Source: an uncultured Desulfobacteraceae bacterium
GTDB lineage: Bacteria; Desulfobacterota; Desulfobacteria; Desulfobacterales; SKZT01
NCBI GenBank assembly: GCA_964478625.1
Contig: CAYZJH010000014.1
Span: 7,098 to 71,097, forward strand
DNA length: 64,000 bases
Direction of reading: 5' to 3'
The notes beneath the pieces are model-generated. The model searched no databases. It saw nothing but the letters and a program-made list of their open reading frames with translations, and was not told the origin of the DNA. Positions 1-64,000 of this stretch are shown piece after piece. How positions within the stretch are numbered: the first letter of the stretch is position 1; every line of letters begins with the position of its first letter. The translations under genes were made by a program, and so were the position numbers.

Positions 1-188
1 CTGACCACCACTGAAGGGCCATATTCGAGCAGTCTTTCCGCTGTCACTGAAATCCCATGACAAAGCAAAATCGGTACGCTTGCCACGATAATAACCGATG
101 CCAGGGCTGTGGCCAATAAAAGAGACTTAAAAGGGTTCCGGATCAAATCTCTTGCAGCCCAAAGCCATATACCGGAAACATATATCAT
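1..188 (-). CDS. ABC transporter permease (FtsX/MacB-like), N-terminal part, runs off window edge
   Basis: My translation from ATG at 188: MIYVSGIWLWAARDLIRNPFKSLLLATALASVIIVASVPILLCHGISVTAERLLEYGPSVVV; resembles the N-terminal TM of FtsX-type permeases; coupled to the NosL gene pair. Confidence 0.55.
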   Translation of the reverse strand, partial: MIYVSGIWLWAARDLIRNPFKSLLLATALASVIIVASVPILLCHGISVTAERLLEYGPSVVV

Positions 189-535
189 GGGCTGACATAC
201 CTGTCGGAATACTGCGGCGGGTTCAAAAGAAGATATTCCGGGTAGATTTCAAAACAGCTGAATCGGGGAGAAAAATTTAAGTTCACTGACACGATGCTGC
301 TATCGGGACGCCTGAAAGGCCTTCCGGAACCCGTTATCGACAGATTATTCAGATTCAGCGCCCTGATGACCTGTCCGGTAGAATCCTCGGCAGTCCGAAA
401 ATAGTTGTTCATGACCGGAGCGAACGCACATATCAGTATGATCACCAAAAGAAAGATCGATAAGTGTCCGGACCAGCCTAAACGGTCGTATGGCCATTTA
501 CCGTCGCCATATGGTTTTTCCTTTTTGGAATTCAT
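185..535 (-). CDS. Small membrane hypothetical protein
   Basis: One hydrophobic segment (LSIFLLVIILICAFAPV); ATG at 535 overlaps the nosL stop (ATGA); track ORF starts at 565. Confidence 0.5.
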   Translation of the reverse strand: MNSKKEKPYGDGKWPYDRLGWSGHLSIFLLVIILICAFAPVMNNYFRTAEDSTGQVIRALNLNNLSITGSGRPFRRPDSSIVSVNLNFSPRFSCFEIYPEYLLLNPPQYSDRYVSP

Positions 536-1044
536 GGTGACTGCCTGTTGGCAATTTCTCTCCATTGTTCTTCGGTGAGATCCCTGAGGTGAAACATCGT
601 GGTACCCCCATGGCGTCTTTTAAAAGCCTCCGCATCCCTTTCGGACTTAAGAGGTACCATCGCAGGTCCCATCGGCCCGATAACATCAGAGCCTGCGACC
701 CATATAGCCAAAACACCATCGATTTTCTGTCCTGTAAAATAATCCTGCACCCAGATGCTGCGGATATCGGATTTTGGAGCCTTTAAATAAATTTCCGGAT
801 GAAACCATGATCGGATCATGCATCCGGTCGAACAAAAGGAATATGACCTGCCGTCAGCCAACTCCATAATACAGGCGAATTTCGGATAAAGGGCCACCTT
901 CATGGCACATACAGGACACCGGTCGTCCTTGCCCAATTGAATTTTTTCCTGATTTTGGGCCGATGCATACCCGATTAAACAAAAACAGAGAATGAATACG
1001 GATAAAAAAAGGTTTGTCATCTGATTCGGATCCAATTGTTTCAT
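532..1044 (-). CDS. nosL: NosL-family copper-binding/chaperone protein
   Basis: Signal peptide, CPVCAM, FCSTGCM, DYFTG, GSDVIGPMG and F...HGG motifs typical of NosL. Confidence 0.85.
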   Translation of the reverse strand: MKQLDPNQMTNLFLSVFILCFCLIGYASAQNQEKIQLGKDDRCPVCAMKVALYPKFACIMELADGRSYSFCSTGCMIRSWFHPEIYLKAPKSDIRSIWVQDYFTGQKIDGVLAIWVAGSDVIGPMGPAMVPLKSERDAEAFKRRHGGTTMFHLRDLTEEQWREIANRQSP

Positions 1045-1394
1045 GGTTATCTCCTGTCACGTATATCTAACTTGAAGTCTGGTGAATTCTAGTGCTGATT
1101 TCTTTTTGGGCCCTCCAAGCCGGGAGTGGTAATTTTGTTTGCTGGGTATAAGGCCAACACTCGCTGCCTTAAGCCTGATTGAAATCCACGGTAAAATGTT
1201 TTGTTTTTTTTCGATTCAGCACTAAATTTAGTACCAGGATTGAGTTGAAATTTATATCCGGAGCTGCTAACCAGACAGAAAAAGATTCACAACCGGTATC
1301 TAATGGATCTTTAACTTAAAAACAAGATATTATAGATTTTTCAGGGAAAATTTCCTGAAAAACATTCATTCACATTATTATCATTCAGCGTCAA

Positions 1395-2663
1395 ATGGCT
1401 CAAATCAAAGGAACTATCGCTCTTATGGGATCCGGTGAACTGACTTCCACCATGGTGGAGGTTCATAAAGAACTTCTGGCACACACAGGAGAGTCTCCCA
1501 GGGCTGTTTTTTTAGACACCCCCGCAGGGTTCCAGTTGAACGCGGACCAAATCGCCCAAAGAGCGGTCAACTATTTTAATACCCGAGTTCAACATCCTAT
1601 GACGGTCGTATCCTTTAAAGCTCAGAAGGATCTGACTCCAATCGAGACGGAAAAAGTTTACCATCGGTTGCGAGAGGCTGATTTCGTGCTGATTGGCCCG
1701 GGAAGCCCCACCTACGCAAATCAACAGTTGAAAAACACGCTTATTCCCAAAATTTTTACGGACATCATTACCAGGGGAGGATGTCTTGTAGCTGCAAGCG
1801 CGGCCGCTCTGACAGTCGGAGCCTACACGCTTCCGGTTTATGAAATCTACAAAGTGGGGCAACATATTCACTGGGTGGACGGACTCGATATTCTTGGGCA
1901 ATTGGGACTTCGCATGGTGGTCATTCCTCACTGGAATAATGCCGAAGGCGGAAGTCATGATACCCGTTTCTGTTTTATGGGAAAAAAGCGGTTTCAAAAA
2001 CTTGAAGATCTCCTTCCCCAGGAAGAATCCATTCTGGGCATTGATGAGCACACCGCCTGTATCATCGATTTCGGGAAAAAAGCGGCACGGGTGAGAGGTA
2101 TCGGCCATGTCATTTTAAGACGACATGGGCATGAAACCATTTTTGGCAGTGGAGATGAGATTCCCCTGGAAATTCTTGCGGGAAAAAGCAGACCTATCGG
2201 TGGTTCCACCGGCAAGGAAAAATCAATCCCGCCAGTTCCTGCAATGCCCATGACTAGCCATGTGGAATCCTTTTGGGACAATATTCACCGAATCGATGAA
2301 ATGTTTCACTCCAGCTTGAAAAACCGTGACTTCCAGAACGCTTCCAACACACTTCTCGAACTGGACCGGCTGATCTGGAAAGCACAGGAGGACCTGGAAA
2401 GCGAAGAATTTATATCCCAGGCAAGAGAAATCTTTCGTGAGTTTATCGTACTGATAGGCACGGAATCCGACTCGCTCCCCAAAAGTCGGACAGAATGCCT
2501 TTCTATTCTGGTGGAAGAACTCCTGAAGTTGCGGCAACGTTTTCGAGACACCAAGCAATGGCATGAGGCAGATGCGTTAAGAGATTGTTTGCTCAAAGCC
2601 GATATTGTCATCGAAGATGCTCCGGAGGGGCCTCGATGGCATAGAAAATCAGCAGGATCTTAA
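1395..2663 (+). CDS. Cyanophycinase/peptidase S51-like domain fused to a CysRS C-terminal-like domain
   Basis: ALMGSGE, GPGSP, AASAAA (Ser elbow), IPHW, GIDEHT; C-terminus WHEADALRDCLLKADIVIEDAPEGPRW matches the CysRS anticodon-binding tail. Confidence 0.75.
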   Translation: MAQIKGTIALMGSGELTSTMVEVHKELLAHTGESPRAVFLDTPAGFQLNADQIAQRAVNYFNTRVQHPMTVVSFKAQKDLTPIETEKVYHRLREADFVLIGPGSPTYANQQLKNTLIPKIFTDIITRGGCLVAASAAALTVGAYTLPVYEIYKVGQHIHWVDGLDILGQLGLRMVVIPHWNNAEGGSHDTRFCFMGKKRFQKLEDLLPQEESILGIDEHTACIIDFGKKAARVRGIGHVILRRHGHETIFGSGDEIPLEILAGKSRPIGGSTGKEKSIPPVPAMPMTSHVESFWDNIHRIDEMFHSSLKNRDFQNASNTLLELDRLIWKAQEDLESEEFISQAREIFREFIVLIGTESDSLPKSRTECLSILVEELLKLRQRFRDTKQWHEADALRDCLLKADIVIEDAPEGPRWHRKSAGS

Positions 2664-2678
2664 AAGGAAAATTGATCT

Positions 2679-3668
2679 TTGTCTCATTTTCAAATGTCGA
2701 ATGTTGAAACCCTGACCATTGAATCGCTTTTTGAGATATTCGATGATCCGAATAGCTTGCTTGTCTGGCCATGCCCTTTTATTCATCCGGCTTTTATGAA
2801 ATCCTGGTGGGCCCATTTCAGAAACACCTGGAATCTGATGGTGTTGGTTATAAAAGAAAACAACGAGATTTCGGGAATTGTTCCTCTCATGGAACGATCA
2901 GGGTGTGTGCGGTTTATCGGAAATCCCCAGGTGTGTGATTACCATGATATTGTTGCTTTACCGGGTAAAGGCCGGACTGTTTTAACCAGCCTGTTGAATC
3001 ACCTGAAACCACTCGGCATCAGCAGACTTCATTTGGGGCTGGTCAGGCCCGATTCAATTGTGTACCAGAACATCGAACATTCGGCCGAGGATGTAGGCGC
3101 AAAAATTATCCGTCATCAAACCGATGTGTTATATGAACTCAATCTGACCGATACCTGGGAAAATTTTTTAAACCTTCTTTCAGGAAAGCAGCGCCATGAA
3201 GTCAGGCGAAAATTTCGCCGGCTGCATGAAGCCGGAAATATTCATTTCCGGTGTATAGACGATGCAGCTCAGACGGAACCGGCTATGGAGACCTTTTTAA
3301 CCCTGTTTAAGGCCAATCGGCAGGACAAAGCTGCGTTTATGACCGATCATATGGCTTGTTTCTTTAGGGATTTGGCCAAAGAAACAGCCCAAGCGGGAAT
3401 TTTAAAGCTTTTTTTTCTTGATATCGATCTAAGTCCGGCGGCTGCAGTGCTCTGCTTTGATTTTTTTGACAGCTATTATCTGTATAACAACGGGTATGAT
3501 CACCGGTTTCAAAAATTGGGAGCAGGCGTGTTGAGTAAATTTTTATCCATAAGAGAGGCTATTGAAAACGGCAAAAAAAGGTATGATTTTTTAAAAGGTG
3601 ATGAAACTTACAAGGAGCGTATGGGGGGATATTCCGTGCCTCTTTATAATTTTGAGGTTTATTTGTAA
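2679..3668 (+). CDS. GNAT-family acetyltransferase (CelD/BcsL, Acetyltransf_6 type)
   Basis: DYHDIV, RHEVRRKFRRL, YYLYNNGYD, YDFLKGDETYK motifs. Confidence 0.8.
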   Translation: MSHFQMSNVETLTIESLFEIFDDPNSLLVWPCPFIHPAFMKSWWAHFRNTWNLMVLVIKENNEISGIVPLMERSGCVRFIGNPQVCDYHDIVALPGKGRTVLTSLLNHLKPLGISRLHLGLVRPDSIVYQNIEHSAEDVGAKIIRHQTDVLYELNLTDTWENFLNLLSGKQRHEVRRKFRRLHEAGNIHFRCIDDAAQTEPAMETFLTLFKANRQDKAAFMTDHMACFFRDLAKETAQAGILKLFFLDIDLSPAAAVLCFDFFDSYYLYNNGYDHRFQKLGAGVLSKFLSIREAIENGKKRYDFLKGDETYKERMGGYSVPLYNFEVYL

Positions 3669-3669
3669 C

Positions 3670-4362
3670 ATGAAAACACTTCATGCATTGGTCATTTCAG
3701 CCCATCCGGACGATGCCGAAGTCGGAGCCGCCGGAACCGTTGCCCGTTGGACCGCAGAAGGCAAGAGCGTTGTTTACGTGGTTTGCACCAAAGGTGAAAA
3801 AGGAACCAGTGATCGAAATATCTCTTCATCGGACCTGGCAATAATTCGCCGGAAAGAGCAATACGCTGCTGCCCGCTTACTGGGGATTGCGGAAGTCGTA
3901 TTTTTGAATCACGGGGACCAGGAATTAGAAGATACACCGGAATTTCGAAAGGAGATCGTCGGGTTGATTCGCAAATATCGCCCTGAAATCGTTATTACTT
4001 CCGATCCTTATCGAAGATATGTCTGGCACCGGGATCACCGGATTATCGGGCAGGTGGTCCTGGATGCGGTCTATCCTTTTGCCAGAGACTATCTGGCTTA
4101 TCCGGATCTTTTGGAACAAGGGCTGGAACCTCACCATGTTACGGAAATACTGTTCTGGGGTGCGGAAGAGATCAATTATCGTGTCGATATCACCCAGACA
4201 TTCTCTATTAAGCTTGAAGCCTTGCGTTGCCACAAAAGTCAGTTTAACGGCCTTAAATTAAAAAAGATGGAATCCTGGATCACGGACCGCTGTCGTCAAA
4301 TGGCGGGAAAAGAGAATTTTGACCTGGCAGAAGGGTTCCACCGGGTGATTATCGACTATTGA
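3670..4362 (+). CDS. PIG-L/LmbE-family N-acetylglucosaminyl deacetylase (MshB/BshB-like)
   Basis: AHPDDAE, TKGEKG, RRKEQ, HRDH, HKSQ motifs; start refined to ATG 3670, directly after the GNAT stop. Confidence 0.88.
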   Translation: MKTLHALVISAHPDDAEVGAAGTVARWTAEGKSVVYVVCTKGEKGTSDRNISSSDLAIIRRKEQYAAARLLGIAEVVFLNHGDQELEDTPEFRKEIVGLIRKYRPEIVITSDPYRRYVWHRDHRIIGQVVLDAVYPFARDYLAYPDLLEQGLEPHHVTEILFWGAEEINYRVDITQTFSIKLEALRCHKSQFNGLKLKKMESWITDRCRQMAGKENFDLAEGFHRVIIDY

Positions 4363-4973
4363 GCCATATTCTTAGCCAGGCAATCCCTGCAAACCATTTG
4401 ATGATTCACATGCTCCATTTTGGACGGCATGGTAGGCTCACCACATAATGCACAAAGCTCTGAAGGTTCCATCCTGGCTTTTGGTGGAAGATCAATTCTA
4501 GTGGATTCCATTTGGAAAAGATTTTCAAAGGATTTGTTCAGGATATCCTGGGTTCGTTGTTGATGAAGTCGTTCAAATTCCTCCCGCTCCTGATCCGTTG
4601 CTTTATTTTCCCTGAGTTTTTCAATGAGCCGACGATGCTTTTCATCATGACCCAAGGCCCCTGGTTTCATTGAAATTCGGACACCTTTGCCGGTGTTTCG
4701 GGAAAAAAATGTAAACACCATTTTTCCGTGATCTTTAAAAATAAAATTGCCTTTTCCGAATGTACAACCGGTCAGCACCTGGATTGCATCCACACAGCAG
4801 GCATCATTTTCGACAATCGCAACTATTTCCTCATCAACCGATCGATTTTCTTTCAGCCATTCTAAAGCAAACTTCGACACCTGATAACCAATGGCAAGCC
4901 CGGGGCATACATGGCCGTGAAATTGCTCACATCTTTTAAAATCATCGCTTTCCATAATGGTTTCAGCAATCAT
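4356..4973 (-). CDS. FmdE-family protein with C-terminal zinc finger
   Basis: FHGHVCPGLAIG, ENDACCVDAIQ, GCTFGKGN; C-terminal CALCGE...CRDC. Confidence 0.88.
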   Translation of the reverse strand: MIAETIMESDDFKRCEQFHGHVCPGLAIGYQVSKFALEWLKENRSVDEEIVAIVENDACCVDAIQVLTGCTFGKGNFIFKDHGKMVFTFFSRNTGKGVRISMKPGALGHDEKHRRLIEKLRENKATDQEREEFERLHQQRTQDILNKSFENLFQMESTRIDLPPKARMEPSELCALCGEPTMPSKMEHVNHQMVCRDCLAKNMAQ

Positions 4974-5009
4974 GTGTTCCTCCTAAGGGCAGAGCATGGT
5001 GGGTTTTTG

Positions 5010-5192
5010 TCAGCATTTTTTGGAAGCGTACCCGTCGGCGTACCATCCCCCACCCTTTAATTTGAATGTGCACAGAGAGATAATTTTTCGGGCCTTTTCA
5101 TGGCATTCAGGACATTCAATTTCATGGGAATCGGTTCTTTCCAGTTTTTCCACAATGTGTCCGTTAGGGCATTCATATTCGTAAAATGGCAT
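5010..5192 (-). CDS. FmdB-family zinc-ribbon protein
   Basis: MPFYEYECPNGH...CPEC...FKLKGGGWYADGY. Confidence 0.88.
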   Translation of the reverse strand: MPFYEYECPNGHIVEKLERTDSHEIECPECHEKARKIISLCTFKLKGGGWYADGYASKKC

Positions 5193-5292
5193 TATGAGTT
5201 CCTTTCAAAAGCATCCATCGGATAATTTGTTTTTTTGCAATGTCTTGATAAAAAAATGATTATAGACCTGAATATTTCCATGTCAAGAATAT

Positions 5293-6141
5293 TTAAGGTT
5301 TTTTAAGTTCTGCCTTCATTTTTTCCAATTCATCAGGACTCATGGAAAAACTGTGCGTTTCATCAGGAAACTTTCTTTCTGTAACCTCGGTTTTATAAGT
5401 TTCGATGGCCTTGGCGATCGTGTCGCTGATTTTGGCGTACTGTTTGACGAATTTTGGTGTAAAACGATCAAAAAGGCCTACAAGATCATGGATAACCAAA
5501 ACCTGCCCGTCACATTGAACCCCGGCACCAATACCGATTGTTGGGATGGATATGGTTTCCGTGATCATTTGTGCAATGGGTGAAGGAATGGCTTCAAGAA
5601 CAATCGAAAAACACCCTGCCGCCTCTAAAGCTTTGGCATCTTCAAGCAAAATACGGGCTGCCTCCGCACTTTTTCCCTGAACCTTAAATCCTCCCAAAGC
5701 CGAAGCGGTCTGGGGCGTCAGGCCGATATGACCCTGTACCGGAATCCCTGCATTGACCACGGCCTCAACCACCGGAGCCATGCTCTTTCCACCTTCCAAC
5801 TTGACACAATCAGCACGGCCCTCTTTTAGAATGCGGTTGGCATTGGACACGGCATTTTTGAGGGACACATTATATGAACCAAAAGGCATGTCGGTGATCA
5901 CCATGGCATGTTTCACCACTCTTGAAACCGATTTGGTGTGATGGATCATCTCATCCATGGTCACGGAGACCGTATCAGAATATCCTAACACCACCATGCC
6001 CAAAGAGTCTCCCACCAGGATGATATCGATCCCCCCCTGATCAATGAGCAAGGCTAAAGGATAATCATAGGCTGTCAACATGGTAATGGGTTTTCCACTG
6101 TTTTTCCTGGCTTTGATATCAGGAACCGTGATTTTGGCCAT
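5293..6141 (-). CDS. panB: 3-methyl-2-oxobutanoate hydroxymethyltransferase
   Basis: MLTAYD, LVGDSLGM, DMPFGSY, VKLEGG, GHIGLTPQ, GIGAG, DGQVLV. Confidence 0.97.
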   Translation of the reverse strand: MAKITVPDIKARKNSGKPITMLTAYDYPLALLIDQGGIDIILVGDSLGMVVLGYSDTVSVTMDEMIHHTKSVSRVVKHAMVITDMPFGSYNVSLKNAVSNANRILKEGRADCVKLEGGKSMAPVVEAVVNAGIPVQGHIGLTPQTASALGGFKVQGKSAEAARILLEDAKALEAAGCFSIVLEAIPSPIAQMITETISIPTIGIGAGVQCDGQVLVIHDLVGLFDRFTPKFVKQYAKISDTIAKAIETYKTEVTERKFPDETHSFSMSPDELEKMKAELKKP

Positions 6142-6170
6142 AACAATCTCCTAATTGCTTTAAGGTTTTT

Positions 6171-7097
6171 TTAAACTCTATACTTCGACGTAGCCTCGAT
6201 GGCCCGAATAATCCTGCATAAAAAGCGATTCACAGGAGTCTGTATTCCCAAATTATTGGCTTTGTCCACAATTGCCCCATTGATCGCTCCGATTTCGGTA
6301 CGGGTTCCTCTCAAGATATCCTGAAGCATGCTCGCTCGATTGGTCGCCGTGGCTTTGCAAACTTTTTTCACCTGTGTCACGGGATCATCATATGGAAGCG
6401 TCACACCCAGTGCATCAGCCACAGCCGCGGCCTCGGCAACGGCCTCTTTCATGATTTCGACACATTCCGTATTTTCTCCAATGACACCGTTGGGAACACG
6501 GCAGATGGCTGTCAGTGCGTTAATTCCCACATTGACAATTAATTTTCCCCAAATCAGACTTTTCACGTTATCCGATACAAACGTTTCTATTCCGGCATCA
6601 TTGAATGTGCGGGCTATTTTTTCAATCACCATCTTTTTTGAGGGCATATTCGCAATATGTGTCGGACCAGTTCCAGCATGCCGAACATGTCCCGGCCCCA
6701 AATAGGTTCCCCCATGGGATGTAACCCCGGCAACGGCATTTTCACTTCCTAACACCTTCTGCATTGTTTCTAGATTTCCGATACCGTTTTGAAGAGTCAA
6801 CACCAAACCGGCCGGATCAATAATATCTACGGCAATGTATGAGGCATCCAGAGTATTGTAGGATTTAGTAAAAACAATCACCAATTCAAATTGATCGGAT
6901 ATGTCTTCAGGACAGTCGGTGATCTCTAATTTGAAAGTGCTTGAAGAACCATCAATGTTTTCAACAATCAATCCTTTTTTCCGAATTGTTTCCACATGAT
7001 CCCGGTTGATATCGATCAGCAATACCTCGGACACATTGGAAAGCATGGATCCAAAAAGTGACCCCATGGCTCCGGCACCGATAATGGCGATCTTCAA
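6171..7097 (-). CDS. panE: 2-dehydropantoate 2-reductase
   Basis: IIGAGAMG, LQNGIG, WGKLIVN, NRASMLQD, TEIGAING; adjacent to panB. Confidence 0.93.
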   Translation of the reverse strand: MKIAIIGAGAMGSLFGSMLSNVSEVLLIDINRDHVETIRKKGLIVENIDGSSSTFKLEITDCPEDISDQFELVIVFTKSYNTLDASYIAVDIIDPAGLVLTLQNGIGNLETMQKVLGSENAVAGVTSHGGTYLGPGHVRHAGTGPTHIANMPSKKMVIEKIARTFNDAGIETFVSDNVKSLIWGKLIVNVGINALTAICRVPNGVIGENTECVEIMKEAVAEAAAVADALGVTLPYDDPVTQVKKVCKATATNRASMLQDILRGTRTEIGAINGAIVDKANNLGIQTPVNRFLCRIIRAIEATSKYRV

Positions 7098-7468
7098 AAC
7101 AAATTCCTCCTAGTGATATGATTTCGAATATTTTCTTGACGGAATCTTTTTATCCCCTGAATGAGATATATTTCATATTCCGACTTTCCATAAATTTCAC
7201 CGAAGGGTCAAGGAAATTTTTGATTATCGTAAAATTGCTCATAACTTAAAATCTTTTGATGGATTGGGTTGTTTTTGCATACCATCCGGGTTACTTTAAA
7301 TTTTGGCCAACAAAATCGCCGTCATTGTAATGCTTTTATTTGATATCAATGATGTTCCTGATAAGAAATTTGAAAATGGTGTTGATTTGAAATCCCTGAA
7401 ATTTTGCAGGTAAAAACTATTACTTGACCAAATGATGCCTAAATGAAACGATTTTGCCAGCAGCTATC

Positions 7469-7541
7469 CGTCATTCCAGCGGAGGCTGGAATCCAGGAGG
7501 TGCAACCAACAATCTGGATACCGGCCTTCGCCGGTATGACA
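7469..7541. repeat. CGTC/TGTC-type REP-like inverted dimer
   Basis: CGTCATTCCAGCGGAGGCTGGAATCCAG ... CTGGATACCGGCCTTCGCCGGTATGACA: two palindromic units in inverted orientation. Confidence 0.75.
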
Positions 7542-7591
7542 TTAAACTCTTTCTCGAAATTAAATCGCTTATTTTAGGTGATGATAACATT

Positions 7592-10306
7592 ATGGATGAA
7601 CCCTTAACATCTCTTTTTATCGTTGACCCGGAACTGGCTAAAAAGGTTCAGACTTTATTGAAATCGCAAAATGCAAGTATTTCAAAAAAGTATCTTGAAA
7701 TGCTGGTGGAGGAATCCTTTCGGGGTATGAATCAGGAAATATCCTTTGGATACGCAATTGCTTTAGGGTTTGCAGAAATATTGGGAAAGGGAAAAGTCAC
7801 CAAAATTGAAATCTTTCGTGACCTGATCCGAAAAACTTCTCAAAAAGGCCCGACACTTGGTTCGCTGATGGCAAAACATCTTCCACCATTGATAATCTTT
7901 GGAACCGGACCGCTATTGAAAAAATTTTTATCGACCGTCGCCATTATGGAGTCCAAGGGAACGTATACGTTGAAAAATGCCCTGGAAATTATATCGGAGT
8001 TGCTCAATTCAAATCAGCAAAAAGCAGCATCCTCATTTATGGATCTTCTCTCGGAGACTTTCAAACAGGATATTACTTATAACCAGTCGCTTCATTTGTC
8101 CCATATCCTTCCGAATGCCGTACGGTCCTTTCCGGTCGATACAAGAGAGTGGATTCTGTCTCTGCTCACCAGGGTCATAGCCGCCGATATTCATCTGACC
8201 GAGCCTTTTCTTGAAGGCTTTCAAAAAGGGCTTCATCTGCTTTCCAAAGAGTCCCTGAACCATTTTGTGGAAATGGCTCTCGAAAAACTTCGCCACGGAA
8301 GAATTCCGGCATCAAAATTTATGGCTCTCGACTCCGGTCAAGGGCTGGAAACCTTTAAGCATTTGCAGGTTACCGCCTCTTTTTCGCAAGTCCGCCATCA
8401 GTTGGATCAATATCTCCAGGCCCGAACGGGCATGTCCCTGTCAGTCAAACCTTTTTCCGAACTCCCAAAAACCTTTCTGGGAACAGACACGGACTCGATT
8501 TCGGTAATTTCCGACGGACGATTCATTTACCTTCCCGAAAAAATCGGGGCATATGATTGTCTCGATAAAAATATCCTTCTGTACAAATTTCTGACAAAGA
8601 TAGAAACAGGTCTTTATGAATTCGGGACCTTTGATTTTGATCTTGAAAAAATTGAAGGCACCTGTGACTTCCCCATAAATACAGCAGACCGGGAAATTGC
8701 CGACCTTGAACATTTTTTGAACCATTTCCCGACAAAAACTCTTTCCCATGAACTGTTTACGGTATTCGAGCACGGAAGGATTCAGTTTTTGACAGGTCAA
8801 AAATATCCGGGAATGCTGAAACGTTTCATGCCATTTTTGAAAGAAGAATTTTCCCGAATCATGCATGAGAAAAATTGCGATGGTTTTATGTTTTATCTTT
8901 ATGGTAGAATCGTTTTGGACATCTCCTTTCATCATACTCCGGATGACAATGAATCCGAACTTATCGAAAACATTGCCGCTGTTTTTAAAAAGACCATATC
9001 CTTAAACCCATATGTAGAAAACAGCGCATTGCTGGTGCTTGAATTTTATCCCGTATTGGAGAGGTTTTTTAAAGAAACTGATATGAGGTTATCCTCCCCT
9101 TTCGGCAGGATGATCATGCCCCATCTGTATTTTTCAACTTTCAGGAATTTTGAAAAAAAAGCCGCTTCGATCAAACTAAAGCTTCAATCCGCAGGGATAA
9201 ATATTTTCAAATCCACTATCCGGAAACGCCTGATGAAAAAGGGAGGACGTCTGACTCAGGAGGATTTGAAAGACTTGATTTCCATGTCCTGCCCACCCGG
9301 TCATCGTAATCCTGATGGTGAATCGGATAAAATTGATTTTTTCAGCCTGGATTTAACTGAATTTATCGAACAACCTTCCTTGACTGATTTTCCCCACAAT
9401 GATGATGCCGGGACTGTTTTCTGGCAGCGGGAATGGAACTGCCATATGAAAGACTATGTCCATCATCATGTTCGGATTCTCGATAGGCATCTTGCCGAAA
9501 AAAAAGGGGATTTTTATCATCAAACCCTGACAAAGCACCAGGGACTGATCAGCCGGATCCGATATGCTTTTGAGCTATTAAAACCTGAACAGCTTAAAAT
9601 GTTGAAACCCTGGGTGGAAGGTGATGACTTTGATTACCGGGCTATGCTCGATTTCGCTATCGACAAAAAGGCTGGCTGGCTCCCCTCTGATCGTCTTTAC
9701 ATCAAAAGGCTCAAACAGCAACGCGATGTCGCCGCACTGCTTCTGGTAGATATTTCAAAATCGACGTCCAATAAAGTTTTTGAATCTACCCAAACCGTTC
9801 TGGATGTTGAAAAAGAAGCCATTATCCTTTTTTGTGAAGCTCTGCAAGTTCTTGAAGATAAAGCAGCCATCGCGGGTTTTTCAGGAACCGGTCGTTTAGG
9901 CGTTGATTATTACCGGATCAAGGACTTCACAGAATCCCTGGATAAAAAGGTAAAATCGCGGATCAATGCCATGTCCCCCCAGCGAAGTACAAGGATGGGT
10001 GCAGCGATACGCCATGCCGTCAATGAACTGGAAAAGGCTGAAGCCATGGTGCGTCTTCTGATTTTGTTAAGCGATGGATTTCCCAATGATCTGGATTACA
10101 AGCAAGGTTATGCCATCGAAGACACACGAAAGGCCGTGTCCGAAGCATGTGCCCGAAATATCTCATTCAGAGCCATCACCGTTAATATTGCCGGTGATCC
10201 GAGGTTGGATGACCTATACGGCAATATGCATCACAGCGTTATTTCGGATGTCAGGGAATTGCCGGACAAACTGCTTCGCATCTACAGCGCATTGACAAAA
10301 TATTAA
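7592..10306 (+). CDS. NorD/CbbO-like large VWA-domain protein
   Basis: C-terminal VWA with MIDAS residues (LVDISKST, STRMG, LLSDG) preceded by GDDFDYRAMLD; start refined to ATG 7592 because the track extension crosses the REP. Confidence 0.8.
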   Translation: MDEPLTSLFIVDPELAKKVQTLLKSQNASISKKYLEMLVEESFRGMNQEISFGYAIALGFAEILGKGKVTKIEIFRDLIRKTSQKGPTLGSLMAKHLPPLIIFGTGPLLKKFLSTVAIMESKGTYTLKNALEIISELLNSNQQKAASSFMDLLSETFKQDITYNQSLHLSHILPNAVRSFPVDTREWILSLLTRVIAADIHLTEPFLEGFQKGLHLLSKESLNHFVEMALEKLRHGRIPASKFMALDSGQGLETFKHLQVTASFSQVRHQLDQYLQARTGMSLSVKPFSELPKTFLGTDTDSISVISDGRFIYLPEKIGAYDCLDKNILLYKFLTKIETGLYEFGTFDFDLEKIEGTCDFPINTADREIADLEHFLNHFPTKTLSHELFTVFEHGRIQFLTGQKYPGMLKRFMPFLKEEFSRIMHEKNCDGFMFYLYGRIVLDISFHHTPDDNESELIENIAAVFKKTISLNPYVENSALLVLEFYPVLERFFKETDMRLSSPFGRMIMPHLYFSTFRNFEKKAASIKLKLQSAGINIFKSTIRKRLMKKGGRLTQEDLKDLISMSCPPGHRNPDGESDKIDFFSLDLTEFIEQPSLTDFPHNDDAGTVFWQREWNCHMKDYVHHHVRILDRHLAEKKGDFYHQTLTKHQGLISRIRYAFELLKPEQLKMLKPWVEGDDFDYRAMLDFAIDKKAGWLPSDRLYIKRLKQQRDVAALLLVDISKSTSNKVFESTQTVLDVEKEAIILFCEALQVLEDKAAIAGFSGTGRLGVDYYRIKDFTESLDKKVKSRINAMSPQRSTRMGAAIRHAVNELEKAEAMVRLLILLSDGFPNDLDYKQGYAIEDTRKAVSEACARNISFRAITVNIAGDPRLDDLYGNMHHSVISDVRELPDKLLRIYSALTKY

Positions 10307-10445
10307 TTCATATTATGGTTGGACTTTAACGACTATCTTCGAAATGATCTTTATGCATGGTTTTCAGAAGCATCCAACGGCAACAGAATGACGGCATTCA
10401 AAACGCTTTTTTTTTGAAAATTTCAATTTGGACATGAGGGTTTGA

Positions 10446-10871
10446 ATGAAAATTTATGATGATATTTTCGTGTGGGATGGCTGGGGAGGTCTTTTAAAGC
10501 TTGCCAGCGGCAAGTGCCGGGTAAAAATATTTGATTTAAAAAAAGGAAAACCAGATTCGGTCGATTTTCTAAAACCCATTGTTGTCGTCATATCGGACGT
10601 ACCCGACAGCAAAATGTCGATTAAAAGCTGTTCGAGCCACATTGCCACCCGGCTGACCCAAAAATTCAGCATAGATCCTTCAAGGATGCTGTTTGTCGAA
10701 TATTATCCTCCTATCGATTACGGCGATCAAAACCAATACCATATACCGGAAAAATATGAACTCGTTGAGTTTCAATGGCACGAGGACAGAGCCATTGCCC
10801 CAAAATGGCGCGCTTTAAAGCCGCCCATGCTGGACATTGTCAAAGCTCTTTTGAAGACCGGCCAATTATAA
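10446..10871 (+). CDS. Hypothetical protein
   Basis: Clean 141-aa ORF filling the gap, with a GAGG RBS upstream; family not recognised. Confidence 0.65.
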   Translation: MKIYDDIFVWDGWGGLLKLASGKCRVKIFDLKKGKPDSVDFLKPIVVVISDVPDSKMSIKSCSSHIATRLTQKFSIDPSRMLFVEYYPPIDYGDQNQYHIPEKYELVEFQWHEDRAIAPKWRALKPPMLDIVKALLKTGQL

Positions 10872-10881
10872 TTCCATAAGC

Positions 10882-11979
10882 TTATCGGACAAAAGCATAG
10901 GTTCTAATACCGAACCTTTTTTCTATTGCCTGCGCCTCATCCCGGGTATGGCAAAAACAAGCGAGTCTGTCACGGTCAATATCCGACAAATGGAGATCTC
11001 CGGGATATCGATATTCAGCCTCTTGCTTCCAATCCGTTTTCATCCCCCTGGATTGAAGCTTCCAGGGTTCTTCATTTTCAGGATATTCACCTTTGCGGTA
11101 ATAGTGCACCGGAACAATTGCCAGTTGCCCTGCCGTTGCTTTTTCAATGCCAATCCCATAGGGTTCAAATGACATTCTGCGATAGCGTGATCTCCATTTC
11201 ATGAGAGGGATAATCCTTTCCGGGGCCAATCCCGAAAATGATACGGTCGGGGTTTTTCTTGGCATATGAGTGGATGATGCAATTATTTTACCGGTTTGTA
11301 TTATGTTTTGAAGGGTATGGAATGCATTGCGGGGATAACATTCGGCCATTGAGATATCAGAAAAATAGGCATGTTTTTTTTCGGTGGGCCATGGGCCGTT
11401 AGTTGCACGGGTCCAGTGGATGATATACTGGTCTCCGATATTTTTGGTTTCCATGGGTAAATGTTCCTGCAGGATATTGTAAGCAATGGGGTGCTCTCTC
11501 TTTTGATAGTTGATCTGAAAGCAGGTCATGATCCTGCCATTTTTTTTCCCTGTTCTTTTCAGGATCAAATTTTCCATATGCCCTTTGGCCCTGATGGAGA
11601 CCGGAATCAGGATATCCGACTCAAAAACTGCCAGATAATCCCGGTGATAGAGAGGATTTTGGTTTATGCAAGCGCCGGGTTCCGGAAAAACGGGCAGGAA
11701 CCGAGCCAGTGACCGATCAAGGTTGAATTGGTCTGAAATAAATTTCCGGAGTGTTTTGAATTCATTTTCATTGGCCGAAGGTATCAATACCATTTGTTCG
11801 ATTTGGCACTTCTGAGCCAGGTAAATCAGAAATTCCCAGGTTTGCATACCGAACGAGGTGAAAAGGCAAAGACGGTTTTCTTTGATCCAATCGACGGCCC
11901 GCATTGTTTGCCTGATCCATGGGGTAAGCCGGTGAGGTCTCAAAGGTTGTCTGGATAGAAGAATTGCCGCAGTTTTCAT
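10882..11979 (-). CDS. Hypothetical two-domain protein: SLOG-like N-terminus plus ADP-ribosyltransferase-like (AbiGi/DarT-like) C-terminus
   Basis: HRDYLAVFESDILIPVSIRAKG (SLOG-like); IIHWTR...LQNIIQTGKI...VSFS...YGIGIEK...WKQEAEYR (ART-like). CDS is confident, domain calls are tentative. Confidence 0.5.
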   Translation of the reverse strand: MKTAAILLSRQPLRPHRLTPWIRQTMRAVDWIKENRLCLFTSFGMQTWEFLIYLAQKCQIEQMVLIPSANENEFKTLRKFISDQFNLDRSLARFLPVFPEPGACINQNPLYHRDYLAVFESDILIPVSIRAKGHMENLILKRTGKKNGRIMTCFQINYQKREHPIAYNILQEHLPMETKNIGDQYIIHWTRATNGPWPTEKKHAYFSDISMAECYPRNAFHTLQNIIQTGKIIASSTHMPRKTPTVSFSGLAPERIIPLMKWRSRYRRMSFEPYGIGIEKATAGQLAIVPVHYYRKGEYPENEEPWKLQSRGMKTDWKQEAEYRYPGDLHLSDIDRDRLACFCHTRDEAQAIEKRFGIRTYAFVR

Positions 11980-12785
11980 TATTCAAATTCGAAAACAGCA
12001 TATAAAGGGAAATGATCCGAGGGATAATAACCGGCGAACTTGTCCCGAATTATTCCCCACCTAACGGGTTTAAGGTTGCCCCGGTACATGATCCAGTCGA
12101 TTTGATCCTTCCCGGCTTGACCTGAAAATCCGTGATGGGTTCCGGAATAGGGCTCAGGAAAAACCGGTTTGAAAAATTCCATATCCTGAACGGTTTTTTC
12201 AGCTTCATAATATTCACCGGTAAACACTTTATGGCACGATTGAGATGGATTGCAGTTGAAATCCCCCATCAGTATCACCGGAATGTCGGATGGAAATCTT
12301 AAAAGCCTTTCCATTATGAAACCCGCGCTTTCTATCTGAATTTGTTCATCAAAATCAAAATGAGTATTGATCACCAAAACATGCCTAGTATTACGTCTGA
12401 AATGTCCTATGGTACACTGGCGTGGCCACTTGCTTTTGGGAGAACGGCTAGGAATGTCAGGTGTTGCACTCAGGTAGAAATGCTCCCACTTGAGGCATTG
12501 CCAGGTTTTCTTATAAAAAACAAGGTTATTCTGCCAAAAACGGGGGGATGGTTTTCGTTTTCCAATATCCTGATATCCTTTGAGAATGCCTCTAATAAAA
12601 TCGCCCTGGAAATCATTGACTTCCTGAAATGCCATAAAATCGGACAAGTATTCATTTAAAAGGATTGGAATTCCCTCTTTTCGATACTCCCAATTGTTGG
12701 GGCCATCATCGGCCAAACCAAAACGAAGGTTTAACGTAAAAACAGATACGGTTGTCTTATCTGCCTTTTTTTCGCTTACATTCAT
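11979..12785 (-). CDS. Endonuclease/exonuclease/phosphatase (EEP) family protein
   Basis: TLNLR, FQEV, NTHFD, MGDFN, IDWI, SDHFP. Confidence 0.92.
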   Translation of the reverse strand: MNVSEKKADKTTVSVFTLNLRFGLADDGPNNWEYRKEGIPILLNEYLSDFMAFQEVNDFQGDFIRGILKGYQDIGKRKPSPRFWQNNLVFYKKTWQCLKWEHFYLSATPDIPSRSPKSKWPRQCTIGHFRRNTRHVLVINTHFDFDEQIQIESAGFIMERLLRFPSDIPVILMGDFNCNPSQSCHKVFTGEYYEAEKTVQDMEFFKPVFPEPYSGTHHGFSGQAGKDQIDWIMYRGNLKPVRWGIIRDKFAGYYPSDHFPLYAVFEFE

Positions 12786-13432
12786 ATCGAAACGCCTTTT
12801 TGGTTAACTTTTCGGGTAAAAAAAGACAGATATTTTGAAAAATCAAAGGACAGACCTTTAAAGTTTTCAAAAGTCACATCCGAGAAATTAAGGTTTTCCT
12901 GACTTTTAAGAACATCAAAGATTTTAAGATAATTGAATAAAATTCTATCCTCCCAATCCAGGTCAAGCTTTCCGGCCATCTCAGGAATAGTATCCCTGTC
13001 CCCTTCAATCTCAAGAAAGGTTCCGAAAGGCATGGTATCCAGGCTAAAATGGATCTTGTCCAACACCAGGGTTTCTCTCCATTTTTCATAGACCTGTTCC
13101 ACACAAAACCCCAAAGCCGTTAAAATGGATGTCATCACCTCAAAATTATCGACTTCGACTTCCAGTTCCCTGAATATTTTAAAGTTGGAATCATCACATT
13201 CAGGTTCTGATTTATAAGTCAGGGTCACACGGTTATCCTTTCGAAGTCTTAAAAGCGCATTCTTTTTGATCAGGCTTTTATCCCCATCCTCGAAACGGAG
13301 GTTGAGTTCAAAAAACCGACCCAGACTGCGGGCACCGAGTTTGATAATATTTTCCCTGACAGCATCTGAATTCTGCAAAAAAAATTTTACCTCAATTTCC
13401 AGGGAATCCATAAAAATCCATTCCTTTAGCAT
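12782..13432 (-). CDS. CYTH-domain protein (class IV adenylate cyclase/triphosphatase family)
   Basis: EIEVKF, LLRLR, TLTYK, RELEVEV, YEKWRE, FLEIEG. Confidence 0.92.
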   Translation of the reverse strand: MLKEWIFMDSLEIEVKFFLQNSDAVRENIIKLGARSLGRFFELNLRFEDGDKSLIKKNALLRLRKDNRVTLTYKSEPECDDSNFKIFRELEVEVDNFEVMTSILTALGFCVEQVYEKWRETLVLDKIHFSLDTMPFGTFLEIEGDRDTIPEMAGKLDLDWEDRILFNYLKIFDVLKSQENLNFSDVTFENFKGLSFDFSKYLSFFTRKVNQKGVSI

Positions 13433-13572
13433 CCATCGATTTACTGAAGATCATCCATCATCTTTTCGAATATTAAAACCCGATATAGTAAAAAAGTTTT
13501 TTTGTGTCAATTTTGATAAAACTTTGATATATAGCTCTGCTTTGACGTTTTAAAATTTCAGATAAATTTTTC

Positions 13573-13601
13573 TTGACATGATTTTTTTTTTCTTATAACT
13601 T
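13573..13601 (+). promoter_or_regulatory. Candidate sigma70 promoter of rplM-rpsI
   Basis: TTGACA (13573-13578), 17 nt, TAACTT. Confidence 0.5.
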
Positions 13602-13638
13602 TATTAAATTATACTGAATACGAACAGGAGATTTGAAC

Positions 13639-14091
13639 GTGAAAAAATATACCTACAGTGCAAAACAGGCTGATATCACAAAAAAATGGTACGTGGTGGA
13701 TGCCGCCGGAATGGTGCTGGGACGGTTGGCCAGCCAGGTTGCATCGCGGCTTCGCGGTAAGCACAACCCCTTGTTTACCCCTCATGTGGATTGTGGTGAC
13801 AGCGTGATTGTCGTCAATGCCGATAAAATCGTGCTAACCGGTCGAAAATGGGACCAAAAAATGTATCATCGGCACAGCGGTTACACCGGTGGTTTAAAAA
13901 GCATTACTGCGAAAAAGTTGCTGGAAAAAAGAGCTGAAGACTTGGTTCGTTTCGCCGTCAAAGGGATGCTTCCCAAAAATCGCCTTGGTACCAAAATTTT
14001 AAAGAAACTGAAAGTTTACACGGGCGACAACCATCCTCACGAAGCGCAACAGCCTCAAGAACTTCGTCTGAACCCGACCAATCAAAACTGA
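13639..14091 (+). CDS. rplM: 50S ribosomal protein L13
   Basis: [46 protein letters not shown]; GTG start after AGGAG. Confidence 0.98.
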
Positions 14092-14159
14092 GGGATGCCC
14101 CTGTTAAACAAAAAACCGCAACTAACGTCAGGAAATTCTATTAATTAAACGGGGAACAC

Positions 14160-14555
14160 ATGGAGAAACAAAACATTTATTACGCAACAGGGAGACGCAA
14201 AAGCTCGGTTGCCAGAACATGGCTTAAACCCGGAAACGGCAATCTCATTATCAACAATAAGCCCGCAGATAAGTATTTTCGAATTCAAACCACCTATAAG
14301 ACCATGCTTCAACCCCTGGCGCTCACAAACACCTTGGGAGAATTCGATGTCAAAGTGACCGTAAAAGGGGGGGGATATTCCGGACAGGCCGGAGCCATTC
14401 GGCATGGAATCACCAGAGCATTAATGTTGGCCAATCCGGAATTTAGAACCCAGCTTAAAAGAGCAGGATTTGTCCGACGAGACCCCAGAACCAAGGAAAG
14501 AAAAAAATACGGTCAGCGCGGAGCACGAGCCCGGTACCAGTTCTCCAAACGTTAA
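14160..14555 (+). CDS. rpsI: 30S ribosomal protein S9
   Basis: [44 protein letters not shown]. Confidence 0.98.
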
Positions 14556-14579
14556 CACCAGGTTTTATCTCAAAAATAC

Positions 14580-14622
14580 AAAAGGGGAAAAGACATTGAA
14601 TAAACGGCTTTTCCCCTTTTTT
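14580..14622 (+). terminator. Intrinsic terminator after rpsI
   Basis: AAAGGGGAAAAG ... CTTTTCCCCTTT stem followed by a T run. Confidence 0.75.
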
Positions 14623-14713
14623 ACGTATATTTTTGCCCATAAACAATTGCCCCGGCACCGGTCAGGACTGTCCGCTGTCAGAAAAAAAATACCTACACCC
14701 CATTATACCCAGA

Positions 14714-17320
14714 TCATATCAGCTCAACCACCCCTGAATTTCCATCAAGCCTGACTTTCCTCCCGGTTTCAATTTTCCGGCTGGCACCTTCAATTCCGAC
14801 CACTGCAGGAATTCCATACTCTCTGGCCACGATGGCGCAATGGTTCAAAATTCCACCCATTTCCACTATGACTCCGGCGGCCGACATAAACAATGGGGTC
14901 CATCCCGGATCGGTGTTAAAGGCCACCAGAATTTCTCCGGGTTTCAACAGATGAAACTCACCGGAATGGCGAATCACCCGTGCCACCCCTTCCGCCACTC
15001 CTGATGAAGCGGGTACCCCGGAAAGAACGGCTGAAGCCGGATCTGTTAAACTGATACTATCCTCCGAAGACTTGTCAATTTTTAGGAAATAGGCAGGGGG
15101 ACAGTCCTGTTCACGATAAAAAGTGTTTCTCCTTGTTTTGACTGTGGAAACCAGACTCTCAAGAGTTCTCTCACCTGAAAAAATCGCCCTGAGTTCGTTT
15201 AATTTCAAAAAAAATACCCCATCAGGAATATCCCCTATAATCGCAAATTCAGGGGTTTTAGAAACGGCAATCAGGATTTTTCGAATCCGGTAAAAAATTT
15301 TATCGAGGCAGAATCTGAGATCCTCTCTGAGCGCAAGAAAACTTCGGGCTGCACAGACCAATGGGGCGAGAAGAATGGAAGACAGATCCATTGAATGGTT
15401 TCGGAATGAAACCGCTTCAGAGCCCAGGTTCAAACCATAATCTTTTTCCGGTATTTTTCCCATGGAGCCTATCATTGCAGACATCATGGCCAAAACGATC
15501 TCCGGGGCTTCATCCCATCTGGGATGTATAAAATCTCGATTGGCAGAACGAAACCGGTAGGTTTTTACAAAAGATCCAATAGCCCTCGTCACCGGATGCT
15601 CAGGAAATTCAGTGGAAAGAATTTCCCAAATCTCCTTTCCGCTTCTCCCTTTAAAAGCCTTTTCCAGCAGCGTTTCATCGCACATTCTGCAGAGGATTTT
15701 TAACTCCTGTTGGGATCTGACCGTTACATTGGAAGGAATGTGCCGGATTTGCTCAAGAACCCATTGTTCGCTTTTTTTGAAAACAGTTGTGGCCAGATGC
15801 CGAAGCAGCCATGTAAACAGGGTGGCATTTCCATATCCCCACTGATTTTTTTCCTGAAGTTTGCCCTGGAGTTTTAATACCCTTTCCAGTTCGGTTCCCA
15901 GTTCTTTAGAGGTCATCTTCGAATAAGACAACACACTGACCGTGTTCAGCTCCCTCTCAACTACTGCAAGATGTCTTTTGAGAAATGGACGGGTTAAAAA
16001 TGGTACCATGGAAGGGTCCGTTATCAGAAGCGGTATTCTGGGAATTAACCCTAATGCTTTTTTCCAATTGAACGGAATCCCCAAGACCTGTTTTTGGATG
16101 GATACAGGAAACATACGGGCAATTTCCCTGAAACGCAGGGAGGGGGGAATCAACTCCAATAATTCGGCCACCGTCTTGCTGTTGAGATATCCATAGCCAT
16201 GAATCACCTTAACGATTTCCATCTCCGCAATATGATTCAGCTTTAATTTTTTCAGAAAAGGCTTGAATGTAAAAAGGTCTGCAAATTCATCAAAAACAAT
16301 CGACCCGGTGATATCAGTCATGCGGTCGGACCAAAGATCCTCTATAATAGCCCTGGAATAAATGGTTTCCGCCCGACCCTCAGACGGATTTCCGGAATGC
16401 GAAAATTGGGGGATGGAAAAGGTTTTTCCCGTGGTGATGGGCCTAGCCTGAAGGATATATACCTTGCCTTTTTCGATGGCCCATTCCATGTCTATGCCCT
16501 GCCCGAAATGCTTTTCAAGCTTTGTTCCAATATTAAAAAGTTGCTTGAGATGTATTTCATCCAGATCCGATGCCAAGGTATGTTTCCGGGAACTTAAAAA
16601 AGAAATTTTGCCTAAATTTTCCGAAATTTCCCATCCGGCCGGAGTCACCTCCCCTGATACCAGTTTGTCACCGAGACCTTCCACGGCTTCAACCACCATG
16701 GTATCTGCTTTTCCGGAAATCGGATGGCGGGTGAACAATACTCCCGCAAATTCAGGGTTTAATTGCCTCAGGACAATTACGGACAATCGGGGTTCGCCAG
16801 GGACTATTCCTTTTTTTCTCCGATAAGCCATAACCCTGTCCGACCACCAGGATGCATAACATTCAAACAGAGCATTAAAGAGGTTTTGGGGAGAAACTCC
16901 CAATACAGTGGAATACTGTCCTGCATATGAGGCGTCACCATCATCTTCCCCCAGTGCCGCAGACCTTACTGCCAGGAGCATATCAGGATCAAATCCTCGA
17001 ATCCTTTGAATCCGCTCCATAAACCATCGTGAAATCGGGGCTTCCACCTTTATGCCCTGAAAGCTCCTTGCCACTTTTTTTTCCAGATTTGAATCACCGG
17101 CAGTTTCTGAATCCAAAATACTGGAAACAAATGGGCCCATTCCACAGGTTTTGACCAGCCATGAAATGCACTCCACGGATATCAAAAATCCATCGGGAAC
17201 CTCGTATCCAAGCCCCGCAAGTTCTCTCAGCCTGAGTCCTTTGGATCCGTAAGAGTAACCCGAATCCCTGCGCTGGTCATGAATCCCCAAAACCCCATCC
17301 ATCAAAACCAAATTCTTCAA
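14714..17320 (-). CDS. PEP-synthase/rifamycin-phosphotransferase-like protein (ATP-grasp, central domain, C-terminal His swivel)
   Basis: GSKG, AVRSAALGEDD..SYAGQY, DMEWA, LQARPIT; C-terminal TDPGWTPLF...ILNHCAIVAREYGIPAVVG. Confidence 0.85.
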   Translation of the reverse strand: MKNLVLMDGVLGIHDQRRDSGYSYGSKGLRLRELAGLGYEVPDGFLISVECISWLVKTCGMGPFVSSILDSETAGDSNLEKKVARSFQGIKVEAPISRWFMERIQRIRGFDPDMLLAVRSAALGEDDGDASYAGQYSTVLGVSPQNLFNALFECYASWWSDRVMAYRRKKGIVPGEPRLSVIVLRQLNPEFAGVLFTRHPISGKADTMVVEAVEGLGDKLVSGEVTPAGWEISENLGKISFLSSRKHTLASDLDEIHLKQLFNIGTKLEKHFGQGIDMEWAIEKGKVYILQARPITTGKTFSIPQFSHSGNPSEGRAETIYSRAIIEDLWSDRMTDITGSIVFDEFADLFTFKPFLKKLKLNHIAEMEIVKVIHGYGYLNSKTVAELLELIPPSLRFREIARMFPVSIQKQVLGIPFNWKKALGLIPRIPLLITDPSMVPFLTRPFLKRHLAVVERELNTVSVLSYSKMTSKELGTELERVLKLQGKLQEKNQWGYGNATLFTWLLRHLATTVFKKSEQWVLEQIRHIPSNVTVRSQQELKILCRMCDETLLEKAFKGRSGKEIWEILSTEFPEHPVTRAIGSFVKTYRFRSANRDFIHPRWDEAPEIVLAMMSAMIGSMGKIPEKDYGLNLGSEAVSFRNHSMDLSSILLAPLVCAARSFLALREDLRFCLDKIFYRIRKILIAVSKTPEFAIIGDIPDGVFFLKLNELRAIFSGERTLESLVSTVKTRRNTFYREQDCPPAYFLKIDKSSEDSISLTDPASAVLSGVPASSGVAEGVARVIRHSGEFHLLKPGEILVAFNTDPGWTPLFMSAAGVIVEMGGILNHCAIVAREYGIPAVVGIEGASRKIETGRKVRLDGNSGVVELI

Positions 17321-17446
17321 ACCTGTATCCTTAAAAAATTTAACTGATTAAGCCTTTATAGCCCAATATTTGCAACCAAAGTCACTATACTTGATATGGA
17401 AATTATTGTCAGCATCCAACAATCATCATGGTGAAAGATTGCAGGT

Positions 17447-19234
17447 TTAAAGTTCGGTGCTGAATTGTTTTCCAAAAAGCACATCGTAGGTCAGAACTTC
17501 AAGCCCGCGAATAAAAGGTTCCTGACGAATAGCGGTAAAGGGAATCAATTCTCCGGTGCCGTTTTTGATAAATTTGCGGTGAATCACCGGAAAATCATTT
17601 ATACCCTGTCCGGTAAATGCCATGTGCGGGGGACAATCAATGTTTAAATACCGAAGAAGAATTCCTGGAATATAAGACGGGCTTATTATGGGAGGAATCT
17701 TAACTGAATTGAGCAACTCTTCTTTGTTTGACCAGAGAATTCCGGGGACTTCGCTGAGCTGTTTTTGCAATTGCATTCCCTGCTTGAGTGTTCCTGATAA
17801 ATGATAAAAGGTAGGCCCGATGTTGGGTTGATGATCACCGAAAAAGAAAAGGACCACCGGCTCCCTGCGAGTGCTTAGATATTGAATCAACCTTGCCAGC
17901 TCCCTATCCGCATCCCGAAGCCCGGTCAAATATGTTTCCAGCTCCTTTCGAGACCATTCCGGGTAATCAGCTTTTACGGAGATGGTGTCTGAACCATAGG
18001 CGTTGGGAATATAAGGCATATGATTCTGCATGGAAACGGCATAAACCATATAAGGACCGTCGGTTGATTCAATGACATCGATCATCTTATCAACCAAAGC
18101 CTTATCAGAAATAAATTTTCCTCTGATTTCAGCATCTTCAAACTGTTCTATTGAAATAAACTCATCAAAACCCAGGTTGGGATACACACGATCACGACTC
18201 CAGAACCAGGCATGAAAAGGATGTACGGCAACGGTCTGATATCCCTGATTTTTTAGTACGGATGCCAGTGATGAAGTAGGACGGCGCAGGTAATGATCAA
18301 AAGGTATTGCCCCTGAAGGCAAAAAAGCATTGGAAAGACCTGTCAGAACCTCAAATTCCACCAGACTGGTGTTGCCTGCAAAAGTGGGGGAGACCAGCGT
18401 AAAGCTTGGAAACCGGGAAGACAGTTTTTTGATATTTTTCAGCGGGTCATCCGAAGCTTCGAATTGGGCATCAGAAAGCAACGAAAACCCCTCGCTCATC
18501 AGAATAACGAGGCTGACCGGTTCATATTTTTCGGCAGTTTGATTTTCCAGACTGATATAATCTCCCATCAGGCCGGCCACCAAGTCCCGGTTATACCCTT
18601 CCGGCATTTTGATGAGAGCCGGTGCAATATTCATTGAAAAGGCCAGTAAAAATCCGTTGGTGGCATAATTTTCGGTCTGATCCCAGTTGATATTGCGAAT
18701 TTTGAAAAATTTTAGAGGGTTGGATGTATTCCAGAAAAAAAATCCTGCTAAAATGGCCGTTAAAACAATAAAGGATAAACGGGATTTAACTCTGAAATTG
18801 CCGACAAGGTGCCTGAAACGATACACTAAAAACAATGCGGTTACCAAAAGCAAAACCCCTGCCGGAATCAGAATCTTTCCAGATAGCAGCGCCATGGCCA
18901 GGGCTCCCAAATGCCAGACATACATCAAGTCCCAACCGTAGAAAGGGATATGAAGAACCATTAATTTAATGACATTTACCGCAGTCAGGATCATTAGAAA
19001 ACCTGCGCCACAAATGATGCCCCGGAGGATTTTTCCGGTCATCGCGGCAAAAGCCGAAAACAATATTGCCGCAAGCCACACATTGACGGCAAATGGTTTC
19101 GGGTAGAGTAAAATCCAGTCCAACACATCATGAAAACTTCGTCGGATGATAATTTCCTGGAAAATTACGGCCCCGGCCGGGGCAAGGGCAAGTAGAAACA
19201 AGCCGGGTAAAAAAAAGGAAAAACGTGATTTCAT
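17447..19234 (-). CDS. LTA-synthase/phosphoglycerol-transferase family membrane sulfatase-fold protein
   Basis: About five N-terminal TM segments; MSEGF, FAGNTSLVEFEVLTG, HPFHAWFWSR, SMQNH, FFGDHQP. Confidence 0.85.
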   Translation of the reverse strand: MKSRFSFFLPGLFLLALAPAGAVIFQEIIIRRSFHDVLDWILLYPKPFAVNVWLAAILFSAFAAMTGKILRGIICGAGFLMILTAVNVIKLMVLHIPFYGWDLMYVWHLGALAMALLSGKILIPAGVLLLVTALFLVYRFRHLVGNFRVKSRLSFIVLTAILAGFFFWNTSNPLKFFKIRNINWDQTENYATNGFLLAFSMNIAPALIKMPEGYNRDLVAGLMGDYISLENQTAEKYEPVSLVILMSEGFSLLSDAQFEASDDPLKNIKKLSSRFPSFTLVSPTFAGNTSLVEFEVLTGLSNAFLPSGAIPFDHYLRRPTSSLASVLKNQGYQTVAVHPFHAWFWSRDRVYPNLGFDEFISIEQFEDAEIRGKFISDKALVDKMIDVIESTDGPYMVYAVSMQNHMPYIPNAYGSDTISVKADYPEWSRKELETYLTGLRDADRELARLIQYLSTRREPVVLFFFGDHQPNIGPTFYHLSGTLKQGMQLQKQLSEVPGILWSNKEELLNSVKIPPIISPSYIPGILLRYLNIDCPPHMAFTGQGINDFPVIHRKFIKNGTGELIPFTAIRQEPFIRGLEVLTYDVLFGKQFSTEL

Positions 19235-19786
19235 ATTTTTGAACTATATTAACATCATCATACTCAGCAGAATCAATTCCAAAAAAAACAAATAAAATCC
19301 AAACAAAATCCAAACAATATTAATCCAATGCAATAATAACGCCAGTTTTGGACAGTAAATACCAAATGTCTCGCCTTAAAAGACACCAGGTTTTTTTAAA
19401 ACCCTTTTTCAATCAGAAATGAGAATCCTCATTTCAGCAGAGTGAGAAAATTTCGTACACGTGTGTGCAAATTTCGTAACCATTGCCACTGGCATTATTG
19501 ATTCCGATCCGAAAAATTATCAATTGTATCAGCATATTATGCCATTGGCCTGCTGTTTGCAACGGGTCTTCAGATTGTTTGGAGGCTGTTAGCTTAATGT
19601 TTGTGTTTGATTCAAATTTAATCCTAGAACATGCAACACTTTCTGACACCAAAAGTATGAAAAATCGTTCCAATAAAACCCTTTCATTTTTCGGTGTGAC
19701 CGAATCGTACTCACTCGAAACATAACGCCTTAATCCAATAAGTTGCAAAAGCAGATGGCTTTAAGATTCCATAATAAGGAGATAAC

Positions 19787-22444
19787 GTGAAGTACATAAA
19801 AAATATGACAATGATCAATTTAAGTTTAGGTTTGATTTTCGGTATCATGACCTTTATGACTTGGGCATATCTGAATCGGCCTTTTAGTGAGCCGGCATGG
19901 CCTTCTTCGGTTTCCGGTATGTCTTTTTCACCACTGCGTATTGGAAATGATCCAGCCAATAACGTTTATCCTTCTGTGGAGGAAATTGATCAGGATATCA
20001 AGCTATTGGCAGGTCAGGTTCATTCCTTAAGAACCTACGGCGTCAGCGGCACTTTAAGCGAAATTCCGGCATTGGCCCAAAAATACAACATGAAGATCAC
20101 GCTTGGGGCCTGGCTCACCGCAGACCCAGTGCAAAATGATATTGAGCTGACAAAACTGATTGCTGTTGCCAATGCCCACAAAGATGTCGTCAAACGGGTC
20201 ATAGTGGCGAACGAAACCATTCTTCGGAAAGAGTTGACCGTAGAAGAACTGGCGGTTTATTTAAAACGTGTTCGATCCGAATTGAACAATATCCCCATCA
20301 GCACAGGCGAACCCTGGCATATATGGATCGAGCACCCTGAACTCACCGAGCATGTGGATTTTATCGCCGCTCACTTTCTTCCTTACTGGGAAGGTATCAG
20401 TTTGGATGAGGCGGTTGATCATGTCGAGATAACCTATAACATTCTTGAGACTGAATTTCCGAAAATGCCTATACTGATGGCGGAAGTCGGTTGGCCAAGC
20501 AATGGCCGAACCCGTAAGAGCGCCATAGCATCCGAAGCCAACGAAGCTATTTTTCTTCGTCGGTTTCTTGACCGCGCAAGGGCTGAAAATTACGAGTATT
20601 ATTTGATGGAAGCTTTTGATCAGACCTGGAAAAAAGAAACTGAAGGATCAGTGGGGGCATATTGGGGCGTTTTTGATGCCTACAGGAACCCGAAATTCAC
20701 TTTTACCGAACCCATTGTCAAAGTACCCCAGTGGAGATGGCTTGCCGGCGGGTCCATTATTGTGGCTATGTTGGTTTTCTTTATCCTTCTTTTTGACAGC
20801 CACACTCTCCTGGGCAGGGGAAAAGGGTTCCTGGCCATCATCGCCTACGGATGCAGCGTCAGCATGGTATGGGCAGGTTATGATTACACAAACCAGTATC
20901 TGACCCCAGGGATTATCCTTATCGGAATCGTCCTTGCCATGGGTTTCCTCGGAATCAGCCTGGTTCTCCTGGCAGAAGCGCATGAGTGGGCTGAAACATC
21001 GTGGGTCAAGCGGCGGCGCAGACTGTTTACCCCGCTCAATAGCCCTCCGGTGCAACACCCGGTCAGATACCCCAAAGTGTCGATCCATGTTCCAGCATAC
21101 AACGAACCTCCGGAAATGGTTAAAGAAACATTAAACAGCCTTGCCCAGCTTAATTATCCGAACTTCGAGGTTCTGGTTATCGACAACAACACCAAAGATC
21201 CTGCCATTTGGCAACCGGTTTCAGACCATTGTCTGAAACTGGGTGATCGGTTTCGTTTTTTTCATGTGGACCCTCTTAAAGGATTCAAAGCAGGGGCTCT
21301 TAATTTTGCAGCCGGACATACGTGTGAAGATGCCGAAATCATTGCTGTTATCGACAGTGACTACCAGGTAAAATCTTCATGGTTAAAAGACCTTGTTCCC
21401 TATTTCACAAAACCTGAAGTCGGATTTGTGCAGGCACCTCAAGACTATCGGGATGGCAACGAAAAAACTTTCAAAGCCATGTGTCATGCTGAATACAAAG
21501 GATTTTTTCATATTGGGATGGTTACCCGCAATGACCGTAACGCCATCATCGAACACGGAACCATGACCATGATCAGAGCTTCGGTGCTCAAAGAGGTCGG
21601 GGGATGGGCAGAATGGTCCATAACCGAAGACGCCGAGCTGGGGTTGCGTATTTTCGAACACGGATATGAAGCGGTTTATGTTAAAGACAGTTACGGCAAG
21701 GGATTGATTCCTGATACGTTTACAGACTACAAAAAGCAGCGTTACCGGTGGGCATATGGGGCTATTCAGATTCTCAAACGCCATGGAAAAAAGTTGGTGG
21801 GAAAAGAACCCTCACGCCTGACTCTCGGGCAAAGATATCATTATCTCGCAGGTTGGCTTCCCTGGGTATCCGACGGGATCAACATTTTTTATACCATCGG
21901 GGCAATTGTCTGGTCGCTGTTGATGATTCTCAATCCCGGCCATGTGGATCCTCCATTGGCCATTTTCATGATCCCGCCGGTGGCACTTTTCTTCTTTAAA
22001 GTGGCTAAAATGATCCACCTTTACCGAACACGAATCAGGAGTACCCGACTTCAAACTCTGGCAGCAGCCTTTTCAGGGCTTGCTCTGTCCCATACCATCG
22101 CCAAAGCGGTTTTGTCCGGCTTTCTTACCTCAGGAAAGCCTTTCTTCAGAACCCCCAAATGCGAAAACTGCCCGGCTTTCATCAAAGCACTGGCCTCATC
22201 TTTTGAGGAAACCGGTATTGCTCTTACACTTTGGGCTGCCGCTTTCGGCGTTATGGTGGTTCAAGGAAAAGAAACACCCGGTGCGGTGCTGTGGGCTTAT
22301 GTGCTGATTATTCAATCCTTGCCTTATGCGGCATCACTGGTGATGTCACTGATCAACCTATTGCCCGCCCGTCGTCAAAAAACTTTCAAGACCCGCTCTT
22401 CCATCCCTACCCACATGAGGGTGTTTGTAAAGAACAACCGATAG
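19787..22444 (+). CDS. GH17 + GT2 fusion, NdvB-like cyclic beta-glucan synthase
   Basis: GH17 part (VIVANE, AHFLPYWEG, AEVGWPS, EAFDQTWK); GT2 part (HVPAYNEP, IDSDY, TEDAELG, QRYRW). Confidence 0.88.
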   Translation: MKYIKNMTMINLSLGLIFGIMTFMTWAYLNRPFSEPAWPSSVSGMSFSPLRIGNDPANNVYPSVEEIDQDIKLLAGQVHSLRTYGVSGTLSEIPALAQKYNMKITLGAWLTADPVQNDIELTKLIAVANAHKDVVKRVIVANETILRKELTVEELAVYLKRVRSELNNIPISTGEPWHIWIEHPELTEHVDFIAAHFLPYWEGISLDEAVDHVEITYNILETEFPKMPILMAEVGWPSNGRTRKSAIASEANEAIFLRRFLDRARAENYEYYLMEAFDQTWKKETEGSVGAYWGVFDAYRNPKFTFTEPIVKVPQWRWLAGGSIIVAMLVFFILLFDSHTLLGRGKGFLAIIAYGCSVSMVWAGYDYTNQYLTPGIILIGIVLAMGFLGISLVLLAEAHEWAETSWVKRRRRLFTPLNSPPVQHPVRYPKVSIHVPAYNEPPEMVKETLNSLAQLNYPNFEVLVIDNNTKDPAIWQPVSDHCLKLGDRFRFFHVDPLKGFKAGALNFAAGHTCEDAEIIAVIDSDYQVKSSWLKDLVPYFTKPEVGFVQAPQDYRDGNEKTFKAMCHAEYKGFFHIGMVTRNDRNAIIEHGTMTMIRASVLKEVGGWAEWSITEDAELGLRIFEHGYEAVYVKDSYGKGLIPDTFTDYKKQRYRWAYGAIQILKRHGKKLVGKEPSRLTLGQRYHYLAGWLPWVSDGINIFYTIGAIVWSLLMILNPGHVDPPLAIFMIPPVALFFFKVAKMIHLYRTRIRSTRLQTLAAAFSGLALSHTIAKAVLSGFLTSGKPFFRTPKCENCPAFIKALASSFEETGIALTLWAAAFGVMVVQGKETPGAVLWAYVLIIQSLPYAASLVMSLINLLPARRQKTFKTRSSIPTHMRVFVKNNR

Positions 22445-22482
22445 GTGTATCCGGCTCCCCGTCTAACACATGGCGGGGAGCA

Positions 22483-23331
22483 CTATTCCATATCAATGCC
22501 GATTTCTTCAAAAATCGGCTTTAAAAATTCAAGGCTTTTTTTTCCGGCCGCTTCCGGCATATGCACATAGGGATATAATTCAAGACTGATATCTCCCTGG
22601 TAGTTCAGCCGGACCATCGTGGTAAGCACTTCTTTAAGATCAATGGCACCCAAACCCGGAATAAGATGATTGTGTTCGCGCGTGGAAGCAATATCTTCGA
22701 GATGCACGTGGCCCGTATATTCAAAAAGGTCCTCAAATGATTTCGACGGATTTTCACCCGCACAATAAAAATGTCCGATATCAAAATTGAGCCCGATGAA
22801 AGGGGACCGGACATCTTTAATAAACTCTTTGAATTCCGAGGTGTTTTCCATCAGAAGGTCTGGTTCGGGTTCCACCAGAATTTTTATTCCCAATCTTTCA
22901 GCATCAGGCATAACCTTTTCCAGGCCTTGATGAAAAAGTTGGAAAGCCTGTTTCCGGGACATGTTTTTTTCAAGAGGGCCTCCCGGGGGAACCGAAATGT
23001 TGGCGCAATCAAGGGCTTTTGCCACCTTCAGAGATTGAAGAGTGTGCCGGATACGAATTTCCCGTCTTTTCTTCTCAGGTTCGATCCAGGATGGAAGATA
23101 GGTGTCGCCGACGGCAAAAAGCGTGAAACTGTTGATATTATTTACTTTTAATCGATTTTTTTTAAGCAGAGTTCCGACATGATCCAGTTTTTCCCGGCTA
23201 TAATCGGGAGGATAAAGGTGTGGCCGGTCCCCCATGATCTCAACCCCCTTAAATCCGAGTCGGGCGATCATTTCAATGGATTCTTCCAGGGAATATCTGA
23301 CAAAAGCGTTGGTGCTGTATCCAAATGTCAT
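22483..23331 (-). CDS. Sugar-phosphate isomerase/epimerase (xylose-isomerase-like TIM barrel)
   Basis: LVEPEP, NFDIGH, HVHLED, H.HLIPGLG, SLELY; start refined to ATG 23331 after GGAG. Confidence 0.85.
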   Translation of the reverse strand: MTFGYSTNAFVRYSLEESIEMIARLGFKGVEIMGDRPHLYPPDYSREKLDHVGTLLKKNRLKVNNINSFTLFAVGDTYLPSWIEPEKKRREIRIRHTLQSLKVAKALDCANISVPPGGPLEKNMSRKQAFQLFHQGLEKVMPDAERLGIKILVEPEPDLLMENTSEFKEFIKDVRSPFIGLNFDIGHFYCAGENPSKSFEDLFEYTGHVHLEDIASTREHNHLIPGLGAIDLKEVLTTMVRLNYQGDISLELYPYVHMPEAAGKKSLEFLKPIFEEIGIDME

Positions 23332-23387
23332 TTTTTCTCCTAACAATATTTTTCGAATATGATCTGCTTGGCAATGTAAACTTTTGG

Positions 23388-24551
23388 TTATTCCGACGAA
23401 AGCCGGCATCCCTCTCTGAGCTTTTCCAACGCCCTGATCTGCTGTTCAAAAGTTATGGGAGGATTGCTGCCGATGGGTTTTTTAAAATAAAATCCCAGTT
23501 CGGAAATGAGGCCTTTACGGCCCGAAAGCCCGATTGCGGCCATCCATCGGGCAAGATCGATCACCAAAGGGGCGGCCAGGATTGAATCCCTGCACAGGAA
23601 ATTAATTCTGATGCTCATGGGAAGGTCAAAGAGACCGTTAAAGTCGATCACATCCCAGGCCTCCTTGGCATCCCCCCTGGGCGGGTAATAATCAATAACA
23701 ACCTTATGTGTGGGCGTGCCGTATTTTTCCCCGACACCATAGCCCAGAATATCATCAAGGAGCTGTGTCTTATTCGCTAATTTTCCTGCTGCACATTCCG
23801 GATTCATAAGATTTTTTCCATCATCATTGCCAAGAATATTCAGGCTGTACCAGCCATCGACTCTGAGTGATCTGGCTTTGAGTGCAGATGCCATAACAAC
23901 CTTCAGATAGGTTTGTCCGGTTTTGCCGTCCCGTCCGCAAATCGGAACTCCTCTTTTTTCAGCTTCTCGGCAGATGACCGGATGTTCAACGCTATTAGGT
24001 GTAAAATTGACTACAGGTACACCCGATAAAACAGCAGCAAGGACATAAGCAAGATCGGGAAATCTTTTTGTATTCTCGTTTTCATAGAGTGCATCAAGAT
24101 CTTGAGTGTCATCCGGAACAGGGTTGGATGCCGCCGGCAACAGGTTGACCATGACGGGCAGCGCATCGGGATTTAGGGATCTGAAATGGGAAATGTCCTT
24201 TAAAATCGTTTCCACCTGGTTCTTAAGTCCAATTGATTTATTTGGGGCTGGTCTGACAGGTATTTGAAGAATTTTTGCCTGATATGGCATCCATATTTGA
24301 GGAGAAAGGACGCCATGATGCCGGATCGCATCGATCAGGGTACCATTTTCCGAATCCCACCCCGCTGTGAAAATGCTCTCAGGAGTACCGAGATTAGGCA
24401 AGTTGTTTGCGGTGGTCAGATAAGGCAAGATCATTTCGGGGCGATCATTCAGTACCGATGCTGCAACCGAGACGGTCGAGGCTACGGCTCCTTTGACCCC
24501 TGCAATAAGAATTAAAAGGGGGCAGTTGTTTGAGTGTTCAAGGTTTTTCAT
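23388..24551 (-). CDS. ino1: myo-Inositol-1-phosphate synthase
   Basis: VVNFTP, GRDGKTGQT, NILGNDDG, K..LLDDILG, IDYYPPRGDAKEAWD, DSILAAPLVIDL. Confidence 0.9.
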   Translation of the reverse strand: MKNLEHSNNCPLLILIAGVKGAVASTVSVAASVLNDRPEMILPYLTTANNLPNLGTPESIFTAGWDSENGTLIDAIRHHGVLSPQIWMPYQAKILQIPVRPAPNKSIGLKNQVETILKDISHFRSLNPDALPVMVNLLPAASNPVPDDTQDLDALYENENTKRFPDLAYVLAAVLSGVPVVNFTPNSVEHPVICREAEKRGVPICGRDGKTGQTYLKVVMASALKARSLRVDGWYSLNILGNDDGKNLMNPECAAGKLANKTQLLDDILGYGVGEKYGTPTHKVVIDYYPPRGDAKEAWDVIDFNGLFDLPMSIRINFLCRDSILAAPLVIDLARWMAAIGLSGRKGLISELGFYFKKPIGSNPPITFEQQIRALEKLREGCRLSSE

Positions 24552-24741
24552 TTAAAATCAATCCTTTACTGGTTATACCCAGCAATTTCCAAATATATCA
24601 CAGCCTATCCCGGACCGAATTCTTTCTTCGAGGTCTATATGAAACGGGCAAATATTTTTGTCAATGTTTACGGTCAATAGTAATGCAAATTTATCGGTAT
24701 TCCAAAAATTTTTCCAGAACATCCGAAATCCTAAAATTGTT

Positions 24742-25437
24742 CTAAAGAGTCATCACGGAACACCATCTCTGGTATTCCGTTCCGGAAGGCAAGCCTTTTC
24801 TTTCCAGAACAGCGATAATGGTTTCCTGGTTGAACCTCAGGTAGGGATTTACTTTCCGTTCATCAGCCAAAACAGAACAGACATGATCAGGGTCATAAGC
24901 TGTCAGATAAGGGGTGATATCCGGATTGTCAGGTTCAAATTGTCTCGCAACGACCATCGACTCGGTCACATAATCATGCCCGGCATACAAAATAGTGTCG
25001 TCAGGGTAAGACATCAGAAGTTTAATGGATTTTAAAAATCGGTCCAGGTCACCTGAGAAGCAATTGCCCACAGTACCGTTAAAAAGAGTATCTCCGGCAA
25101 TCAGGCATGATCCGGTATAAAAACTCACCGAATCCGATGTATGGCCCGGAGTGGGTAAAACTTTGATCTCCTGATTTTCAAGAAATATTTTTCCGGATTT
25201 TACAAGGTTTTTGTGATCCTTGTAAGTCGCATTCATTTTTTTGACCAAATCCGATGTTCCCATCATGTGATCAGCATGAGAGTGGGTGTTGGTCACATAT
25301 TTCAAGACGAGACCCTGGTCGCGTATAAAGGCCTGAATTTGCTCTACAGCGCCTCCATCAATGGCTATGGCCTCCTGTTGGCGATAAATAACATATCCCA
25401 GATTGTCGAATGAGTACCGAAACTGTTTAACTTTCAT
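24742..25437 (-). CDS. gloB: Hydroxyacylglutathione hydrolase-like MBL-fold protein
   Basis: THSHADH, TPGHT, GDTLF, GHDY, E...NPYLR. Confidence 0.8.
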   Translation of the reverse strand: MKVKQFRYSFDNLGYVIYRQQEAIAIDGGAVEQIQAFIRDQGLVLKYVTNTHSHADHMMGTSDLVKKMNATYKDHKNLVKSGKIFLENQEIKVLPTPGHTSDSVSFYTGSCLIAGDTLFNGTVGNCFSGDLDRFLKSIKLLMSYPDDTILYAGHDYVTESMVVARQFEPDNPDITPYLTAYDPDHVCSVLADERKVNPYLRFNQETIIAVLERKGLPSGTEYQRWCSVMTL

Positions 25438-25466
25438 ACAATGATTTGTAATCCTTTTGATGATGA

Positions 25467-25739
25467 TCAGGATTGTTTGAGAGCTGGATTTTTAACTGAT
25501 CGGATTTCGCCGTTTTCCGCCAGAAGCTTGAACACCTTATAGCAACGATCGCCGACAAACATGGATTGTCCCAGACCTCCGGCCGCTACGGGGGTCTTGT
25601 AACTCAGCGTAATGATCCAGAATTTGTCATCATCAGTAAGTTCCGCTTCCTCAAACAAAACTTTTCCTAGATCATGGTCGGGGTAGAGTTTTTTCAAATG
25701 TTCAATAGCTTTACCGGATGCTTCATTGACATCAATCAT
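25467..25739 (-). CDS. Hypothetical protein
   Basis: 90-aa ORF with GGAG RBS, co-oriented with the gloB-like gene. Confidence 0.65.
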   Translation of the reverse strand: MIDVNEASGKAIEHLKKLYPDHDLGKVLFEEAELTDDDKFWIITLSYKTPVAAGGLGQSMFVGDRCYKVFKLLAENGEIRSVKNPALKQS

Positions 25740-26007
25740 AACTTTCTCCGATCAAGGTTAACCAAGGCATTTTTGCTTATTTTAGAATGATCCCGTCTGA
25801 TCCCGGAGAGGGTCAAACCGACAGTACTTTATTTTTACAAGCCTATCTTATAATGAGGTATTCCAGTAAAAAAATCAACCATCCATGTGCCTGATTAACC
25901 CCCATGAAAACCTATCAGTTGACAAGACCTTAAAAATCATTCAAATAAGTATTGATGCTGTCCATAACTTATTGAGACTTATGATTTTTTGACAAGGAGT
26001 TTTACTT

Positions 26008-26352
26008 ATGACAGTGCCGACCTTTTTGCAAAAAGCTCAAAAACTTGATATTGAAGCTTATAAAAAGCCAAAAGATTGGAAAGGTCTTTCCAAAACGCAT
26101 GTGCCATACTCCGGTTCCCCCCGGAAACATCCGTATGACACCAACAAAGTCATCCTGGTTGCTGATCCCTTTAGTACGAATACCTTCTATTACGAATTTA
26201 ATATTCGTGACATCGAATTTATCGAAGATCTGCCTAATATGGTTAACATTGAAGGAGACGCAGTGACCATGGTGAGAATATGGATCAAGAAAAAGTCCAT
26301 CGGGGTGAGATGCACCCCCTTTGTTGTGGAAGACATCAACAGTGAAAAATAA
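26008..26352 (+). CDS. Hypothetical protein
   Basis: 114-aa ORF after an AAGGAG RBS; no family motif I can support. Confidence 0.7.
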   Translation: MTVPTFLQKAQKLDIEAYKKPKDWKGLSKTHVPYSGSPRKHPYDTNKVILVADPFSTNTFYYEFNIRDIEFIEDLPNMVNIEGDAVTMVRIWIKKKSIGVRCTPFVVEDINSEK

Positions 26353-26577
26353 TACAGGCTGACATTATTTTACGGGACATTTACCCTTTACCGAATCTGC
26401 TTGACTCATCCATGATGAGGACACATATTTTAAAAAATTGAGGTCTTAACTTGCCCTTTTCCAGCCTCTTCCGGTTGGGATGGGTTTTTTCGTTCATCAG
26501 ATAATCTTCTATCTGAACTGTCCGGATCCACTTATAAGATCTTTGCAACAGCCCCATACCATTTGAGGAGGTCAGCC

Positions 26578-27675
26578 ATGCCTAAAACCAAAATTGATAT
26601 CCCCTATCATGTAGATAACCTTTCCATATTGGATCATACCGGCAAGGTTGATAAAGATTTGGAACCGGACATACCTGATGACCTTTTACTGGAAATTTAC
26701 AAAACCATGGTGCTGGGGAGAAGATTTGACGAACGGATGCTTAATCTCCAACGGCAAGGACGGATAGGCACCTTTCCTCCAATTACGGGACAAGAGGCAT
26801 CTCAACTTGGAGCGGTTGCACAATTGAAGCAATCGGACTGGTTTGTCCCTTCTTTCCGGGAAACAGCTGCGGAAATTTGGAGGGGAAGAACCCTTGAAAG
26901 TTTTTTACTCTATTATGCAGGGTATAACGAGGGTGTTGACATCGCCAAGGAACAAAACAACCTCCCATTGAGTGTTCCTGTGGGATCACAAACGCTCCAT
27001 GCCGTAGGGCTGGCGTGGGCAATCCGATATCGCAAAAAAGATGACGTCGCCATGACATGGTTTGGAGATGGAGCCACCAGTGAAGGCGACTTTCATGAAG
27101 CCATGAATTTTGCCGGAGTGTTTAACCTTCCTGTAATCTTTGTGTGTCAGAATAATCAATGGGCCATATCCGTTCCGCTTTCCAAACAGACCTTGTCGAA
27201 AACCCTTGCGCAAAAAGCACTGGCATACGGTTTCCCTGGAATTCAGGTGGATGGCAATGATGTGCTGGCTGTGTATGCGGCTGCAAAAGAGGCTGTAGAC
27301 AGGGCTAGAGCAGGCGATGGCCCCACCATGATTGAGTGTGTTACCTATCGGATGATGATGCATACCACCGCTGATGACCCTAAACGCTATCGATCCGATG
27401 ATGAGGTGGATGGGTGGCGAAAAAAGGATCCGATCACCCGTTTTGAGAAATATCTTTCCGGCAGAAATCTGCTAAACCCCCAAAAAATCGAATCCATAGA
27501 TCAGGAAGTCAAGGAGCAGATTCAGAAGGCTGTGGATAAAGCCGAAATGAAAATGAAAGAACTGGGTGATCCTTTGGACATGTTTAATCACGCCTACGCC
27601 GAAATGCCGCCACATCTGGAAGCTCAAAAAGCATTTCTGGCCCGGGAGCTGGCCGAAGCAACTGAAAAGGAGTAG
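26578..27675 (+). CDS. pdhA: 2-oxoacid (pyruvate-type) dehydrogenase E1 alpha
   Basis: QRQGRIG, GQEA, GDGATSEGDFHEAMNFA..NN (TPP motif), HTTADDP; ATG 26578 after GAGGAGG. Confidence 0.93.
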   Translation: MPKTKIDIPYHVDNLSILDHTGKVDKDLEPDIPDDLLLEIYKTMVLGRRFDERMLNLQRQGRIGTFPPITGQEASQLGAVAQLKQSDWFVPSFRETAAEIWRGRTLESFLLYYAGYNEGVDIAKEQNNLPLSVPVGSQTLHAVGLAWAIRYRKKDDVAMTWFGDGATSEGDFHEAMNFAGVFNLPVIFVCQNNQWAISVPLSKQTLSKTLAQKALAYGFPGIQVDGNDVLAVYAAAKEAVDRARAGDGPTMIECVTYRMMMHTTADDPKRYRSDDEVDGWRKKDPITRFEKYLSGRNLLNPQKIESIDQEVKEQIQKAVDKAEMKMKELGDPLDMFNHAYAEMPPHLEAQKAFLARELAEATEKE

Positions 27676-27679
27676 AAAA

Positions 27680-28666
27680 ATGCCGAAGCTGACTATGGTA
27701 CAAGCATTGAATCTGGCTTTGAAACAAGAGATGGAAAATGATGACAGCGTTATCGTGCTTGGGGAAGATGTTGGCCTGGATGGCGGTGTTTTTCGTGTAA
27801 CCGACCAGCTTTACCAACAGTTTGGAGAAAATCGGGTGGTGGACACCCCTCTTGCAGAAACAGCCATTGTTGGGATGTCCATTGGAATGGCCATTTATGG
27901 TTTAAAACCGGTTTGTGAAATTCAGTTTTCAGGATTTTCATATCAGAATTTTCATCAGATTGAAAATCATGCATCCAGGATGCGATGGCGTTCCCAGGGC
28001 AGGTTTGGAGTGCCCATGGTGTTAAGAACACCTTACGGAGGAGGGGTTCGGGCTCTTGAGCACCATTCGGAAAGCCGTGAAGTTTTTTGGTCCCACATCC
28101 CGGGTTTGAAAATGGTCATTCCATCAGGTCCTAGAAACGCAAGGGCTTTACTGGTGAGCGCTATCCGGGATCCTGACCCGGTAATTTTTTATGAACCCAA
28201 AGCCCTTTATCGTGCATTTCGCGAGGAAGTCCCCGAAGAACCCGAAACCATGCCAATCGGAAAATCCCGAATCGCAAGAGAAGGCACCGATATTACCATG
28301 ATTTCATATGGTGCCATGATGCGCCCGACTCTGGAATCCGCTACCGAACTGGCCGAAAAGGACGGCATCGAGGCTGAAGTCATAGACCTGTTGACCTTGT
28401 CACCTCTGGATGATGAACTTTTCACAGAATCGGTCAAAAAAACAGGAAAGGCCATCATTGTGCATGAGGCACCCATGAGTTACGGGCCCGGTGCCGAAAT
28501 CGTGGCAAGGCTGGTGGAAAAGTCCTTTTATTATCTTGAACTTCCTGTAGAAAGGGTCACAGGTTTTGATATCATCATTCCATTGTTCGGCAGGGAAAAC
28601 CATTACATCCCGAGTGTTAAAAGGATACTGCGCACCGTCCGAAAAATGATGAACAAATCGAACTAA
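27680..28666 (+). CDS. pdhB: 2-oxoacid dehydrogenase E1 beta
   Basis: GEDVG..GGVFRVT, DTPLAE, EIQF, HHSES; start refined to ATG 27680. Confidence 0.93.
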   Translation: MPKLTMVQALNLALKQEMENDDSVIVLGEDVGLDGGVFRVTDQLYQQFGENRVVDTPLAETAIVGMSIGMAIYGLKPVCEIQFSGFSYQNFHQIENHASRMRWRSQGRFGVPMVLRTPYGGGVRALEHHSESREVFWSHIPGLKMVIPSGPRNARALLVSAIRDPDPVIFYEPKALYRAFREEVPEEPETMPIGKSRIAREGTDITMISYGAMMRPTLESATELAEKDGIEAEVIDLLTLSPLDDELFTESVKKTGKAIIVHEAPMSYGPGAEIVARLVEKSFYYLELPVERVTGFDIIIPLFGRENHYIPSVKRILRTVRKMMNKSN

Positions 28667-28691
28667 TTCAATAAAATACGGAGAAAATAAC

Positions 28692-30029
28692 ATGGCCCGA
28701 GAGTTTAAGATGCCGGATTTGGGGGAAGGAATCCATGAGGGGGAAATACTCAAGGTATTTGTTTCGGAAGGGGATCACGTCAGTGAAGGGGACCCTTTGA
28801 TTGAAGTGGAAACCGATAAGGCCGCCGTGGAAATTCCATCTCCTTTCACCGGCAGCATCGAAAAAATCCTGGTTAAAACCGGCGATATGGTCAGAGTCGG
28901 GGAGGTGTTAATCACTTTCAGTGAAGAAATCCGGGAAGAAGGCCGAGAAAAATTGGGAAACCAACACAAAAAAACGGCACCTGTCGAAAAAGACAAGAAA
29001 GAGAAAACTAGACCTCAAGAAAACGTCCCAGAATCAAAAGCCAGGAAAGAAGGGCCTGTGCCGGCATCCCCTTCGACCCGAAGACTTGCCATGGAACTCA
29101 ACGTTGATCTCCGCCAGGTTCCTTCCAGCGGACCTTCAGGCCTTGTCACCGCAGAAGATGTCCGCAAATTCGCTGAAAAACAGGATGCTGAACCGGAAGA
29201 AAGACCGGAAAAGGCTGAGATGCCTTCACCCAAGCCACCTGAAGACAAGACCGGTAAAACGCAATTTATGAAAATGACGGTTCCTCCCTTACCTGATTTT
29301 TCCAAATGGGGCCCTGTTGAAACCATACCGGTCCGATCCTTAAGGAGGGCAACCGCCCGGCAGATGGCCCTTTCATGGTCTCAAATCCCCCATGTTTCCA
29401 ACCAGGACATGGCCGATATCAGCAAACTGGAAGCTTTTCGCCGGAAACAAAAAACAAAAATTGCTGAAAAGGGGGGCAAACTTACCCTTACGGTTTTTGC
29501 ACTAAAAGCGGCTGTCGCTGCCCTTAAGGCTTACCCGTACTTCAATTCAACCCTGGATACCAACTCAGGGGAAATCATCCTGAAAAATTATTATCATATC
29601 GGAGTGGCTGTAAATTCGGAAGAAGGGCTGATGGTTCCGGTTATTCGGAATGTTGACCGAAAAAGTATCTCTGAATTGGCCATTGAACTTTTCGAATTAG
29701 CCAATAAGGCAAGGGAACGTAAAATCGGAATCGAACAGCTTCAGGGAGGAACTTTTACCATTACTAATGCCGGACCCATGGGAGGAGGATATTTTTCGCC
29801 CATAATCAACTATCCCGAAGTGGCTATATTGGGGCTTGGACAAGCACGGATGCAACCGGTGGTCCGGCAAAACCAAGATGAAAACCAGGAAATTGTTCCA
29901 AGGCTGATGATGCCCGTGGTCCTTTGTTTTGATCATCGGGTCACCGACGGTGTGGATGCTATCCGTTTTACCCGCATGGTTATCGATGCTCTTGAAGATC
30001 CGGAAGAGCTTTTTTTGAATATGGTTTAG
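28692..30029 (+). CDS. pdhC: Dihydrolipoamide acyltransferase E2
   Basis: Lipoyl domain ETDKA, E3-binding PASPSTRRLA, catalytic DHRVTDG. Confidence 0.93.
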   Translation: MAREFKMPDLGEGIHEGEILKVFVSEGDHVSEGDPLIEVETDKAAVEIPSPFTGSIEKILVKTGDMVRVGEVLITFSEEIREEGREKLGNQHKKTAPVEKDKKEKTRPQENVPESKARKEGPVPASPSTRRLAMELNVDLRQVPSSGPSGLVTAEDVRKFAEKQDAEPEERPEKAEMPSPKPPEDKTGKTQFMKMTVPPLPDFSKWGPVETIPVRSLRRATARQMALSWSQIPHVSNQDMADISKLEAFRRKQKTKIAEKGGKLTLTVFALKAAVAALKAYPYFNSTLDTNSGEIILKNYYHIGVAVNSEEGLMVPVIRNVDRKSISELAIELFELANKARERKIGIEQLQGGTFTITNAGPMGGGYFSPIINYPEVAILGLGQARMQPVVRQNQDENQEIVPRLMMPVVLCFDHRVTDGVDAIRFTRMVIDALEDPEELFLNMV

Positions 30030-30041
30030 ACCTGAAAGGAA

Positions 30042-31478
30042 TTGACCTCAATGGTAATGGGAGAATTATCTCTGGATACGCAATTGCTGGTGATCGGTGC
30101 TGGACCCGGCGGTTATGCCGCTGCTTTCAGAGCCGCTGATCTGGGGCTTGAGGTCACCATGGTGGATACGGGTGACCGTCCTGGTGGAGAATGCCTTTTC
30201 AGGGGCTGCATCCCTTCAAAGACTCTTCTTTACCTTGCAGAATTGATCCACGATGCCAAAAGGGCCGCGCCCATGGGATTGATTTTTCAAGAACCCAAAA
30301 TTGATAAAGAAGCTATACGCCAATGGAAACAGAAGGTCATAAACCGCCTGGCCGATGGCCTTGTAACACTCAGTCAAAAAAGAGGGATCGAACGGATCAA
30401 GGGAAAGGCGGTGTTCGAAGATTCGCACACTGTAATACTCCGTGATTCGGATGTCCGCCGGATTAAATTCCAGCATGCGATAGTCGCTTCGGGTTCAAGC
30501 CCTATTGTTTTCCCTGGAACCGAATTTGCTAAAGGAGGAAGAATTATCAGTTCTGCAGGGGCTCTCGAATTGGAGGATATCCCGGAAACCCTCCTGGTTA
30601 TCGGAGGCGGGTATGTCGGCCTTGAACTGGGGTCGGTATATGCATCCCTTGGAAGCCGCGTCGTGCTGGTTGAACAAGGTGACCGGCTTATGAGCGGCGT
30701 GGATCCGGATCTTGTAAAACCATTACAGAATCGACTCAACTCCCTTTTTAAATCAATTCATCTGAATGTCACGGTAACATCAGTCAATGAAAAGAATAAT
30801 AAGGTCGAGGTGGCTTTCGACGGCAAACAAGCTCCTCCGGATCAGCCTTTTGACCGGGTACTCATCGCAATCGGAAGAAAACCCAACACCAAAACCCTTG
30901 GCCTGGAAAACACCGGGGTAAAACTGGATCATCATGGATTTATCCGCGTGGATAACCGTCAATGCACCGATGACCCCTCTATATACGCTGTAGGCGATGT
31001 TGTCGGAGGGCTTATGCTTGCACACAAAGCCCAGCATGAAGGAAAAATCGCTGCTGAAGTCATTGCAGGAAAATCGAGTTCATTTGATGCCCGTGCAATT
31101 CCCGCAGTGGTGTTTACCGATCCCCAGGTGGCATGGTGCGGGTTGACCGAAGAGTCGGCGAAAAAAGAAAACAAGGCAATAAAAGTTCAGCGATTTCCGT
31201 GGAAATACTCAGGACGGGCCATAACCATGGATGCTTCCGAAGGCCTTACCAAAATGATTGTTGATGCTGAAACCCAAAGAATACTCGGCCTCGGCATTGT
31301 TGGAAGAGATACCGAAGGCCTCATCGCAGAAGGCGTTCTGGCCATCGAAATGGGGGCACTGGCCCAAGACATTGCCTTGACTATCCATGCCCATCCCACT
31401 TTGTCCGAAACCGAGATGGAAACCGCTGAAATTTTTCTTGGCAGCGCAACTCACATTATCTCAGGAAACAAAACGTAA
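30042..31478 (+). CDS. lpdA: Dihydrolipoamide dehydrogenase E3
   Basis: GAGPGGY, GGECLFRGCIPSK, GGGYVGLE, HAHPTLSE (alternative start 30051). Confidence 0.95.
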   Translation: MTSMVMGELSLDTQLLVIGAGPGGYAAAFRAADLGLEVTMVDTGDRPGGECLFRGCIPSKTLLYLAELIHDAKRAAPMGLIFQEPKIDKEAIRQWKQKVINRLADGLVTLSQKRGIERIKGKAVFEDSHTVILRDSDVRRIKFQHAIVASGSSPIVFPGTEFAKGGRIISSAGALELEDIPETLLVIGGGYVGLELGSVYASLGSRVVLVEQGDRLMSGVDPDLVKPLQNRLNSLFKSIHLNVTVTSVNEKNNKVEVAFDGKQAPPDQPFDRVLIAIGRKPNTKTLGLENTGVKLDHHGFIRVDNRQCTDDPSIYAVGDVVGGLMLAHKAQHEGKIAAEVIAGKSSSFDARAIPAVVFTDPQVAWCGLTEESAKKENKAIKVQRFPWKYSGRAITMDASEGLTKMIVDAETQRILGLGIVGRDTEGLIAEGVLAIEMGALAQDIALTIHAHPTLSETEMETAEIFLGSATHIISGNKT

Positions 31479-31580
31479 AAATGCACCACTTGCCCGTATA
31501 GCCAGACATCGCAGCCCTTTTGACATATGAATAAATGTGCTTATTTTAGCAATAGTGAGAAATAGCGAAAGGAGGCTGCT

Positions 31581-31967
31581 ATGAAAAAGAATACTCACAA
31601 AAAACCCAGAAATCTAATGACCCGGTTCTGGATTTGGACCATAAAAAATCACGATGTCATTATCATCAACATCGGAATTTATACCTTTACAGCGGTTGCA
31701 GCCATCCTGTTTTTGTGCATAGGCGGTGTAATTCACCTTCAGACAGCCTTAAATTCCATTCTATTCGGAGGGTTGGGTAATTTTGCGGTGTTATGGTTGC
31801 TTCTGGAAATCCGTAGAAATCATTTACTCCACATTACTGATCCTGAACTAAGACAAAAAGCTTATGAAGAGATGCTTGTTTTCATATATAAAAGAAGGCA
31901 CAAGATCAGAAGCAAGGAAATCAAGCAGTATATCTGGAACAGAATCCTTAAGAAAAAACAGGCCTGA
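31581..31967 (+). CDS. Two-TM hypothetical membrane protein
   Basis: GGAGG RBS, two hydrophobic segments, basic tail. Confidence 0.65.
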   Translation: MKKNTHKKPRNLMTRFWIWTIKNHDVIIINIGIYTFTAVAAILFLCIGGVIHLQTALNSILFGGLGNFAVLWLLLEIRRNHLLHITDPELRQKAYEEMLVFIYKRRHKIRSKEIKQYIWNRILKKKQA

Positions 31968-32087
31968 TGCCCTGTTTTCAATTCTGCCTTTTTTATCTGT
32001 AAGCATACTTTACAGATGAATCGATTTCTGTTAGTTCACCTGACTTAAATTAATAAGATTACAGTCATTCAACAAACTTAGGGAATT

Positions 32088-32816
32088 TTGAGTCCACAGA
32101 AAATGGAAAAGGCTGATATAGAAACATATGACAAATATATCAAGGCCCTGATGGATATCAGCCGAGCAATTACCTCTGATTTTTATCTTGAAGATATCCT
32201 TAAACTTATCGTTATGGTGACCGCCAAAGTTACCGGTTACGAGATCTGTTCACTATGGCTGATCGATGAAAGTACCAATCCTCCCAAAATCAGACTCAAA
32301 GCTTCCCAGACCATAGATCCGGATTATGTCAAGGATCGTTCCCTGGACCTGACCGAAGGTGTGGTCGGTTATGTGGCCACCCATAAAAGCCCGTTGATTA
32401 TTCAGGATGTCCTGAAGGAGCCTTTATTTAAAGAAAAGGAAATGGCCCGAAAATTGGGGTTGGTTTCAATGCTCAGTGTTCCGCTGCAAGTCAGGGATGG
32501 AAAAGTGGTCGGTGTTTTAAACTGTTTTACGATTAAAACATATCATTTTAGCGAAACCGAAGTAAACCTGATCCGCACGGTTGCCAACCAGGCAGCAGTG
32601 GGAATTATGAATACCGAGCTGATGGTCAAGACCAAGGTTATCCAGGAAGAGCTCGAAACCCGGAAACTTGTGGAACGGGCCAAAGAAGTGCTCATGCGCA
32701 GGAGAAACAAAACCGGTGAAGAAGCCTACCGATGGATACAGAAACGGGCTATGGACACCCGAAAATCTATCCGTCACGTTGCCGATGCCATTCTTTTATC
32801 CGAAGAACTCGAATAG
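32088..32816 (+). CDS. GAF + ANTAR domain RNA-binding antiterminator
   Basis: GAF (GVVGYVA, SMLSVPL, VGVLN) followed by ANTAR (LETRKLVERAKEVLMRR...EEAYRWIQKRAMDTRKSIRHVADAIL). Confidence 0.92.
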   Translation: MSPQKMEKADIETYDKYIKALMDISRAITSDFYLEDILKLIVMVTAKVTGYEICSLWLIDESTNPPKIRLKASQTIDPDYVKDRSLDLTEGVVGYVATHKSPLIIQDVLKEPLFKEKEMARKLGLVSMLSVPLQVRDGKVVGVLNCFTIKTYHFSETEVNLIRTVANQAAVGIMNTELMVKTKVIQEELETRKLVERAKEVLMRRRNKTGEEAYRWIQKRAMDTRKSIRHVADAILLSEELE

Positions 32817-32990
32817 ACCAGACCGGGTTTATTCCAAGAACCTCTGTGTTTATCCCCTTTTGTCATTTTTAAGAAGTTCACACCATTAGCGGTACTTACA
32901 AACCCAAAAATTTATCAGGAAAATTTCTTGACATTTAAATTAAGTAGAGCTAAAAGATTGAAGATTATTTAAATTATTAATGAAAAACTC

Positions 32991-33038
32991 GTACAATGGC
33001 GTGCGAATTTTTCAATAAGTTATAAGACAAAGGCGTCT
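32991..33038 (+). promoter_or_regulatory. ANTAR-target twin hairpin
   Basis: GTAC-AATGGC-GTGC (32991-33004) and AGAC-AAAGGC-GTCT (33025-33038); both have hexaloops with A1 and G4. Confidence 0.82.
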
Positions 33039-33074
33039 TTACCCTGATTTCGGGTAGGCGCCTTTTTGTTTTTT
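33029..33074 (+). terminator. Leader intrinsic terminator overlapping ANTAR hairpin 2
   Basis: AAAGGCGTCT-TTACCC...GGGTA-GGCGCCTTT followed by TTGTTTTTT. Confidence 0.8.
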
Positions 33075-33123
33075 CTGATTCCGGCGTTTTTTAAATTCCA
33101 AATAACATAGGAGGTACCTAAAA

Positions 33124-34746
33124 ATGAACCTGCATAAACCCAACGCCAATGAAGCGTTAAGGACAAAAAACCGTTCCAAGGATGTAGCACCCCAGTCAGG
33201 ACTTTGCAGCAGATGTATCGATGGTTGTAAAGGAAACTGCGACCTTTTCAATGCTACGTTCAGAGGCAGAGAACTGCTTTATCCAGCGCCTTTTGGCGAG
33301 ATCACAGCGGGTGCGGATAAAGATTATCCTGTGGATTATTCCCATCTCAATATTATGGGTTATGCTCTTGGAGCTTCCGGAATCGCGGCTGATTCGGACA
33401 TGGCCACTTTTCCCAAAGTCAGCACGGAAACCGAATACGGCGTCACCCATAAAGTCAAAATGAAAATCCCGATGTTTACCGGTGCATTAGGAAGTACCGA
33501 GATTGCCCGCGCAAACTGGGACCATTTTGCGGTCGGAGCCGCAATTACAGGAATCAGCCTTGTTTGCGGGGAAAATGTTTGCGGAATCGATCCCAGATTG
33601 GAATTTAATTCCAACGGGAAAGTCAAGGAATCTCCGGACATGAGAAGACGTGTTGAATCCTATCGAAAATATTACGAAGGATACGGTGATATTCTCGTAC
33701 AACTCAATGTTGAAGATACACGCCTTGGTGTCGCCGAATATGTTATCGATAAACTCGGAGTGGAAACCATCGAACTGAAGTGGGGCCAGGGAGCCAAATG
33801 TATCGGCGGTGAAATCAAAGTCAATTCTCTGGAAAGGGCTCTTGAACTGAAAAAAAGAGGCTACATTGTTACACCTGATCCGGAAAGCAAAGCCAACCAG
33901 TTAGCTTTCAAAAGCGGTGCCATTAAAGAGTTCGAGCGCCATTCCCGGTTGGGTTTTGTAGATCAGGAAGGTTTCATGAAAGAGGTTGAGCGTATCCGGA
34001 AACTGGGAGCAAAACGTATTACATTAAAAACCGGTGCTTATCCCATGAGAGAACTGGCCATGGCAATACGATGGTCATCGGATGCCAAAATCGATCTTCT
34101 GACCATTGATGGAGCACCGGGCGGTACCGGAATGAGTCCCTGGCGGATGATGGCCGAATGGGGAATTCCTTCCATATATTTACATTCCATGGCTGTAGAG
34201 TTGTGCAACATGCTGGCAGAAAAAGGTGCGTGGGTGCCCGATATTGCATTTGCAGGAGGATTTTCATCAGAAGATCATATTTTCAAGGCGCTTTCTTTAG
34301 GCGCTCCTTATTGTAAAGCCGTATGCATGGGCCGTGCGCTCATGATTCCGGGAATGGTCGGCAAAAATATCGACCGCTGGCTTCGTGGCGAAGATGGCGG
34401 GCTTCCTTCCACGGTTTCAAAATTCGGCACCACCAAAGAAGAAATTTTTGTGGCTTATGCAGAGTTGAAAGAAAAATATGGCAATGAAGTAGATAACCTT
34501 CCCCTGGGAGCGATCGGTATCTACAGTGCCGGAGAAAAAATCCGCGTCGGCCTGCAGCAGCTTATGGCCGGAGCAAGAAAGTGGAGGGTGGATTTCATGT
34601 CTCGGAAAGACCTGGCATCTTTAACCGAAGAAGCTGCTAAGGTGACCGGAATTCCCTATATCATGGATGCCTACCGCGAAGAAGCTATTGAGATCATGAA
34701 CGGCGGCGGAGAGTATACTCAAAACTTTCGGGCCGTTTCCAATTAG
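33124..34746 (+). CDS. FMN-binding glutamate synthase family protein (stand-alone)
   Basis: N-terminal CSRC...C...C; IELKWGQGAK, LKTG, DGAPGGTGM, AGG, MGRA; GGAGG RBS. Confidence 0.85.
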   Translation: MNLHKPNANEALRTKNRSKDVAPQSGLCSRCIDGCKGNCDLFNATFRGRELLYPAPFGEITAGADKDYPVDYSHLNIMGYALGASGIAADSDMATFPKVSTETEYGVTHKVKMKIPMFTGALGSTEIARANWDHFAVGAAITGISLVCGENVCGIDPRLEFNSNGKVKESPDMRRRVESYRKYYEGYGDILVQLNVEDTRLGVAEYVIDKLGVETIELKWGQGAKCIGGEIKVNSLERALELKKRGYIVTPDPESKANQLAFKSGAIKEFERHSRLGFVDQEGFMKEVERIRKLGAKRITLKTGAYPMRELAMAIRWSSDAKIDLLTIDGAPGGTGMSPWRMMAEWGIPSIYLHSMAVELCNMLAEKGAWVPDIAFAGGFSSEDHIFKALSLGAPYCKAVCMGRALMIPGMVGKNIDRWLRGEDGGLPSTVSKFGTTKEEIFVAYAELKEKYGNEVDNLPLGAIGIYSAGEKIRVGLQQLMAGARKWRVDFMSRKDLASLTEEAAKVTGIPYIMDAYREEAIEIMNGGGEYTQNFRAVSN

Positions 34747-34794
34747 AACCGATCCGATCCTTCAAGGGCAACCGCACCTTTAAAAACTGAGAAT

Positions 34795-34875
34795 CTGTAG
34801 GGGCCGATTTATCCGAAAAATGGAGGCATTGCTGATCCCAGTGCTTTCATCAGGCGATTGAATCAGCTCCTACAG
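34795..34875. repeat. GTAG-type REP-like inverted dimer
   Basis: CTGTAGGGGCCGATTTATCCG ... GCGATTGAATCAGCTCCTACAG; the right arm reverse-complements to CTGTAGGAGCTGATTCAATCGC. Confidence 0.65.
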
Positions 34876-34921
34876 CCTTTGAATGTCTTTTTTCAAACAT
34901 CAGGATAAAGAACCTTACATC

Positions 34922-34951
34922 TTGACACTCAAAAATCATTTCTGATATAAA
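34922..34951 (+). promoter_or_regulatory. sigma70 promoter of the que operon
   Basis: TTGACA (34922-34927), 18 nt including TGn, TATAAT (34946-34951). Confidence 0.75.
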
Positions 34952-35041
34952 TTCACCCGTTATCTAAATTGTTTTAACCTTTTATCCAGCGGACGAGCGG
35001 CATCCCGCTATATAAATTATCCCTCACTTAAACAGGTGGCC

Positions 35042-35458
35042 ATGCTTTCCATTACATGCGATTTTTATTTTGATTCCGCTCATCGTCTTTTCCGAAAGGA
35101 TTTATCCGAGTCCGCCAACCGGCAAATTTATGGAGCATGCTTTGATCTTCACGGCCACAGTTACCGCCTTCAGGTCTGTGTTTGCGGTCATATTGATGCG
35201 AACGGTTGGCTTATTGATTTTTCCGAACTCAAGTCCCTGGTTTCCCGTGAAATTCTTGACAGGTATGATCATGCGTGTCTCAACGATCTTCCCGATTACC
35301 AGGACTGTCCTCCCACTGTTGAGAATATTGCACGCACCCTCTTTAATCAGCTGAGTCCACACCTGAAACGGCCCAACTGCCGGCTTTACAAAATCATTGT
35401 TTATGAAACACGGGATTCACGGGCGGAATGGACCGATGATCATGCTGAAAATTCATGA
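35042..35458 (+). CDS. queD: 6-carboxy-5,6,7,8-tetrahydropterin synthase
   Basis: FDSAHRL, C.DLHGHSY, DH..LN, PTVENIA, VYET. Confidence 0.93.
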   Translation: MLSITCDFYFDSAHRLFRKDLSESANRQIYGACFDLHGHSYRLQVCVCGHIDANGWLIDFSELKSLVSREILDRYDHACLNDLPDYQDCPPTVENIARTLFNQLSPHLKRPNCRLYKIIVYETRDSRAEWTDDHAENS

Positions 35459-36059
35459 AATTTTTTATTCCTTGCAGGGGGAAGGTCCCTTTATGGGGAG
35501 GCCCGCTGTTTTTATACGGTTGTCCGGATGCGTGGAACCTTTCTGTGAGTTTTGCGACACACCTGAGGCACTGACGCCAGGTAAGCCAATGGCATTGGAC
35601 AAAATTATGCAACAAGTAAACAGCTATGGGGCTTCTTTTGTGGTTATTACCGGGGGTGAACCTTTTGTTCAATGGGAGCATGGGTTAAAGCAGTTATCTC
35701 AAAAACTGCTTGAAAACGGCATGAGTATTCAATATGAAACCAGCGGAAAAGCGGGTATCCCCGAAAGCGCAAACGGTGTGGTGGTGCTTTCACCCAAAGA
35801 CGGCCTGTGGCCGTCTCCTGAAATACTTGCCAGGGCTGACTTTCTGAAACCGATCATTGGTCATGATCCGGAAAAAACATTGGATAAAGTAAGGCGTTCC
35901 GGATTTCCGGCAAACCGAGTCTGGCTCATGCCTTTGGGCCGAAACCGTGAAGAGCAAATCAGACGGATGCCCATGGTTTGGGATCTTTGTGTCCGCTTTG
36001 GATACTGTATATCTCCCAGACTCCATATTCTGACCCATGACCGTAAAAAAGGAATTTGA
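35442..36059 (+). CDS. queE: 7-carboxy-7-deazaguanine synthase (radical SAM)
   Basis: EIFYSLQGEG, VFIRLSGC, CDT, ITGGEP, ETSG, LSPK, PRLH. Confidence 0.92.
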   Translation: MLKIHEIFYSLQGEGPFMGRPAVFIRLSGCVEPFCEFCDTPEALTPGKPMALDKIMQQVNSYGASFVVITGGEPFVQWEHGLKQLSQKLLENGMSIQYETSGKAGIPESANGVVVLSPKDGLWPSPEILARADFLKPIIGHDPEKTLDKVRRSGFPANRVWLMPLGRNREEQIRRMPMVWDLCVRFGYCISPRLHILTHDRKKGI

Positions 36060-36105
36060 TGTTAATGTGTGCACATAGTGTAAAAAAGATGCAAGGGCTC
36101 TTCTG

Positions 36106-36795
36106 ATGAAACAAGACATAGTGGATACGGTCATTGTATATTCAGGCGGTATGGATTCCACCGTGTTGCTTTTTGATCTGCTCGCCGGTGGAATAAAAAC
36201 GGCTGCCATCAGTTTTGACTACGGTTCTCGTCATAACCACCGGGAACTTCCCATGGCCAGGGCTTTTTGTAAATCCCTGAACATATCCCACCAGCTCGTG
36301 CCTCTTGCGTTCATACCGGATCTTTTTAAATCAGCTCTGCTCTGCACCGGAGATCCGGTTCCCGACGGTCCCTATGATGTTTCAACAATGAAACAGACGG
36401 TAGTTCCATTTCGCAATGCGATCCTTTTGGGTATTGCCGTGGGATATGCCGAATCCATTGGAGCATCCCAGGTCGTACTGGCATCCCACGGAGGTGATCA
36501 CGCCATCTATCCGGATTGCAGGCCTGCATTCAACCGGGCATTTGCAGAGGCTGCCCGTCTTGGAACAGAAAACAAAGTCGTTGTCCGTTTTCCCTATGAA
36601 GGGCTTGACAAGCGGGATATTGGTGATTTAGGCCGCCGGCTTGGGGTCGATTTTGGTCAAACATGGACCTGTTACAAGGGAGGAGAATATCATTGCGGGT
36701 TATGCGGTGCCTGCCGGGAACGCAAATATGCTCTTCGCCATAATCAAGGAATGGATCCCACCTTCTACCTGAATTCCGGAACCCCCGATGAATGA
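36106..36795 (+). CDS. queC: 7-cyano-7-deazaguanine synthase
   Basis: YSGGMDS, FDYGSRH, VPFRN, YPDCRP, TWTCY...HCGLCGAC. Confidence 0.95.
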   Translation: MKQDIVDTVIVYSGGMDSTVLLFDLLAGGIKTAAISFDYGSRHNHRELPMARAFCKSLNISHQLVPLAFIPDLFKSALLCTGDPVPDGPYDVSTMKQTVVPFRNAILLGIAVGYAESIGASQVVLASHGGDHAIYPDCRPAFNRAFAEAARLGTENKVVVRFPYEGLDKRDIGDLGRRLGVDFGQTWTCYKGGEYHCGLCGACRERKYALRHNQGMDPTFYLNSGTPDE

Positions 36796-37621
36796 TACGC
36801 CATACCTGACCGATCTTCCTCTTGGCCGTCCTGTATCCGCCGGCAGTACCTATGATCCGGACCAGTTGCGCCCCATACCCCGTAAATTCGGCAGGACAAC
36901 TATTGGAATCATCAATGGAAGACCTCTTCCCTTTTTAGGAGAGGATATCTGGAATTGCTGGGAATTAAGCTGGCTGGATTCCAATGGGAAACCTGCTATC
37001 GCCGTTGCAGAAATCAGGATACCGGCGACCACACCCAATATGGTGGAATCAAAATCCATGAAACTTTATATCAACAGTTTCAGCATGACCCGACTGGAAA
37101 GCCCGAAAATGGTGCGTCAAATCCTTGCCCGAGATATCAGTCGTATTACCGAAGGCCCGGTCTTTGTTCGACTTATACTTCCGGAAGATTTCGGAAAAAT
37201 TCCAATCAACGAACCACAAGGAATCTGCATTGATCAACAAAACATAAACATAACGGAATTCAGGGTGAATCCGGATTTACTGATTGTGGAAAAACAACGG
37301 GTATCTGAAACACTTTTTTCCCGTCTGATCAGAACCATTTGCCCCGTAACCGGCCAACCGGACTGGGCAACGGTTTACCTCACCTACACCGGACCACGCA
37401 TTCATCCGGATTCCTTGCTTCGCTATTTTATCAGTTTCAGGCAACACCAAGGATTTCACGAATCCTGCGCGGAAATGATGTTTTGTCAAATCTTCCAGGC
37501 TTGTAAACCTGATAAACTGACTTTGTCAGCCCGTTTTACCCGAAGGGGCGGAATTGACATTAATCCTTTCAGAAGCACGGAAATAAGTTCGGGTCCCAAT
37601 CTTAGAGATTTTCGACAGTAA
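36788..37621 (+). CDS. queF: NADPH-dependent preQ0 reductase (two-domain type)
   Basis: DIWNCWELSWL, ESKSMKLY, CPVTGQPDW, FHESC, TRRGGIDINP. Confidence 0.95.
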   Translation: MNDTPYLTDLPLGRPVSAGSTYDPDQLRPIPRKFGRTTIGIINGRPLPFLGEDIWNCWELSWLDSNGKPAIAVAEIRIPATTPNMVESKSMKLYINSFSMTRLESPKMVRQILARDISRITEGPVFVRLILPEDFGKIPINEPQGICIDQQNINITEFRVNPDLLIVEKQRVSETLFSRLIRTICPVTGQPDWATVYLTYTGPRIHPDSLLRYFISFRQHQGFHESCAEMMFCQIFQACKPDKLTLSARFTRRGGIDINPFRSTEISSGPNLRDFRQ

Positions 37622-37646
37622 AAAGAAACGAAGGTCCACTACCGGC

Positions 37647-38279
37647 CTATGACCTTTTTTCAAGAATAACGACCTCACATCGGCCTTCAAGAGCGTTTTT
37701 AAACTCTATTGGGTCTTGTTTTCCGCCGACAATACTTCCAAAATGCATGGGGACGGCAATATCCGGTTTGATAGATAGAGCCGCATCGGCTGCCTCACGG
37801 GCTGTCATCACATAAGTTCCGGAAACCGGAAGCAAGGCTATATCTGTTTTGATGTGATTCATTTCAGGAATAAAATCCGTATCACCGGCATGGTAAACCC
37901 GCACCCCTTCGATTTCGATTATAAACCCGAGCCATCCTTTGCTTTTAGGATGAAAGTTCTTATTCACATTATAAGCCGGAACAGCATCAATTCGGATATC
38001 TCCCACATGAAGCGTTTGATTGGGCGCAATCACCCGTATATCTCCGGAAAGTTTCTTTGCTGAATCCTTGTCTGTGACAATAACCGTATCTGGTTTTTGA
38101 ATTCGGTTAATATCTTCGGTAGAACAGTGATCAAAATGCTCATGGGTGATCAATATGATATCGGCTTTTTTTTTCGAGGTTATCTGGTAGGGATCAATAT
38201 AGATCAGCTTATGAGCCTCGATAAGAAATCCATCATGCCCCAGCCAGGATATTTTCTCTAACAATTCCTTTGCATTCAT
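37647..38279 (-). CDS. MBL-fold metallo-hydrolase
   Basis: WLGHDGF, THEHFDH, YHAGDT, PMHFG; start refined after GGAGG. Confidence 0.88.
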   Translation of the reverse strand: MNAKELLEKISWLGHDGFLIEAHKLIYIDPYQITSKKKADIILITHEHFDHCSTEDINRIQKPDTVIVTDKDSAKKLSGDIRVIAPNQTLHVGDIRIDAVPAYNVNKNFHPKSKGWLGFIIEIEGVRVYHAGDTDFIPEMNHIKTDIALLPVSGTYVMTAREAADAALSIKPDIAVPMHFGSIVGGKQDPIEFKNALEGRCEVVILEKRS

Positions 38280-38544
38280 GACGACCTCCTTCCTATCCAA
38301 AATTATGGGGAATTTGATTATGATGTCAAATTTCTAAGGAAGGAATACAAACTTGTCAAGGACAAGATTGGATTTCCTCGATACATACCTTCATTTAATC
38401 CCTCTTATCTTTGAATGATCCATAATTTCAGGAATCAATAAATTGGTTCAATAGAAATCTTGACTTTCAATAACCGGGGGTTATGTTCTTTCAGGTAGAA
38501 AAATCGAAAGTTAACAAACCATCACTCATTAGGGAAGGTGAATT

Positions 38545-38772
38545 ATGGATAATAAAACGTGTATGCTGGAAAGGTTTTCAAACTTTAGTATAGGGATTGT
38601 ACTGCTACTGTTGAGTATTGCTTTTGGAGTCATCAGTTTTGTGTTGTTGCCTGTAGTCGGGCTATTTGTCGCTATCCCGGTTGCAGCACTCGGCATTGCT
38701 TTTTTAGGAGCAGGACGTAGTAAAGCATGCCAGCTTATCACCGATCGAACCAGGAAATTAACTACTTTTTAA
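38545..38772 (+). CDS. Small two-TM membrane protein
   Basis: Hydrophobic hairpin, GAAGGTG RBS. Confidence 0.65.
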   Translation: MDNKTCMLERFSNFSIGIVLLLLSIAFGVISFVLLPVVGLFVAIPVAALGIAFLGAGRSKACQLITDRTRKLTTF

Positions 38773-38785
38773 TCAGGATTCACCC

Positions 38786-39148
38786 ATGGTTGAGCACCTA
38801 ACGAACGCACCGGACAAAATTGTAGCATTTAAAATCAGTGGAGAAATCACCCAAAAGGATTTCGATCATATCAGCCATATTATGGATAGGGCGGTAAAAG
38901 ATTTCGGAACAATCCGGTTGCTCCTGGTAATTGAACACTATGCCAGTCTATTTTCAGCGGAAGCCCTTTACGAAGATCTCAAATTCGCCCATTTGTATTC
39001 AAACAGCATTGACCGTATGGCCGTTGTGGGTGACAGGGCCTGGAAAAATACCTGGGTTGCTTTGTTTGGGTTGTTCAGCGGACTTCGCACCAACTACTAT
39101 GACAAATCCGAAATAAATGAAGCCTTGAACTGGTTGCAGAAACAATAA
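38786..39148 (+). CDS. SpoIIAA-like (STAS/SEC14) domain protein
   Basis: VAFKISGEIT..DF, LYEDLKF, RMAVVGD..W, EALNWL. Confidence 0.85.
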   Translation: MVEHLTNAPDKIVAFKISGEITQKDFDHISHIMDRAVKDFGTIRLLLVIEHYASLFSAEALYEDLKFAHLYSNSIDRMAVVGDRAWKNTWVALFGLFSGLRTNYYDKSEINEALNWLQKQ

Positions 39149-39221
39149 ACTGAATGCCGTTGAAAAATAGTTTCACCCCAAAAGGGGAGGATCTGGATTT
39201 ATCCATCCTTCCCTTTTTCGC

Positions 39222-40907
39222 TCATATCTTTACCATTTCTCCAAGATCATTTTGAAAAGTATCCCCGGAACGATTAATTTTTTGAATCAACCCTTGCATA
39301 CTTAAAACAAGCATTCGGCTCGACTGGGTAAATAGCCGGTTAGCCATCAGAAGTCGGGTAACCTCCTTTTCTTTAATAATCCCTTGTGTTACCGCCTTGG
39401 AGCAGGACCGTATAAAATTTTTGTCCGCCTCTTCCACAACGTGAAAAAACTCCTTTAAAAAATCCGTCAAGACATCGTCATCAGGGGCTGCCGTCACCTT
39501 TTCCACTACCTCCCTTAATTCCTGAAGCCGATCCTTAAACCTCTGATGAGCCTCCGTCATAAAAGGTTTTTCCTCGTTTCCGATATCTTCTATCTCGTTT
39601 AAAATTTCATAAAGATTTTTGGTCGCATTCATAATACTTCGGCTCGATCGCATTACCGGTTCAACAAGCATCGTTTCGTGCTTGTCAAGTTCATGGGCCT
39701 GCACCTGGGCATAAAAAGCGAATATTTCCGCATGCAGCCTTCCTAAATCCTCATAGGTAACCACTTTATCCGGTTTCAAATGATGGCTTTCGTTTTCTGC
39801 TTGCAGGTATTCCTTTTTTCGTCCGATTTGATACCGGGAAGCAATATAATCGACCGACAGATACAACTGATTTAATACTTCATTTCGCAAAGCCGCTATT
39901 GCCGCTTCAGGCACCTCATGAGTGGTATTGGCAATATGCTTAGCTAAAACAGCCTTTTTTTCCGGAAAAATTCTTTCCAGATAATGACCCAAAACCGGAA
40001 TCAGCGGAAAGAAAATTAAAACCCCTGTTACATTAAACAGGGTGTGAAAAAGTGCAACACCCAATACAACATTATCTGAAAAGTCGAAAATATCGAGTAT
40101 CAGCCAGAACATCACCGGAAGCATCAGCAAAACGACCCCTGCGGTACCTAAATTAAACACAAGAGAACTGATTGCTGCCTGTTTTTTCGCCGGGATTCCA
40201 CCGATGGACCCAAGTAAAATTGTCACCGTCGTTCCCACATTCGCTCCGATCACCATGGCAGCACCCGCCCTGAAATCTATGATACCGGTAAAAAGTGTGG
40301 TGAGAATCACTGCAATGGTCGCGGAACTCGACTGCATAATGGCGGTAAGCAGAATTCCGGCGACAACATATACCCAAAGCCCAAGGTCCGGCAAAGCGCT
40401 TAAATCAATAGCTGATGCAAGCTTTTCAACGCTGGTTTTCATAAAGTCCAACCCGTGAAAGAGAAACCCGAATGCCGCTATCAGTTTACTGATGTTTACA
40501 TAACGTGCTGATTTAGATAGAAAAATTAATCCAAGCCCGCCTAACCCAATCATTGGAAGTGCAAACGCTTCAATTTTAAACTTGAATCCAAAAATCGCAA
40601 CAATCCACGCGGTGATGGTTGTTCCGACTTTTGCCCCCATAATGACTGCAATGGCATTCACCAGGGTCATCAGCCCCGCCCCCACAAACGCCAGCACCAT
40701 CAGTGAAACTGCGGAACTGCTTTGAAGTATAGACGTACTGACTATGCCAGTGATTAAACCTTTTAATCTTGTCCCGGTATATCGCCTGATCAATATTTTA
40801 AAAGACCGTCCTGAAAGCAGTTTGATCGACTCTTCCATCATGAATATGCCGAAAAGAAAAATGCCAAGTCCGGCAAGAAATTTCCATTCATCCAGTAATT
40901 CAAACAT
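39222..40907 (-). CDS. Na+/Pi cotransporter family protein
   Basis: LGIFLFG, QSSSA twice, GAKVGTT and GANVGTT repeats, HTLFN, PhoU-like tail. Confidence 0.92.
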   Translation of the reverse strand: MFELLDEWKFLAGLGIFLFGIFMMEESIKLLSGRSFKILIRRYTGTRLKGLITGIVSTSILQSSSAVSLMVLAFVGAGLMTLVNAIAVIMGAKVGTTITAWIVAIFGFKFKIEAFALPMIGLGGLGLIFLSKSARYVNISKLIAAFGFLFHGLDFMKTSVEKLASAIDLSALPDLGLWVYVVAGILLTAIMQSSSATIAVILTTLFTGIIDFRAGAAMVIGANVGTTVTILLGSIGGIPAKKQAAISSLVFNLGTAGVVLLMLPVMFWLILDIFDFSDNVVLGVALFHTLFNVTGVLIFFPLIPVLGHYLERIFPEKKAVLAKHIANTTHEVPEAAIAALRNEVLNQLYLSVDYIASRYQIGRKKEYLQAENESHHLKPDKVVTYEDLGRLHAEIFAFYAQVQAHELDKHETMLVEPVMRSSRSIMNATKNLYEILNEIEDIGNEEKPFMTEAHQRFKDRLQELREVVEKVTAAPDDDVLTDFLKEFFHVVEEADKNFIRSCSKAVTQGIIKEKEVTRLLMANRLFTQSSRMLVLSMQGLIQKINRSGDTFQNDLGEMVKI

Positions 40908-41033
40908 CGATTAGTAAATTCCCCTATTAGCTATGTTGAAACGAAAAGGGCATAATTTCCTGAAATTTGGGCCCTGAAAAATAACATAAGAAACAACCAT
41001 AAAAATACCACTAATAAATTTCATCCCGCAGGG

Positions 41034-42257
41034 CTATAGATTGGAAGAGAGTTTCAGCTGGTTCTTATTGAGGGTTAAACCGAAATTTTCCTGAATCAGT
41101 TCATGAGGTCCGTCGGAAAAAGGAATAAAAATCAGCCTTGCCTTTTCCGGTCGAATTTTGATGCCATGCAGGAGAGGCAAATAATGGCTTGAGGGGCATG
41201 CAAAGGAAGCAAAATTGATTTTCATGCATTCAGCAGCTTCAGTAACCGGTAACGTGATCGGAAGGATTTGCCTTGACGGAAGTTTTTCCATATGCTCATT
41301 TCGAGGCTGAACCATGGTAAGATTTCGGTTCAGACGGAGAAATACCTTCGGAGGCACTTTGAACGCCATACACCAGAAATAGAAATCTGTCTTATAATCC
41401 TCGGGCATCGGGACTTTAGGCAAATTAGCGACCCGTATCAGGTCCGCATAGGAATTCAAATGAACTCCTTCGACTGCTGCCTTGATTCGCCAGAAGGGCA
41501 GGAAAATATCTCCGGGCATTTTCAGGGTTGCAAACTTAATCCGGGTGAGGCTTTCGCCCTTTGCAGCCCAGACCGTATTGCAATTTTTGCAAAGGAGCAC
41601 CAGTGAATCCCTCTCCCCGGAAAGGTCCCATCCGCAATTGGGACATAGGGTCGGAATAAAAACGAGCCGCCATTTTGGTGGACCACCCGGAAAAGAATCG
41701 ACACCGAAATCATCCGGAAGAGAACCGGTTACCGCTTTATTCAAGACTGCATCAATCATTTGCTTTTTAACATAAAATGGCGCATAAACAATGCTTAACG
41801 TCTCTCCCACAAAATCCTGATGAAAAACAGGTTCAGATGCATTTTGGCTGAATCTTCGAATAAAAATTTTCATGGCATCATCGCGAGAAAAGTTCGGATG
41901 TAAAAACCGACCTGGTGATTCAGGCAAAACAAATTTAAGTCGAAGGGTTTGAGTCCGGAATCCAAGGGATGCCGGAAAAAAATTGGATTGAACTCCCTGA
42001 CAACTGATATCCATGAAGCGGTGTTGCACCCCATCGGCCAAGGATGAAAAAAGCATCCCTTTAAATCGCCAATAGGGCACATAGATCAGCTGACTTGTTT
42101 CAGAAGTGTTATTGGGAAGCATGTATCTGAAATAGGGATGTTGAACAAGATATGATGACACCCGGCAATAGGGGCACCTGACCAAACGATCTGACTCTTC
42201 AAGGACGGAAGGGGCTCCGCACTGAGGGCATTGATGCTCAATCAAAAAGGGGGCCAT
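41034..42257 (-). CDS. Zinc-ribbon hypothetical protein (YdjG-like)
   Basis: CPQCGA, CPYC, CPNCG, CKNC and two YVPYW/FLPFW-type motifs. Confidence 0.7.
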   Translation of the reverse strand: MAPFLIEHQCPQCGAPSVLEESDRLVRCPYCRVSSYLVQHPYFRYMLPNNTSETSQLIYVPYWRFKGMLFSSLADGVQHRFMDISCQGVQSNFFPASLGFRTQTLRLKFVLPESPGRFLHPNFSRDDAMKIFIRRFSQNASEPVFHQDFVGETLSIVYAPFYVKKQMIDAVLNKAVTGSLPDDFGVDSFPGGPPKWRLVFIPTLCPNCGWDLSGERDSLVLLCKNCNTVWAAKGESLTRIKFATLKMPGDIFLPFWRIKAAVEGVHLNSYADLIRVANLPKVPMPEDYKTDFYFWCMAFKVPPKVFLRLNRNLTMVQPRNEHMEKLPSRQILPITLPVTEAAECMKINFASFACPSSHYLPLLHGIKIRPEKARLIFIPFSDGPHELIQENFGLTLNKNQLKLSSNL

Positions 42258-42259
42258 TT

Positions 42260-43384
42260 TTAGAGCTTATCCCCACACTGGTTGCAATATTGGGAATCCG
42301 CAAGATTTTCGCTTCCGCATTGCTTGCAGAATTTTGGTTCAGGTTTTTCCTCAACCCGATGCCCACAACGGGAACAGAATCTGGCGTTGGGAGTCAGGTT
42401 TTTTTTACAGTTCAGACATTGTGAAAATATCAGTTGCTGATGTCCGCAATGGGGGCAAAACTTGGATTCCGACAAAATCGGATTTTTGCATTCCGGGCAG
42501 ATAATATCATGTTGAGAATATTGCTGCTTTTGTCCTGCAGTTGCAAAAAATTGAGAAAACATGGCAGGCATCATCAACCCCACACCCATACCCATGCCGG
42601 CATTGGCACTGCCATCTGCTTCGGCAGCTTTTTCAACAGCCATTGCCGCTTTCATTTTCAGCAGTTTATTCATATCATCAAAAAGTCCTAACCGGCTTCG
42701 GTCGTCCATTGACTTTTGTACTTCCGGAGGAGGTGTAATGGAATTCATATAAAGATGGGTCAACGCAATGCCAAAATGGGCAAAATCATCGTGCAGACGT
42801 TTGGCCAGATTTTGGGAAAGCTGGTCATATTTTGAAGGAAGATTCAAAATGGAATCAATGGTTTCGCCCATGAGATCATTGAAACGGGATACAATCACAA
42901 GGTTCAGGTATTCTTCTATTTCAGCGGTGTTATACATGCCTTGCGTACCCACCAGACGGTTGATAAAAAGTACCGGCTGAACCACCTGAATATTAAAAAC
43001 ACCAAAAGCCCTTAAACGAATCAGGCCCAGTTCTTTATCCTTAAACGCTACCGGATCGCGGGTTCCCCATTTCAAGTTGGTAAATGTCTTTAAATTGACA
43101 AAATAAACTTCGGCTCTCAGTGGGCTTGTCAGACCCCACGGGAGACTTGCAATTTTAGTTAAAATCGGAATGTTCGCCGTTTTGAGGGTATGCCTCCCCG
43201 CAGGAAATGCTTCTACCGCCTTACCTTTGTAAAAAAAGACCCCGGCCTGGCTTTCTCTGACGGTCAGCTGCGCCCCGTATTTAATTTCTCCGGAACCTGT
43301 TTCCGGTATTCGATGTACCATCTCTTTTCCGGTCTCATCGAACCACTCAATAACCTCCAAAAAGATCACGTTGTTTGTTCCCAT
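42260..43384 (-). CDS. SPFH (Band 7-like) protein with C-terminal zinc ribbons (YdjI-like)
   Basis: QLTVRESQ, KWGT.DP, LRAFG, GMGMG linker, repeated C..C/F.C..CG; start refined to ATG 43384. Confidence 0.88.
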   Translation of the reverse strand: MGTNNVIFLEVIEWFDETGKEMVHRIPETGSGEIKYGAQLTVRESQAGVFFYKGKAVEAFPAGRHTLKTANIPILTKIASLPWGLTSPLRAEVYFVNLKTFTNLKWGTRDPVAFKDKELGLIRLRAFGVFNIQVVQPVLFINRLVGTQGMYNTAEIEEYLNLVIVSRFNDLMGETIDSILNLPSKYDQLSQNLAKRLHDDFAHFGIALTHLYMNSITPPPEVQKSMDDRSRLGLFDDMNKLLKMKAAMAVEKAAEADGSANAGMGMGVGLMMPAMFSQFFATAGQKQQYSQHDIICPECKNPILSESKFCPHCGHQQLIFSQCLNCKKNLTPNARFCSRCGHRVEEKPEPKFCKQCGSENLADSQYCNQCGDKL

Positions 43385-43706
43385 ACGCCAACCTCTTTTT
43401 CCGGAATGACCCGGGTTGATCAAATTGTAATTGTACCTTGGATTATCGATCTGACAAAGACGGTGGATTTTTTGCCGACTTATTCTTTTTAACGGGTTAT
43501 AATCAATGCTATTTATTCTAGTCAACTCGAAATTGGTTTTTTTGGATTTTTTTCGATTCTTGTCGATAGAAATATGGGTGCCAATGATTTATGATAATTA
43601 AGAAAATGAATTCTTGGCTGACTATTTTGATTCAGAAGAACTTGCAGAGTATTTCTAATCAGTAATGGAACGTGTGAGATCGTGCTATTTGGATCAAGGA
43701 GGAGAT

Positions 43707-44303
43707 ATGGGAAAAATCATCTATGGAATTTGCCTTTTCTTTTTACCGTTGATCTTCTGTTCGTGTACCTTGCAACCAATGGCACCGGTTGAATGGCGAT
43801 ATGAGAAGTCAGCTATCACCCTTCATGTAACTGCCGATCCCCTGTTAAATCTTTACAGAGGCAGCGCTCATGCTCTCCATTTATGCATTTACCAACTCAT
43901 GGATCCCGATCCCTTTAATCGCCTGTCCCAAAACTCAGAGGGAATTTCGGAGCTTCTTCAATGTCGGGGGTTCGATTCCAGTGTGGCAAATGCCAGGGTT
44001 TTATCCCGTTCAGGAATCCAGCCCGGCGATTCTTTGACATTCATGCTTGACCGGACTCAAGGAGCTAAATATTTAGGTATTGTGGCGGGATATCAGATTT
44101 TGGAACAAGAGCGAACAGTTCGACTGATAAAAATCCCTGTGACGGTTGAAATCGCAATCGACGGCTTGCTTCAAATTGAAAGGATACAAAAACCTGCCAT
44201 ATTTGGGATTGATCTTCATCTGGGCCCCCAGTATATTCAAAAGACGGTGGTCATGAAATTGAAACAAAAAAATGCAGAAACCGAAAGAGTCATTTTCCAA
44301 TAG
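43707..44303 (+). CDS. tssJ: T6SS lipoprotein TssJ/VasD-like
   Basis: GGAGGAG RBS, lipobox-like IFCSC, ADPLLNLY, LCIYQL, A.YLGIVAGY. Confidence 0.82.
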   Translation: MGKIIYGICLFFLPLIFCSCTLQPMAPVEWRYEKSAITLHVTADPLLNLYRGSAHALHLCIYQLMDPDPFNRLSQNSEGISELLQCRGFDSSVANARVLSRSGIQPGDSLTFMLDRTQGAKYLGIVAGYQILEQERTVRLIKIPVTVEIAIDGLLQIERIQKPAIFGIDLHLGPQYIQKTVVMKLKQKNAETERVIFQ

Positions 44304-44329
44304 AAATGATACCTGAAAAAGAAAAAAAC

Positions 44330-45007
44330 ATGCGATTGACCGACTGTTTTATCGATTTAATTGCCTATGTCTCCTATTTTTTGAAAGAGTTGAATACGAA
44401 TCAACCTGACTTTGATGATGTAAGGTCTGACATCGAAAAACTGATCCTGGGATGTGAAAACCATTTGGGAACAGGCAGATTTTCCCGCGAAGACTATGAT
44501 TTGGCCCGGTTTGCCGTTTTTGCCTGGGTGGATGAAAGTATTTTAAACTCAACCTGGAAAGACCGAACACGATGGTTGGGTCAACAGCTTCAAAATGTTT
44601 ATTATCATGTCTTCGACGCCTCAGAAATTTTTTTCGAAAACTTAAACACACTTAAGCTTCACCAAAAGGACATCAGGGAGGTCTACCTTTTATGTTTAGC
44701 CATGGGCTTTAAAGGCCGTTATTGTAATCAACACGATGAGGTTACTCTTAAACAACTGAAAGCTTTTAATCTAGCAGCCATAACAGGGGCATCCTCGGGG
44801 GTACAACCCTTAAAAACCGAAAAACTTTTTCCCGACGCTTACAACGATGATGATCCCAAAAATCATGCTCCCTTGCATAAATCCGGAATTTTCTCTTCCA
44901 CACTTTTTTGTGTTACGTTTCCAATCCTATGTTGCATAGTTCTTTTCCTCCTATTTCGTTTTATTTTAGTTAATGCCGGAGATAATCTGTTAAGGATGAT
45001 GCCATAA
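44330..45007 (+). CDS. tssL: DotU/TssL family protein (no OmpA domain)
   Basis: MRLTDCF, ARFAVFAWVDE, W....LQ, FFENL, EVYLLCLAMGFKGRY, C-terminal TM (alternative start 44306). Confidence 0.9.
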   Translation: MRLTDCFIDLIAYVSYFLKELNTNQPDFDDVRSDIEKLILGCENHLGTGRFSREDYDLARFAVFAWVDESILNSTWKDRTRWLGQQLQNVYYHVFDASEIFFENLNTLKLHQKDIREVYLLCLAMGFKGRYCNQHDEVTLKQLKAFNLAAITGASSGVQPLKTEKLFPDAYNDDDPKNHAPLHKSGIFSSTLFCVTFPILCCIVLFLLFRFILVNAGDNLLRMMP

Positions 45008-48000
45008 ATGACACAGGTTTCGAGAAAATTATTTAAAGCGGTTTTCATTCCAGCTTCGGCTTTTTTGATTATACTGGTAGGAGTCAGGGTGGCATTGTTG
45101 CACGGATTGCCCTGGTGGATGGTTCTTTTTATCCTGTTCAGCAGTTTGGCCGGAATCATCTTTGTGAAAACAATTTTGCAAAGGTATCAAGAGCAAAACT
45201 TTCTTCAAAAAGTCATGGATCTATATGATTCTTTTCCCGAAACCACCAATGACGGCGAAAATGAAAATACAGTAGAATTTCGTGATCTTTTAACAAAAGT
45301 AATGCAGGAAATCCGAAAATTTCAGCAAAAAAAACCGGGAAATCCTTTATCTCTTCTCCCCTGCTATTTGATCATTGGCGAAAGCGATTCAGGAAAAACA
45401 ACAGCCATAAAAAATGCCGGCCTGACACCTCTTTTTCCGGAACTAAATCTTAATTCCGGCATTCCCCTGACAAAAAATTGCCGCTGGTGGTTTTTTGAAG
45501 AGGCAATTATTCTCGATGCAAAAGGGAAATTTGTCGTTCTTAAAGGCAAAAAACCTTATAATCTCGAGTGGCAGAAGCTCTTTTCACTGTTGACCATCTT
45601 TCGGAAAAAAGATCCGATCAACGGACTTGTGGTAACCGTAGCCGCCGATAGGTTGATCAACCCTCAGATGGAAATTCTCGAAAATGACGGCAGAAAAATT
45701 CGCAGGCAAATTGATGAATTGATAGGGGTTCTGGGCTCTACTTTTCCGATATATCTAATGGTGAGCAAGTGTGACCTCATACAAGGCATGACCCAATTTT
45801 GGAGCAATTTTACCGACCAAAAACTTGAACAGGCCATGGGTGTGCTTAATCAGGATATGACTAGAAATGCCATAACATTTCATGAACAGGCGTTTCAAAA
45901 AATTGCAGATCGACTAAAATATTTGAGACTATTGATTTTTCAACGTTCCAACTCAAAGATCGCCCCGGAACTTCTGCTTTTTCCTGATGAGTTTGAACGG
46001 ATTAACCCTGGATTGGATCGTTTTATTAGAGCCATTTTTCATGATGACTATCTTCAAAACACTCCCATTTTACGTGGCATTTTTTTCAGCAGTGGTCATC
46101 AGGAAGGAACCCCTTATTCCCATTTTATGAATTCCATGGGATTTACCCAAGACAAAGAGACCCTTCCAGGAACAAATAACAACCTTTTCTTAAAAGACTT
46201 TTTCTCAAGAATTCTCCCAAATGACACAGCACTGTCTGCCCCAACCCAAAAGGCAGTCGAATGGAATCGATGGCCCCGAAATTTAGGACTGACCTCATGG
46301 ATAGCGATCACGTTTACAGTATGCGGATTACTCAGCATTTCATTTGCCAAAAATCTGGAAGCCATAAGATATGCAGCCGGTGATTTTACTTCTCCACCTG
46401 TGTTACAGGGAGAAATTTCTTCTGATTTAGCTACCATGGACCATTTTCGTCAGGCTATTCTGAATATTGAACTGCGAAATCATACATGGTGGATTCCTCG
46501 CCTTATGCTTACAGAAAGTTTGACTATAGAAAAAAAAATCAAAGAAAAATATTGTTCAACGTTCAAAAATGTATTTTTGGTATCATTTGACAAACAGATG
46601 CTGGAACTCCTTTCCGGTTTTGATGGGATTACGCAAGATGAAGAAATTGGACAACATGCGGCACATCTGGTCTATCGGATCAATCTGTTAAAAGCCCGAC
46701 TTGAAGATGAAAACCTCGAAGTGCCCGTTAAAAAACTTCAACTTTCTTATAAAACCGATAGGGCTTCAGAAAAACAGCCGTTTATTCCTGAACTTTATGA
46801 AAACTTTTATACCACTTATTCACATTACCTAATTTGGCTGGATGATACCAGTCAGTTAAAAAATGAAATCGATACCCTTCAGAGTTGGCTTAAAAGCCTA
46901 TTGGATTTAAGACCCAATGAAATGCAATGGCTTGTGGCATGGATAAATCAAAACCCCATGATTTCAGATATTTTTCTCCAAGACTTTTGGATAGGACCCC
47001 CCCATAAAACAAGCAACTATCCGACGACCTTCAAAAATTCTGCTGATAAAAAGGAGAAGAAAATTGCAGCAGATACCGGTGCAACCATCCGACGGGCATA
47101 TACTTCCAAAGGAAAAGAAATGATCGAGTCCTTTATTGGGGAAATGGAAAAAGCCCTTCCAAACCCAAATTTGCTTTCAACCCGTAAAGCTGAATTTGAA
47201 CAATGGTACAGGGAATCCTATTTTAATGAATGGCTGGCATTTGGAGAATATTTTTCCAATGGTGTCGGCCTTCTTGATGGAAAGTTGCAATGGCAGAAAA
47301 TGGCCTCAATTATGGATACCGATAACAGTCCATTCTTTGAGCTTCTTGAAACAATGGCTGAAGAGCTAAAGCCCATTTGTACACAACATTGCCAGGATCT
47401 GCCGCCATGGGCAGACCTTGTTTTTAAATTTCATATGATCGGGGAAAATATGGACTCCGAAACAACAACCCGAACATCTGAGCCAACCCAATCCATGATG
47501 ATTGCCGCAGAAGCCTATGAACAATACAAAAACGCACTTCAAGAAATATTGCCGATCGTCACATCCAGCGACCTTGCTTTCCAGATGACAGGGATAACTT
47601 TTGGAGAAGATCCGGTTGGAAACACTTCTCCATTTATCAAGGCTCAAGATGCCGTTCAAAATATGAAAAAAGCCCTGGAAAATTCAGAAACTGAATCGTC
47701 CATGGTCTGGGAATTGATTAAAGGACCCTGGGAGTTTTTATGGGAGTACGCGATACAAGAAACCTCTTGTCATATCGAAGATTTATGGAAAAAATATGTA
47801 TTTGAGGATTTTCAGGACATCTCTGATATTAACCTGGTGGCAGATTTATTGATAGGCCCGAATGGTTTGGCGACAAAATTTGCTGATGGACCGGTAAAGC
47901 CTTTTGTCCTTCACAACCCGAACAAAGGATATTTTTCAAAGAAAACCTTCGAGAAAAAAATCCCCTTTGAAAATACTTTTTTAACCTTTCTGAACCGTGG

Positions 48001-48508
48001 AGACCAGTATCTTCAATACAAAAGATTAGAATCTCGGCAAAAAATCCGATCCAATTATTCGGTTAATATCAAAGGGTTTCCCACTGATGCCAATCCTGAA
48101 GCTAAAATCAAACCTCATGCCACCCATCTCAGGGTGAAATGCGCTAACCGGGTTTTCAGTTTAACCAATTTGAATTATCCCATTCAAAAGACAATCAACT
48201 GGTCTCCGGAAAACTGTGTTGAAGTTGCTTTCACCATTGAGGTGGATGAATTGAGTCTGGTAAAAAAATATCTGGGAAATGATGCATTCCCAAATTTTTT
48301 AAAAGACTTTTCAGCGGGAACCAAGACCTTCTATCCTATGGATTTTCCTCAAAATCTATCAGGCTTGAACCGGCTGGGAATCACCTATATCAGAGTGAAT
48401 TACGAGTTCAGTAATCATGAACCGTTGCTGACCTTTCAGAGAATCAATCAAAAAAGGCCCGTATTGCCGAATTTACCTAAAAATATTACACAATGCTGGG
48501 ACAACTGA
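45008..48508 (+). CDS. tssM: IcmF/TssM family protein
   Basis: N-terminal TMs, Walker A IIGESDSGKTT, WWFFEEAIILD, PINGLVV, FPIYLMVSKCDLIQG, LRGIFFSSG, TM, long periplasmic domain. Confidence 0.9.
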   Translation: MTQVSRKLFKAVFIPASAFLIILVGVRVALLHGLPWWMVLFILFSSLAGIIFVKTILQRYQEQNFLQKVMDLYDSFPETTNDGENENTVEFRDLLTKVMQEIRKFQQKKPGNPLSLLPCYLIIGESDSGKTTAIKNAGLTPLFPELNLNSGIPLTKNCRWWFFEEAIILDAKGKFVVLKGKKPYNLEWQKLFSLLTIFRKKDPINGLVVTVAADRLINPQMEILENDGRKIRRQIDELIGVLGSTFPIYLMVSKCDLIQGMTQFWSNFTDQKLEQAMGVLNQDMTRNAITFHEQAFQKIADRLKYLRLLIFQRSNSKIAPELLLFPDEFERINPGLDRFIRAIFHDDYLQNTPILRGIFFSSGHQEGTPYSHFMNSMGFTQDKETLPGTNNNLFLKDFFSRILPNDTALSAPTQKAVEWNRWPRNLGLTSWIAITFTVCGLLSISFAKNLEAIRYAAGDFTSPPVLQGEISSDLATMDHFRQAILNIELRNHTWWIPRLMLTESLTIEKKIKEKYCSTFKNVFLVSFDKQMLELLSGFDGITQDEEIGQHAAHLVYRINLLKARLEDENLEVPVKKLQLSYKTDRASEKQPFIPELYENFYTTYSHYLIWLDDTSQLKNEIDTLQSWLKSLLDLRPNEMQWLVAWINQNPMISDIFLQDFWIGPPHKTSNYPTTFKNSADKKEKKIAADTGATIRRAYTSKGKEMIESFIGEMEKALPNPNLLSTRKAEFEQWYRESYFNEWLAFGEYFSNGVGLLDGKLQWQKMASIMDTDNSPFFELLETMAEELKPICTQHCQDLPPWADLVFKFHMIGENMDSETTTRTSEPTQSMMIAAEAYEQYKNALQEILPIVTSSDLAFQMTGITFGEDPVGNTSPFIKAQDAVQNMKKALENSETESSMVWELIKGPWEFLWEYAIQETSCHIEDLWKKYVFEDFQDISDINLVADLLIGPNGLATKFADGPVKPFVLHNPNKGYFSKKTFEKKIPFENTFLTFLNRGDQYLQYKRLESRQKIRSNYSVNIKGFPTDANPEAKIKPHATHLRVKCANRVFSLTNLNYPIQKTINWSPENCVEVAFTIEVDELSLVKKYLGNDAFPNFLKDFSAGTKTFYPMDFPQNLSGLNRLGITYIRVNYEFSNHEPLLTFQRINQKRPVLPNLPKNITQCWDN

Positions 48509-48605
48509 CCCCCTGAAATCATTTATCATGAGCCTATTAGAAAAACCCGCAGTTACCCCCCTTTTTTGGGCGAATTAATATACAGATTACCTGGTTAATC
48601 GCAGA

Positions 48606-48660
48606 AACCGACCGGTTCGGTTGTTGACAAAACTGAAAATACCTGATAGAAATTTTCTAT
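48606..48660 (+). promoter_or_regulatory. Candidate promoter with two palindromes upstream of the selenopeptide gene
   Basis: AACCGA-N5-TCGGTT (48606-48622), TTGACA (48624-48629), 17 nt, TAGAAA inside the palindrome ATAGAAA-T-TTTCTAT (48646-48660). Confidence 0.45.
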
Positions 48661-48722
48661 TCTCCAAAATTTTAAAATAGATTTTTTCGATGTCATTAAA
48701 CCGAATATTCCGGGAGGTGATC

Positions 48723-49061
48723 ATGGAAAAGAAAGACCTAAAAAAATTGCTTGCAGGTTTTGGAATCGCCGGCTTGATCAGTATGGGAGGAGTGACTCTT
48801 CCAGGGGTTCATGCAGGTAGCAGCTGAGGAGCCAAACCCAGTGCGGGCGGCACTGAACAACAACAAAAAGCACCAGCCGGAAGTGGCTGAGGCGCCAAAA
48901 AAGAAAGCGCAGTTAGCGCAGAAGAAAAAAAGCAACAGCAGGAGCAACAGCAACTAGATCAGCAAGAGGCTGAGGAAAAGGCCGAAGAAGTCCTGGAAAA
49001 AGAAGGAGAACCTGTTGAAAAACCAGCCGGAAAAAGCGGTTGAGGGGGCAAAAAACAATAA
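48723..49061 (+). CDS. sbtA: Selenocysteine-containing RiPP precursor (selenobacteriocin/SbtA-like), three Sec
   Basis: GGAGGTGA RBS; MEKKDLKKLLAGFGIAGLISMGGVTLPGVHAGSSUGAKPSAGGTEQQQKAPAGSGUGAKKESAVSAEEKKQQQEQQQLDQQEAEEKAEEVLEKEGEPVEKPAGKSGUGGKKQ then TAA; TGA at 48825, 48888 and 49041, all in frame. Confidence 0.88.
48839..48855 (+). other. SECIS-like hairpin for Sec35
   Basis: CAGTGC-GGGCG-GCACTG, 11 nt after the TGA. Confidence 0.72.
48907..48919 (+). other. SECIS-like hairpin for Sec56 (weak)
   Basis: GCGC-AGTTA-GCGC, 16 nt after the TGA. Confidence 0.5.
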
Positions 49062-49078
49062 TCATGCAGGATGCATGA
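49062..49078 (+). other. SECIS-like hairpin for Sec107, located in the 3' UTR
   Basis: TCATGC-AGGAT-GCATGA, 18 nt after the TGA and just past the TAA. Confidence 0.7.
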
Positions 49079-49213
49079 CAAATAATTGAAATACAGGATT
49101 TAGCAGAACCGTTTCTCAATGCAGCTGTTTTTTTTGGGAACTGAATTGAACGGTGGCTCTTTGATTTGTATTGATTTATTAACGCCTCTTTCCGGAAAAA
49201 GATTCTCCAAAAG

Positions 49214-49248
49214 TCAGGAGTGCAAAGCAACTGCTTATGCACTCCTGA
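49214..49248. other. Long intergenic hairpin
   Basis: TCAGGAGTGCA-AAGCA-AC-TGCTT-A-TGCACTCCTGA. Confidence 0.7.
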
Positions 49249-49272
49249 TCCTTGCGCCAATTTAATCAATGA

Positions 49273-50850
49273 ATGGATAAAAAACCATACCCCATATGCT
49301 TCGAACTTTTGCCGCATCTGGAAAATAAATGGCAAAAAGATCGGCCGCTGTCGGACATGCTGCGTGAGAACCCGGAAATGTGCGACCATTACCCTTTTCT
49401 GGCGGACCTGGCAAGAATCGAGGAAGCCGTATACCGACTGCTGAAATCGCCTCCACAGATCCCTGTGCCTCTATTGCGCCGAATGGTCAACCCGGCCCTT
49501 GAATTGATTCCGCTCAACTGGCTGAATCTGCCTGAATTTCTGTCCGACAGGAGCGTTGTCCCGAAACCTGGTAAGAACTATGTTCTTGTTTTGATAAAAC
49601 CGGGGGAAAATCATGTGGAGATCCGCAATGCCATGGCCAGAGATCTTCTGGCACTTAAAATCATAGTCGAAGACATTCACCCACGCAATGCGGCCTCTGA
49701 AGGTGGAGTTTCGGCGGGAGCAATTGATGATCTTCTATACCGTTCCCAACAGCAGGGGTTGATCATGGTTCCACCCTCAAAAATCCGGCGATCTGAAGAC
49801 TTCCCCAAAGGCGAGATCAAGGATCTTGAATTTTTCTCGTCGCCAACCTTTACTCTTCAGTGGCACCTTACCCAGGTTTGCGATTTAAATTGCCGCCATT
49901 GCTACGATCGCAGCGATCGTCAAGAGATGAATTTAAACCAGGCAATCGGAATCCTGGACGATCTTTATGACTTTTGCCGGGAGCATCATGTTTTTGGCCA
50001 AGTGTCTTTTTCCGGCGGTAATCCCTTGCTCTACCCCCACTTTGATCAAATTTACCGTGAAGCTGCTGACCGCGGTTTTATGACTGCTGTTTTAGGCAAT
50101 CCCATGCCCCGCAGCAGAATTGAAAGGATGCTGTCGGTTCAAAAACCTGAATTTTACCAAATCAGCATTGAGGGCTTAAAAGATCACAATGATTATATCC
50201 GTGGTCAGGGACACTTTAACCGGGCCCTTGATTTTCTGAAACTACTGGGTGAGCTGAACGTCTACCGGATGGTGATGCTGACCCTGACTCGCGACAATTT
50301 GAATCAGGTTATTGATCTGGCCGATCAATTGCGCGAACTCACCGATGTGTTCACTTTTAACCGGTTGGCGGGAGTGGGACGCGGCGCTGAACTTTCAGCC
50401 GCACCACCTAAACTATATCCCGAATTTTTGGCCCGTTACCTTGATGCGGCCAAAACAAACCCTTGCATGGGACTTAAAGACAATCTTTTTAACCTGCTTC
50501 GGTGGCAACATGACCCTCGTACCCTGGATGGCGGTTGCGCAGGCTACGGTTGCGGAGCCGCTTTCAATTTCATGGCGTTGCTCCCGGATGGAGAGGTGCA
50601 TGCATGCCGCAAACTCCCGTCGTTTCTCGGCAATATTTATCACCATCGACTCAGCGATATCTACCACAATTCTCTATCCCGCAGATATCGTTCCGGATCA
50701 TCGGTCTGCAAGGACTGCCCGATTCGGCCGGTATGCGGTGCATGTCTTGCCGTAGGATATGGATTTGGCCGTGATATATTCAAAGAGCCGGATCCTTATT
50801 GTTTCCGAAACCGGATGGAAAATCGGTGTGGAAAATCCGCGATTCTTTAA
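49273..50850 (+). CDS. sbtM: Radical SAM/SPASM peptide maturase (SbtM-like) with N-terminal accessory domain
   Basis: LQWHLTQVCDLNCRHC, SGGNP, GCGAA...LPDGEVHACRK, C..C..RPVCGAC...DPYC; N-terminal YPFLADLARIE. Confidence 0.85.
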   Translation: MDKKPYPICFELLPHLENKWQKDRPLSDMLRENPEMCDHYPFLADLARIEEAVYRLLKSPPQIPVPLLRRMVNPALELIPLNWLNLPEFLSDRSVVPKPGKNYVLVLIKPGENHVEIRNAMARDLLALKIIVEDIHPRNAASEGGVSAGAIDDLLYRSQQQGLIMVPPSKIRRSEDFPKGEIKDLEFFSSPTFTLQWHLTQVCDLNCRHCYDRSDRQEMNLNQAIGILDDLYDFCREHHVFGQVSFSGGNPLLYPHFDQIYREAADRGFMTAVLGNPMPRSRIERMLSVQKPEFYQISIEGLKDHNDYIRGQGHFNRALDFLKLLGELNVYRMVMLTLTRDNLNQVIDLADQLRELTDVFTFNRLAGVGRGAELSAAPPKLYPEFLARYLDAAKTNPCMGLKDNLFNLLRWQHDPRTLDGGCAGYGCGAAFNFMALLPDGEVHACRKLPSFLGNIYHHRLSDIYHNSLSRRYRSGSSVCKDCPIRPVCGACLAVGYGFGRDIFKEPDPYCFRNRMENRCGKSAIL

Positions 50851-50885
50851 CCCAGGATCATTGCTTTTCCGATTTCCACCTGCCA

Positions 50886-51326
50886 TTACTTGATTTTCAG
50901 TTGTTGATATGCTTCCTGAATTTCCTTGAATTTTTTTTCGGCCAGCTCTTTGAATTCTTCGCCCATATGGCTGACCTTATCGGGATGATAGGTGTTGACC
51001 AATCGGCGATAGGCTTTTTTAATCTCATCAGCAGAAGCGTTTCTTCCAACTCCCAAAACCGTGTATGGGTCTTTTTGATTTCTATCCGGGTTTGCACCCC
51101 CCTGGTGTCGGCTTCCATATTGTTGCTGATCATAATCATGTTGCTGCTGGTCAAATTGCCGGAATGCTCCTGGTGATTTTGCACGGTTTGAAAAAAAATA
51201 GTACCAGACCAGGGCCAGTACCAGGATATCATCAAGCCATCCTAGGCCGATTATAAAATTGGGGATTAGGTCAAAGGGCCAGATGGTATAAAGGATGGCC
51301 AATATCGTCGCGATTATTTTCAACAT
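50886..51326 (-). CDS. DUF1232-like membrane domain plus DnaJ J-domain protein
   Basis: [11 protein letters not shown]...GWLDD; DPYTVLGV...IKKAYRRL...YHPDK. Confidence 0.9.
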
Positions 51327-51353
51327 ATTTCTGATAATTCTCTTTGTGGTTAA

Positions 51354-52265
51354 CTATTCCTCACCATCGTCATCCTGGTATAGCTGTTTTTTGCGAATCA
51401 GTCTCAAAAACCCCACAATCGTCAGCAACGCCCCGGCAACAAACAGGAATTCGTGGAGATGATTGCTGAAATAAGTCAACCATGAAAGAGAAGTCCCAAT
51501 GGATTGCTGCCATGCTTCCTGCATCTGATCAAGGCTTGTTTGGTAAACCCTGTAGAAAGCTTTTTCAATATTTTCCCCAAATGCCATCCGGTCAAGAAAT
51601 TCAAGAAGTTTATCTTCACCATACAGGCGCACAAGATATGTGACAAAACTTTTGCTTTGCTCATATGCAAGGATTCTGGCCTGTTCAGACATGGGAAAAC
51701 CGGAATCGAGCTGTTCGAAGGGAATAAAATTTCCGGTTATCGACGCCTGATTCAGTGCCGATTGCCTGAGGTTGTAAATAATTTCATCAAACCCTCCGCT
51801 TGCCCACTGACAAAGACCTTCATCCAGCCACCGGGGGATATGGGGAATGTGCTCATGAAGCAATAGATGACAAAACTCATGGGTGAGCGTAGTTTCAAGG
51901 GAAAAAGGTCTGGTGATTACTTTGGAATAATCGATGACGATCAGATTTCGCTTGGGAACCGCATAGGCTATGGTGATGGAATGATCGGCCGTTTGAAGAA
52001 ATCTTTCCCGATTGTTGATCAAAACGATTACCGGTTTTGGTTTATAAGGCCATCCGAATAGTTTCTGAGTATTTTCCTTGATTTCCGCATAAATTTTCGC
52101 CACATTCTGAGCGCCTTCCCCAATACCAGGATCAAACAACACAATGACTTCGTCCGTTTCAAGAATTTTTGGTCTTTCTGCGAACACCCGGACCGGTTGA
52201 AGATTAACCAGCGCAATGAGCAAAATCACTGCAACAACGGCCTTATTTAACCGGTGAATTCCCAT
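51354..52265 (-). CDS. Peptidase MA-like zinc metallohydrolase
   Basis: Signal-like N-terminus, THEFCH (HExxH), WLDEGL, AYEQS, C-terminal TM; start refined to 52265. Confidence 0.8.
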   Translation of the reverse strand: MGIHRLNKAVVAVILLIALVNLQPVRVFAERPKILETDEVIVLFDPGIGEGAQNVAKIYAEIKENTQKLFGWPYKPKPVIVLINNRERFLQTADHSITIAYAVPKRNLIVIDYSKVITRPFSLETTLTHEFCHLLLHEHIPHIPRWLDEGLCQWASGGFDEIIYNLRQSALNQASITGNFIPFEQLDSGFPMSEQARILAYEQSKSFVTYLVRLYGEDKLLEFLDRMAFGENIEKAFYRVYQTSLDQMQEAWQQSIGTSLSWLTYFSNHLHEFLFVAGALLTIVGFLRLIRKKQLYQDDDGEE

Positions 52266-52929
52266 AATCCAGAACAAGCTTGGCATCCAGTGCGATCCAT
52301 TTGTCATCGGAAAAAACCAACGGGTTAATATCCAGTTGACTGAACCTTTCTCCGATACCGACAGCAAAATCGGCGGTTGCGGTAATAATTCGGCTAAGAC
52401 TTTCAGGATCACATTTTAACCCACGATACCCTAAAAATGCTGGGGCCACGGTTAATTCCCGAATCATTCTCCCGGCCTCATGAAAAGTCAGGGGAGCTAG
52501 TCGAAACGCCACGTCTTTGTAAAGCTCTGTGAGAACCCCTCCGGCACCTACCATGACCGCCGTTCCAAAACCAGGATCCACCAGAGCGCCCACGATCAAC
52601 TCAGGCCCTCTGAAATGAACCTGTTCTTCCACAAGAATCGGCGTGGCTGGAAACTTTTTTTCAAACTCCTTCAACACTTCCTGGACCCTGCAGGATTCAA
52701 CCCCCATAACCACGCCGTCCCGGTCGGTTTTATGAAGAATATGGGCCGAACAGACCTTGACGACCACCGGAAAGGTAAATTGTTCCTTCTCAAATATTTC
52801 CCCGGGCAATAAACGCGTTCCTTTAGGCACCGGAATACCTTGGTGCGAAAGCATCCGTTTTGTTTCATACTCATCCGGAAAACCTGGAACCAGAAAATGA
52901 TCCACTGGTATTGTTGTTTTTTTTTCCAT
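52243..52929 (-). CDS. ADP-forming acyl-CoA synthetase beta subunit (ATP-grasp)
   Basis: FPVVVKV, HKTDRDGV, ELIVG..DPGFG, LDINPL, ALDA. Confidence 0.88.
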   Translation of the reverse strand: MEKKTTIPVDHFLVPGFPDEYETKRMLSHQGIPVPKGTRLLPGEIFEKEQFTFPVVVKVCSAHILHKTDRDGVVMGVESCRVQEVLKEFEKKFPATPILVEEQVHFRGPELIVGALVDPGFGTAVMVGAGGVLTELYKDVAFRLAPLTFHEAGRMIRELTVAPAFLGYRGLKCDPESLSRIITATADFAVGIGERFSQLDINPLVFSDDKWIALDAKLVLDYGNSPVK

Positions 52930-52931
52930 AA

Positions 52932-54368
52932 TTATGCCCTGATCGCCTGAAGTATTCCAGCCCGCTCCACCAGAAATCTTGCTGCTCGAACCGCTCTTCC
53001 AATGGAAGGAAACCCTACGATACCTTCCCGATGAAATTGTCTCAAATAACTATCCGTAAAAGGACCGTATTGGGTGAACACGATCACCGGTTTCTGTGAG
53101 TTTCTTACCCTTGAAACTATGGATTCCACCAGGCCGTCCGTGATGGATGGAGGAGAGAAAAAGGCCGTACAGATCACAATGTCCACACCATCATCATCAA
53201 GGATTGCGGAAAGTACATCACCGATCATCCTGTCATTCGCGCTTGCAGTCAAATCCACCGGATTGCGGCATGATGCAAAAGGAAAAGATAGTTTGCGAAT
53301 CTGGTCCTGTGTGTTGCCTGATAGGGTGGCCATTTCCAAGCGAATCCCTCCCCGGGTCATCTCTACATGGTCTGCTCCCATGACACCATAACCTCCGGCA
53401 GGCGTTAGAATCGCCACACGATTTCCCCTGGCCGGAGGCAAGCCGGACAAGGCCTTGGCGGCATCACAAAGTTCTTCGTCATCAAATACCCTTTGAACGC
53501 CGTATTGACGAAATGCGCCTCCCACCACACGATCCGATCCGGCAAGTCTTCCGGTGTGAGAACTAACTGCATAGGCACCGGCCTCAGAACGTCCGGCTTT
53601 CAGGACCACCACAGGTTTAATCAGTGAGGTTTCCCGTGCTGTTTCAAGAAATTTGCGGCCCTGGGACATACTTTCAATGTAAAAAGCCAGGCAAGTGGTC
53701 TCCGCTTCCTGACCGAAGTAGGATAAAAAATCCAATTCATCCAAATCACATTTGTTTCCAAGTCCTACAAAAGCACGCAGTCCAAAACCCGTGTTACTAG
53801 CCAGTCCTAATGCTTCGGTACCCACAGAACCACTTTGAGAAACAAAGGCAACCCCTCCGCCGCCCGCCAATGCCTTGTCACCATGGTCGACAAAAATGGT
53901 ATCCAACTGATTATAAGGCAAAAAAAGGCCAAGGGTATTGGGACCCAAAATTCGTGTGTTGCTTTTTCGGGTAATGGACACAAGCCATTCTTCAAGGGCT
54001 CTTCCTTTTTCACCGGACTCACTGAAACCGCCTGCTACGATAATCAGTTTGGGAATTCCCTTGCGTGCACAATCATAAGCCACCCTGACGGCACTTTCCG
54101 CTTTTATGGCAATCACAGCCAAATCCACGGTTTCCGGAAGGACTTCCACATGCTCATATGATTTTCTTCCCAGAATTTCTTTTTCACGAATATTGACAGG
54201 ATAAACCGGGCCTTTGAACCGTAGGAGCTGTTCAAATATGATCCGCCCCACCCGACCGGGAGTATTGGTGGCGCCGATAACGGCAATGGACCGGGGATTG
54301 AGGAGTTCATGCAAATTTGAGTTGTTTTCCATAAATTCATTACCGGTAGGAAGTTTCAATTGACTCAT
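52932..54368 (-). CDS. ADP-forming acyl-CoA synthetase alpha subunit (CoA-binding)
   Basis: PRSIAVIGAT, LGPNTLG, SQSG, GNKCD, SSHTGRLAG (phospho-His), NPVDL. Confidence 0.88.
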   Translation of the reverse strand: MSQLKLPTGNEFMENNSNLHELLNPRSIAVIGATNTPGRVGRIIFEQLLRFKGPVYPVNIREKEILGRKSYEHVEVLPETVDLAVIAIKAESAVRVAYDCARKGIPKLIIVAGGFSESGEKGRALEEWLVSITRKSNTRILGPNTLGLFLPYNQLDTIFVDHGDKALAGGGGVAFVSQSGSVGTEALGLASNTGFGLRAFVGLGNKCDLDELDFLSYFGQEAETTCLAFYIESMSQGRKFLETARETSLIKPVVVLKAGRSEAGAYAVSSHTGRLAGSDRVVGGAFRQYGVQRVFDDEELCDAAKALSGLPPARGNRVAILTPAGGYGVMGADHVEMTRGGIRLEMATLSGNTQDQIRKLSFPFASCRNPVDLTASANDRMIGDVLSAILDDDGVDIVICTAFFSPPSITDGLVESIVSRVRNSQKPVIVFTQYGPFTDSYLRQFHREGIVGFPSIGRAVRAARFLVERAGILQAIRA

Positions 54369-54571
54369 ATTTTATACTAAGATGTTCAGGAGAATAGGTC
54401 AATATGATAATTCGGAGTGCCAAATGCTTTCTATGAGAACCATCTGTAAAAATATAATTTAGGGCGCCTTTGATTGCCCGACCTGATCCAATTAACAGCG
54501 GATATTATCTTTCTCTTCCGGCCAAGGCCCAATGGCGTCAAGCTAACCCCATTGGGCACGTATTAAAAGGG

Positions 54572-54639
54572 TGTCATTCTGAGGAGGCCGATATCGTAAA
54601 AAAATATACGGCAGGCGCTGAATGGCCGACGAAGAATCT
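54572..54639. repeat. TGTC-type palindromic element with internal insert
   Basis: TGTCATTCTGAGGAGGCC ... GGCCGACGAAGAATCT. Confidence 0.55.
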
Positions 54640-54707
54640 TGCATTCACGCCGGCACGGTCTTTTGTGTTTATACTCCGAGCCGGATTCGATGATTGGCCT
54701 GGTGAAT

Positions 54708-55937
54708 TCATCCAAAAAACCAGTGGCATACTGCAATCGATGTCAGAATACCGGCAAGATCCGCCACCAGAGCACATCCTACTGCATGACGCACGCGTCG
54801 GATTCCCACGGCTCCGAAATACACTGCCAGCACATAAAAGGTAGTCTCGGTGCTTCCCTGCATGGTTGCAGCCAAAAGTGCAGGATAGCTGTCCACCCCG
54901 AAATTGCTCATGGTTTCAATAAGCATAGCACGGGCTCCACTACCGGAGAAGGGTTTCATGAAAGCTGTCGGCAAGGCATCGATAAAACGGATATCCATTC
55001 CCATTCCCTGGACCAACCAGCGGATTCCATCCAGTATGGCATCCAGAGCTCCACTGGCGCGAAGCACCCCAATAGCTACCAGCATGGCCACCAGATAGGG
55101 CAGAAGCGATACTGAAACCTCAAAACCCTGTTTGGCCCCTTCTATAAAACTTTCATAAACATTCACCCGGCGAAAAGCCGCAATGATCAAAAAAACGATG
55201 ATAATACCGAACAATACCAGATTACCGATTAGAGTCGAGGTAGCTGCAAGAACCTGGGCTGACATCCCGGCAAGGCCCGTCAACAAACCTCCCAGTGCCA
55301 ATGCGGTCAGGGCAAAAAAACAGAGTATCACCGGATCCCAGAGTTTCAACCGTTGAACTGCGGCTACAGTCAACAAGCCCACCAGACTGGATGCAGTGGT
55401 TGCCAGAAGTATCGGCAGGAATACCGCGGTAGGTTCGGGCGCACCCTGCTGGGCGCGGTACATGAAAATGGTCACCGGAAGCAGGGTCAGGGAGGAGGTA
55501 TTCAGCACCAGAAAAAGTATTTGCGAATTGCTGGCAGTATCCGGTCGGGTGTTGAGGCTTTGCAGTGCATGCATAGCTTTCAGGCCAATCGGGGTGGCGG
55601 CATTGTCTAGCCCAAGCACGTTGGCGGCAAAATTCATGGTGATATGCCCAAGGGCAGGATGACCACTGGGAACATCAGGCATCAACCGACGAAACAGCGG
55701 ATCTATCAATCGGGCCAAAAAATTAATCAATCCTGCTTTTTCAGCAATTGATAAAAAACCTAACCAAAGGGTCAAAGTGCCTACCAACAGCAAAACGATT
55801 TCAACACTCAGTTTCGCCATGTCGAATAAAGCTGCTACCAGCCGGCTGAATACTTCGCCATCTCCCAACCCTATCCATTGCCAGAGGGATGCGGCAAATG
55901 CCACCCCAAAAAATCCCATCCAGAGCCGGTTAAGCAT
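54708..55937 (-). CDS. SpmA/SpmB fused (nucleoside-recognition Gate domain) membrane protein
   Basis: NFAANVLGLDNAATPIGLKAM, KPFSGSGA, GSTETTFYVLAVYFG. Confidence 0.92.
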   Translation of the reverse strand: MLNRLWMGFFGVAFAASLWQWIGLGDGEVFSRLVAALFDMAKLSVEIVLLLVGTLTLWLGFLSIAEKAGLINFLARLIDPLFRRLMPDVPSGHPALGHITMNFAANVLGLDNAATPIGLKAMHALQSLNTRPDTASNSQILFLVLNTSSLTLLPVTIFMYRAQQGAPEPTAVFLPILLATTASSLVGLLTVAAVQRLKLWDPVILCFFALTALALGGLLTGLAGMSAQVLAATSTLIGNLVLFGIIIVFLIIAAFRRVNVYESFIEGAKQGFEVSVSLLPYLVAMLVAIGVLRASGALDAILDGIRWLVQGMGMDIRFIDALPTAFMKPFSGSGARAMLIETMSNFGVDSYPALLAATMQGSTETTFYVLAVYFGAVGIRRVRHAVGCALVADLAGILTSIAVCHWFFG

Positions 55938-55948
55938 ATTGAAACACC

Positions 55949-57025
55949 TTAAAGCTTTTCATTTATCAGATGCATGAACTTTCTGTCAGCACCCGGAAAC
56001 GGGAAAAGCTCCAGTTCATCGACGGTAACCCAGCGATAATCCACCGGGCCGTTTAGTTTAAGATCACCCGAAACATAGGTGCAGTTATAAATGTCCATCT
56101 TGATTTTAAAGTGGGTATATGTGTGCCTGATACGAGTCAGAAAGGATTCGACAGAAATATCCAGATTGACTTCTTCTTTAATTTCCCTGACACATGCCTG
56201 CTCTGGCGTTTCATTCTCACGAACCTTGCCTCCGGGAAATTCCCATAATCCTCCAAGATGCCCTTCGGGTTTACGGCGGGTTATTAAAATTCTGCCACTT
56301 TTTCTGATGATTGCCGCAGACACTTGATACTCAGGAGATTTTTTTTTGGGATGCCGTTTGGGGAATTGAGGGATCAGGTCTTGTTGATAAGCCCCGCATA
56401 AAGCAATAAGAGGGCATATTCCACAAACCGGGTTCCGGGGTTTGCAAATCAAGGCACCCAACTCCATGAGGGCCTGGTTGAAAATACCCTGATGTTCATT
56501 GCTATGCCTATCTAAAAATCCGGATGCGCACTGATAAAATACTTTGTGAGCCGAGGCATCGTTTACAGGGGTATCAATTAAAAAAAGTCTTGATAACACG
56601 CGTTTGACGTTTCCATCCACCACCGGACACGGCTTGTGAAAAGCAATACTTGCCACTGCAGCGGCCGTATAATTTCCCATACCGGGCAAGTTTTTCAATT
56701 CTTTAAAAGAGGATGGAATTTTTCCATGATGGTTGTTGACGATTTCGATGGCGGCACGATGAAGGTTTCGGGCTCTGGCATAGTAGCCCATTCCCTCCCA
56801 GGCTTTTAAAACACTTTCCTGATCAGCCGCAGCAAGAGAATGGATACTCGGAAATTGCCGCAAAAACTTATAAAAATAGGGAATTACCGTATTGACCTGT
56901 GTCTGTTGAAGCATCACCTCCGATATCCATATGGCATATGGATCGGCCGATTGACGCCAGGGAAGATTTCGTTTGTTTTTCAAATACCATTCAGTCAGGC
57001 TTTTTCGAATTAAGTTGTATTGCAT
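55949..57025 (-). CDS. mutY: A/G-specific adenine glycosylase
   Basis: WISEVMLQQTQV, WEGMGYYARARNL, VDGNVKRV, C.P.NP.C..CP, NUDIX-like tail. Confidence 0.96.
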   Translation of the reverse strand: MQYNLIRKSLTEWYLKNKRNLPWRQSADPYAIWISEVMLQQTQVNTVIPYFYKFLRQFPSIHSLAAADQESVLKAWEGMGYYARARNLHRAAIEIVNNHHGKIPSSFKELKNLPGMGNYTAAAVASIAFHKPCPVVDGNVKRVLSRLFLIDTPVNDASAHKVFYQCASGFLDRHSNEHQGIFNQALMELGALICKPRNPVCGICPLIALCGAYQQDLIPQFPKRHPKKKSPEYQVSAAIIRKSGRILITRRKPEGHLGGLWEFPGGKVRENETPEQACVREIKEEVNLDISVESFLTRIRHTYTHFKIKMDIYNCTYVSGDLKLNGPVDYRWVTVDELELFPFPGADRKFMHLINEKL

Positions 57026-57179
57026 GAATACGTGAAAACCATTACCTCACTAATCAAAAATTAAAAGAATGGGGTTCGAGTGTCCTGAATTCCAACCGGC
57101 ACTTCAGAAAATATCTTCTTTTCCGCCATCAGGACTCAGGGAATCGCTTCATTAAAATGGCCTGCAAAATCGTTAATCT

Positions 57180-57377
57180 TCAATGCATGAAAAATTTTAT
57201 GAAAAGAGGCAACGATATCGCCACAAGGATTAATATGCCGGGAATTGAAATATACGGGGCATACCACGGTTTTTGCTGTATTTTTGCTTTTTTGACTTCC
57301 GCCAAAAACCAGTTGCCAAGCAGAAAGGCCGCGATGAGCACCGGAATATATTTAATGACTTCTAAAAAGGACGACAC
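57180..57377 (-). CDS. Small two-TM membrane protein
   Basis: Two hydrophobic segments flanking KAKIQQKPWYAPY. Confidence 0.6.
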   Translation of the reverse strand: MSSFLEVIKYIPVLIAAFLLGNWFLAEVKKAKIQQKPWYAPYISIPGILILVAISLPLFIKFFMH

Positions 57378-57417
57378 CGAAACTGAATCCTTTCTTTAAG
57401 ATAATGGTTGATAAAAC

Positions 57418-57891
57418 TCATTTATCGATTTTTGAAGGTTTTGTTATTATGGTTCGCAAGAGATCCTCTTTGCCGACAATCCCGACCAGGTTGCCGTCAT
57501 CATCCAAAACCGGAAGTGTATGAAATTTTTTATCGGCCATCAAAGATGCCACAGCTTCAATTCCGGTATCCGGTCTTACGGTCACAGGTTTTAGGGTCAT
57601 GGCCTCAGCCACGGTAATGGCCGCAATTTTTTGAATTTCACTTTCCATTTTTTTTACTGAAGTCAATGGAATAAAACCATCCAGGAATGTAAAAAGATTT
57701 GGAATGGGAAGACTTTTCTGCTGGGCCACCAAGTCGCTTTGACAAATAATCCCAACGACTTTCCCATTGTCATCCACCACCGGAAGACCATTGAATCGAT
57801 TTTCGAGAAGAAGCCTGGCAGCCTCCAAAATTTCAGTTTCAGGTTTGACACTGATGATGTTTGTGGACATGATGTCCTTTACTTTAATCAT
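57418..57891 (-). CDS. CBS-domain protein
   Basis: Two CBS repeats (VKDIMS...GLPVVD; VAEAMT...TLPVLD); ATG 57891 after GGAGG. Confidence 0.9.
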   Translation of the reverse strand: MIKVKDIMSTNIISVKPETEILEAARLLLENRFNGLPVVDDNGKVVGIICQSDLVAQQKSLPIPNLFTFLDGFIPLTSVKKMESEIQKIAAITVAEAMTLKPVTVRPDTGIEAVASLMADKKFHTLPVLDDDGNLVGIVGKEDLLRTIITKPSKIDK

Positions 57892-58289
57892 GATCCCTCC
57901 CGTTTTTTTTCCGCTATTGAGTGCCTGCATTAGGAGTCCCCCATGCGGATGGATCGGGGAAATGCAAGAAAACTTGCCGAGATGATCCTCCCAAATCTGC
58001 TGCGAGAGGAGATACCGGGTTTTCTTTTCAGGCACTATCCCAAGCGATCGTTTCTTGTCATCTGCCTTTTTTCTGAATACCTTATGATGAAGCGGTATGT
58101 CAATATTTCCAGTTAAAACGTTTTTGACATTGCACGGACCATTGCTTTTTTTACGGACAAGTTTCCAAAGCCTTTGCCTTATCCTGGGATATGTGAGAAA
58201 ATAAATTAGCTGTCAAGGTCATAAAATCTTCAACATCCGGTTATTGAACAGTACGTTAAACCATATCAGGTATTCACCATCAATGAGGT

Positions 58290-59618
58290 ATGCCGATGAA
58301 AATGCCATCCATCAAAACGTCTCTGCCTGGACCCAAAGCCTCTGAATTGATCAAAGTAGATATGAAATATGTGTCTCCGTCGTATACAAGGATATATCCT
58401 CTTGTGGCGGAATGCGGGGAGGGGCTCTGGATTCGGGATGTTGACGGAAATTCATTTTTGGATTTCACTGCCGGCATTGCCGTTTGTGCGAGCGGACACT
58501 GCCATCCGAAAGTGGTAAAAGCCATCCAGGATCAGGCTGAAAAACTCCTTCACATGTCGGGCACAGATTTTTACTACACACCTCAAATCCGACTTGCGGA
58601 AAAGCTTTCCTCATTGGCAAGCAATGGAGATCACAAGGTATATTTTGGAAATTCCGGAGCCGAGGCTGTGGAAGCGGCTTTCAAGCTGGCACGCTGGCAC
58701 AGCAAGCGAGAACTTAATCTCGCCTTTTACGGAGCCTTTCACGGACGTACCATGGGGGCTTTGTCGCTGACTGCTAGCAAAACCATTCAACGAAAACATT
58801 ACAACCCGCTTGTGCCGGGTATCACTCATATCCCCTACCCTTATTGTTACCGATGTCCCTTCCACCTGTGTTATCCCGACTGCGGAACCACCTGTGTCCG
58901 CTGGATAGAGGACACCCTTTTCAGAACCACGATTCCCCCGGAAGAAGTCGCCGCCGTTTTTGTGGAACCGATTCAGGGTGAAGGAGGTTATATTGTTCCT
59001 CCCCCTGAATTTCACCAGGAACTTTTCCGGCTGATGAAAAAATATGATATCCTGTATGTAGCCGATGAAGTTCAATCCGGTATGGGGAGAACCGGAAAAA
59101 TGTTTGCCATGGAACATTTCAATGTCGTGCCGGACATGATGGCGCTTGCTAAGGGGATTGCCTCAGGTATGCCGCTGGGTGCGCTCCTGGCAAAATCCCC
59201 GATTATGACCTGGGAGGCCGGTTCGCACGCTTCCACTTTCGGCGGAAATCCGCTCTCATGCCAGGCTGCCATGGCTACCATAGAACTTCTTCAGGAATCC
59301 CTTATCGAAAATGCGGAGCGACAAGGCAAACGTCTCATGGACGGACTTTTTACGCTTCAAAAAAGATATGAATGTCTGGGCGATGTTCGCGGTAAAGGAT
59401 TGATGGTGGCGGTGGAGTTTGTGAAAGACCGGGAAAAACGGACCCCCGATGCCCAAATCCGTGACTGGGTTATTCAGGAGGCTTTTAAAAAAGGACTGTT
59501 ATTGTTGGGATGTGGAGTCAACAACATACGGTTCTGCCCTGCTTTGACTGCGAGCCCTGATGAAATCGACGTCTGTTTGCAAATTTTTGGTGAATCGGTT
59601 AAAGCCGCAATTCATTAA
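58290..59618 (+). CDS. Class III PLP aminotransferase (GABA/ornithine/lysine type)
   Basis: NSGAEAVEAA, FHGRT, EPIQGEGG, DEVQSGMGRTG, LAKGIASG, HASTFGG. Confidence 0.92.
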   Translation: MPMKMPSIKTSLPGPKASELIKVDMKYVSPSYTRIYPLVAECGEGLWIRDVDGNSFLDFTAGIAVCASGHCHPKVVKAIQDQAEKLLHMSGTDFYYTPQIRLAEKLSSLASNGDHKVYFGNSGAEAVEAAFKLARWHSKRELNLAFYGAFHGRTMGALSLTASKTIQRKHYNPLVPGITHIPYPYCYRCPFHLCYPDCGTTCVRWIEDTLFRTTIPPEEVAAVFVEPIQGEGGYIVPPPEFHQELFRLMKKYDILYVADEVQSGMGRTGKMFAMEHFNVVPDMMALAKGIASGMPLGALLAKSPIMTWEAGSHASTFGGNPLSCQAAMATIELLQESLIENAERQGKRLMDGLFTLQKRYECLGDVRGKGLMVAVEFVKDREKRTPDAQIRDWVIQEAFKKGLLLLGCGVNNIRFCPALTASPDEIDVCLQIFGESVKAAIH

Positions 59619-59658
59619 AATCTGAAGGTTTTACCGTTTCCGGAAGGAGCTTTTCATC

Positions 59659-61209
59659 ATGAAATCAATACTAGAAAAACTGGATTTACACCCCAAAGAA
59701 TCCGGAGCAGGCACCGGAACATGGTTAAAATGCAACGGTGAAATTCTGACCGGTTTTACCCCGATAACCGGTGAAATCCTCTCTGAAATCGAATGTGCCG
59801 ACCAGAACAACTATCATCAAGTTGTGGAAAAAAGTATTGAGGCCTTTAAATACTGGCGACAAATTCCGGCACCTAAACGCGGAGAAATAGTCCGGCAAAT
59901 GGGAAATGCACTCAGGGAAAATAAAGAGGCATTGGGTGGGCTGATCACTCTTGAGGTTGGAAAAATTCGGGCTGAGGGCGAAGGGGAAATCCAAGAAATG
60001 ATTGATATGGCGGATTTTGCTGTGGGACAATCCCGGATGCTCTATGGAATGACCATGCAGAGTGAAAGGCCCATGCACCGGATGTACGAACAGTGGCTTC
60101 CCCTGGGTCCTGTCGGGGTAATCACCGCCTTTAATTTCCCTGGTGCGGTATGGGCCTGGAACGCCATGATAGCTTTGGTTGCAGGAGATACGGTTATCTG
60201 GAAACCTTCCTCAAAGGCCCCACTGACCGCGATTGCCATTATGAAAATCCTTTGGAAGGTTCTCAGGGAAAACAATCTTCCAGACGGTATTTTAAACCTG
60301 ATAGTGGGAAACCGAAGGCATGTGGGAGAGCCATTGATTCATGACGGCCGGGTGCCGCTGATATCTGCAACCGGAAGTGTCCCCATGGGTAAGCATGTGA
60401 GCAAGGCTGTCGCTTCAAGATTGGGGAAGACACTTCTTGAACTTGGCGGAAACAACGGCATTATCGTCACCCAAAATGCAGATATGGATCTTGCTGTCAG
60501 AGCTATTGTATTTGGTGCAATCGGCACCGCAGGACAGCGATGCACAACCACCCGAAGGATTATTGTTCACGAAGATGTTTATGACGAATTATCCGGAGCG
60601 CTTATCCAGGCCTACCAGCAGGTGAAAATCGGCAACCCGCTTCTTCCCGACATACTCATGGGCCCGCTGATTGACCGGGATGCCGTAAAGAATATGCAGA
60701 ATGCCCTCAAAGAGCTGAGAAAGCAGGGAGGAACCGTTTTATATGGCGGACAGGAACTTACCGGAAAAGGGTATGAATCAGGAACTTATGTTGTTCCCGG
60801 TATTTGTGAGGCCCGCGCCGAAATGCCCATTGTCTCTCAGGAAACCTTTGCTCCGATCCTGTACCTGATCAGGTACAAATCACTGTCTGAAGCTATTGAT
60901 TACCACAATGCCGTGCCCCAGGGACTTTCCTCGGCCATATTTACAAAAGACCTTCAGGAAGCCGAAACCTTTCTAAGTCAGAACGGAAGTGACTGCGGTA
61001 TTGCCAATGTCAATATCGGTACCTCGGGTGCTGAAATCGGAGGAGCATTCGGAGGGGAAAAAGAAACCGGCGGAGGTCGTGAGGCCGGTTCTGATTCCTG
61101 GAAGGCTTATATGCGAAGGCAAACCTGCACCATCAACTGGTCAAAAGAACTTCCTTTGGCACAGGGCATTCGGTTTGGTATCGAGCAGCCGGATGAATCT
61201 GCCAAGTAA
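59659..61209 (+). CDS. ALDH7-like aldehyde dehydrogenase (aminoadipate-semialdehyde/P6C dehydrogenase type)
   Basis: TAFNFP, WKPS, LELGGNN, GQRCTT, ETFAP, GAEIGGAFGGEKETGGGRE.GSDSWK. Confidence 0.9.
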   Translation: MKSILEKLDLHPKESGAGTGTWLKCNGEILTGFTPITGEILSEIECADQNNYHQVVEKSIEAFKYWRQIPAPKRGEIVRQMGNALRENKEALGGLITLEVGKIRAEGEGEIQEMIDMADFAVGQSRMLYGMTMQSERPMHRMYEQWLPLGPVGVITAFNFPGAVWAWNAMIALVAGDTVIWKPSSKAPLTAIAIMKILWKVLRENNLPDGILNLIVGNRRHVGEPLIHDGRVPLISATGSVPMGKHVSKAVASRLGKTLLELGGNNGIIVTQNADMDLAVRAIVFGAIGTAGQRCTTTRRIIVHEDVYDELSGALIQAYQQVKIGNPLLPDILMGPLIDRDAVKNMQNALKELRKQGGTVLYGGQELTGKGYESGTYVVPGICEARAEMPIVSQETFAPILYLIRYKSLSEAIDYHNAVPQGLSSAIFTKDLQEAETFLSQNGSDCGIANVNIGTSGAEIGGAFGGEKETGGGREAGSDSWKAYMRRQTCTINWSKELPLAQGIRFGIEQPDESAK

Positions 61210-61385
61210 CGGCTTGATACCGCATTGAAAAGCCTGTAAAGTAATAACCAATCATGGCTGGAATAATCCGCTTTTGGAAAATTAAATTGGTTAAGGGGTT
61301 GAAAAAAAGGAATTTTTACTTACTTAACTCTATGGAAAAATTTTAAAAAAATATTTTTCAAAAAATTAGCAGGGAGATTAAATAA

Positions 61386-63032
61386 ATGGCTAACGGAAAC
61401 GATTACTCAGGCGGAGGCGGACCCCAAATGGGGCCTCAGGATGAACAGGCTTTTCTTGCATATTTAAAAAATACATTTTCACAGCTTCCGAATGAAATTT
61501 CTCTCATTCTGTTTTCCAAACCCGGCGATCAGGATATTTTCAGTGAAGCCAACCGAAGAGTGATTCGTGCATTCAGAGAACTTACGGACAAAATCAAATT
61601 TCGGGAATTCAGCCTTGATCATAAAGAGGCCCAAAAATATCAGGTGGAATTTCCATCGACGCTTCTGATTGCACCAGACCGTTACAATATCCGATGGATT
61701 GGAGCGCCGGTTGGTGAAGAGGGGCGTACATTTCTGGAAACATTGCTCCTGGTCGGCATGGGTAAAAGCAATCTGAACGAGCAGGCTGCAAAAATTATCC
61801 GACAGATCGACACCCCGCGGGATATCAAAGTGTTTGTAAGTCCATCCTGCCCGTATTGCCCGCAACAGGCGGTAAACGGAGTTAAGGCTGCTATTGAAAA
61901 TCCTGAGATGATTTCCCTGGAGTTGATCGATATCCAATGCAGTCCGGAACTGGCCGATCAATATGCGGCTCACAGTGTTCCCCAGACCTTTGCTAACGAT
62001 ATGATCATCGCCATGGGTGCCCAACCTGAGGAACTTTTTGCATCTTCCGTGGACAAGCTGGAACAGCAGACCATTTTTATACCGGATAGTGACGCCGAAT
62101 TAGTGGAACTGGATGTATTGATTGTAGGAGGCGGACCTGCAGGATTGACTGCCGGCATCTACGCAGCCAGGAGCGGACTCAATACCGCCATCGTTGAAAG
62201 GGCCGCATTGGGTGGCCAGGTAGCAACCACCCCCATTGTGGAAAACTATCCGGGGTTTACTTCTGTGGGTGGAAAAACCCTGGTGGATATCATGGTAAGC
62301 CATGCCCTGGAATATGTGCAGATTTTTCAGGGGGAGGAAGTTATCGAAGTCGAAACAGGGTTTCCTATCAAGGTGACCACCACAAGGCGAAGGTTTGAAA
62401 CCAAAACGCTTTTACTTGCAACAGGCGCTACATACAAGCATCTTGGAATCCCGGGTGAAGATCGCCTAGCCGGAAGGGGGGTCAGCTATTGCAGTACATG
62501 TGACGGACCTTTGTTTAAAGGCAAAAAGGTGATTATGGTCGGTGGTGGAAACAGTGCAGTCACCGAGGCTTTACATCTTCATAATATCGGAGTGAATGTC
62601 ACCCTGATTCACCGGAGAGACACCTTAAGGGCACAGGAGTTCTTAAGCAAACAGCTTGTGGAAAACAATATCCCGGTCATCTGGAATACGGAAGTCAAAG
62701 AAATATTAGGCCAAGAAAGGGTGGAAGCTGTTAAACTGCTCAACAACAAAACAGGGGAAACCAGTACCATGGATATCAATGGCGTATTTATCGCCATCGG
62801 ATATGAACCTGCTGTAGGACTGGCCCAAAAAATCGGCGTCGAATTAAATGATGATGGGTACATCAAACAGGATGGAAGACACAGAACCAATATACCGGGG
62901 GTCTATTCAGCAGGAGATGTGGAAGGCGGTTTCAAACAGATCGTCACCGCAGCAGGACAGGGATCGGAAGCAGCGATTGTCATTTTCGAAGACCTGATCA
63001 ATCCGTATTGGAAACAGAAAAAAGCGGTTTAA
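61386..63032 (+). CDS. Thioredoxin-fold (CPYC) plus thioredoxin reductase fusion, AhpF-like
   Basis: FVSPSCPYCP; GGGPAG, ENYPG, GVSYCSTCDG, GGGNSA, GDV....KQIVTA. Confidence 0.9.
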   Translation: MANGNDYSGGGGPQMGPQDEQAFLAYLKNTFSQLPNEISLILFSKPGDQDIFSEANRRVIRAFRELTDKIKFREFSLDHKEAQKYQVEFPSTLLIAPDRYNIRWIGAPVGEEGRTFLETLLLVGMGKSNLNEQAAKIIRQIDTPRDIKVFVSPSCPYCPQQAVNGVKAAIENPEMISLELIDIQCSPELADQYAAHSVPQTFANDMIIAMGAQPEELFASSVDKLEQQTIFIPDSDAELVELDVLIVGGGPAGLTAGIYAARSGLNTAIVERAALGGQVATTPIVENYPGFTSVGGKTLVDIMVSHALEYVQIFQGEEVIEVETGFPIKVTTTRRRFETKTLLLATGATYKHLGIPGEDRLAGRGVSYCSTCDGPLFKGKKVIMVGGGNSAVTEALHLHNIGVNVTLIHRRDTLRAQEFLSKQLVENNIPVIWNTEVKEILGQERVEAVKLLNNKTGETSTMDINGVFIAIGYEPAVGLAQKIGVELNDDGYIKQDGRHRTNIPGVYSAGDVEGGFKQIVTAAGQGSEAAIVIFEDLINPYWKQKKAV

Positions 63033-63415
63033 GATTAATTGATTGTATTTAGGAACCCTTTTAATGGCATTCCACAACAGGCCGGTATCCTGCTCAATCA
63101 TTCCATTTTCCGGATTCCGGCCTTTTCCCATGGTCGTCAAATTCAGGTACTCAGCACGCAGTAAAAGGTCGCCGTTCGCAGGAGGCTAACATCCTCATTA
63201 ATTATACGGCACTCACTCAAAAGCCGATGAAAATCCATTCCTTCAATTCGGCACAGTCTGATTTTGTTTCAACTTGGAGTCGGATCTGGTGATTGATTCG
63301 GTGGCGGTAAAAGAGATACTTCGGTCACCGTGGTTTCAATCAACTGATTAGAAAATATTTTCTTTTCAGACATCAAGGCGTTGTGAGCCGCTTCCTTAGA
63401 AAGACATGCACCAGA

Positions 63416-64000
63416 TTACTTTTCCGGCAAATACTTTCCGCTGACGCACCTTTCCTCGATACCTTTTGAAATGACCAGTTTTTTCCCGGTCTTCATTCCA
63501 TCCGAAAGCACACCATAATCTTGATTGGAACTTGTACGGCTGGATGTAGTTATTCTGGGATATCTGTAACGATGGTAGTTTTCAAGCTGATAATCATTTA
63601 TTCTGGTCATGGCAAATGTCGGGGTTGACTGATGCTGCACCGAAAATTGTTGCGACTCCAGCTTTCGGCGAAAACCTCTCACAATGCCAACGGCAAAATC
63701 GGTTTTGCGGAAAAAATTCAACCCTTTGCTTTTGTTATATTTAATCCATTCGGATTCAATGTAGTTTTTGATCACATCAAAGACATATGAAGCAATCTTG
63801 AGATTTTGAATCGTGCCGGTGATTTCCAGCACTCGGCCCATCTTGTCTTTTTCAATCACATAGGAGGGTATCCATATGCATTTGACAAAATAAAAAGATT
63901 CCAGAAGCGAAGCCAATGCATACACATCCCGTGTATGCCGAAGGGCGGGTTGACCAAGGAAAATACTCATAAATTGGCGTTGCCTGTTTTTTTCTATAAT
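63416..64000 (-). CDS. DUF2786/SprT-associated protein, C-terminal part, open to window edge
   Basis: Frame stays open to 64000; LEITGT..N..IA.YV, DFAVG...G and G...G tail resemble DUF2786-family C-termini. Confidence 0.6.
   Translation of the reverse strand: MIEKNRQRQFMSIFLGQPALRHTRDVYALASLLESFYFVKCIWIPSYVIEKDKMGRVLEITGTIQNLKIASYVFDVIKNYIESEWIKYNKSKGLNFFRKTDFAVGIVRGFRRKLESQQFSVQHQSTPTFAMTRINDYQLENYHRYRYPRITTSSRTSSNQDYGVLSDGMKTGKKLVISKGIEERCVSGKYLPEK

What the first reader, a model, noticed from the sequence alone, without database searches (positions are those of the whole stretch)
43707..48508. Orphan T6SS membrane complex (tssJ-tssL-tssM) lacking tssK and all tail genes
Seen: three full-length, abutting ORFs with no frameshifts. 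tssJ runs straight into tssL, where tssK (the baseplate connector) usually sits, and no tssA/B/C/E/F/G, hcp, vgrG or clpV occurs in the 64 kb. TssL lacks an OmpA domain and TssM keeps a Walker A. Established: TssJLM forms a trans-envelope channel, and DotU/IcmF homologs serve a different machine in Legionella Dot/Icm. Inference: either a split T6SS or a membrane complex repurposed as an independent channel or scaffold.
Basis: partly seen in the sequence, partly recalled or inferred. Interest (0 to 1): 0.68.

Follow-up and report, generated by a model that had tools for sequence, protein, structure and literature searches.

The report
T6SS cluster stripped to membrane genes
A sulfate-reducer-type bacterium (Desulfobacterales) carries only the three envelope-anchor genes (tssJ, tssL, tssM) of what its relatives show was a complete type VI secretion gene cluster; the three survivors are intact and still under selection, but I could not check whether the missing parts sit elsewhere in its genome.

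Summary
Window 43707-48508 encodes intact tssJ, tssL and tssM, and no other T6SS gene occurs in the 64 kb or the next 9 kb.

This is not an ancestral orphan. Of 116 related loci with room to judge, 113 have tssK between tssJ and tssL. Of 147, 145 have tagF after tssM, and most continue into tssB/C/E/F/G/clpV. Three relatives carry the window's upstream neighbours (SPFH/zinc-ribbon gene plus a 407-aa gene) next to a tssK/tagF-containing module, and two of them run on into the tail genes. A tagF start stub remains at 48493-48516.

A second lineage (locus L007, TssM 56% identical) has the same J-L-M-only layout. dN/dS between the two is 0.27-0.29 at dS near 1, so the genes are not decaying neutrally.

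All three genes still evolve faster than in tssK-bearing sisters. In the window's TssM, lost conservation sits in the cytoplasmic domain (56/183 conserved columns versus 13/134 periplasmic). Its TssL has the most replaced conserved columns of 145 sequences. The nucleotide-binding motifs are kept.

Best reading: the trio still builds a trans-envelope complex that no longer docks its cognate baseplate. A split T6SS with the tail elsewhere is not excluded, because the whole genome could not be searched. Interest is moderate.

The parts
43567..43595 (+). Promoter-like site (TAGAAA-17-TATGAT) upstream of tssJ, in the 180-nt divergent intergenic region shared with the SPFH gene
   Evidence: Consensus scan only, and the number of sites found does not exceed shuffles. 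A 4960-nt Logan contig (L005) starts at 43592 and ends at 48551, so it spans exactly tssJ-tssL-tssM. This is suggestive, not proof.
43707..44303 (+). tssJ, outer-membrane lipoprotein of the T6SS membrane complex (198 aa)
   Evidence: Pfam T6SS-SciN E=1.3e-12. 58-61% identical to the TssJ of L002 and L006, where tssK follows it. Signal/lipobox-like N-terminus. Only 2 of 29 conserved columns are replaced.
44259..44329 (+). Scar where the 1.4-kb tssK sits in relatives. It includes a possible remnant of the tssK start at 44272-44291.
   Evidence: Alignment to the junctions in L002 and L006. Coordinates. The remnant reading is weak (ATGCAGAAACCG against ATGGAAAGACCT).
44330..45007 (+). tssL (DotU family, short form, 225 aa). 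Cytoplasmic domain plus one C-terminal TM anchor.
   Evidence: DotU E=1.3e-33 and TIGR03349 above its cutoff. PDB relatives are 3u66 and 6y4r. TM segment at aa 185-221. 12 of 59 conserved columns are replaced, the most among 145 family members.
45008..48508 (+). tssM (IcmF family, 1166 aa). TM1-TM2, a cytoplasmic NTPase-like domain (aa ~60-425), TM3, and a periplasmic domain (aa ~450-1166).
   Evidence: IcmF-related_N E=1.6e-56. TIGR03348 matches the N-terminal half only, at 252 bits, against 334-361 bits for orthologues in tssK-containing loci. Full-length orthology to TssM of complete clusters. Walker A, DxxG and TKxD-like motifs are kept. The periplasmic part is modelled at pLDDT 80-94.
48493..48516 (+). 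Stub of tagF (MLGQLTP*), overlapping the 3' end of tssM
   Evidence: In relatives tagF starts ATGCTGGG... (MLGL...) at the same overlap with tssM. Here it stops after 7 codons.
42260..43384 (-). SPFH/Band-7 plus double zinc-ribbon protein, divergently transcribed. An ancestral neighbour of the T6SS cluster, not a new partner.
   Evidence: Pfam Band_7_1 E=3e-65. The same gene sits upstream of tssK/tagF-containing modules in L088, L089 and L172. 88% identical to the L007 copy, with dN/dS 0.07.
41034..42257 (-). 407-aa protein of unknown function with weak zinc-ribbon hits, paired with the SPFH gene. An ancestral neighbour.

Best explanation
What it is (well supported): a deletion derivative of a complete type VI secretion gene cluster of Desulfobacterales type, at the cluster's original chromosomal site. 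Three losses are visible: the two upstream accessory genes X and Y (Y resembles the C-terminus of TagH), tssK, and tagF with everything downstream. Only tssJ, tssL and tssM remain.

How it most likely works (inferred): the three proteins still assemble the usual trans-envelope complex. [quoted passage not shown] TssM still binds nucleotide. The complex no longer docks its cognate TssK/TssFG baseplate, so it is kept for a role that does not need the cognate firing apparatus. Candidate roles are an envelope-spanning scaffold or channel, or an anchor for some non-cognate partner. The nature of that role is not shown.
For: Origin:
- 113 of 116 related loci have tssK and 145 of 147 have tagF; 88 of 96 have tssB/C within 10 kb downstream.
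- L088, L089 and L172 carry the window's 407-aa and SPFH neighbours directly upstream of X-Y-J-K-L-M-tagF. In L088 and L089 the cluster runs on into tssB/C, tssF/G and clpV (tssE detected in L088 only); L172's flank ends just after tagF.
- L002 shares the upstream queuosine genes with the window.
- A tagF stub remains.

Retention under selection:
- A second lineage (L007) has the same J-L-M-only layout with the same neighbours.
- Window against L007 gives dN/dS of 0.27, 0.29 and 0.27 for J, L and M at dS of 0.9-1.1, with no stop or frameshift in about 4.8 kb.
- By my estimate, neutral drift over even a tenth of that distance would be expected to introduce many stop codons.

Loss of constraint on the cytoplasmic side only:
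- With L088 as outgroup, the flanking genes are clock-like (SPFH 73 vs 75% identity, 407-aa 57 vs 60%).
- Against the same outgroup, TssM identity is 51% (window), 62% (L007) and 71% (tssK-bearing L002). TssL is 55, 67 and 75%. TssJ is 55, 59 and 65%.
- In the window's TssM, 56 of 183 conserved cytoplasmic columns are replaced against 13 of 134 periplasmic ones (Fisher p=7.5e-6).
- Window TssL has 12 of 59 conserved columns replaced, the most among 145 sequences; L007 ties for second with 6, and the median is 1. TssJ conserved columns are essentially intact.
- The window and L007 lost conservation at the same TssM columns more often than chance (23 observed, 10 expected, p=3e-6), mostly to different residues.
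- Walker A, DxxG and the K254/D256 motif are retained.
- In E. coli EAEC the baseplate docks on the cytoplasmic loop of TssM through TssG, and through TssK-TssL and TssK-TssM contacts (PMC4604203).

No spare cognate TssK:
- Eight of the nine database TssK proteins at 69% identity or more to the sister's TssK were traced, by contig look-up or matching contig length, to contigs that also carry tssM or a J-K-L context. The ninth (P0127) shares a 3.05-Mb contig with a TssC 98% identical to L088's. None was traced to the window's samples.
Against: - The rest of the organism's genome could not be searched. A non-cognate or fast-evolving tssK, baseplate and tail elsewhere is not excluded.
- The sister loci L002 and L006 already keep the membrane module apart from the tail genes, so split T6SSs exist in this clade.
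- dN/dS is only modestly above that of the tssK-bearing pair (0.27-0.29 against 0.16-0.23), and dS is near saturation.
- It is unresolved whether the two J-L-M-only lineages share one loss or lost the genes independently. QueF distances place L007 nearer to tssK-bearing L002.
- Only two such lineages are known.
- Transcription is not proven. The 'metatranscriptome' contigs are long and cover both strands.
- No stand-alone function of TssJLM is known.
Confidence: 0.45

Rival explanations
1. Split T6SS. The organism has tssK, the baseplate, sheath, tube and spike genes at another locus, and this trio is simply the ordinary membrane anchor of a working T6SS.
For: Split layouts exist in the same clade. 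L002 and L006 hold X-Y-J-K-L-M-tagF without adjacent canonical tail genes, and L069 is an isolated tssL-tssM-tagF operon. The three genes are intact and under purifying selection, and the nucleotide-binding motifs are kept. The metagenome that holds the window (X1) contains several T6SS tail gene sets.
Against: The split relatives keep tssK and/or tagF with the membrane genes, and their TssM is not accelerated. Here the conserved cytoplasmic columns of TssM and TssL are the ones lost, and in characterised systems these domains dock TssK and TssG. No spare close TssK turned up in a database that includes at least three assemblies of this organism. In run X2 the organism is at 270-490x, yet the only tssC-like contig is at 3.5x. 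That run may be RNA, so this is weak. The tail contigs in X1 with a listed depth are at about 9-16x, against 19.4x for the window, with summed depths up to about 32 at some tssC positions.
Confidence: 0.3
2. Non-functional relic. The trio is what is left of a dying cluster and has no function; it has simply not been deleted or broken yet.
For: Everything else in the cluster has been deleted. All three genes evolve faster than in tssK-bearing sisters. Conserved sites have been lost. GC3 of tssL and tssM (0.39) is below that of the flanking genes (0.45-0.51). Deletion remnants of T6SS clusters are common in other bacteria (PMC10763514).
Against: dN/dS is 0.27-0.29, not about 1, over dS near 1. 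About 4.8 kb is free of stops and frameshifts in two lineages that are 56-61% identical. The loss of conservation is domain-specific, whereas neutral decay would hit the periplasmic domain, TssJ and the NTP-binding motifs equally. This reading is tenable only if inactivation is very recent in both lineages.
Confidence: 0.15
3. Co-option by a type IVB (Dot/Icm-like) system, as with Legionella IcmF/DotU.
For: Analogy only. IcmF and DotU homologues serve a T4BSS in Legionella (established knowledge).
Against: The proteins are orthologues of T6SS TssL and TssM at the cluster's original site. NCBIfam IcmF_IVB scores 27.9 bits against a cutoff of 1000, and IcmH/DotU_IVB 31.4 against 50. TssJ is retained, which the Legionella pair lacks. 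No T4BSS gene was identified among the annotated genes of the window or the 9 kb beyond it.
Confidence: 0.03

Closest known systems
Canonical T6SS membrane complex TssJ-TssL-TssM (for example E. coli EAEC Sci-1). The closest sequenced example of this family in a complete cluster is Desulfosarcina alkanivorans PL12 (AP021874, locus L001).
   Same: Same three proteins, same gene order apart from the missing tssK, and same topology: a lipoprotein, a tail-anchored DotU protein, and a 3-TM IcmF protein with a Walker A motif and a large periplasmic domain. Full-length orthology at 40-50% identity.
   Different: No tssK between tssJ and tssL, no tagF, no X/Y accessory genes and no tail genes nearby. 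The conserved cytoplasmic surfaces of TssM and TssL have been eroded.
Incomplete or remnant T6SS clusters produced by deletion (for example Enterobacter bugandensis T6SS-i2-iii and orphan tssBC; PMC10763514)
   Same: Derived from a complete cluster by internal deletions at the same genomic site.
   Different: The Enterobacter remnants are recent strain-level variants. Here the reduced state is seen in two lineages separated by dS of about 1, with purifying selection on the survivors. The surviving set is the membrane complex, not tail genes.
Legionella and Coxiella IcmF/DotU (IcmH) of the Dot/Icm type IVB system
   Same: IcmF and DotU homologues that work without a contractile tail (established knowledge).
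   Different: Not orthologous, since the IVB-specific models fail. Legionella has no TssJ partner, and no T4BSS genes were seen here.
Split T6SS loci in the same Desulfobacterales family (L002, L006: X-Y-J-K-L-M-tagF; L069: tssL-tssM-tagF)
   Same: The membrane-complex genes are separated from the tail genes.
   Different: Those loci keep tssK and/or tagF and show normal evolutionary rates.

Membership tests
TssJ (T6SS outer-membrane lipoprotein) | Match to the TssJ/SciN family models | tested here: met
   Pfam PF12790 scores 47.9 bits against a cutoff of 27. NCBIfam TIGR03352 scores 26.5, just under its cutoff of 31.6. 58-61% identical to the TssJ of tssK-containing loci.
TssJ (T6SS outer-membrane lipoprotein) | Signal peptide with a lipobox cysteine | tested here: met
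   The N-terminus MGKIIYGICLFFLPLIFCSC is hydrophobic and followed by Cys, aligned with VYSC and LTAC in relatives. No dedicated lipoprotein predictor was run.
TssL (DotU family) | DotU cytoplasmic domain plus a single C-terminal TM anchor | tested here: met
   PF09850 scores 116.8 bits and TIGR03349 scores 103.9 against a cutoff of 89.95. TM segment at aa 185-221. PDB relatives are 3u66 and 6y4r.
TssM (IcmF family) | IcmF-related N-terminal NTPase-like domain with Walker A, flanked by TM segments | tested here: met
   PF14331 scores 191.9 bits. GESDSGKT, DxxG and K254/D256 are retained. TM segments at about aa 6-58 (two) and 426-447.
TssM (IcmF family) | Full-length match to the TssM equivalog model (TIGR03348) and to the IcmF periplasmic/C-terminal domains | tested here: not met
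   252 bits against a cutoff of 388, N-terminal half only. No PF06761 or PF06744 hit. The orthologues tested from tssK-containing loci also fall short (L001, in a complete cluster, 361 bits; L002 334 bits), so this is a limit of the model for this family. The window scores 80-110 bits lower still. Profile and fold searches against the PDB found nothing.
Functional T6SS (13 core components) | tssK, tssE/F/G, tssB/C, hcp, vgrG, tssA and clpV present in the genome | not testable with these tools
   These genes are absent from 64 kb plus 9 kb. The whole genome could not be reached, and the window's own genome was not returned by either collection scan.
Functional T6SS (13 core components) | tssK adjacent to the membrane-complex genes, as in this family | tested here: not met
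   There are 26 nt between tssJ and tssL where 113 of 116 relatives have a 1.4-kb tssK.
Type IVB IcmF/DotU | Match to the IVB-specific equivalog models | tested here: not met
   NF038226 scores 27.9 against a cutoff of 1000. NF038228 scores 31.4 against a cutoff of 50.

The most novel reading that the evidence does not exclude
TssJLM persists here as a stand-alone, tail-less trans-envelope complex. After the loss of TssK, TagF and the tail, selection kept the periplasmic and outer-membrane part and the nucleotide-binding core, while the baseplate-docking surfaces were freed. This would be a natural intermediate in the co-option of a T6SS membrane complex for another job. The columns that lost conservation in both lineages would then mark the surfaces that contact the baseplate and regulators.
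Probability: 0.3. Interest if true: 0.75.

Novelty: new variant of a known kind. Interest (0 to 1): 0.45.

Why it matters
Incomplete T6SS clusters are usually dismissed as junk. Here the membrane-complex genes alone have stayed intact under purifying selection in two diverged lineages.

If the genome really lacks a tail, this would be a first indication that TssJLM can have a selectable role without a baseplate. It would also give a natural model for how IcmF/DotU-type proteins get recruited to other machines.

Even if a tail exists elsewhere, the pattern is useful. Cytoplasmic conserved sites are released, the periplasmic ones are kept, and the same columns are hit in both lineages. That is a natural experiment pointing to the residues that couple TssM and TssL to TssK, TssG and TagF.

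Tried and rejected
- Finding the organism's genome: scans of metagenome contigs and genome contigs with a TssM alignment returned 160 relatives (37-48% identity) but not the window's own genome.
- Looking for a relocated cognate tssK: a TssK search found no spare candidate at 69% identity or more. A faster-evolving one would be hidden among hundreds of hits at 64-68%.
- Looking for tssC: the family is too conserved (80% or more in over 120 hits) to single out one organism. The listing of cluster members gave no accessions.
- Laying run contigs on relatives' tail genes at 80% likeness: only other community members matched.
- Expression: the one RNA-labelled run has 6-16 kb contigs that cover both strands, so transcription cannot be proven.
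- Structure: the AlphaFold model has a confident periplasmic domain and a poor cytoplasmic domain. A tssK-bearing control (P0011) is poor in the same place, so this says nothing specific about the window. Foldseek and sequence or profile searches against the PDB found no TssM structure.
- SPFH/407-aa as new partners: rejected, because they are ancestral neighbours of tssK/tagF-containing modules.
- T4BSS co-option: rejected.
- No Rfam family in 43-50 kb.
- Literature searches found no report of a conserved J-L-M-only locus.


Full report
**1. Observation**

The stretch holds three same-strand ORFs with no interruption.

- tssJ (43707-44303) matches Pfam T6SS-SciN. tssL matches DotU and TIGR03349. 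tssM (45008-48508) matches IcmF-related_N.
- The tssL ORF opens at 44306, but all relatives start at the Met equal to 44330 (MRLTDCF). The likely gene is therefore 44330-45007.
- Topology fits the family. TssJ has a hydrophobic N-terminus ending in Cys, TssL has one C-terminal TM segment, and TssM has three TM segments.
- Walker A (GESDSGKT) is present.
- tblastn with TssK, TagF, TssA/B/C, Hcp, TssE/F/G, ClpV-N and two family-specific accessory proteins from related clusters finds nothing else in the 64 kb, not even fragments.
- The large ORFs in the window are housekeeping genes, and the 9 kb beyond the window has no T6SS gene.

**2. Provenance**

- Homologues are from Desulfobacterales (Desulfosarcina and many MAGs).
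- The same sequence occurs in an ENA assembly (NODE_169, 92 kb), in an activated-sludge metagenome run and in an RNA-labelled run.

**3. What the relatives look like**

- In Desulfosarcina alkanivorans the orthologous TssM sits in a full cluster: X-Y-tssJ-tssK-tssL-tssM-tagF-impE-tssA-B-C-hcp-E-F-G-clpV.
- I surveyed 160 further loci from metagenomes and GTDB genomes with tblastn.
- tssK lies between tssJ and tssL in 113 of 116 loci with enough flank.
- tagF follows tssM in 145 of 147.
- tssB/C lie within 10 kb downstream in 88 of 96.
- The exceptions are the window, one other locus (L007), and L069, an isolated tssL-tssM-tagF operon.

**4. Origin by deletion**

- Three relatives (L088, L089, L172) carry the window's upstream neighbours, the 407-aa gene and the SPFH/zinc-ribbon gene, directly upstream of X-Y-J-K-L-M-tagF. 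In L088 and L089 the tail genes follow; L172's flank ends just after tagF.
- That pair is therefore ancestral synteny, not a new partnership.
- The closest tssK-bearing relative (L002, TssM 56-58% identical) shares the queuosine genes that lie 6 kb upstream in the window.
- At the 3' end of tssM the window keeps the overlapping start of tagF (ATGCTGGG..., MLGQLTP-stop, 48493-48516).
- About 70 nt of non-homologous sequence sits where the 1.4-kb tssK lies in relatives.
- The locus is a complete cluster stripped of X/Y, tssK, and tagF plus the tail.

**5. A second J-L-M-only lineage**

- Locus L007 (JGI metagenome, TssM P0004) has tssJ-tssL-tssM with the same neighbours on both sides: a 75-aa gene, a SpoIIAA-like gene, the 407-aa homologue and SPFH upstream, and a StbA-like peptide with the SbtM radical-SAM enzyme downstream.
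- Flanking proteins are 72-89% identical between the two organisms, whereas TssJ, TssL and TssM are 61, 57 and 56% identical.

**6. Selection**

- Window against L007 (NG86): dN/dS is 0.27 (J), 0.29 (L) and 0.27 (M) at dS 0.9-1.1.
- The flanking genes give 0.07-0.12.
- The tssK-bearing pair L002-L006 gives 0.23, 0.16 and 0.17, with 0.11 for tssK.
- The trio is under purifying selection that is somewhat relaxed.
- By my estimate, neutral evolution over even a tenth of the window's branch would be expected to add many stop codons to 4.8 kb. None is present.

**7. Acceleration and where it falls**

- The window's TssM is 42% identical on average to 110 outgroup TssM sequences, against about 54% for six of its eight tssK-bearing sisters; the two sisters listed in the unique-substitution comparison differ in similar proportion. 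P0004, from the second J-L-M-only locus, is at 49%.
- With L088 as outgroup the flanking genes behave like a clock (SPFH 73 vs 75%, 407-aa 57 vs 60%).
- Against the same outgroup, TssM is 51% (window), 62% (L007) and 71% (L002). TssL is 55, 67 and 75%. TssJ is 55, 59 and 65%.
- In the window's TssM, 37 of 78 conserved columns are replaced in aa 61-200 and 19 of 105 in aa 201-440. Only 13 of 134 are replaced in the periplasmic part (Fisher p=7.5e-6).
- The hardest-hit stretches flank the P-loop and the DxxG motif. SArLSSPFae..rtSGISGTrNCD has become NAGLTPLFPELNLNSGIPLTKNCR, and DTAGRYAIPVDEGRDKDEW has become DAKGKFVVLKGKKPYNLEW.
- Walker A, D170/G173 and K254/D256 are kept.
- Window TssL has 12 of 59 conserved columns replaced, the most among 145 sequences. 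L007 ties for second with 6, and the median is 1.
- TssJ conserved columns are nearly untouched.
- The window and L007 lost conservation at the same TssM columns more often than chance (23 observed, 10 expected, p=3e-6), mostly to different residues. This fits the same sites having been released from constraint in both lineages.
- In EAEC the baseplate docks on the cytoplasmic loop of TssM through TssG, with TssK-TssL and TssK-TssM contacts (PMC4604203). The released regions are therefore the ones expected to need the lost partners. This last step is inference.

**8. One loss or two?**

- A neighbour-joining tree on full-length TssM, or on its N-terminal domain, groups the window with P0004.
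- On the periplasmic part, P0004 groups with tssK-bearing P0002.
- QueF distances put L007 nearer to L002 (85% identity, dS 0.46) than to the window (76%, dS 0.87).
- The deletion endpoints also differ. L007 has a 6-nt J-L gap and a longer tagF stub.
- The question is unresolved. A single loss implies long retention after the loss. Independent losses imply convergent reduction to the same trio.

**9. Is the rest of the T6SS elsewhere?**

- This could not be decided.
- A search with the sister's TssK found nine proteins at 69% identity or more. Eight were traced, by contig look-up or matching contig length, to contigs that also carry tssM or a J-K-L context. The ninth (P0127) shares a 3.05-Mb contig with a TssC 98% identical to L088's. 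None was traced to the window's samples.
- TssC is too conserved across the family to be informative.
- Laying run contigs on relatives' tail genes showed other T6SS-bearing organisms in the sludge metagenome. Contigs with a listed depth are at about 9-16x against 19.4x for the window, with summed depths up to about 32 at some tssC positions.
- In the run where the window's organism is at 270-490x, the only tssC-like fragment is at 3.5x. That is weak evidence, because of the 80% identity threshold and because the run may be RNA.

**10. Expression**

- A 4960-nt contig from one run (L005) spans exactly 43592-48551, which is tssJ to tssM, and starts at a promoter-like site.
- The RNA-labelled run I could examine has long contigs covering both strands, so DNA carry-over cannot be excluded.
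- This is suggestive only.

**11. Structure**

- AlphaFold2 models the periplasmic domain confidently (pLDDT 80-94) and the cytoplasmic domain poorly.
- A tssK-bearing control is poor in the same region, so nothing specific follows.
- No PDB match was found by sequence, profile or fold.

**12. Verdict**

- The locus is a deletion-derived, membrane-complex-only remnant of a Desulfobacterales T6SS cluster.
- It is intact, under purifying selection, present in two lineages, and has lost constraint specifically on the cytoplasmic face.
- Most likely (confidence 0.45) it still forms the TssJLM complex but no longer serves its cognate baseplate.
- A split T6SS (0.3) and a very recent dead relic (0.15) remain possible.
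- It is a new variant of a known kind. Remnant T6SS clusters are common (PMC10763514), but a conserved J-L-M-only state was not found in the literature I searched.

Noticed in passing
window 48723-49057 and 49273-50850: A StbA-like precursor peptide gene lies just downstream of tssM. It has three in-frame TGA codons inside repeated G-S-x-TGA-G-x-K motifs, which may encode selenocysteine. It is followed by the radical-SAM maturase SbtM (TIGR04082, 640 bits). The same pair follows tssM in L007. The 158-aa minus-strand ORF at 48913-49389 is probably spurious.
   Followed up: partly
L006 20946-22457 (- strand): A 503-aa protein carries a VipA (TssB) domain at aa 32-121 and a VipB (TssC) N-terminal domain at aa 199-491. 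It looks like a fused, shortened sheath subunit. It lies 7 kb from an X-Y-J-K-L-M-tagF module, next to an FHA protein and a GNA1162-like/beta-helix protein.
   Followed up: partly
L069 9192-14076: An isolated tssL-tssM-tagF operon, with no tssJ or tssK within 9 kb upstream and opposite-strand genes on both sides. Its TssM is not accelerated. This is another way the module gets split.
   Followed up: partly
L001, L002, L006, L088 and most surveyed loci, directly upstream of tssJ: Two conserved accessory genes precede tssJ throughout this T6SS family. X (690-850 aa) has no Pfam or NCBIfam hit. Y (about 245 aa) resembles only the C-terminal domain of TagH/Fha and has no FHA domain. Both are lost in the window.
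   Followed up: partly
Surveyed loci L008-L167, tssC genes: The same membrane-module family is joined to at least two quite different tail modules. TssC is about 40%, about 52% or about 80% identical to that of D. alkanivorans, with or without impE-tssA-hcp. This suggests modular exchange between the membrane and tail parts.
   Followed up: no
window ~7458: Two independent assemblies (ENA NODE_169 and the 43.5-kb contig of SRR5581382) both end at the position equal to window 7458. This hints at a repeat or a strain-variable junction there.
   Followed up: no
window 41034-43525 (- strand); L088, L089, L172, L007: A conserved gene pair sits next to the T6SS site in five related genomes: an SPFH/Band-7 protein with C-terminal double zinc ribbons, and a 407-aa protein with weak zinc-ribbon motifs. 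It recalls the Bacillus YdjG/YdjI membrane-stress module (from memory, not tested).
   Followed up: partly
window 44330-48508: GC3 of tssL and tssM (0.39) is lower than that of the flanking genes (0.45-0.51) and of the sister's tssM (0.44). This fits weaker selection on codon usage or AT drift.
   Followed up: partly

Follow-up and report, generated by a model that had tools for sequence, protein, structure and literature searches.

A thio(seleno)oxazole peptide precursor gene with three in-frame UGA codons beside a radical SAM/SPASM maturase gene in an uncultured Desulfobacteraceae bacterium

In DNA from an uncultured Desulfobacteraceae bacterium, a reading frame of 112 codons is interrupted by three in-frame TGA triplets and is followed on the same strand by a gene for a radical SAM/SPASM protein. 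This raises the questions of what kind of peptide the frame encodes, what the peptide is for, and whether the three UGA codons are read as selenocysteine. We addressed them in the whole 64-kb stretch of DNA that contains the frame (referred to here as the window) and in homologous loci from other genomes. Taken as a whole, the explanation that accounts best for the data, and that we hold with high confidence, is that the two genes are sbtA and sbtM, that the three UGAs specify selenocysteine, and that the peptide would be converted to selenooxazoles, exported, and used to bind soft metals.

The sbtA feature (Table 1) is genuine, not an arrangement produced by chance. Its translation consists, in this order, of MEKKDLKKLLAGFGIAGLISMGGVTLPGVHAGSS, GAKPSAGGTEQQQKAPAGSG, GAKKESAVSAEEKKQQQEQQQLDQQEAEEKAEEVLEKEGEPVEKPAGKSG, and GGKKQ, with a TGA after each of the first three segments (codons 35, 56, and 107) and a TAA stop (positions 49059 to 49061) after the last, and it contains no Cys. 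All of this agrees with the initial annotation of the locus, as does the ribosome binding site, whose GGAGG is, together with the ATG, invariant across the alignment with the four closest homologs. The same annotation had argued that TGAs lying in one repeated motif could not be accidental; the shared DNA context, AGYRGYTGAGGNGSCAAA, when at most one mismatch is allowed, occurs three times in the 64-kb window, always within sbtA, and in none of 100 dinucleotide-preserving shuffles. Gene callers run on identical metagenome contigs (12 kb or shorter) report a 45-residue product that corresponds to positions 48690 to 48827 of the window, ends at the first TGA, and matches PF27804 (GSU1558_StbA-like), while the read-through product has no match in the copy of Pfam that was searched. 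The gene is therefore not invisible to ORF calling, as had been supposed, but it is indeed cut off at its first TGA. The locus illustrates how standard ORF calling can shorten a multi-selenocysteine gene, leaving a 45-residue stub in place of a 112-residue precursor.

Table 1. Positions of sbtA, sbtM, and their sequence elements in the window
Feature	Position	Strand	Basis or remark
Shine-Dalgarno sequence GGAGGTGA	48713-48720	+	Read from sequence; 5 nt from GGAGG to ATG
sbtA, thio(seleno)oxazole RiPP precursor gene with three putative selenocysteine codons	48723-49061	+	Translation; TIGR04081; homologous ORFs at about 30 other loci
Leader, 31 residues, predicted Sec-type signal peptide	48723-48815	+	MEKKDLKK n-region, hydrophobic core, V-H-A
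Putative selenocysteine codon 1, UGA codon 35, GSS-U-GAK	48825-48827	+	TGA kept in L001 to L004; the Cys-only L036 has SSCGAK
SECIS-like hairpin 1, CAGUGC-GGGCG-GCACUG	48839-48855	+	11 nt past UGA 1; coding, encodes SAGGT; folds; compensatory changes in L001 and L003
Putative selenocysteine codon 2, UGA codon 56, GSG-U-GAK	48888-48890	+	Translation; context motif; homolog alignment
SECIS-like hairpin 2, (AA)GCGC-AGUUA-GCGC(AG)	48905-48921	+	Four pairs in the window; five or six in L001, L003, and L004
Acidic Q/E/K-rich linker, residues 66-94, predicted single helix	48918-49004	+	AlphaFold2
Putative selenocysteine codon 3, UGA codon 107, KSG-U-GGK, five codons ahead of the stop	49041-49043	+	Translation; context motif; alignment
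SECIS-like hairpin 3, UCAUGC-AGGAU-GCAUGA	49062-49078	+	Directly 3' of the TAA; noncoding; z = -2.0 to -2.6
sbtM, radical SAM/SPASM maturase gene	49273-50850	+	TIGR04082; Pfam Radical_SAM and SPASM; CxxxCxxC

The assignment of the two genes to the SbtA/SbtM family, which the initial annotation had made and for which it had proposed the TIGR04081 profile as a test, holds for both. When scored with U replaced by C, residues 1 to 27 of SbtA match TIGR04081 (NCBIfam [quoted passage not shown]) over profile positions 1 to 27 of 27 with 49.2 bits (cutoff, 30.5), and the co-oriented gene 211 nt downstream matches TIGR04082 (NCBIfam "thio(seleno)oxazole modification radical SAM maturase SbtM") with 640.2 bits (cutoff, 350). 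SbtM also matches PF04055 (Radical_SAM) and PF13186 (SPASM) in Pfam, and its CxxxCxxC motif reads CDLNCRHC. The nearest solved structures are those of SPASM peptide maturases (SkfB, 6efn; CteB-type, 5wgg), and the N-terminal region of about 190 residues has no Pfam match even at an E value of 10 or below. In a scan limited to a single genome for each species, we found 42 loci that encode a relative of SbtM, mostly from the Desulfobacterales and other Thermodesulfobacteriota, along with single MAGs labeled Nitrospiraceae, Spirochaetota, and Victivallales. At about 30 of these loci, the layout of sbtA upstream of sbtM recurs: a leader-bearing ORF in the same orientation directly precedes the sbtM gene and contains zero to three in-frame TGAs in S-G-U-[G/S] contexts.

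The SbtA/SbtM system was predicted by Haft and Basu in 2011, and SbtM was characterized by Lewis et al. in 2021. As described in two accounts (PMC9204691 and PMC11002830), SbtM abstracts a hydrogen from the beta carbon and takes four hydrogens in all from a Gly-Cys or Gly-Sec unit, giving a thio- or selenooxazole that absorbs near 304 to 313 nm; the assay, according to the former, used the Gly-Cys/Sec motif. All three cores of the window SbtA fit the motif Gly/Ser-Sec/Cys-Gly/Ser (Table 1). The locus is a further member of an already described family and not a new kind of system; what it provides is one more well-supported member for this family, in which the chemistry of the enzyme is known.

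The leader of SbtA has the anatomy that had been read in the translation, with a basic n-region (MEKKDLKK), a hydrophobic core of 18 residues, and a signal-peptidase-like V-H-A before Gly32. Among the homologs, DLKK(L/I)LAG, a motif of the n-region, shows conservation far beyond what is usual for signal peptides, which explains why an HMM of the leader alone works. Such conservation raises the speculative possibility that the leader may double as the recognition sequence for SbtM; the signal peptide of the bufferins is dispensable for modification (PMC11626156). A lipobox-like L/M-x-G-C sequence stands at the end of the leader in 15 of 30 curated homologs, and the window SbtA, a protein with no Cys, lacks the lipobox [LVI][ASTVI][GAS]-C. 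The family is probably split into soluble and lipid-anchored forms. Signal-peptide anatomy here and lipoboxes in the homologs make export of SbtA plausible, with a putative cleavage site between VHA and G. The linker had been called probably helical, which is in line with an AlphaFold2 model built for residues 57 to 106 from the single sequence, of little weight as no alignment was used, in which a helix covers fragment residues 10 to 38 (block pLDDT, 94 to 96).

The genes that flank sbtA encode TssJ/L/M-like proteins, SbtM, a DnaJ-domain protein, and a Peptidase_MA_2 protein. All-against-all clustering of the ORFs from the 42 loci revealed no conserved partner besides sbtM and its antisense shadow ORFs, nor do these 42 loci share, beside sbtAM, an immunity gene or a protease or exporter dedicated to it, which fits reliance on general secretion. 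A link to the T6SS was rejected, as the upstream TssJ/TssL/TssM-like genes have no tblastn match at any of the 42 sbtM loci; on this basis we treat them as unrelated neighbors whose adjacency is local. A promoter and terminator scan of positions 48400 to 49400 gave nothing above chance on the plus strand, and the stretch from sbtA to sbtM contains no convincing attenuator. The hexamer TTGACA at positions 48624 to 48629, followed at 17 nt by a weak TAGAAA, is a candidate promoter only.

We propose that SelB-dependent insertion would place three selenocysteines in SbtA, each UGA being followed 11 to 18 nt downstream by a hairpin. The hairpins are small and GC-closed with an A/C-G-rich loop, of the type of the apical fdhF hairpin, and the two that are coding would impose SAGGT and SAVSA on the peptide. 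In the cytoplasm, SbtM would oxidize each (Gly/Ser)-Sec unit with the loss of four hydrogens to a 5-selenooxazole, by the chemistry published for its homolog. The general Sec pathway would then export the modified SbtA, and signal peptidase I would cut it after Ala31 to give a product of 81 residues, predicted to be largely disordered or helical; half of the homologs would instead be lipid anchored through the lipobox Cys. The three selenolate-bearing heterocycles would bind soft metals such as copper. Modified SbtA would in this way correspond to the bufferins, but as a product of anaerobes that uses selenium and is made independently of oxygen; bufferins are RiPPs that carry Sec signal peptides and chelate periplasmic copper through their 5-thiooxazoles (PMC11626156).

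It is by analogy with the bufferins that we infer a periplasmic selenooxazole peptide that binds metal. Leaders of the Sec or lipoprotein type in a cassette with neither exporter nor protease point to a periplasmic or membrane-anchored, bufferin-like function, a combination that we did not encounter in the secondary literature on the family, to which our search was directed. Soft-metal binding is the favored role on these grounds, with redox or selenium handling and bacteriocin activity as alternatives. The first of these would make SbtA a periplasmic electron shuttle, a scavenger of peroxide or polysulfide, or a carrier or store of selenium. A 2026 selenoproteome review (PMC13188914) describes selenocysteine as typically serving redox catalysis, the host organisms are anaerobes that reduce sulfate or metals, and, according to PMC9204691, iodoacetamide still reacts with the residue after its modification, so that a nucleophilic chalcogen is retained. 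However, the cassette contains no partner oxidoreductase, and SbtA has no CxxU/UxxC pair, its selenocysteine positions being 20 to 50 residues apart. The chemically closest characterized products, the 5-thiooxazole bufferins, chelate copper. We consider a redox or selenium-handling role rather improbable.

The original family name, which appears in the review as "Selenobacteriocin, TIGR04081" (PMC13188914), implies a secreted antimicrobial peptide in place of a metal binder, and a small product that is predicted to be exported and modified would resemble many bacteriocins in this respect. Against this, an immunity gene, an ABC exporter, and a leader protease are not conserved in the 42 loci, and the core, a low-complexity sequence of high charge, varies in length and conserves nothing but the S-G-U-G units. 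Half of the homologs are lipoprotein-like, moreover, which suits a cell-associated role better than a diffusible toxin. An antimicrobial function therefore appears unlikely to us.

If soft-metal binding is indeed the role, SbtA would provide the first physiological role known for any RiPP that contains selenium, as well as a case of selenium being used by anaerobes to chelate metal. A wider proposal, which we put forward tentatively and with more doubt than conviction, is that the whole SbtA family constitutes an unrecognized group of exported selenium metallophores. These would be bufferin-like but anaerobic and made by a radical SAM enzyme, Sec-exported or, in half of the members, lipid-anchored, with a leader that doubles as the maturase recognition site. 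Much of what looks like conservation of the peptide, namely the GAGGT/SAVSA modules, would be imposed by SECIS RNA and not by what the peptide does. Were this so, the member with three selenocysteines would present its three selenooxazoles as ligands on a single scaffold, helical and flexible.

We turn now to the decoding of the three UGA codons. If they were true stops, only a product of 34 or 45 residues would be made, and the frame downstream would be fortuitous or that of a decayed pseudogene. Automatic calling on the identical contigs ends at the first TGA, as described above, and outside sbtA the window uses TGA as a normal stop codon: it ends 9 of the 42 ORFs of at least 200 residues, including the TssM-like gene immediately upstream of sbtA, and the products of these TGA-ending ORFs have full-length family matches, so the genetic code of the window is the standard one. 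Nor was the selenocysteine machinery found in the window. Neither the 42 long ORFs nor the tRNA and Rfam scans of the 64 kb include selA, selB, selC, or selD; over the whole window, ARAGORN and Rfam at gathering thresholds gave no tRNA-Sec or other tRNA and no SECIS family or other RNA. An exact 59-nt search of the genome collection gave no match, and the identical SbtM occurs only on metagenome contigs of at most 12 kb (runs SRR30684747 and SRR26619698/9). The SECIS-like elements and the taxon are our grounds for assuming that this genome can decode selenocysteine. A search for other selenoprotein genes in the window returned 32 TGA-interrupted frames (at least 50 codons on each side), all of which looked like shadow frames. 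An AhpF-N/TrxR fusion at positions 61386 to 63032 belongs to a family that has selenoprotein members; the motif here is CPYC.

The homologous loci (numbered L001 onward) argue against true stops. In the four closest homologs, with SbtM proteins 62 to 70% identical to that of the window, the sbtA frame 3' of each TGA is kept through indels of 3 and 12 nt, multiples of three. All three TGAs are present in L001, L003, and L004; in L002, the second TGA is replaced by CCA, and hairpin 2 is also decayed. Every TGA lies in the same motif, and other lineages carry Cys at the equivalent positions. Homologs with Cys aligned to the TGAs had been suggested as a check, and they exist at five loci: L036 has three SSCGAK units, the same motif as the GSS-U-GAK of the window, L005 and L040 have multiple SSC units, and L028 and L024 have one selenocysteine and one Cys each. 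A 34-residue product, furthermore, would be a bare signal peptide that offers the adjacent SbtM no modifiable residue.

At the level of the family, 62 selenocysteine sites have Ser at position -2 in 56 cases, Gly at position -1 in 51, and Gly or Ser at position +1 in 58. Ser at position -1, which is found in core 1 of the window SbtA, occurs at 5 of the 62. Selenocysteines number three in 13 of the 30 curated precursors, two in 9, one in 5, and zero in 3. The initial annotation had singled out three dispersed selenocysteine cores on one scaffold as notable; since three is the commonest count in the sample, the triple layout is instead typical of the family. The perspective by Bandarian speaks of "at least two SeCys" (PMC9204691), and the 2026 review gives two selenocysteine residues for the family (PMC13188914). 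That three is the commonest number is not found in the secondary literature on the family, which our search covered.

A SECIS-like element, a putative SelB site, lies 3' of each UGA in sbtA, hairpin 2 being weak with 4 bp. Taken singly, the window hairpins are thermodynamically unremarkable (fold z scores from +0.6 to -2.6), and it is their recurrence in the family that speaks for them. Our survey covered 27 precursors, with 67 in-frame TGAs after curation. Of these 67 TGAs, 59 precede a hairpin with a stem of 6 bp and a loop of 5 nt; among the 13,637 other TGA triplets of that DNA, which served as controls, the proportion is 9.9%. A strict form, in which the closing pair is C-G and the second loop base is G, follows 57 of the 67 but only 0.84% of the controls, and it is found at none of 18 core Cys codons that are not beside a TGA. 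The family consensus reads nGGUGC-AGGUn-GCACCn, and the loop starts 16 to 24 nt after the UGA at 60 of the 67 sites. All six stem pairs show two-sided changes, and 96.9% of cells are paired, compared with 75.9% in shuffles, although these values are inflated because the alignment takes the best-paired 17-mer after each TGA, a bias that the control rates offset only in part.

The close homologs display compensatory changes in hairpin 1 (CAGUGC/GCACUG, CGGUGC/GCACCG, and GGUAC/GUACC) and in hairpin 2 (GCGC/GCGC versus GACGC/GCGUC). In hairpin 3, all 17 bases are identical in the window, L001, L003, and L004, with one loop base different in L002, while the flanks diverge; other homologs with a C-terminal selenocysteine have a noncoding hairpin after the stop as well. 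When a covariance model of the family hairpin, trained on 53 sequences that include the three from the window itself, was run over both strands of the whole window, sbtA hairpins 1, 3, and 2 ranked first, second, and fourth, respectively, with hairpin 1 reaching the top score of 19.9 bits. As hairpins 1 and 2 are coding, the RNA explains peptide modules that follow selenocysteine in the family (GAGGT, GAGST, and SAVSA) and that Cys-only precursors do not have. An fdhF-like mini-SECIS of its own for each selenocysteine codon, in some cases placed after the stop and lacking in the Cys versions, is likewise not described in the secondary literature on the family that our search covered.

With a hairpin this much more frequent after the family TGAs than after the controls, with the frame and motif kept around each TGA, and with Cys in its place elsewhere, we regard true stops as very unlikely. 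An alternative code in which UGA means Gly or Trp, for which the Gly/Ser-rich contexts would be natural in the case of Gly, is effectively refuted by the stop codon usage of the window described above, as well as by homologs that show Cys, not Gly or Trp, at the UGA positions; in addition, we know of no UGA reassignment in the Desulfobacterales and allied lineages. Selenocysteine at all three UGAs, as the initial annotation had proposed, is supported by the conserved UGAs, by the interchange of Cys and selenocysteine, and by the conserved hairpin after each codon.

A comparison with known systems places the locus more precisely. It shares with the SbtA/SbtM systems already described the two-gene cassette, a selenocysteine motif of the S-G-U-G type, a hairpin 3' of each TGA, and a taxonomic range of Geobacter and Desulfobacteria-type anaerobes. 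Three features set it apart. The window SbtA combines three putative selenocysteines with a long acidic linker that is predicted to be helical, whereas the literature cited above speaks of two or at least two; core 1 has Ser, not Gly, before the selenocysteine; and the leader ends in VHA before G, of the signal peptidase I type, whereas half of the family has a lipobox.

The hairpins resemble the SECIS element of Escherichia coli fdhF, which in 5,419 genomes has the form TGA, 11 nt, and GGTTGCAGGTCTGCACC; this is the SelB-binding apical hairpin of the bacterial element. With GGUUGC-AGGUCU-GCACC at 11 nt from the UGA, fdhF has the same stem and loop core as the SbtA consensus, and its spacing is identical to that of window hairpin 1. 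In contrast, the SbtA hairpins have neither the bulged U nor the long lower stem of fdhF, and the window loops read GGGCG, AGUUA, and AGGAU in place of AGGUCU.

RiPPs that use the lipoprotein pathway to form lipidated macrocyclic peptides (PMC13056109) are similar in that the lipobox in 15 of 30 SbtA homologs suggests lipidation. They differ in the class of the modifying enzyme, and the window SbtA, having no Cys, cannot be lipidated in this manner.

The bufferins (PMC11626156) are modified by an unrelated, oxygen-dependent enzyme, the multinuclear nonheme iron oxidase MNIO/DUF692, acting on BufA with DUF2063, and not by a radical SAM/SPASM protein. They fold as small disulfide-containing proteins with Cys only, and no MNIO or DUF2063 gene flanks sbtA. 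The link is accordingly one of function and not of family: in both systems Cys or selenocysteine would become a 5-thio(seleno)oxazole, and the bufferin product, which is periplasmic and chelates copper, provides the model for what the modified SbtA may do.

The three genes that precede sbtA, the precursor gene with three in-frame Sec codons, may encode an orphan or divergent membrane complex of the TssJLM type. The TssM-like protein scores 251.8 against a curated cut-off of 388, a sub-threshold match confined to the N-terminal half of the model, and no T6SS core genes besides this trio were recognized within the 64-kb window. Comparison of 42 loci harboring sbtM, the radical SAM/SPASM maturase gene, indicated that the trio is not conserved beside sbtAM at the other loci. 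The 214-nt spacing between the tssM-like gene and sbtA contains an inverted repeat that may serve as an operator or mark where the preceding transcript ends; a promoter scan around sbtA gave no significant match on the + strand.

The SPFH/Band-7 gene and its neighbor form a pair divergent to the TssJLM-like genes, and the 407-aa product of the neighbor displays Cys-pair motifs with only a faint zinc-finger match. The pyruvate-dehydrogenase-type operon and the queE-queC-queF cluster are ordinary housekeeping context, while the 950-aa and 540-aa ORFs had no NCBIfam match at E <= 1e-5. The N-terminal portion of the thioredoxin reductase fusion matches TIGR02187 ("PDO_seleno_TRX"), which includes selenoprotein members; the redox motif of the fusion protein is CPYC, the Cys form.

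Features in the window and in homologous sbtM loci (L-numbers; positions within each locus)
Feature	Sequence	Position	Strand	Remark
Large ORFs of 950 and 540 aa	window	7454-10306; 33124-34746	+; +	
Pyruvate-dehydrogenase-type complex operon	window	26563-31478	+	complete: E1 alpha, E1 beta, E2, E3
queE-queC-queF	window	35397-37621	+	preQ1 biosynthesis
407-aa protein	window	within 41034-43525	-	next after SPFH/Band-7 gene
SPFH/Band-7 protein	window	42260-43525	-	several C-terminal zinc ribbons
TssJ-like, TssL/DotU-like and TssM/IcmF-like genes	window	43665-48508	+	immediately 5' of sbtA
Inverted repeat AACCGA-CCGGT-TCGGTT and TTGACA hexamer	window	48606-48629	+	hexamer just 3' of the repeat
Thioredoxin reductase fusion	window	61386-63032	+	fused to AhpF-N-terminal-like thioredoxin-fold domain
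Second SbtA-like ORF	L015	3206-3451	+	between sbtA and sbtM
Cys-only SbtA	L036	3621-3830	+	MAG labelled Victivallales
Sec-codon pair, 9-15 nt apart	L025	3631-3680		
Sec-codon pair, 9-15 nt apart	L017	3758-3800		
Sec-codon pair, 9-15 nt apart	L009	3262-3310		
Sec-codon pair, 9-15 nt apart	L026	3719-3770		

Among the homologues, L002, of the closest clade, offers a natural experiment on how UGA and the SECIS-like hairpin are linked: the second Sec codon of its sbtA (locus positions ~851 to 900) has changed from TGA to CCA, and the hairpin 3' of this lost site has decayed to ~2 remaining pairs. The Cys-only SbtA of L036 has a lipobox, the Cys-ended signal-peptide motif, and carries SSCGAK three times, with no hairpins 3' of its Cys codons. 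This suggests that the SbtA system operates with sulfur in this lineage. The second SbtA-like ORF of L015 has a good leader, and its core is solely Q/E/A/P-rich, with neither Cys nor Sec. Its product may act as a decoy or as a regulator, or the ORF may be a degenerate paralogue.

At the four loci with closely spaced Sec codons, the loop lies 29 to 32 nt from the first UGA and 17 to 21 nt from the second. Both codons of each pair appear to have a single downstream hairpin in common; two codons per SECIS is an unusual arrangement.

What the first reader, a model, noticed from the sequence alone, without database searches (positions are those of the whole stretch)
48825..49078. Each UGA has its own SECIS-like hairpin; the third lies beyond the stop codon
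Hairpin loops begin 17, 20 and about 24 nt after the three TGAs, each with G in the first two loop positions, as expected for bacterial SECIS. The third hairpin (TCATGC-AGGAT-GCATGA) is non-coding 3' UTR, so protein constraint cannot explain it; this supports recoding of the last UGA. Partial read-through could yield 34-, 55-, 106- and 112-aa products, making length a selenium-dependent output (inference). Units 2 and 3 share ACCAGCCGGAA, suggesting internal duplication.
Basis: partly seen in the sequence, partly recalled or inferred. Interest (0 to 1): 0.68.

Follow-up and report, generated by a model that had tools for sequence, protein, structure and literature searches.

The report
Selenopeptide precursor with three SECIS hairpins
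This is the precursor gene (sbtA) of a known selenium-containing peptide natural product, and each of its three UGA "stop" codons is followed by the RNA hairpin that tells bacterial ribosomes to insert selenocysteine, the last one sitting just after the true stop codon; it is a tidy example of a known kind, not a new mechanism.

Summary
An ORF (48723-49061, +) has in-frame TGAs at 48825, 48888 and 49041. Perfect hairpins follow, with loops starting 17, 20 and 24 nt after each TGA. The third (49062-49078) begins right after the TAA stop.

The gene is an SbtA-family thio(seleno)oxazole RiPP precursor (TIGR04081, 49 bits). It lies next to its radical-SAM maturase SbtM (TIGR04082, 640 bits).

About 30 other sbtM loci show the same layout. 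Almost every UGA in a G-S-G-U-G context is followed by a 5-8 bp hairpin of the form NNNGC-AGGUR-GCNNN. When the last UGA is near the C-terminus, that hairpin lies beyond the stop codon.

A covariance model built only from distant relatives ranks hairpin 1 and hairpin 3 as the two best hits in the whole window, on both strands. Hairpin 2 is weak: 4 bp, 12.7 bits. Cys-codon homologues lack the hairpin, and one relative that lost UGA2 has lost hairpin 2.

So the SECIS reading is supported. The family, its multiple Sec residues, and bacterial SECIS elements beyond a stop codon are all already described. Selenium-dependent product length and recent internal duplication remain untested inferences. 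This is a new member of a known kind, of modest interest.

The parts
48712..48719 (+). Shine-Dalgarno GGGAGGTG, 3 nt before the start codon
   Evidence: sequence
48723..49061 (+). sbtA: 112-codon precursor ORF with three in-frame UGA (Sec) codons and a TAA stop. Product: MEKKDLKKLLAGFGIAGLISMGGVTLPGVHAGSS-U-GAKPSAGGTEQQQKAPAGSG-U-GAKKESAVSAEEKK...EKPAGKSG-U-GGKKQ
   Evidence: Residues 1-27 match TIGR04081 (SbtA) at 49.2 bits against a cut-off of 30.5.
48825..48827 (+). UGA1 (codon 35), context G-S-S-U-G
   Evidence: Aligned UGA in L001-L004.
48839..48855 (+). SECIS 1: CAGUGC-GGGCG-GCACUG. In-ORF, encodes S-A-G-G-T. The loop starts at nt 21 counting the U of UGA as 1.
   Evidence: -10.1 kcal/mol. 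23.3 bits, E 0.003, best hit in the window with the leave-clade-out model R2.
48888..48890 (+). UGA2 (codon 56), context G-S-G-U-G
48907..48919 (+). SECIS 2 (weak): GCGC-AGUUA-GCGC. In-ORF, encodes S-A-V-S-A. The loop starts at nt 24.
   Evidence: -6.5 kcal/mol. 12.7 bits, rank 6. The orthologous hairpin is 5-6 bp in L001, L003 and L004, with two compensatory pairs between L001 and L003.
49041..49043 (+). UGA3 (codon 107), context K-S-G-U-G-G
   Evidence: The Cys homologue L036 ends ...SSCGAKK.
49059..49061 (+). TAA stop of sbtA
49062..49078 (+). SECIS 3: UCAUGC-AGGAU-GCAUGA, entirely in the 3' UTR. The loop starts at nt 28.
   Evidence: -7.4 kcal/mol, z -2.4. 19.2 bits, E 0.03, second-best hit in the window. 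An island of identity in a diverging UTR across L001-L004.
49128..49135 (+). T8 run. Probable remnant of the sbtA-sbtM terminator or attenuator that relatives carry as a separate 16-bp hairpin plus U-tract.
   Evidence: inference
49273..50850 (+). sbtM: radical SAM/SPASM thio(seleno)oxazole maturase, with a CxxxCxxC motif
   Evidence: TIGR04082 640 bits against a cut-off of 350. Pfam Radical_SAM and SPASM.
48872..48882 (+). ACCAGCCGGAA, copy 1 (encodes P-A-G before UGA2)
49022..49032 (+). ACCAGCCGGAA, copy 2 (encodes P-A-G before UGA3)

Best explanation
The region is the mRNA of sbtA. SbtA is the ribosomal precursor of a thio(seleno)oxazole RiPP, which the adjacent radical-SAM enzyme SbtM matures. 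Each of its three UGA codons is a selenocysteine codon.

Each UGA is served by its own minimal bacterial SECIS. This is a short hairpin 17-24 nt downstream with an exposed G at loop position 2. The hairpin would recruit SelB.GTP.Sec-tRNA(Sec) to the ribosome paused at that UGA (inferred from the E. coli fdhF paradigm).

The first two hairpins are embedded in the coding sequence and dictate the residues there: S-A-G-G-T and S-A-V-S-A. The third Sec lies only five codons from the end, so its hairpin sits immediately after the TAA stop, in untranslated RNA.

Shown here: the anatomy, the family membership, family-wide conservation with covariation of the hairpins, and their absence at Cys codons.
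Inferred: SelB binding, actual Sec insertion, and the relative efficiency of the three sites (probably H1 >= H3 > H2).
For: - Family: SbtA leader 49.2 bits, SbtM 640 bits.
- About 30 sbtM loci carry an upstream SbtA-like ORF with 1-4 UGAs in G-S-G-U-[GS] contexts.
- 58 post-UGA sites carry a 4-8 bp hairpin (5 bp or more in all but three) with loop [A/C]GG[U/G]N, 20-36 nt from the U of the UGA.
- In the 50-sequence alignment, loop position 2 is an invariant G and the two loop-proximal pairs are at least 90% G-C/C-G. The stem is 86% paired, with 74 double-change cells against 17.8 in shuffles.
- Model R2 was built without the window or its clade. It ranks H1 (23.3 bits) and H3 (19.2 bits) first and second in 128 kb.
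- In the held-out loci L001-L004, all 11 post-UGA hairpins are the top hits. Nothing else exceeds 12.4 bits.
- The Cys-only precursors L005, L040 and L036 have no such hairpin in sbtA. Neither do the Cys codons of L028 and L024.
- L002 replaced UGA2 by CCA, and its hairpin 2 has decayed to 2 bp.
- Compensatory changes keep pairing while changing amino acids: L003 H2 has S>D with A>V, and L003 H1 has A>T.
- All 41 in-ORF copies sit in one codon phase. Of the 17 beyond-stop copies, 16 are in other phases.
- H3 is a fully conserved island in a diverging UTR. It is distinct from the terminator-like hairpin of relatives.
- Relatives' hairpin 1 (GGUGCAGGUGGCACC) shares GCAGGU in the same register (nt 19-24) with the E. 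coli fdhF SECIS. That sequence was confirmed in 5,419 genomes.
- Rules (i)-(iii) of the published bSECIS model are met by all three hairpins (PMC13188914).
Against: - H2 has only 4 bp (-6.5 kcal/mol). It ranks sixth in the window (12.7 bits, E 1.3) and misses the -7.5 kcal/mol rule of the bSECIS model. H3 is borderline at -7.4.
- The H1 loop is GGGCG, whereas relatives have AGGUR. Two synonymous changes removed the U that is a SelB contact in E. coli (established knowledge).
- Local shuffles do not single out H1 or H2.
- The hairpin alignment was assembled with a hairpin finder, so its pairing statistics are partly circular.
- The E. coli fdhF SECIS scores only 3.9 bits with R2.
- No selA, selB, selD or tRNA-Sec is visible in the window.
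- There are no protein or selenium data for this organism.
Confidence: 0.85

Rival explanations
1. H3 is a 3'-end hairpin of the sbtA transcript, acting as a terminator, attenuator or stabiliser that sets the precursor:maturase ratio. On this view UGA3 is simply the real stop codon.
For: H3 lies directly after the ORF, between the precursor and maturase genes. RiPP operons often carry such hairpins (established knowledge). A T8 run follows 49 nt later. The palindrome read on the minus strand meets the terminator pattern.
Against: - No U-tract follows H3 on the + strand, and the scan reports no + strand terminator.
- Relatives have a separate 16-bp G+C-rich hairpin plus U-tract about 28 nt further downstream, which fits that role.
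- H3 is found by a model trained on post-UGA hairpins of distant relatives, most of them inside ORFs.
- UGA3 sits in the same K-S-G-U-G-G motif as the internal Sec sites.
- A Cys-type homologue ends ...SSCGAKK.
Confidence: 0.07
2. The in-ORF hairpins H1 and H2 are by-products of a conserved peptide motif (G-A-G-G-T, S-A-V-S-A) selected at the protein level. They are not RNA signals.
For: H1 and H2 are not significant against local shuffles. All 41 in-ORF copies are in one codon phase and encode the same small-residue motif.
Against: - The same hairpin recurs in untranslated RNA after terminal UGAs, in other phases.
- Pairing is kept by changes that alter the amino acids.
- The motif and the hairpin are absent after Cys codons.
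- The hairpin decays where the UGA was lost.
Confidence: 0.05
3. The TGAs are true stops or errors. The gene would then be a pseudogene or a 34-aa ORF, and the downstream frame would be fortuitous.
For: Standard gene calling stops at 48827.
Against: UGAs are conserved in the same motif in about 30 loci across Thermodesulfobacteriota and other phyla. The sequence is identical in independent DNA and RNA data sets. The family is curated as a selenoprotein with an SGUG motif (PMC13188914).
Confidence: 0.02

Closest known systems
SbtA/SbtM thio(seleno)oxazole RiPP system (Geobacter/Desulfobacteria; Haft & Basu 2011; Lewis et al. 2021; NCBIfam TIGR04081/TIGR04082; listed as 'selenobacteriocin', motif SGUG, in PMC13188914)
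   Same: The leader matches TIGR04081. SSUG/SGUG motifs are present. The SbtM maturase is adjacent. A SECIS lies immediately downstream of the UGA, and more than one Sec is present, both as summarised in PMC9204691.
   Different: This locus has three Sec codons, where the review table lists two. Three is common in my survey. The nearest SbtM among GTDB species representatives is 70% identical. Flanking genes are not shared with relatives.
E. coli fdhF minimal SECIS (17-nt upper stem-loop, GGUUGCAGGUCUGCACC; Liu et al. 1998, cited in PMC4607533)
   Same: It is a short hairpin a fixed distance after the UGA. Relatives' hairpin 1 shares GCAGGU at nt 19-24 from the UGA and the GCACC 3' arm. The window's H1 has the same register and stem.
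   Different: There is no bulged U, and the loop is 5 nt rather than 6. The window's loops are GGGCG, AGUUA and AGGAU, so only H2 has an adjacent G-U. The family model gives fdhF only 3.9 bits.
Bacterial selenoproteins with C-terminal Sec and a SECIS beyond the stop codon: DUF466/KCU-star (Cravedi et al. 2015, PMC4607533) and SaoC (Haft & Gwadz 2022, bioRxiv 10.1101/2022.07.06.499078)
   Same: The SECIS hairpin lies wholly in untranslated RNA just after the stop codon. SaoC has a 7-bp stem with a GGU loop, which is very like H3.
   Different: In those families Sec is the last residue and the only Sec. Here five codons separate Sec107 from the stop, and two further SECIS elements lie inside the same ORF.
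Vertebrate selenoprotein P (multi-UGA mRNA; PMC5727441)
   Same: Several UGAs in one ORF, so truncated products are possible when selenium or decoding is limiting.
   Different: The eukaryotic SECIS elements are two distal 3'-UTR structures that serve all UGAs through SBP2 and eEFSec. Here each UGA has its own adjacent hairpin, which is the bacterial SelB logic.

Membership tests
SbtA family RiPP precursor (TIGR04081) | N-terminal leader matches the family HMM above its curated cut-off | tested here: met
   49.2 bits against a cut-off of 30.5; residues 1-27 align to profile positions 1-27
SbtA family RiPP precursor (TIGR04081) | Sec (or Cys) embedded in a G-[SG]-U-G motif | tested here: met
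   GSSUG, GSGUG and KSGUGG. The same motif is present in about 30 homologues.
SbtA family RiPP precursor (TIGR04081) | Encoded next to an SbtM radical SAM/SPASM maturase (TIGR04082) | tested here: met
   sbtM starts 212 nt downstream; 640 bits against a cut-off of 350
SbtA family RiPP precursor (TIGR04081) | Sec is incorporated and converted to a selenooxazole | not testable with these tools
   Needs peptide mass spectrometry or 75Se labelling
Bacterial SECIS (bSECIS consensus model, as given in PMC13188914) | Apical loop of 3-9 nt on an upper stem of 4-16 bp | tested here: met
   H1 6 bp with a 5-nt loop; H2 4 bp with a 5-nt loop; H3 6-7 bp with a 5- or 3-nt loop
Bacterial SECIS (bSECIS consensus model, as given in PMC13188914) | At least one G in the first two loop positions | tested here: met
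   Loops are GGGCG, AGUUA and AGGAU. G at loop position 2 is invariant in 50 family hairpins.
Bacterial SECIS (bSECIS consensus model, as given in PMC13188914) | 16-37 nt between the UGA and the apical loop | tested here: met
   17, 20 and 24 nt
Bacterial SECIS (bSECIS consensus model, as given in PMC13188914) | Minimum free energy of -7.5 kcal/mol or lower | tested here: inconclusive
   H1 is -10.1 and meets the rule. H3 is -7.4, borderline. H2 is -6.5 for the hairpin and reaches -7.7 only with extra long-range pairs. bSECISearch itself was not available.
Bacterial SECIS (bSECIS consensus model, as given in PMC13188914) | Host genome has the Sec-decoding trait (selA, selB, selC, selD) | not testable with these tools
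   There is no tRNA in the window and no sel gene among the neighbours scanned. The rest of the genome was not available.
Bacterial SECIS (bSECIS consensus model, as given in PMC13188914) | Binds SelB and promotes UGA read-through | not testable with these tools
   Needs an experiment
E. coli fdhF-type SECIS | Bulged U in the upper stem and an exposed G-U dinucleotide at nt 23-24 of the loop | tested here: not met
   No bulge in any of the three. H1 has G23-C24, although relatives have G23-U24. fdhF scores 3.9 bits with the family model.

The most novel reading that the evidence does not exclude
The three SECIS elements are deliberately unequal, with H1 strong and canonical in spacing, H2 weak, and H3 in the UTR with longer spacing. 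Selenium supply or SelB occupancy would then set how many Sec residues, and so how many selenooxazoles and which product length, each SbtA molecule carries. The precursor would act as a graded selenium-dependent output. In addition, the core-peptide 'linker' residues G-A-G-G-T and S-A-V-S-A would exist only because they are the translation of the SECIS hairpin, meaning that an RNA signal dictates RiPP core sequence.
Probability: 0.15. Interest if true: 0.55.

Novelty: new member of a known kind. Interest (0 to 1): 0.3.

Why it matters
Standard gene callers truncate this gene to 34 codons, which loses all three Sec residues of the natural-product core. Recognising the three SECIS elements gives the correct 112-residue precursor for a selenium-containing RiPP in an uncultured Desulfobacterales-type genome.

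The family-wide survey also gives a compact and specific SECIS signature for SbtA genes: NNNGC-AGGUR-GCNNN, with an invariant loop G. It could be used to annotate terminal Sec codons whose SECIS lies beyond the stop.

The survey further shows a clean case of RNA structure and peptide sequence sharing the same bases. None of this changes current understanding of bacterial Sec decoding.

Tried and rejected
- **Rfam scan of 47000-51000.** Nothing reached a gathering score. The hit overlapping H3 (Pseudomonas sRNA P31, 24 bits against 40) and a twister-P3 hit at 48287-48380 (24 against 39.9) are sub-threshold and treated as chance.
- **Single-sequence folding against shuffles.** Not discriminating for H1 or H2. 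I replaced it with a genome-background test and comparative tests.
- **Validating the family model on E. coli fdhF.** This failed at 3.9 bits. The cause is the bulged U and the 6-nt loop, so the resemblance to fdhF rests on direct sequence comparison only.
- **Other SECIS-like hits of the model in the window** (51507, 60510, 19744, 5826 and others). None has a TGA on the coding strand at the right distance, and a read-through ORF scan found no other convincing selenoprotein gene.
- **Flanking genes.** The TssJ/L/M-like genes upstream and the DnaJ-domain protein downstream are not conserved next to sbtAM in relatives. They were dropped as parts of the system.
- **Literature.** Haft & Basu 2011 and Lewis et al. 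2021 are not held in the library. Their content is cited second-hand via PMC9204691 and PMC13188914. One literature search was wasted on the cyanobacterial bicarbonate transporter, which is also called SbtA.
- **Metatranscriptome contigs.** They cover the locus, but only as long flat-depth contigs, so they give no information on transcript ends.

Full report
**What is in the sequence**

The + strand carries a strong Shine-Dalgarno (GGGAGGTG, 48712-48719) followed by ATG 48723. The frame runs 112 codons to TAA 49059-49061 if three in-frame TGAs are read through. The TGAs are at 48825-27, 48888-90 and 49041-43, which are codons 35, 56 and 107. Their contexts are G-S-S-U-G-A-K, G-S-G-U-G-A-K and K-S-G-U-G-G-K. 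Ordinary ORF calling stops at the first TGA and gives a 34-45 aa ORF.

- H1: CAGUGC-GGGCG-GCACUG, 48839-48855, -10.1 kcal/mol.
- H2: GCGC-AGUUA-GCGC, 48907-48919, -6.5 kcal/mol.
- H3: UCAUGC-AGGAU-GCAUGA, 49062-49078, -7.4 kcal/mol.

Their loops begin 17, 20 and 24 nt after the respective TGA. H3 starts at the first base after the TAA stop.

**Is it more than chance?**

On the single sequence the evidence is mixed. Dinucleotide shuffles of the local 41-51 nt do not single out H1 or H2 (z -0.4 to -1.1). H3 is moderately unusual (z -2.4).

A positional background test is more telling. I examined the 2,722 other TGA triplets in the window, on both strands. I asked how many have a perfect hairpin that obeys the published loop and spacing rules and is at least as stable. 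The fractions are 1.0% for H1, 5.6% for H2 and 2.2% for H3.

The TGAs are not assembly artefacts. An activated-sludge DNA run and a separate metatranscriptome run contain identical sequence.

**What the gene is**

Residues 1-27 match NCBIfam TIGR04081, 'SbtA family thio(seleno)oxazole RiPP natural product precursor', at 49.2 bits against a cut-off of 30.5. The next gene (49273-50850) matches TIGR04082, 'thio(seleno)oxazole modification radical SAM maturase SbtM', at 640 bits against a cut-off of 350. It also has Pfam Radical_SAM and SPASM domains.

This system was predicted by Haft & Basu (2011) and characterised by Lewis et al. (2021). According to the perspective PMC9204691:
- the precursor carries a stop codon recoded as Sec, followed immediately by a SECIS;
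- it is longer than first thought, with at least two Sec residues in a conserved GGUG-type motif;
- it is confined to Geobacter and Desulfobacteria.

A 2026 review lists the family (TIGR04081, 'selenobacteriocin', motif SGUG, 2 Sec) among known selenoproteins (PMC13188914).

**Comparative test of the hairpins**

I fetched 42 sbtM loci from species-representative genomes. The closest are 62-70% identical. About 30 of them have an SbtA-like ORF just upstream of sbtM, with 1-4 in-frame UGAs in G-S-G-U-[GS] contexts.

Almost every such UGA is followed by a perfect hairpin of 4-8 bp, 5 bp or more in all but three sites. Its form is NNNGC-[A/C]GG[U/G]N-GCNNN, for example GGUGCAGGUGGCACC. The loop starts 20-36 nt from the U of the UGA.

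In a gap-free alignment of 50 such hairpins:
- loop position 2 is an invariant G;
- the two loop-proximal pairs are at least 90% G-C/C-G.

The stem is 86% paired, with 74 double-change cells against 17.8 +/- 4.3 in column shuffles. Pairing collapses when the 3' arm is slid by 1-3 columns. There is a caveat. I collected these hairpins with a hairpin finder, so the pairing figures are partly circular. The conserved loop and closing pairs were not selected for.

**A non-circular test**

I built covariance model R2 from 38 hairpins, none from the window or its clade L001-L004.
- Scanning the whole window with filters off, the two best hits on either strand are H1 (23.3 bits, E 0.003) and H3 (19.2 bits, E 0.03). 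H2 is sixth (12.7 bits, E 1.3). The best unrelated hit has 14.6 bits.
- In the held-out loci L001-L004, all 11 post-UGA hairpins are the top hits (15.5-30 bits). Nothing else in those loci exceeds 12.4 bits.

**Negative controls**

- The Cys-only precursors L005, L040 and L036 give no hit in sbtA. The Cys codons of L028 and L024 have no such hairpin either.
- L002 has CCA in place of UGA2, and its hairpin 2 has decayed to two pairs.
- Between L001 and L003, two pairs of hairpin 2 change in a compensatory way while altering the encoded residues (Ser>Asp with Ala>Val). Hairpin 1 of L003 keeps pairing through a G-C to A-U switch (Ala>Thr).

**The hairpin beyond the stop codon**

In 17 loci the last UGA lies 1-6 codons from the stop. 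The same hairpin type then follows in untranslated RNA, for example UAAAAAUAGUGCAGGUGGCACUAU in L038.

All 41 in-ORF copies have the loop starting at nt 21, 24, 27, 33 or 36. This is a single codon phase, so that GGU-GCA-GGU-GGC-ACC reads Gly-Ala-Gly-Gly-Thr. By contrast, 16 of the 17 beyond-stop copies are in other phases. Many of these sites are phylogenetically related, so the counts are not independent events.

Within the window's clade, H3 is an island of identity in a UTR that otherwise diverges. It shows one loop substitution, in L002. Its distance from the UGA differs by 3 nt between the window and its relatives.

Relatives carry a separate 16-bp G+C-rich hairpin with a U-tract about 28 nt further downstream, which looks like the sbtA-sbtM terminator or attenuator. 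The window has lost that stem but keeps a T8 run at 49128-49135. No + strand terminator pattern is found at H3. A Cys-type homologue ends ...SSCGAKK, which parallels ...KSGUGGKKQ. Together these points argue that UGA3 is decoded and that H3 is its SECIS.

**Comparison with known SECIS elements**

The published bSECIS model (PMC13188914) has four rules:
- a 3-9 nt loop on a 4-16 bp stem;
- G in the first two loop positions;
- 16-37 nt of spacing;
- MFE of -7.5 kcal/mol or lower.

The first three are met by all three hairpins. The energy rule is met by H1, is borderline for H3, and is missed by H2 as a bare hairpin.

I confirmed the E. coli fdhF SECIS sequence that I recalled: it gives a 100% match in fdhF of 5,419 genomes. 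Relatives' hairpin 1 shares GCAGGU at nt 19-24 from the UGA with it. However, the family model gives fdhF only 3.9 bits, because of its bulged U and 6-nt loop. This is therefore a resemblance, not membership.

In this window the H1 loop is GGGCG, where relatives have AGGUR. Two synonymous changes account for the difference (GCA>GCG and GGT>GGC). H2 has lost an A-U pair through a synonymous GCT>GCA change. The window's SECIS 1 and SECIS 2 are thus somewhat degenerate versions of the family consensus.

Bacterial SECIS elements wholly beyond the stop codon are documented for two families. One is DUF466/KCU-star (PMC4607533). The other is SaoC, which has a 7-bp stem with a GGU loop (bioRxiv 10.1101/2022.07.06.499078).

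Product lengths of 34, 55, 106 and 112 aa are arithmetically right. That they form a selenium-dependent output is inference from the general competition between Sec insertion and release-factor termination. Nothing here tests it.

The 11-mer ACCAGCCGGAA is real (2 copies against 0.05 expected). It encodes the P-A-G of the pre-Sec motif. The units differ greatly in length (21 against 51 codons). The closest relatives do not share this 11-mer between units 2 and 3. It therefore says little about a recent duplication, and the repeat architecture is old and family-wide.

**Context**

- Upstream are TssJ-like, TssL/DotU and TssM/IcmF-like genes (43665-48508).
- Downstream are a DnaJ-domain membrane protein, an unassigned ORF, an ADP-forming acyl-CoA ligase and mutY.
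- None of the flanks tested is conserved beside sbtAM in relatives, so sbtA-sbtM is a self-contained two-gene cassette.
- No tRNA and no sel gene lies in the window.

**Verdict**

Support is strongest for H1 and H3 and weaker for H2. The system, its multiple Sec codons, the adjacent-hairpin mechanism and SECIS elements past a stop codon are all known. This is a new member of a known kind.

Noticed in passing
L001-L042 sbtA genes; window 48839-48855: In-ORF SECIS copies always lie in one codon phase and are translated as G-A-G-G-T/S. This motif is absent after Cys codons and after terminal Sec codons, so this part of the core peptide looks like a passenger of the RNA signal.
   Followed up: partly
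L002:862-905: The relative L002 has CCA (Pro) where the others have UGA2. Its hairpin 2 has decayed to about 2 bp. This is a natural loss-of-UGA and loss-of-SECIS pair.
   Followed up: yes
L025:2631-2680; L009:2652-2700; L017:2758-2800; L007:2740-2775; L016:2762-2790; L014:2700-2735: Some precursors have two UGAs only 6-15 nt apart (SGUGNSGU, SGUSGU, or SGUS followed by UGA) with a single hairpin downstream of both. Either one SECIS serves two UGAs or the second UGA is the stop. This is unresolved.
   Followed up: no
L001:2845-2870, L004:2845-2870, L002:1014-1040: In the closest relatives the sbtA stop codon is itself UGA and directly abuts the SECIS-3 hairpin. The window uses TAA and has one extra codon, which shifts the spacing from 25 to 28.
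   Followed up: partly
L001:2893-2935, L003:2906-2940; window 49100-49135: Relatives carry a strong 16-bp G+C-rich hairpin plus U-tract between sbtA and sbtM, a likely attenuator that sets the precursor:maturase ratio. The window has lost the stem but keeps a T8 run.
   Followed up: partly
window 48845-48849: The H1 loop in this window is GGGCG, where relatives have AGGUG or AGGUA. The cause is two synonymous substitutions. The U that corresponds to the SelB-contacting U24 of E. coli fdhF is lost, and the consequence is unknown.
   Followed up: partly
window 43665-48508: A TssJ-like, TssL/DotU and TssM/IcmF-like gene trio lies directly upstream of sbtA. The TssM-like protein scores 252 bits, below the TIGR03348 cut-off of 388. 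This arrangement is not conserved next to sbtAM in relatives.
   Followed up: partly
L005, L040, L036 (sbtA-like ORFs upstream of sbtM): All-Cys versions of the precursor exist (repeats of G-K/S-S-S-C-G/S), including one in a Victivallales MAG. They have no SECIS-like hairpins and make useful natural controls.
   Followed up: partly
L007, L008, L012, L016, L017, L019, L027, L038 leaders: Many SbtA leaders end in a lipobox-like L-x-G-C just before the first Sec (for example LTGCASAU). The window's leader has no Cys there (...LPGVHAGSSU).
   Followed up: no
window 48287-48380 (-): A sub-threshold Rfam match to the twister-P3 ribozyme (24.1 bits against a gathering score of 39.9) lies inside the 3' end of the TssM-like gene, on the opposite strand. 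It is probably chance.
   Followed up: no
window 48647-48740: Metatranscriptome contigs break exactly over the sbtA promoter and 5' region. One contig ends at 48646 and the next starts at 48741. This may reflect low RNA coverage of the intergenic region.
   Followed up: no
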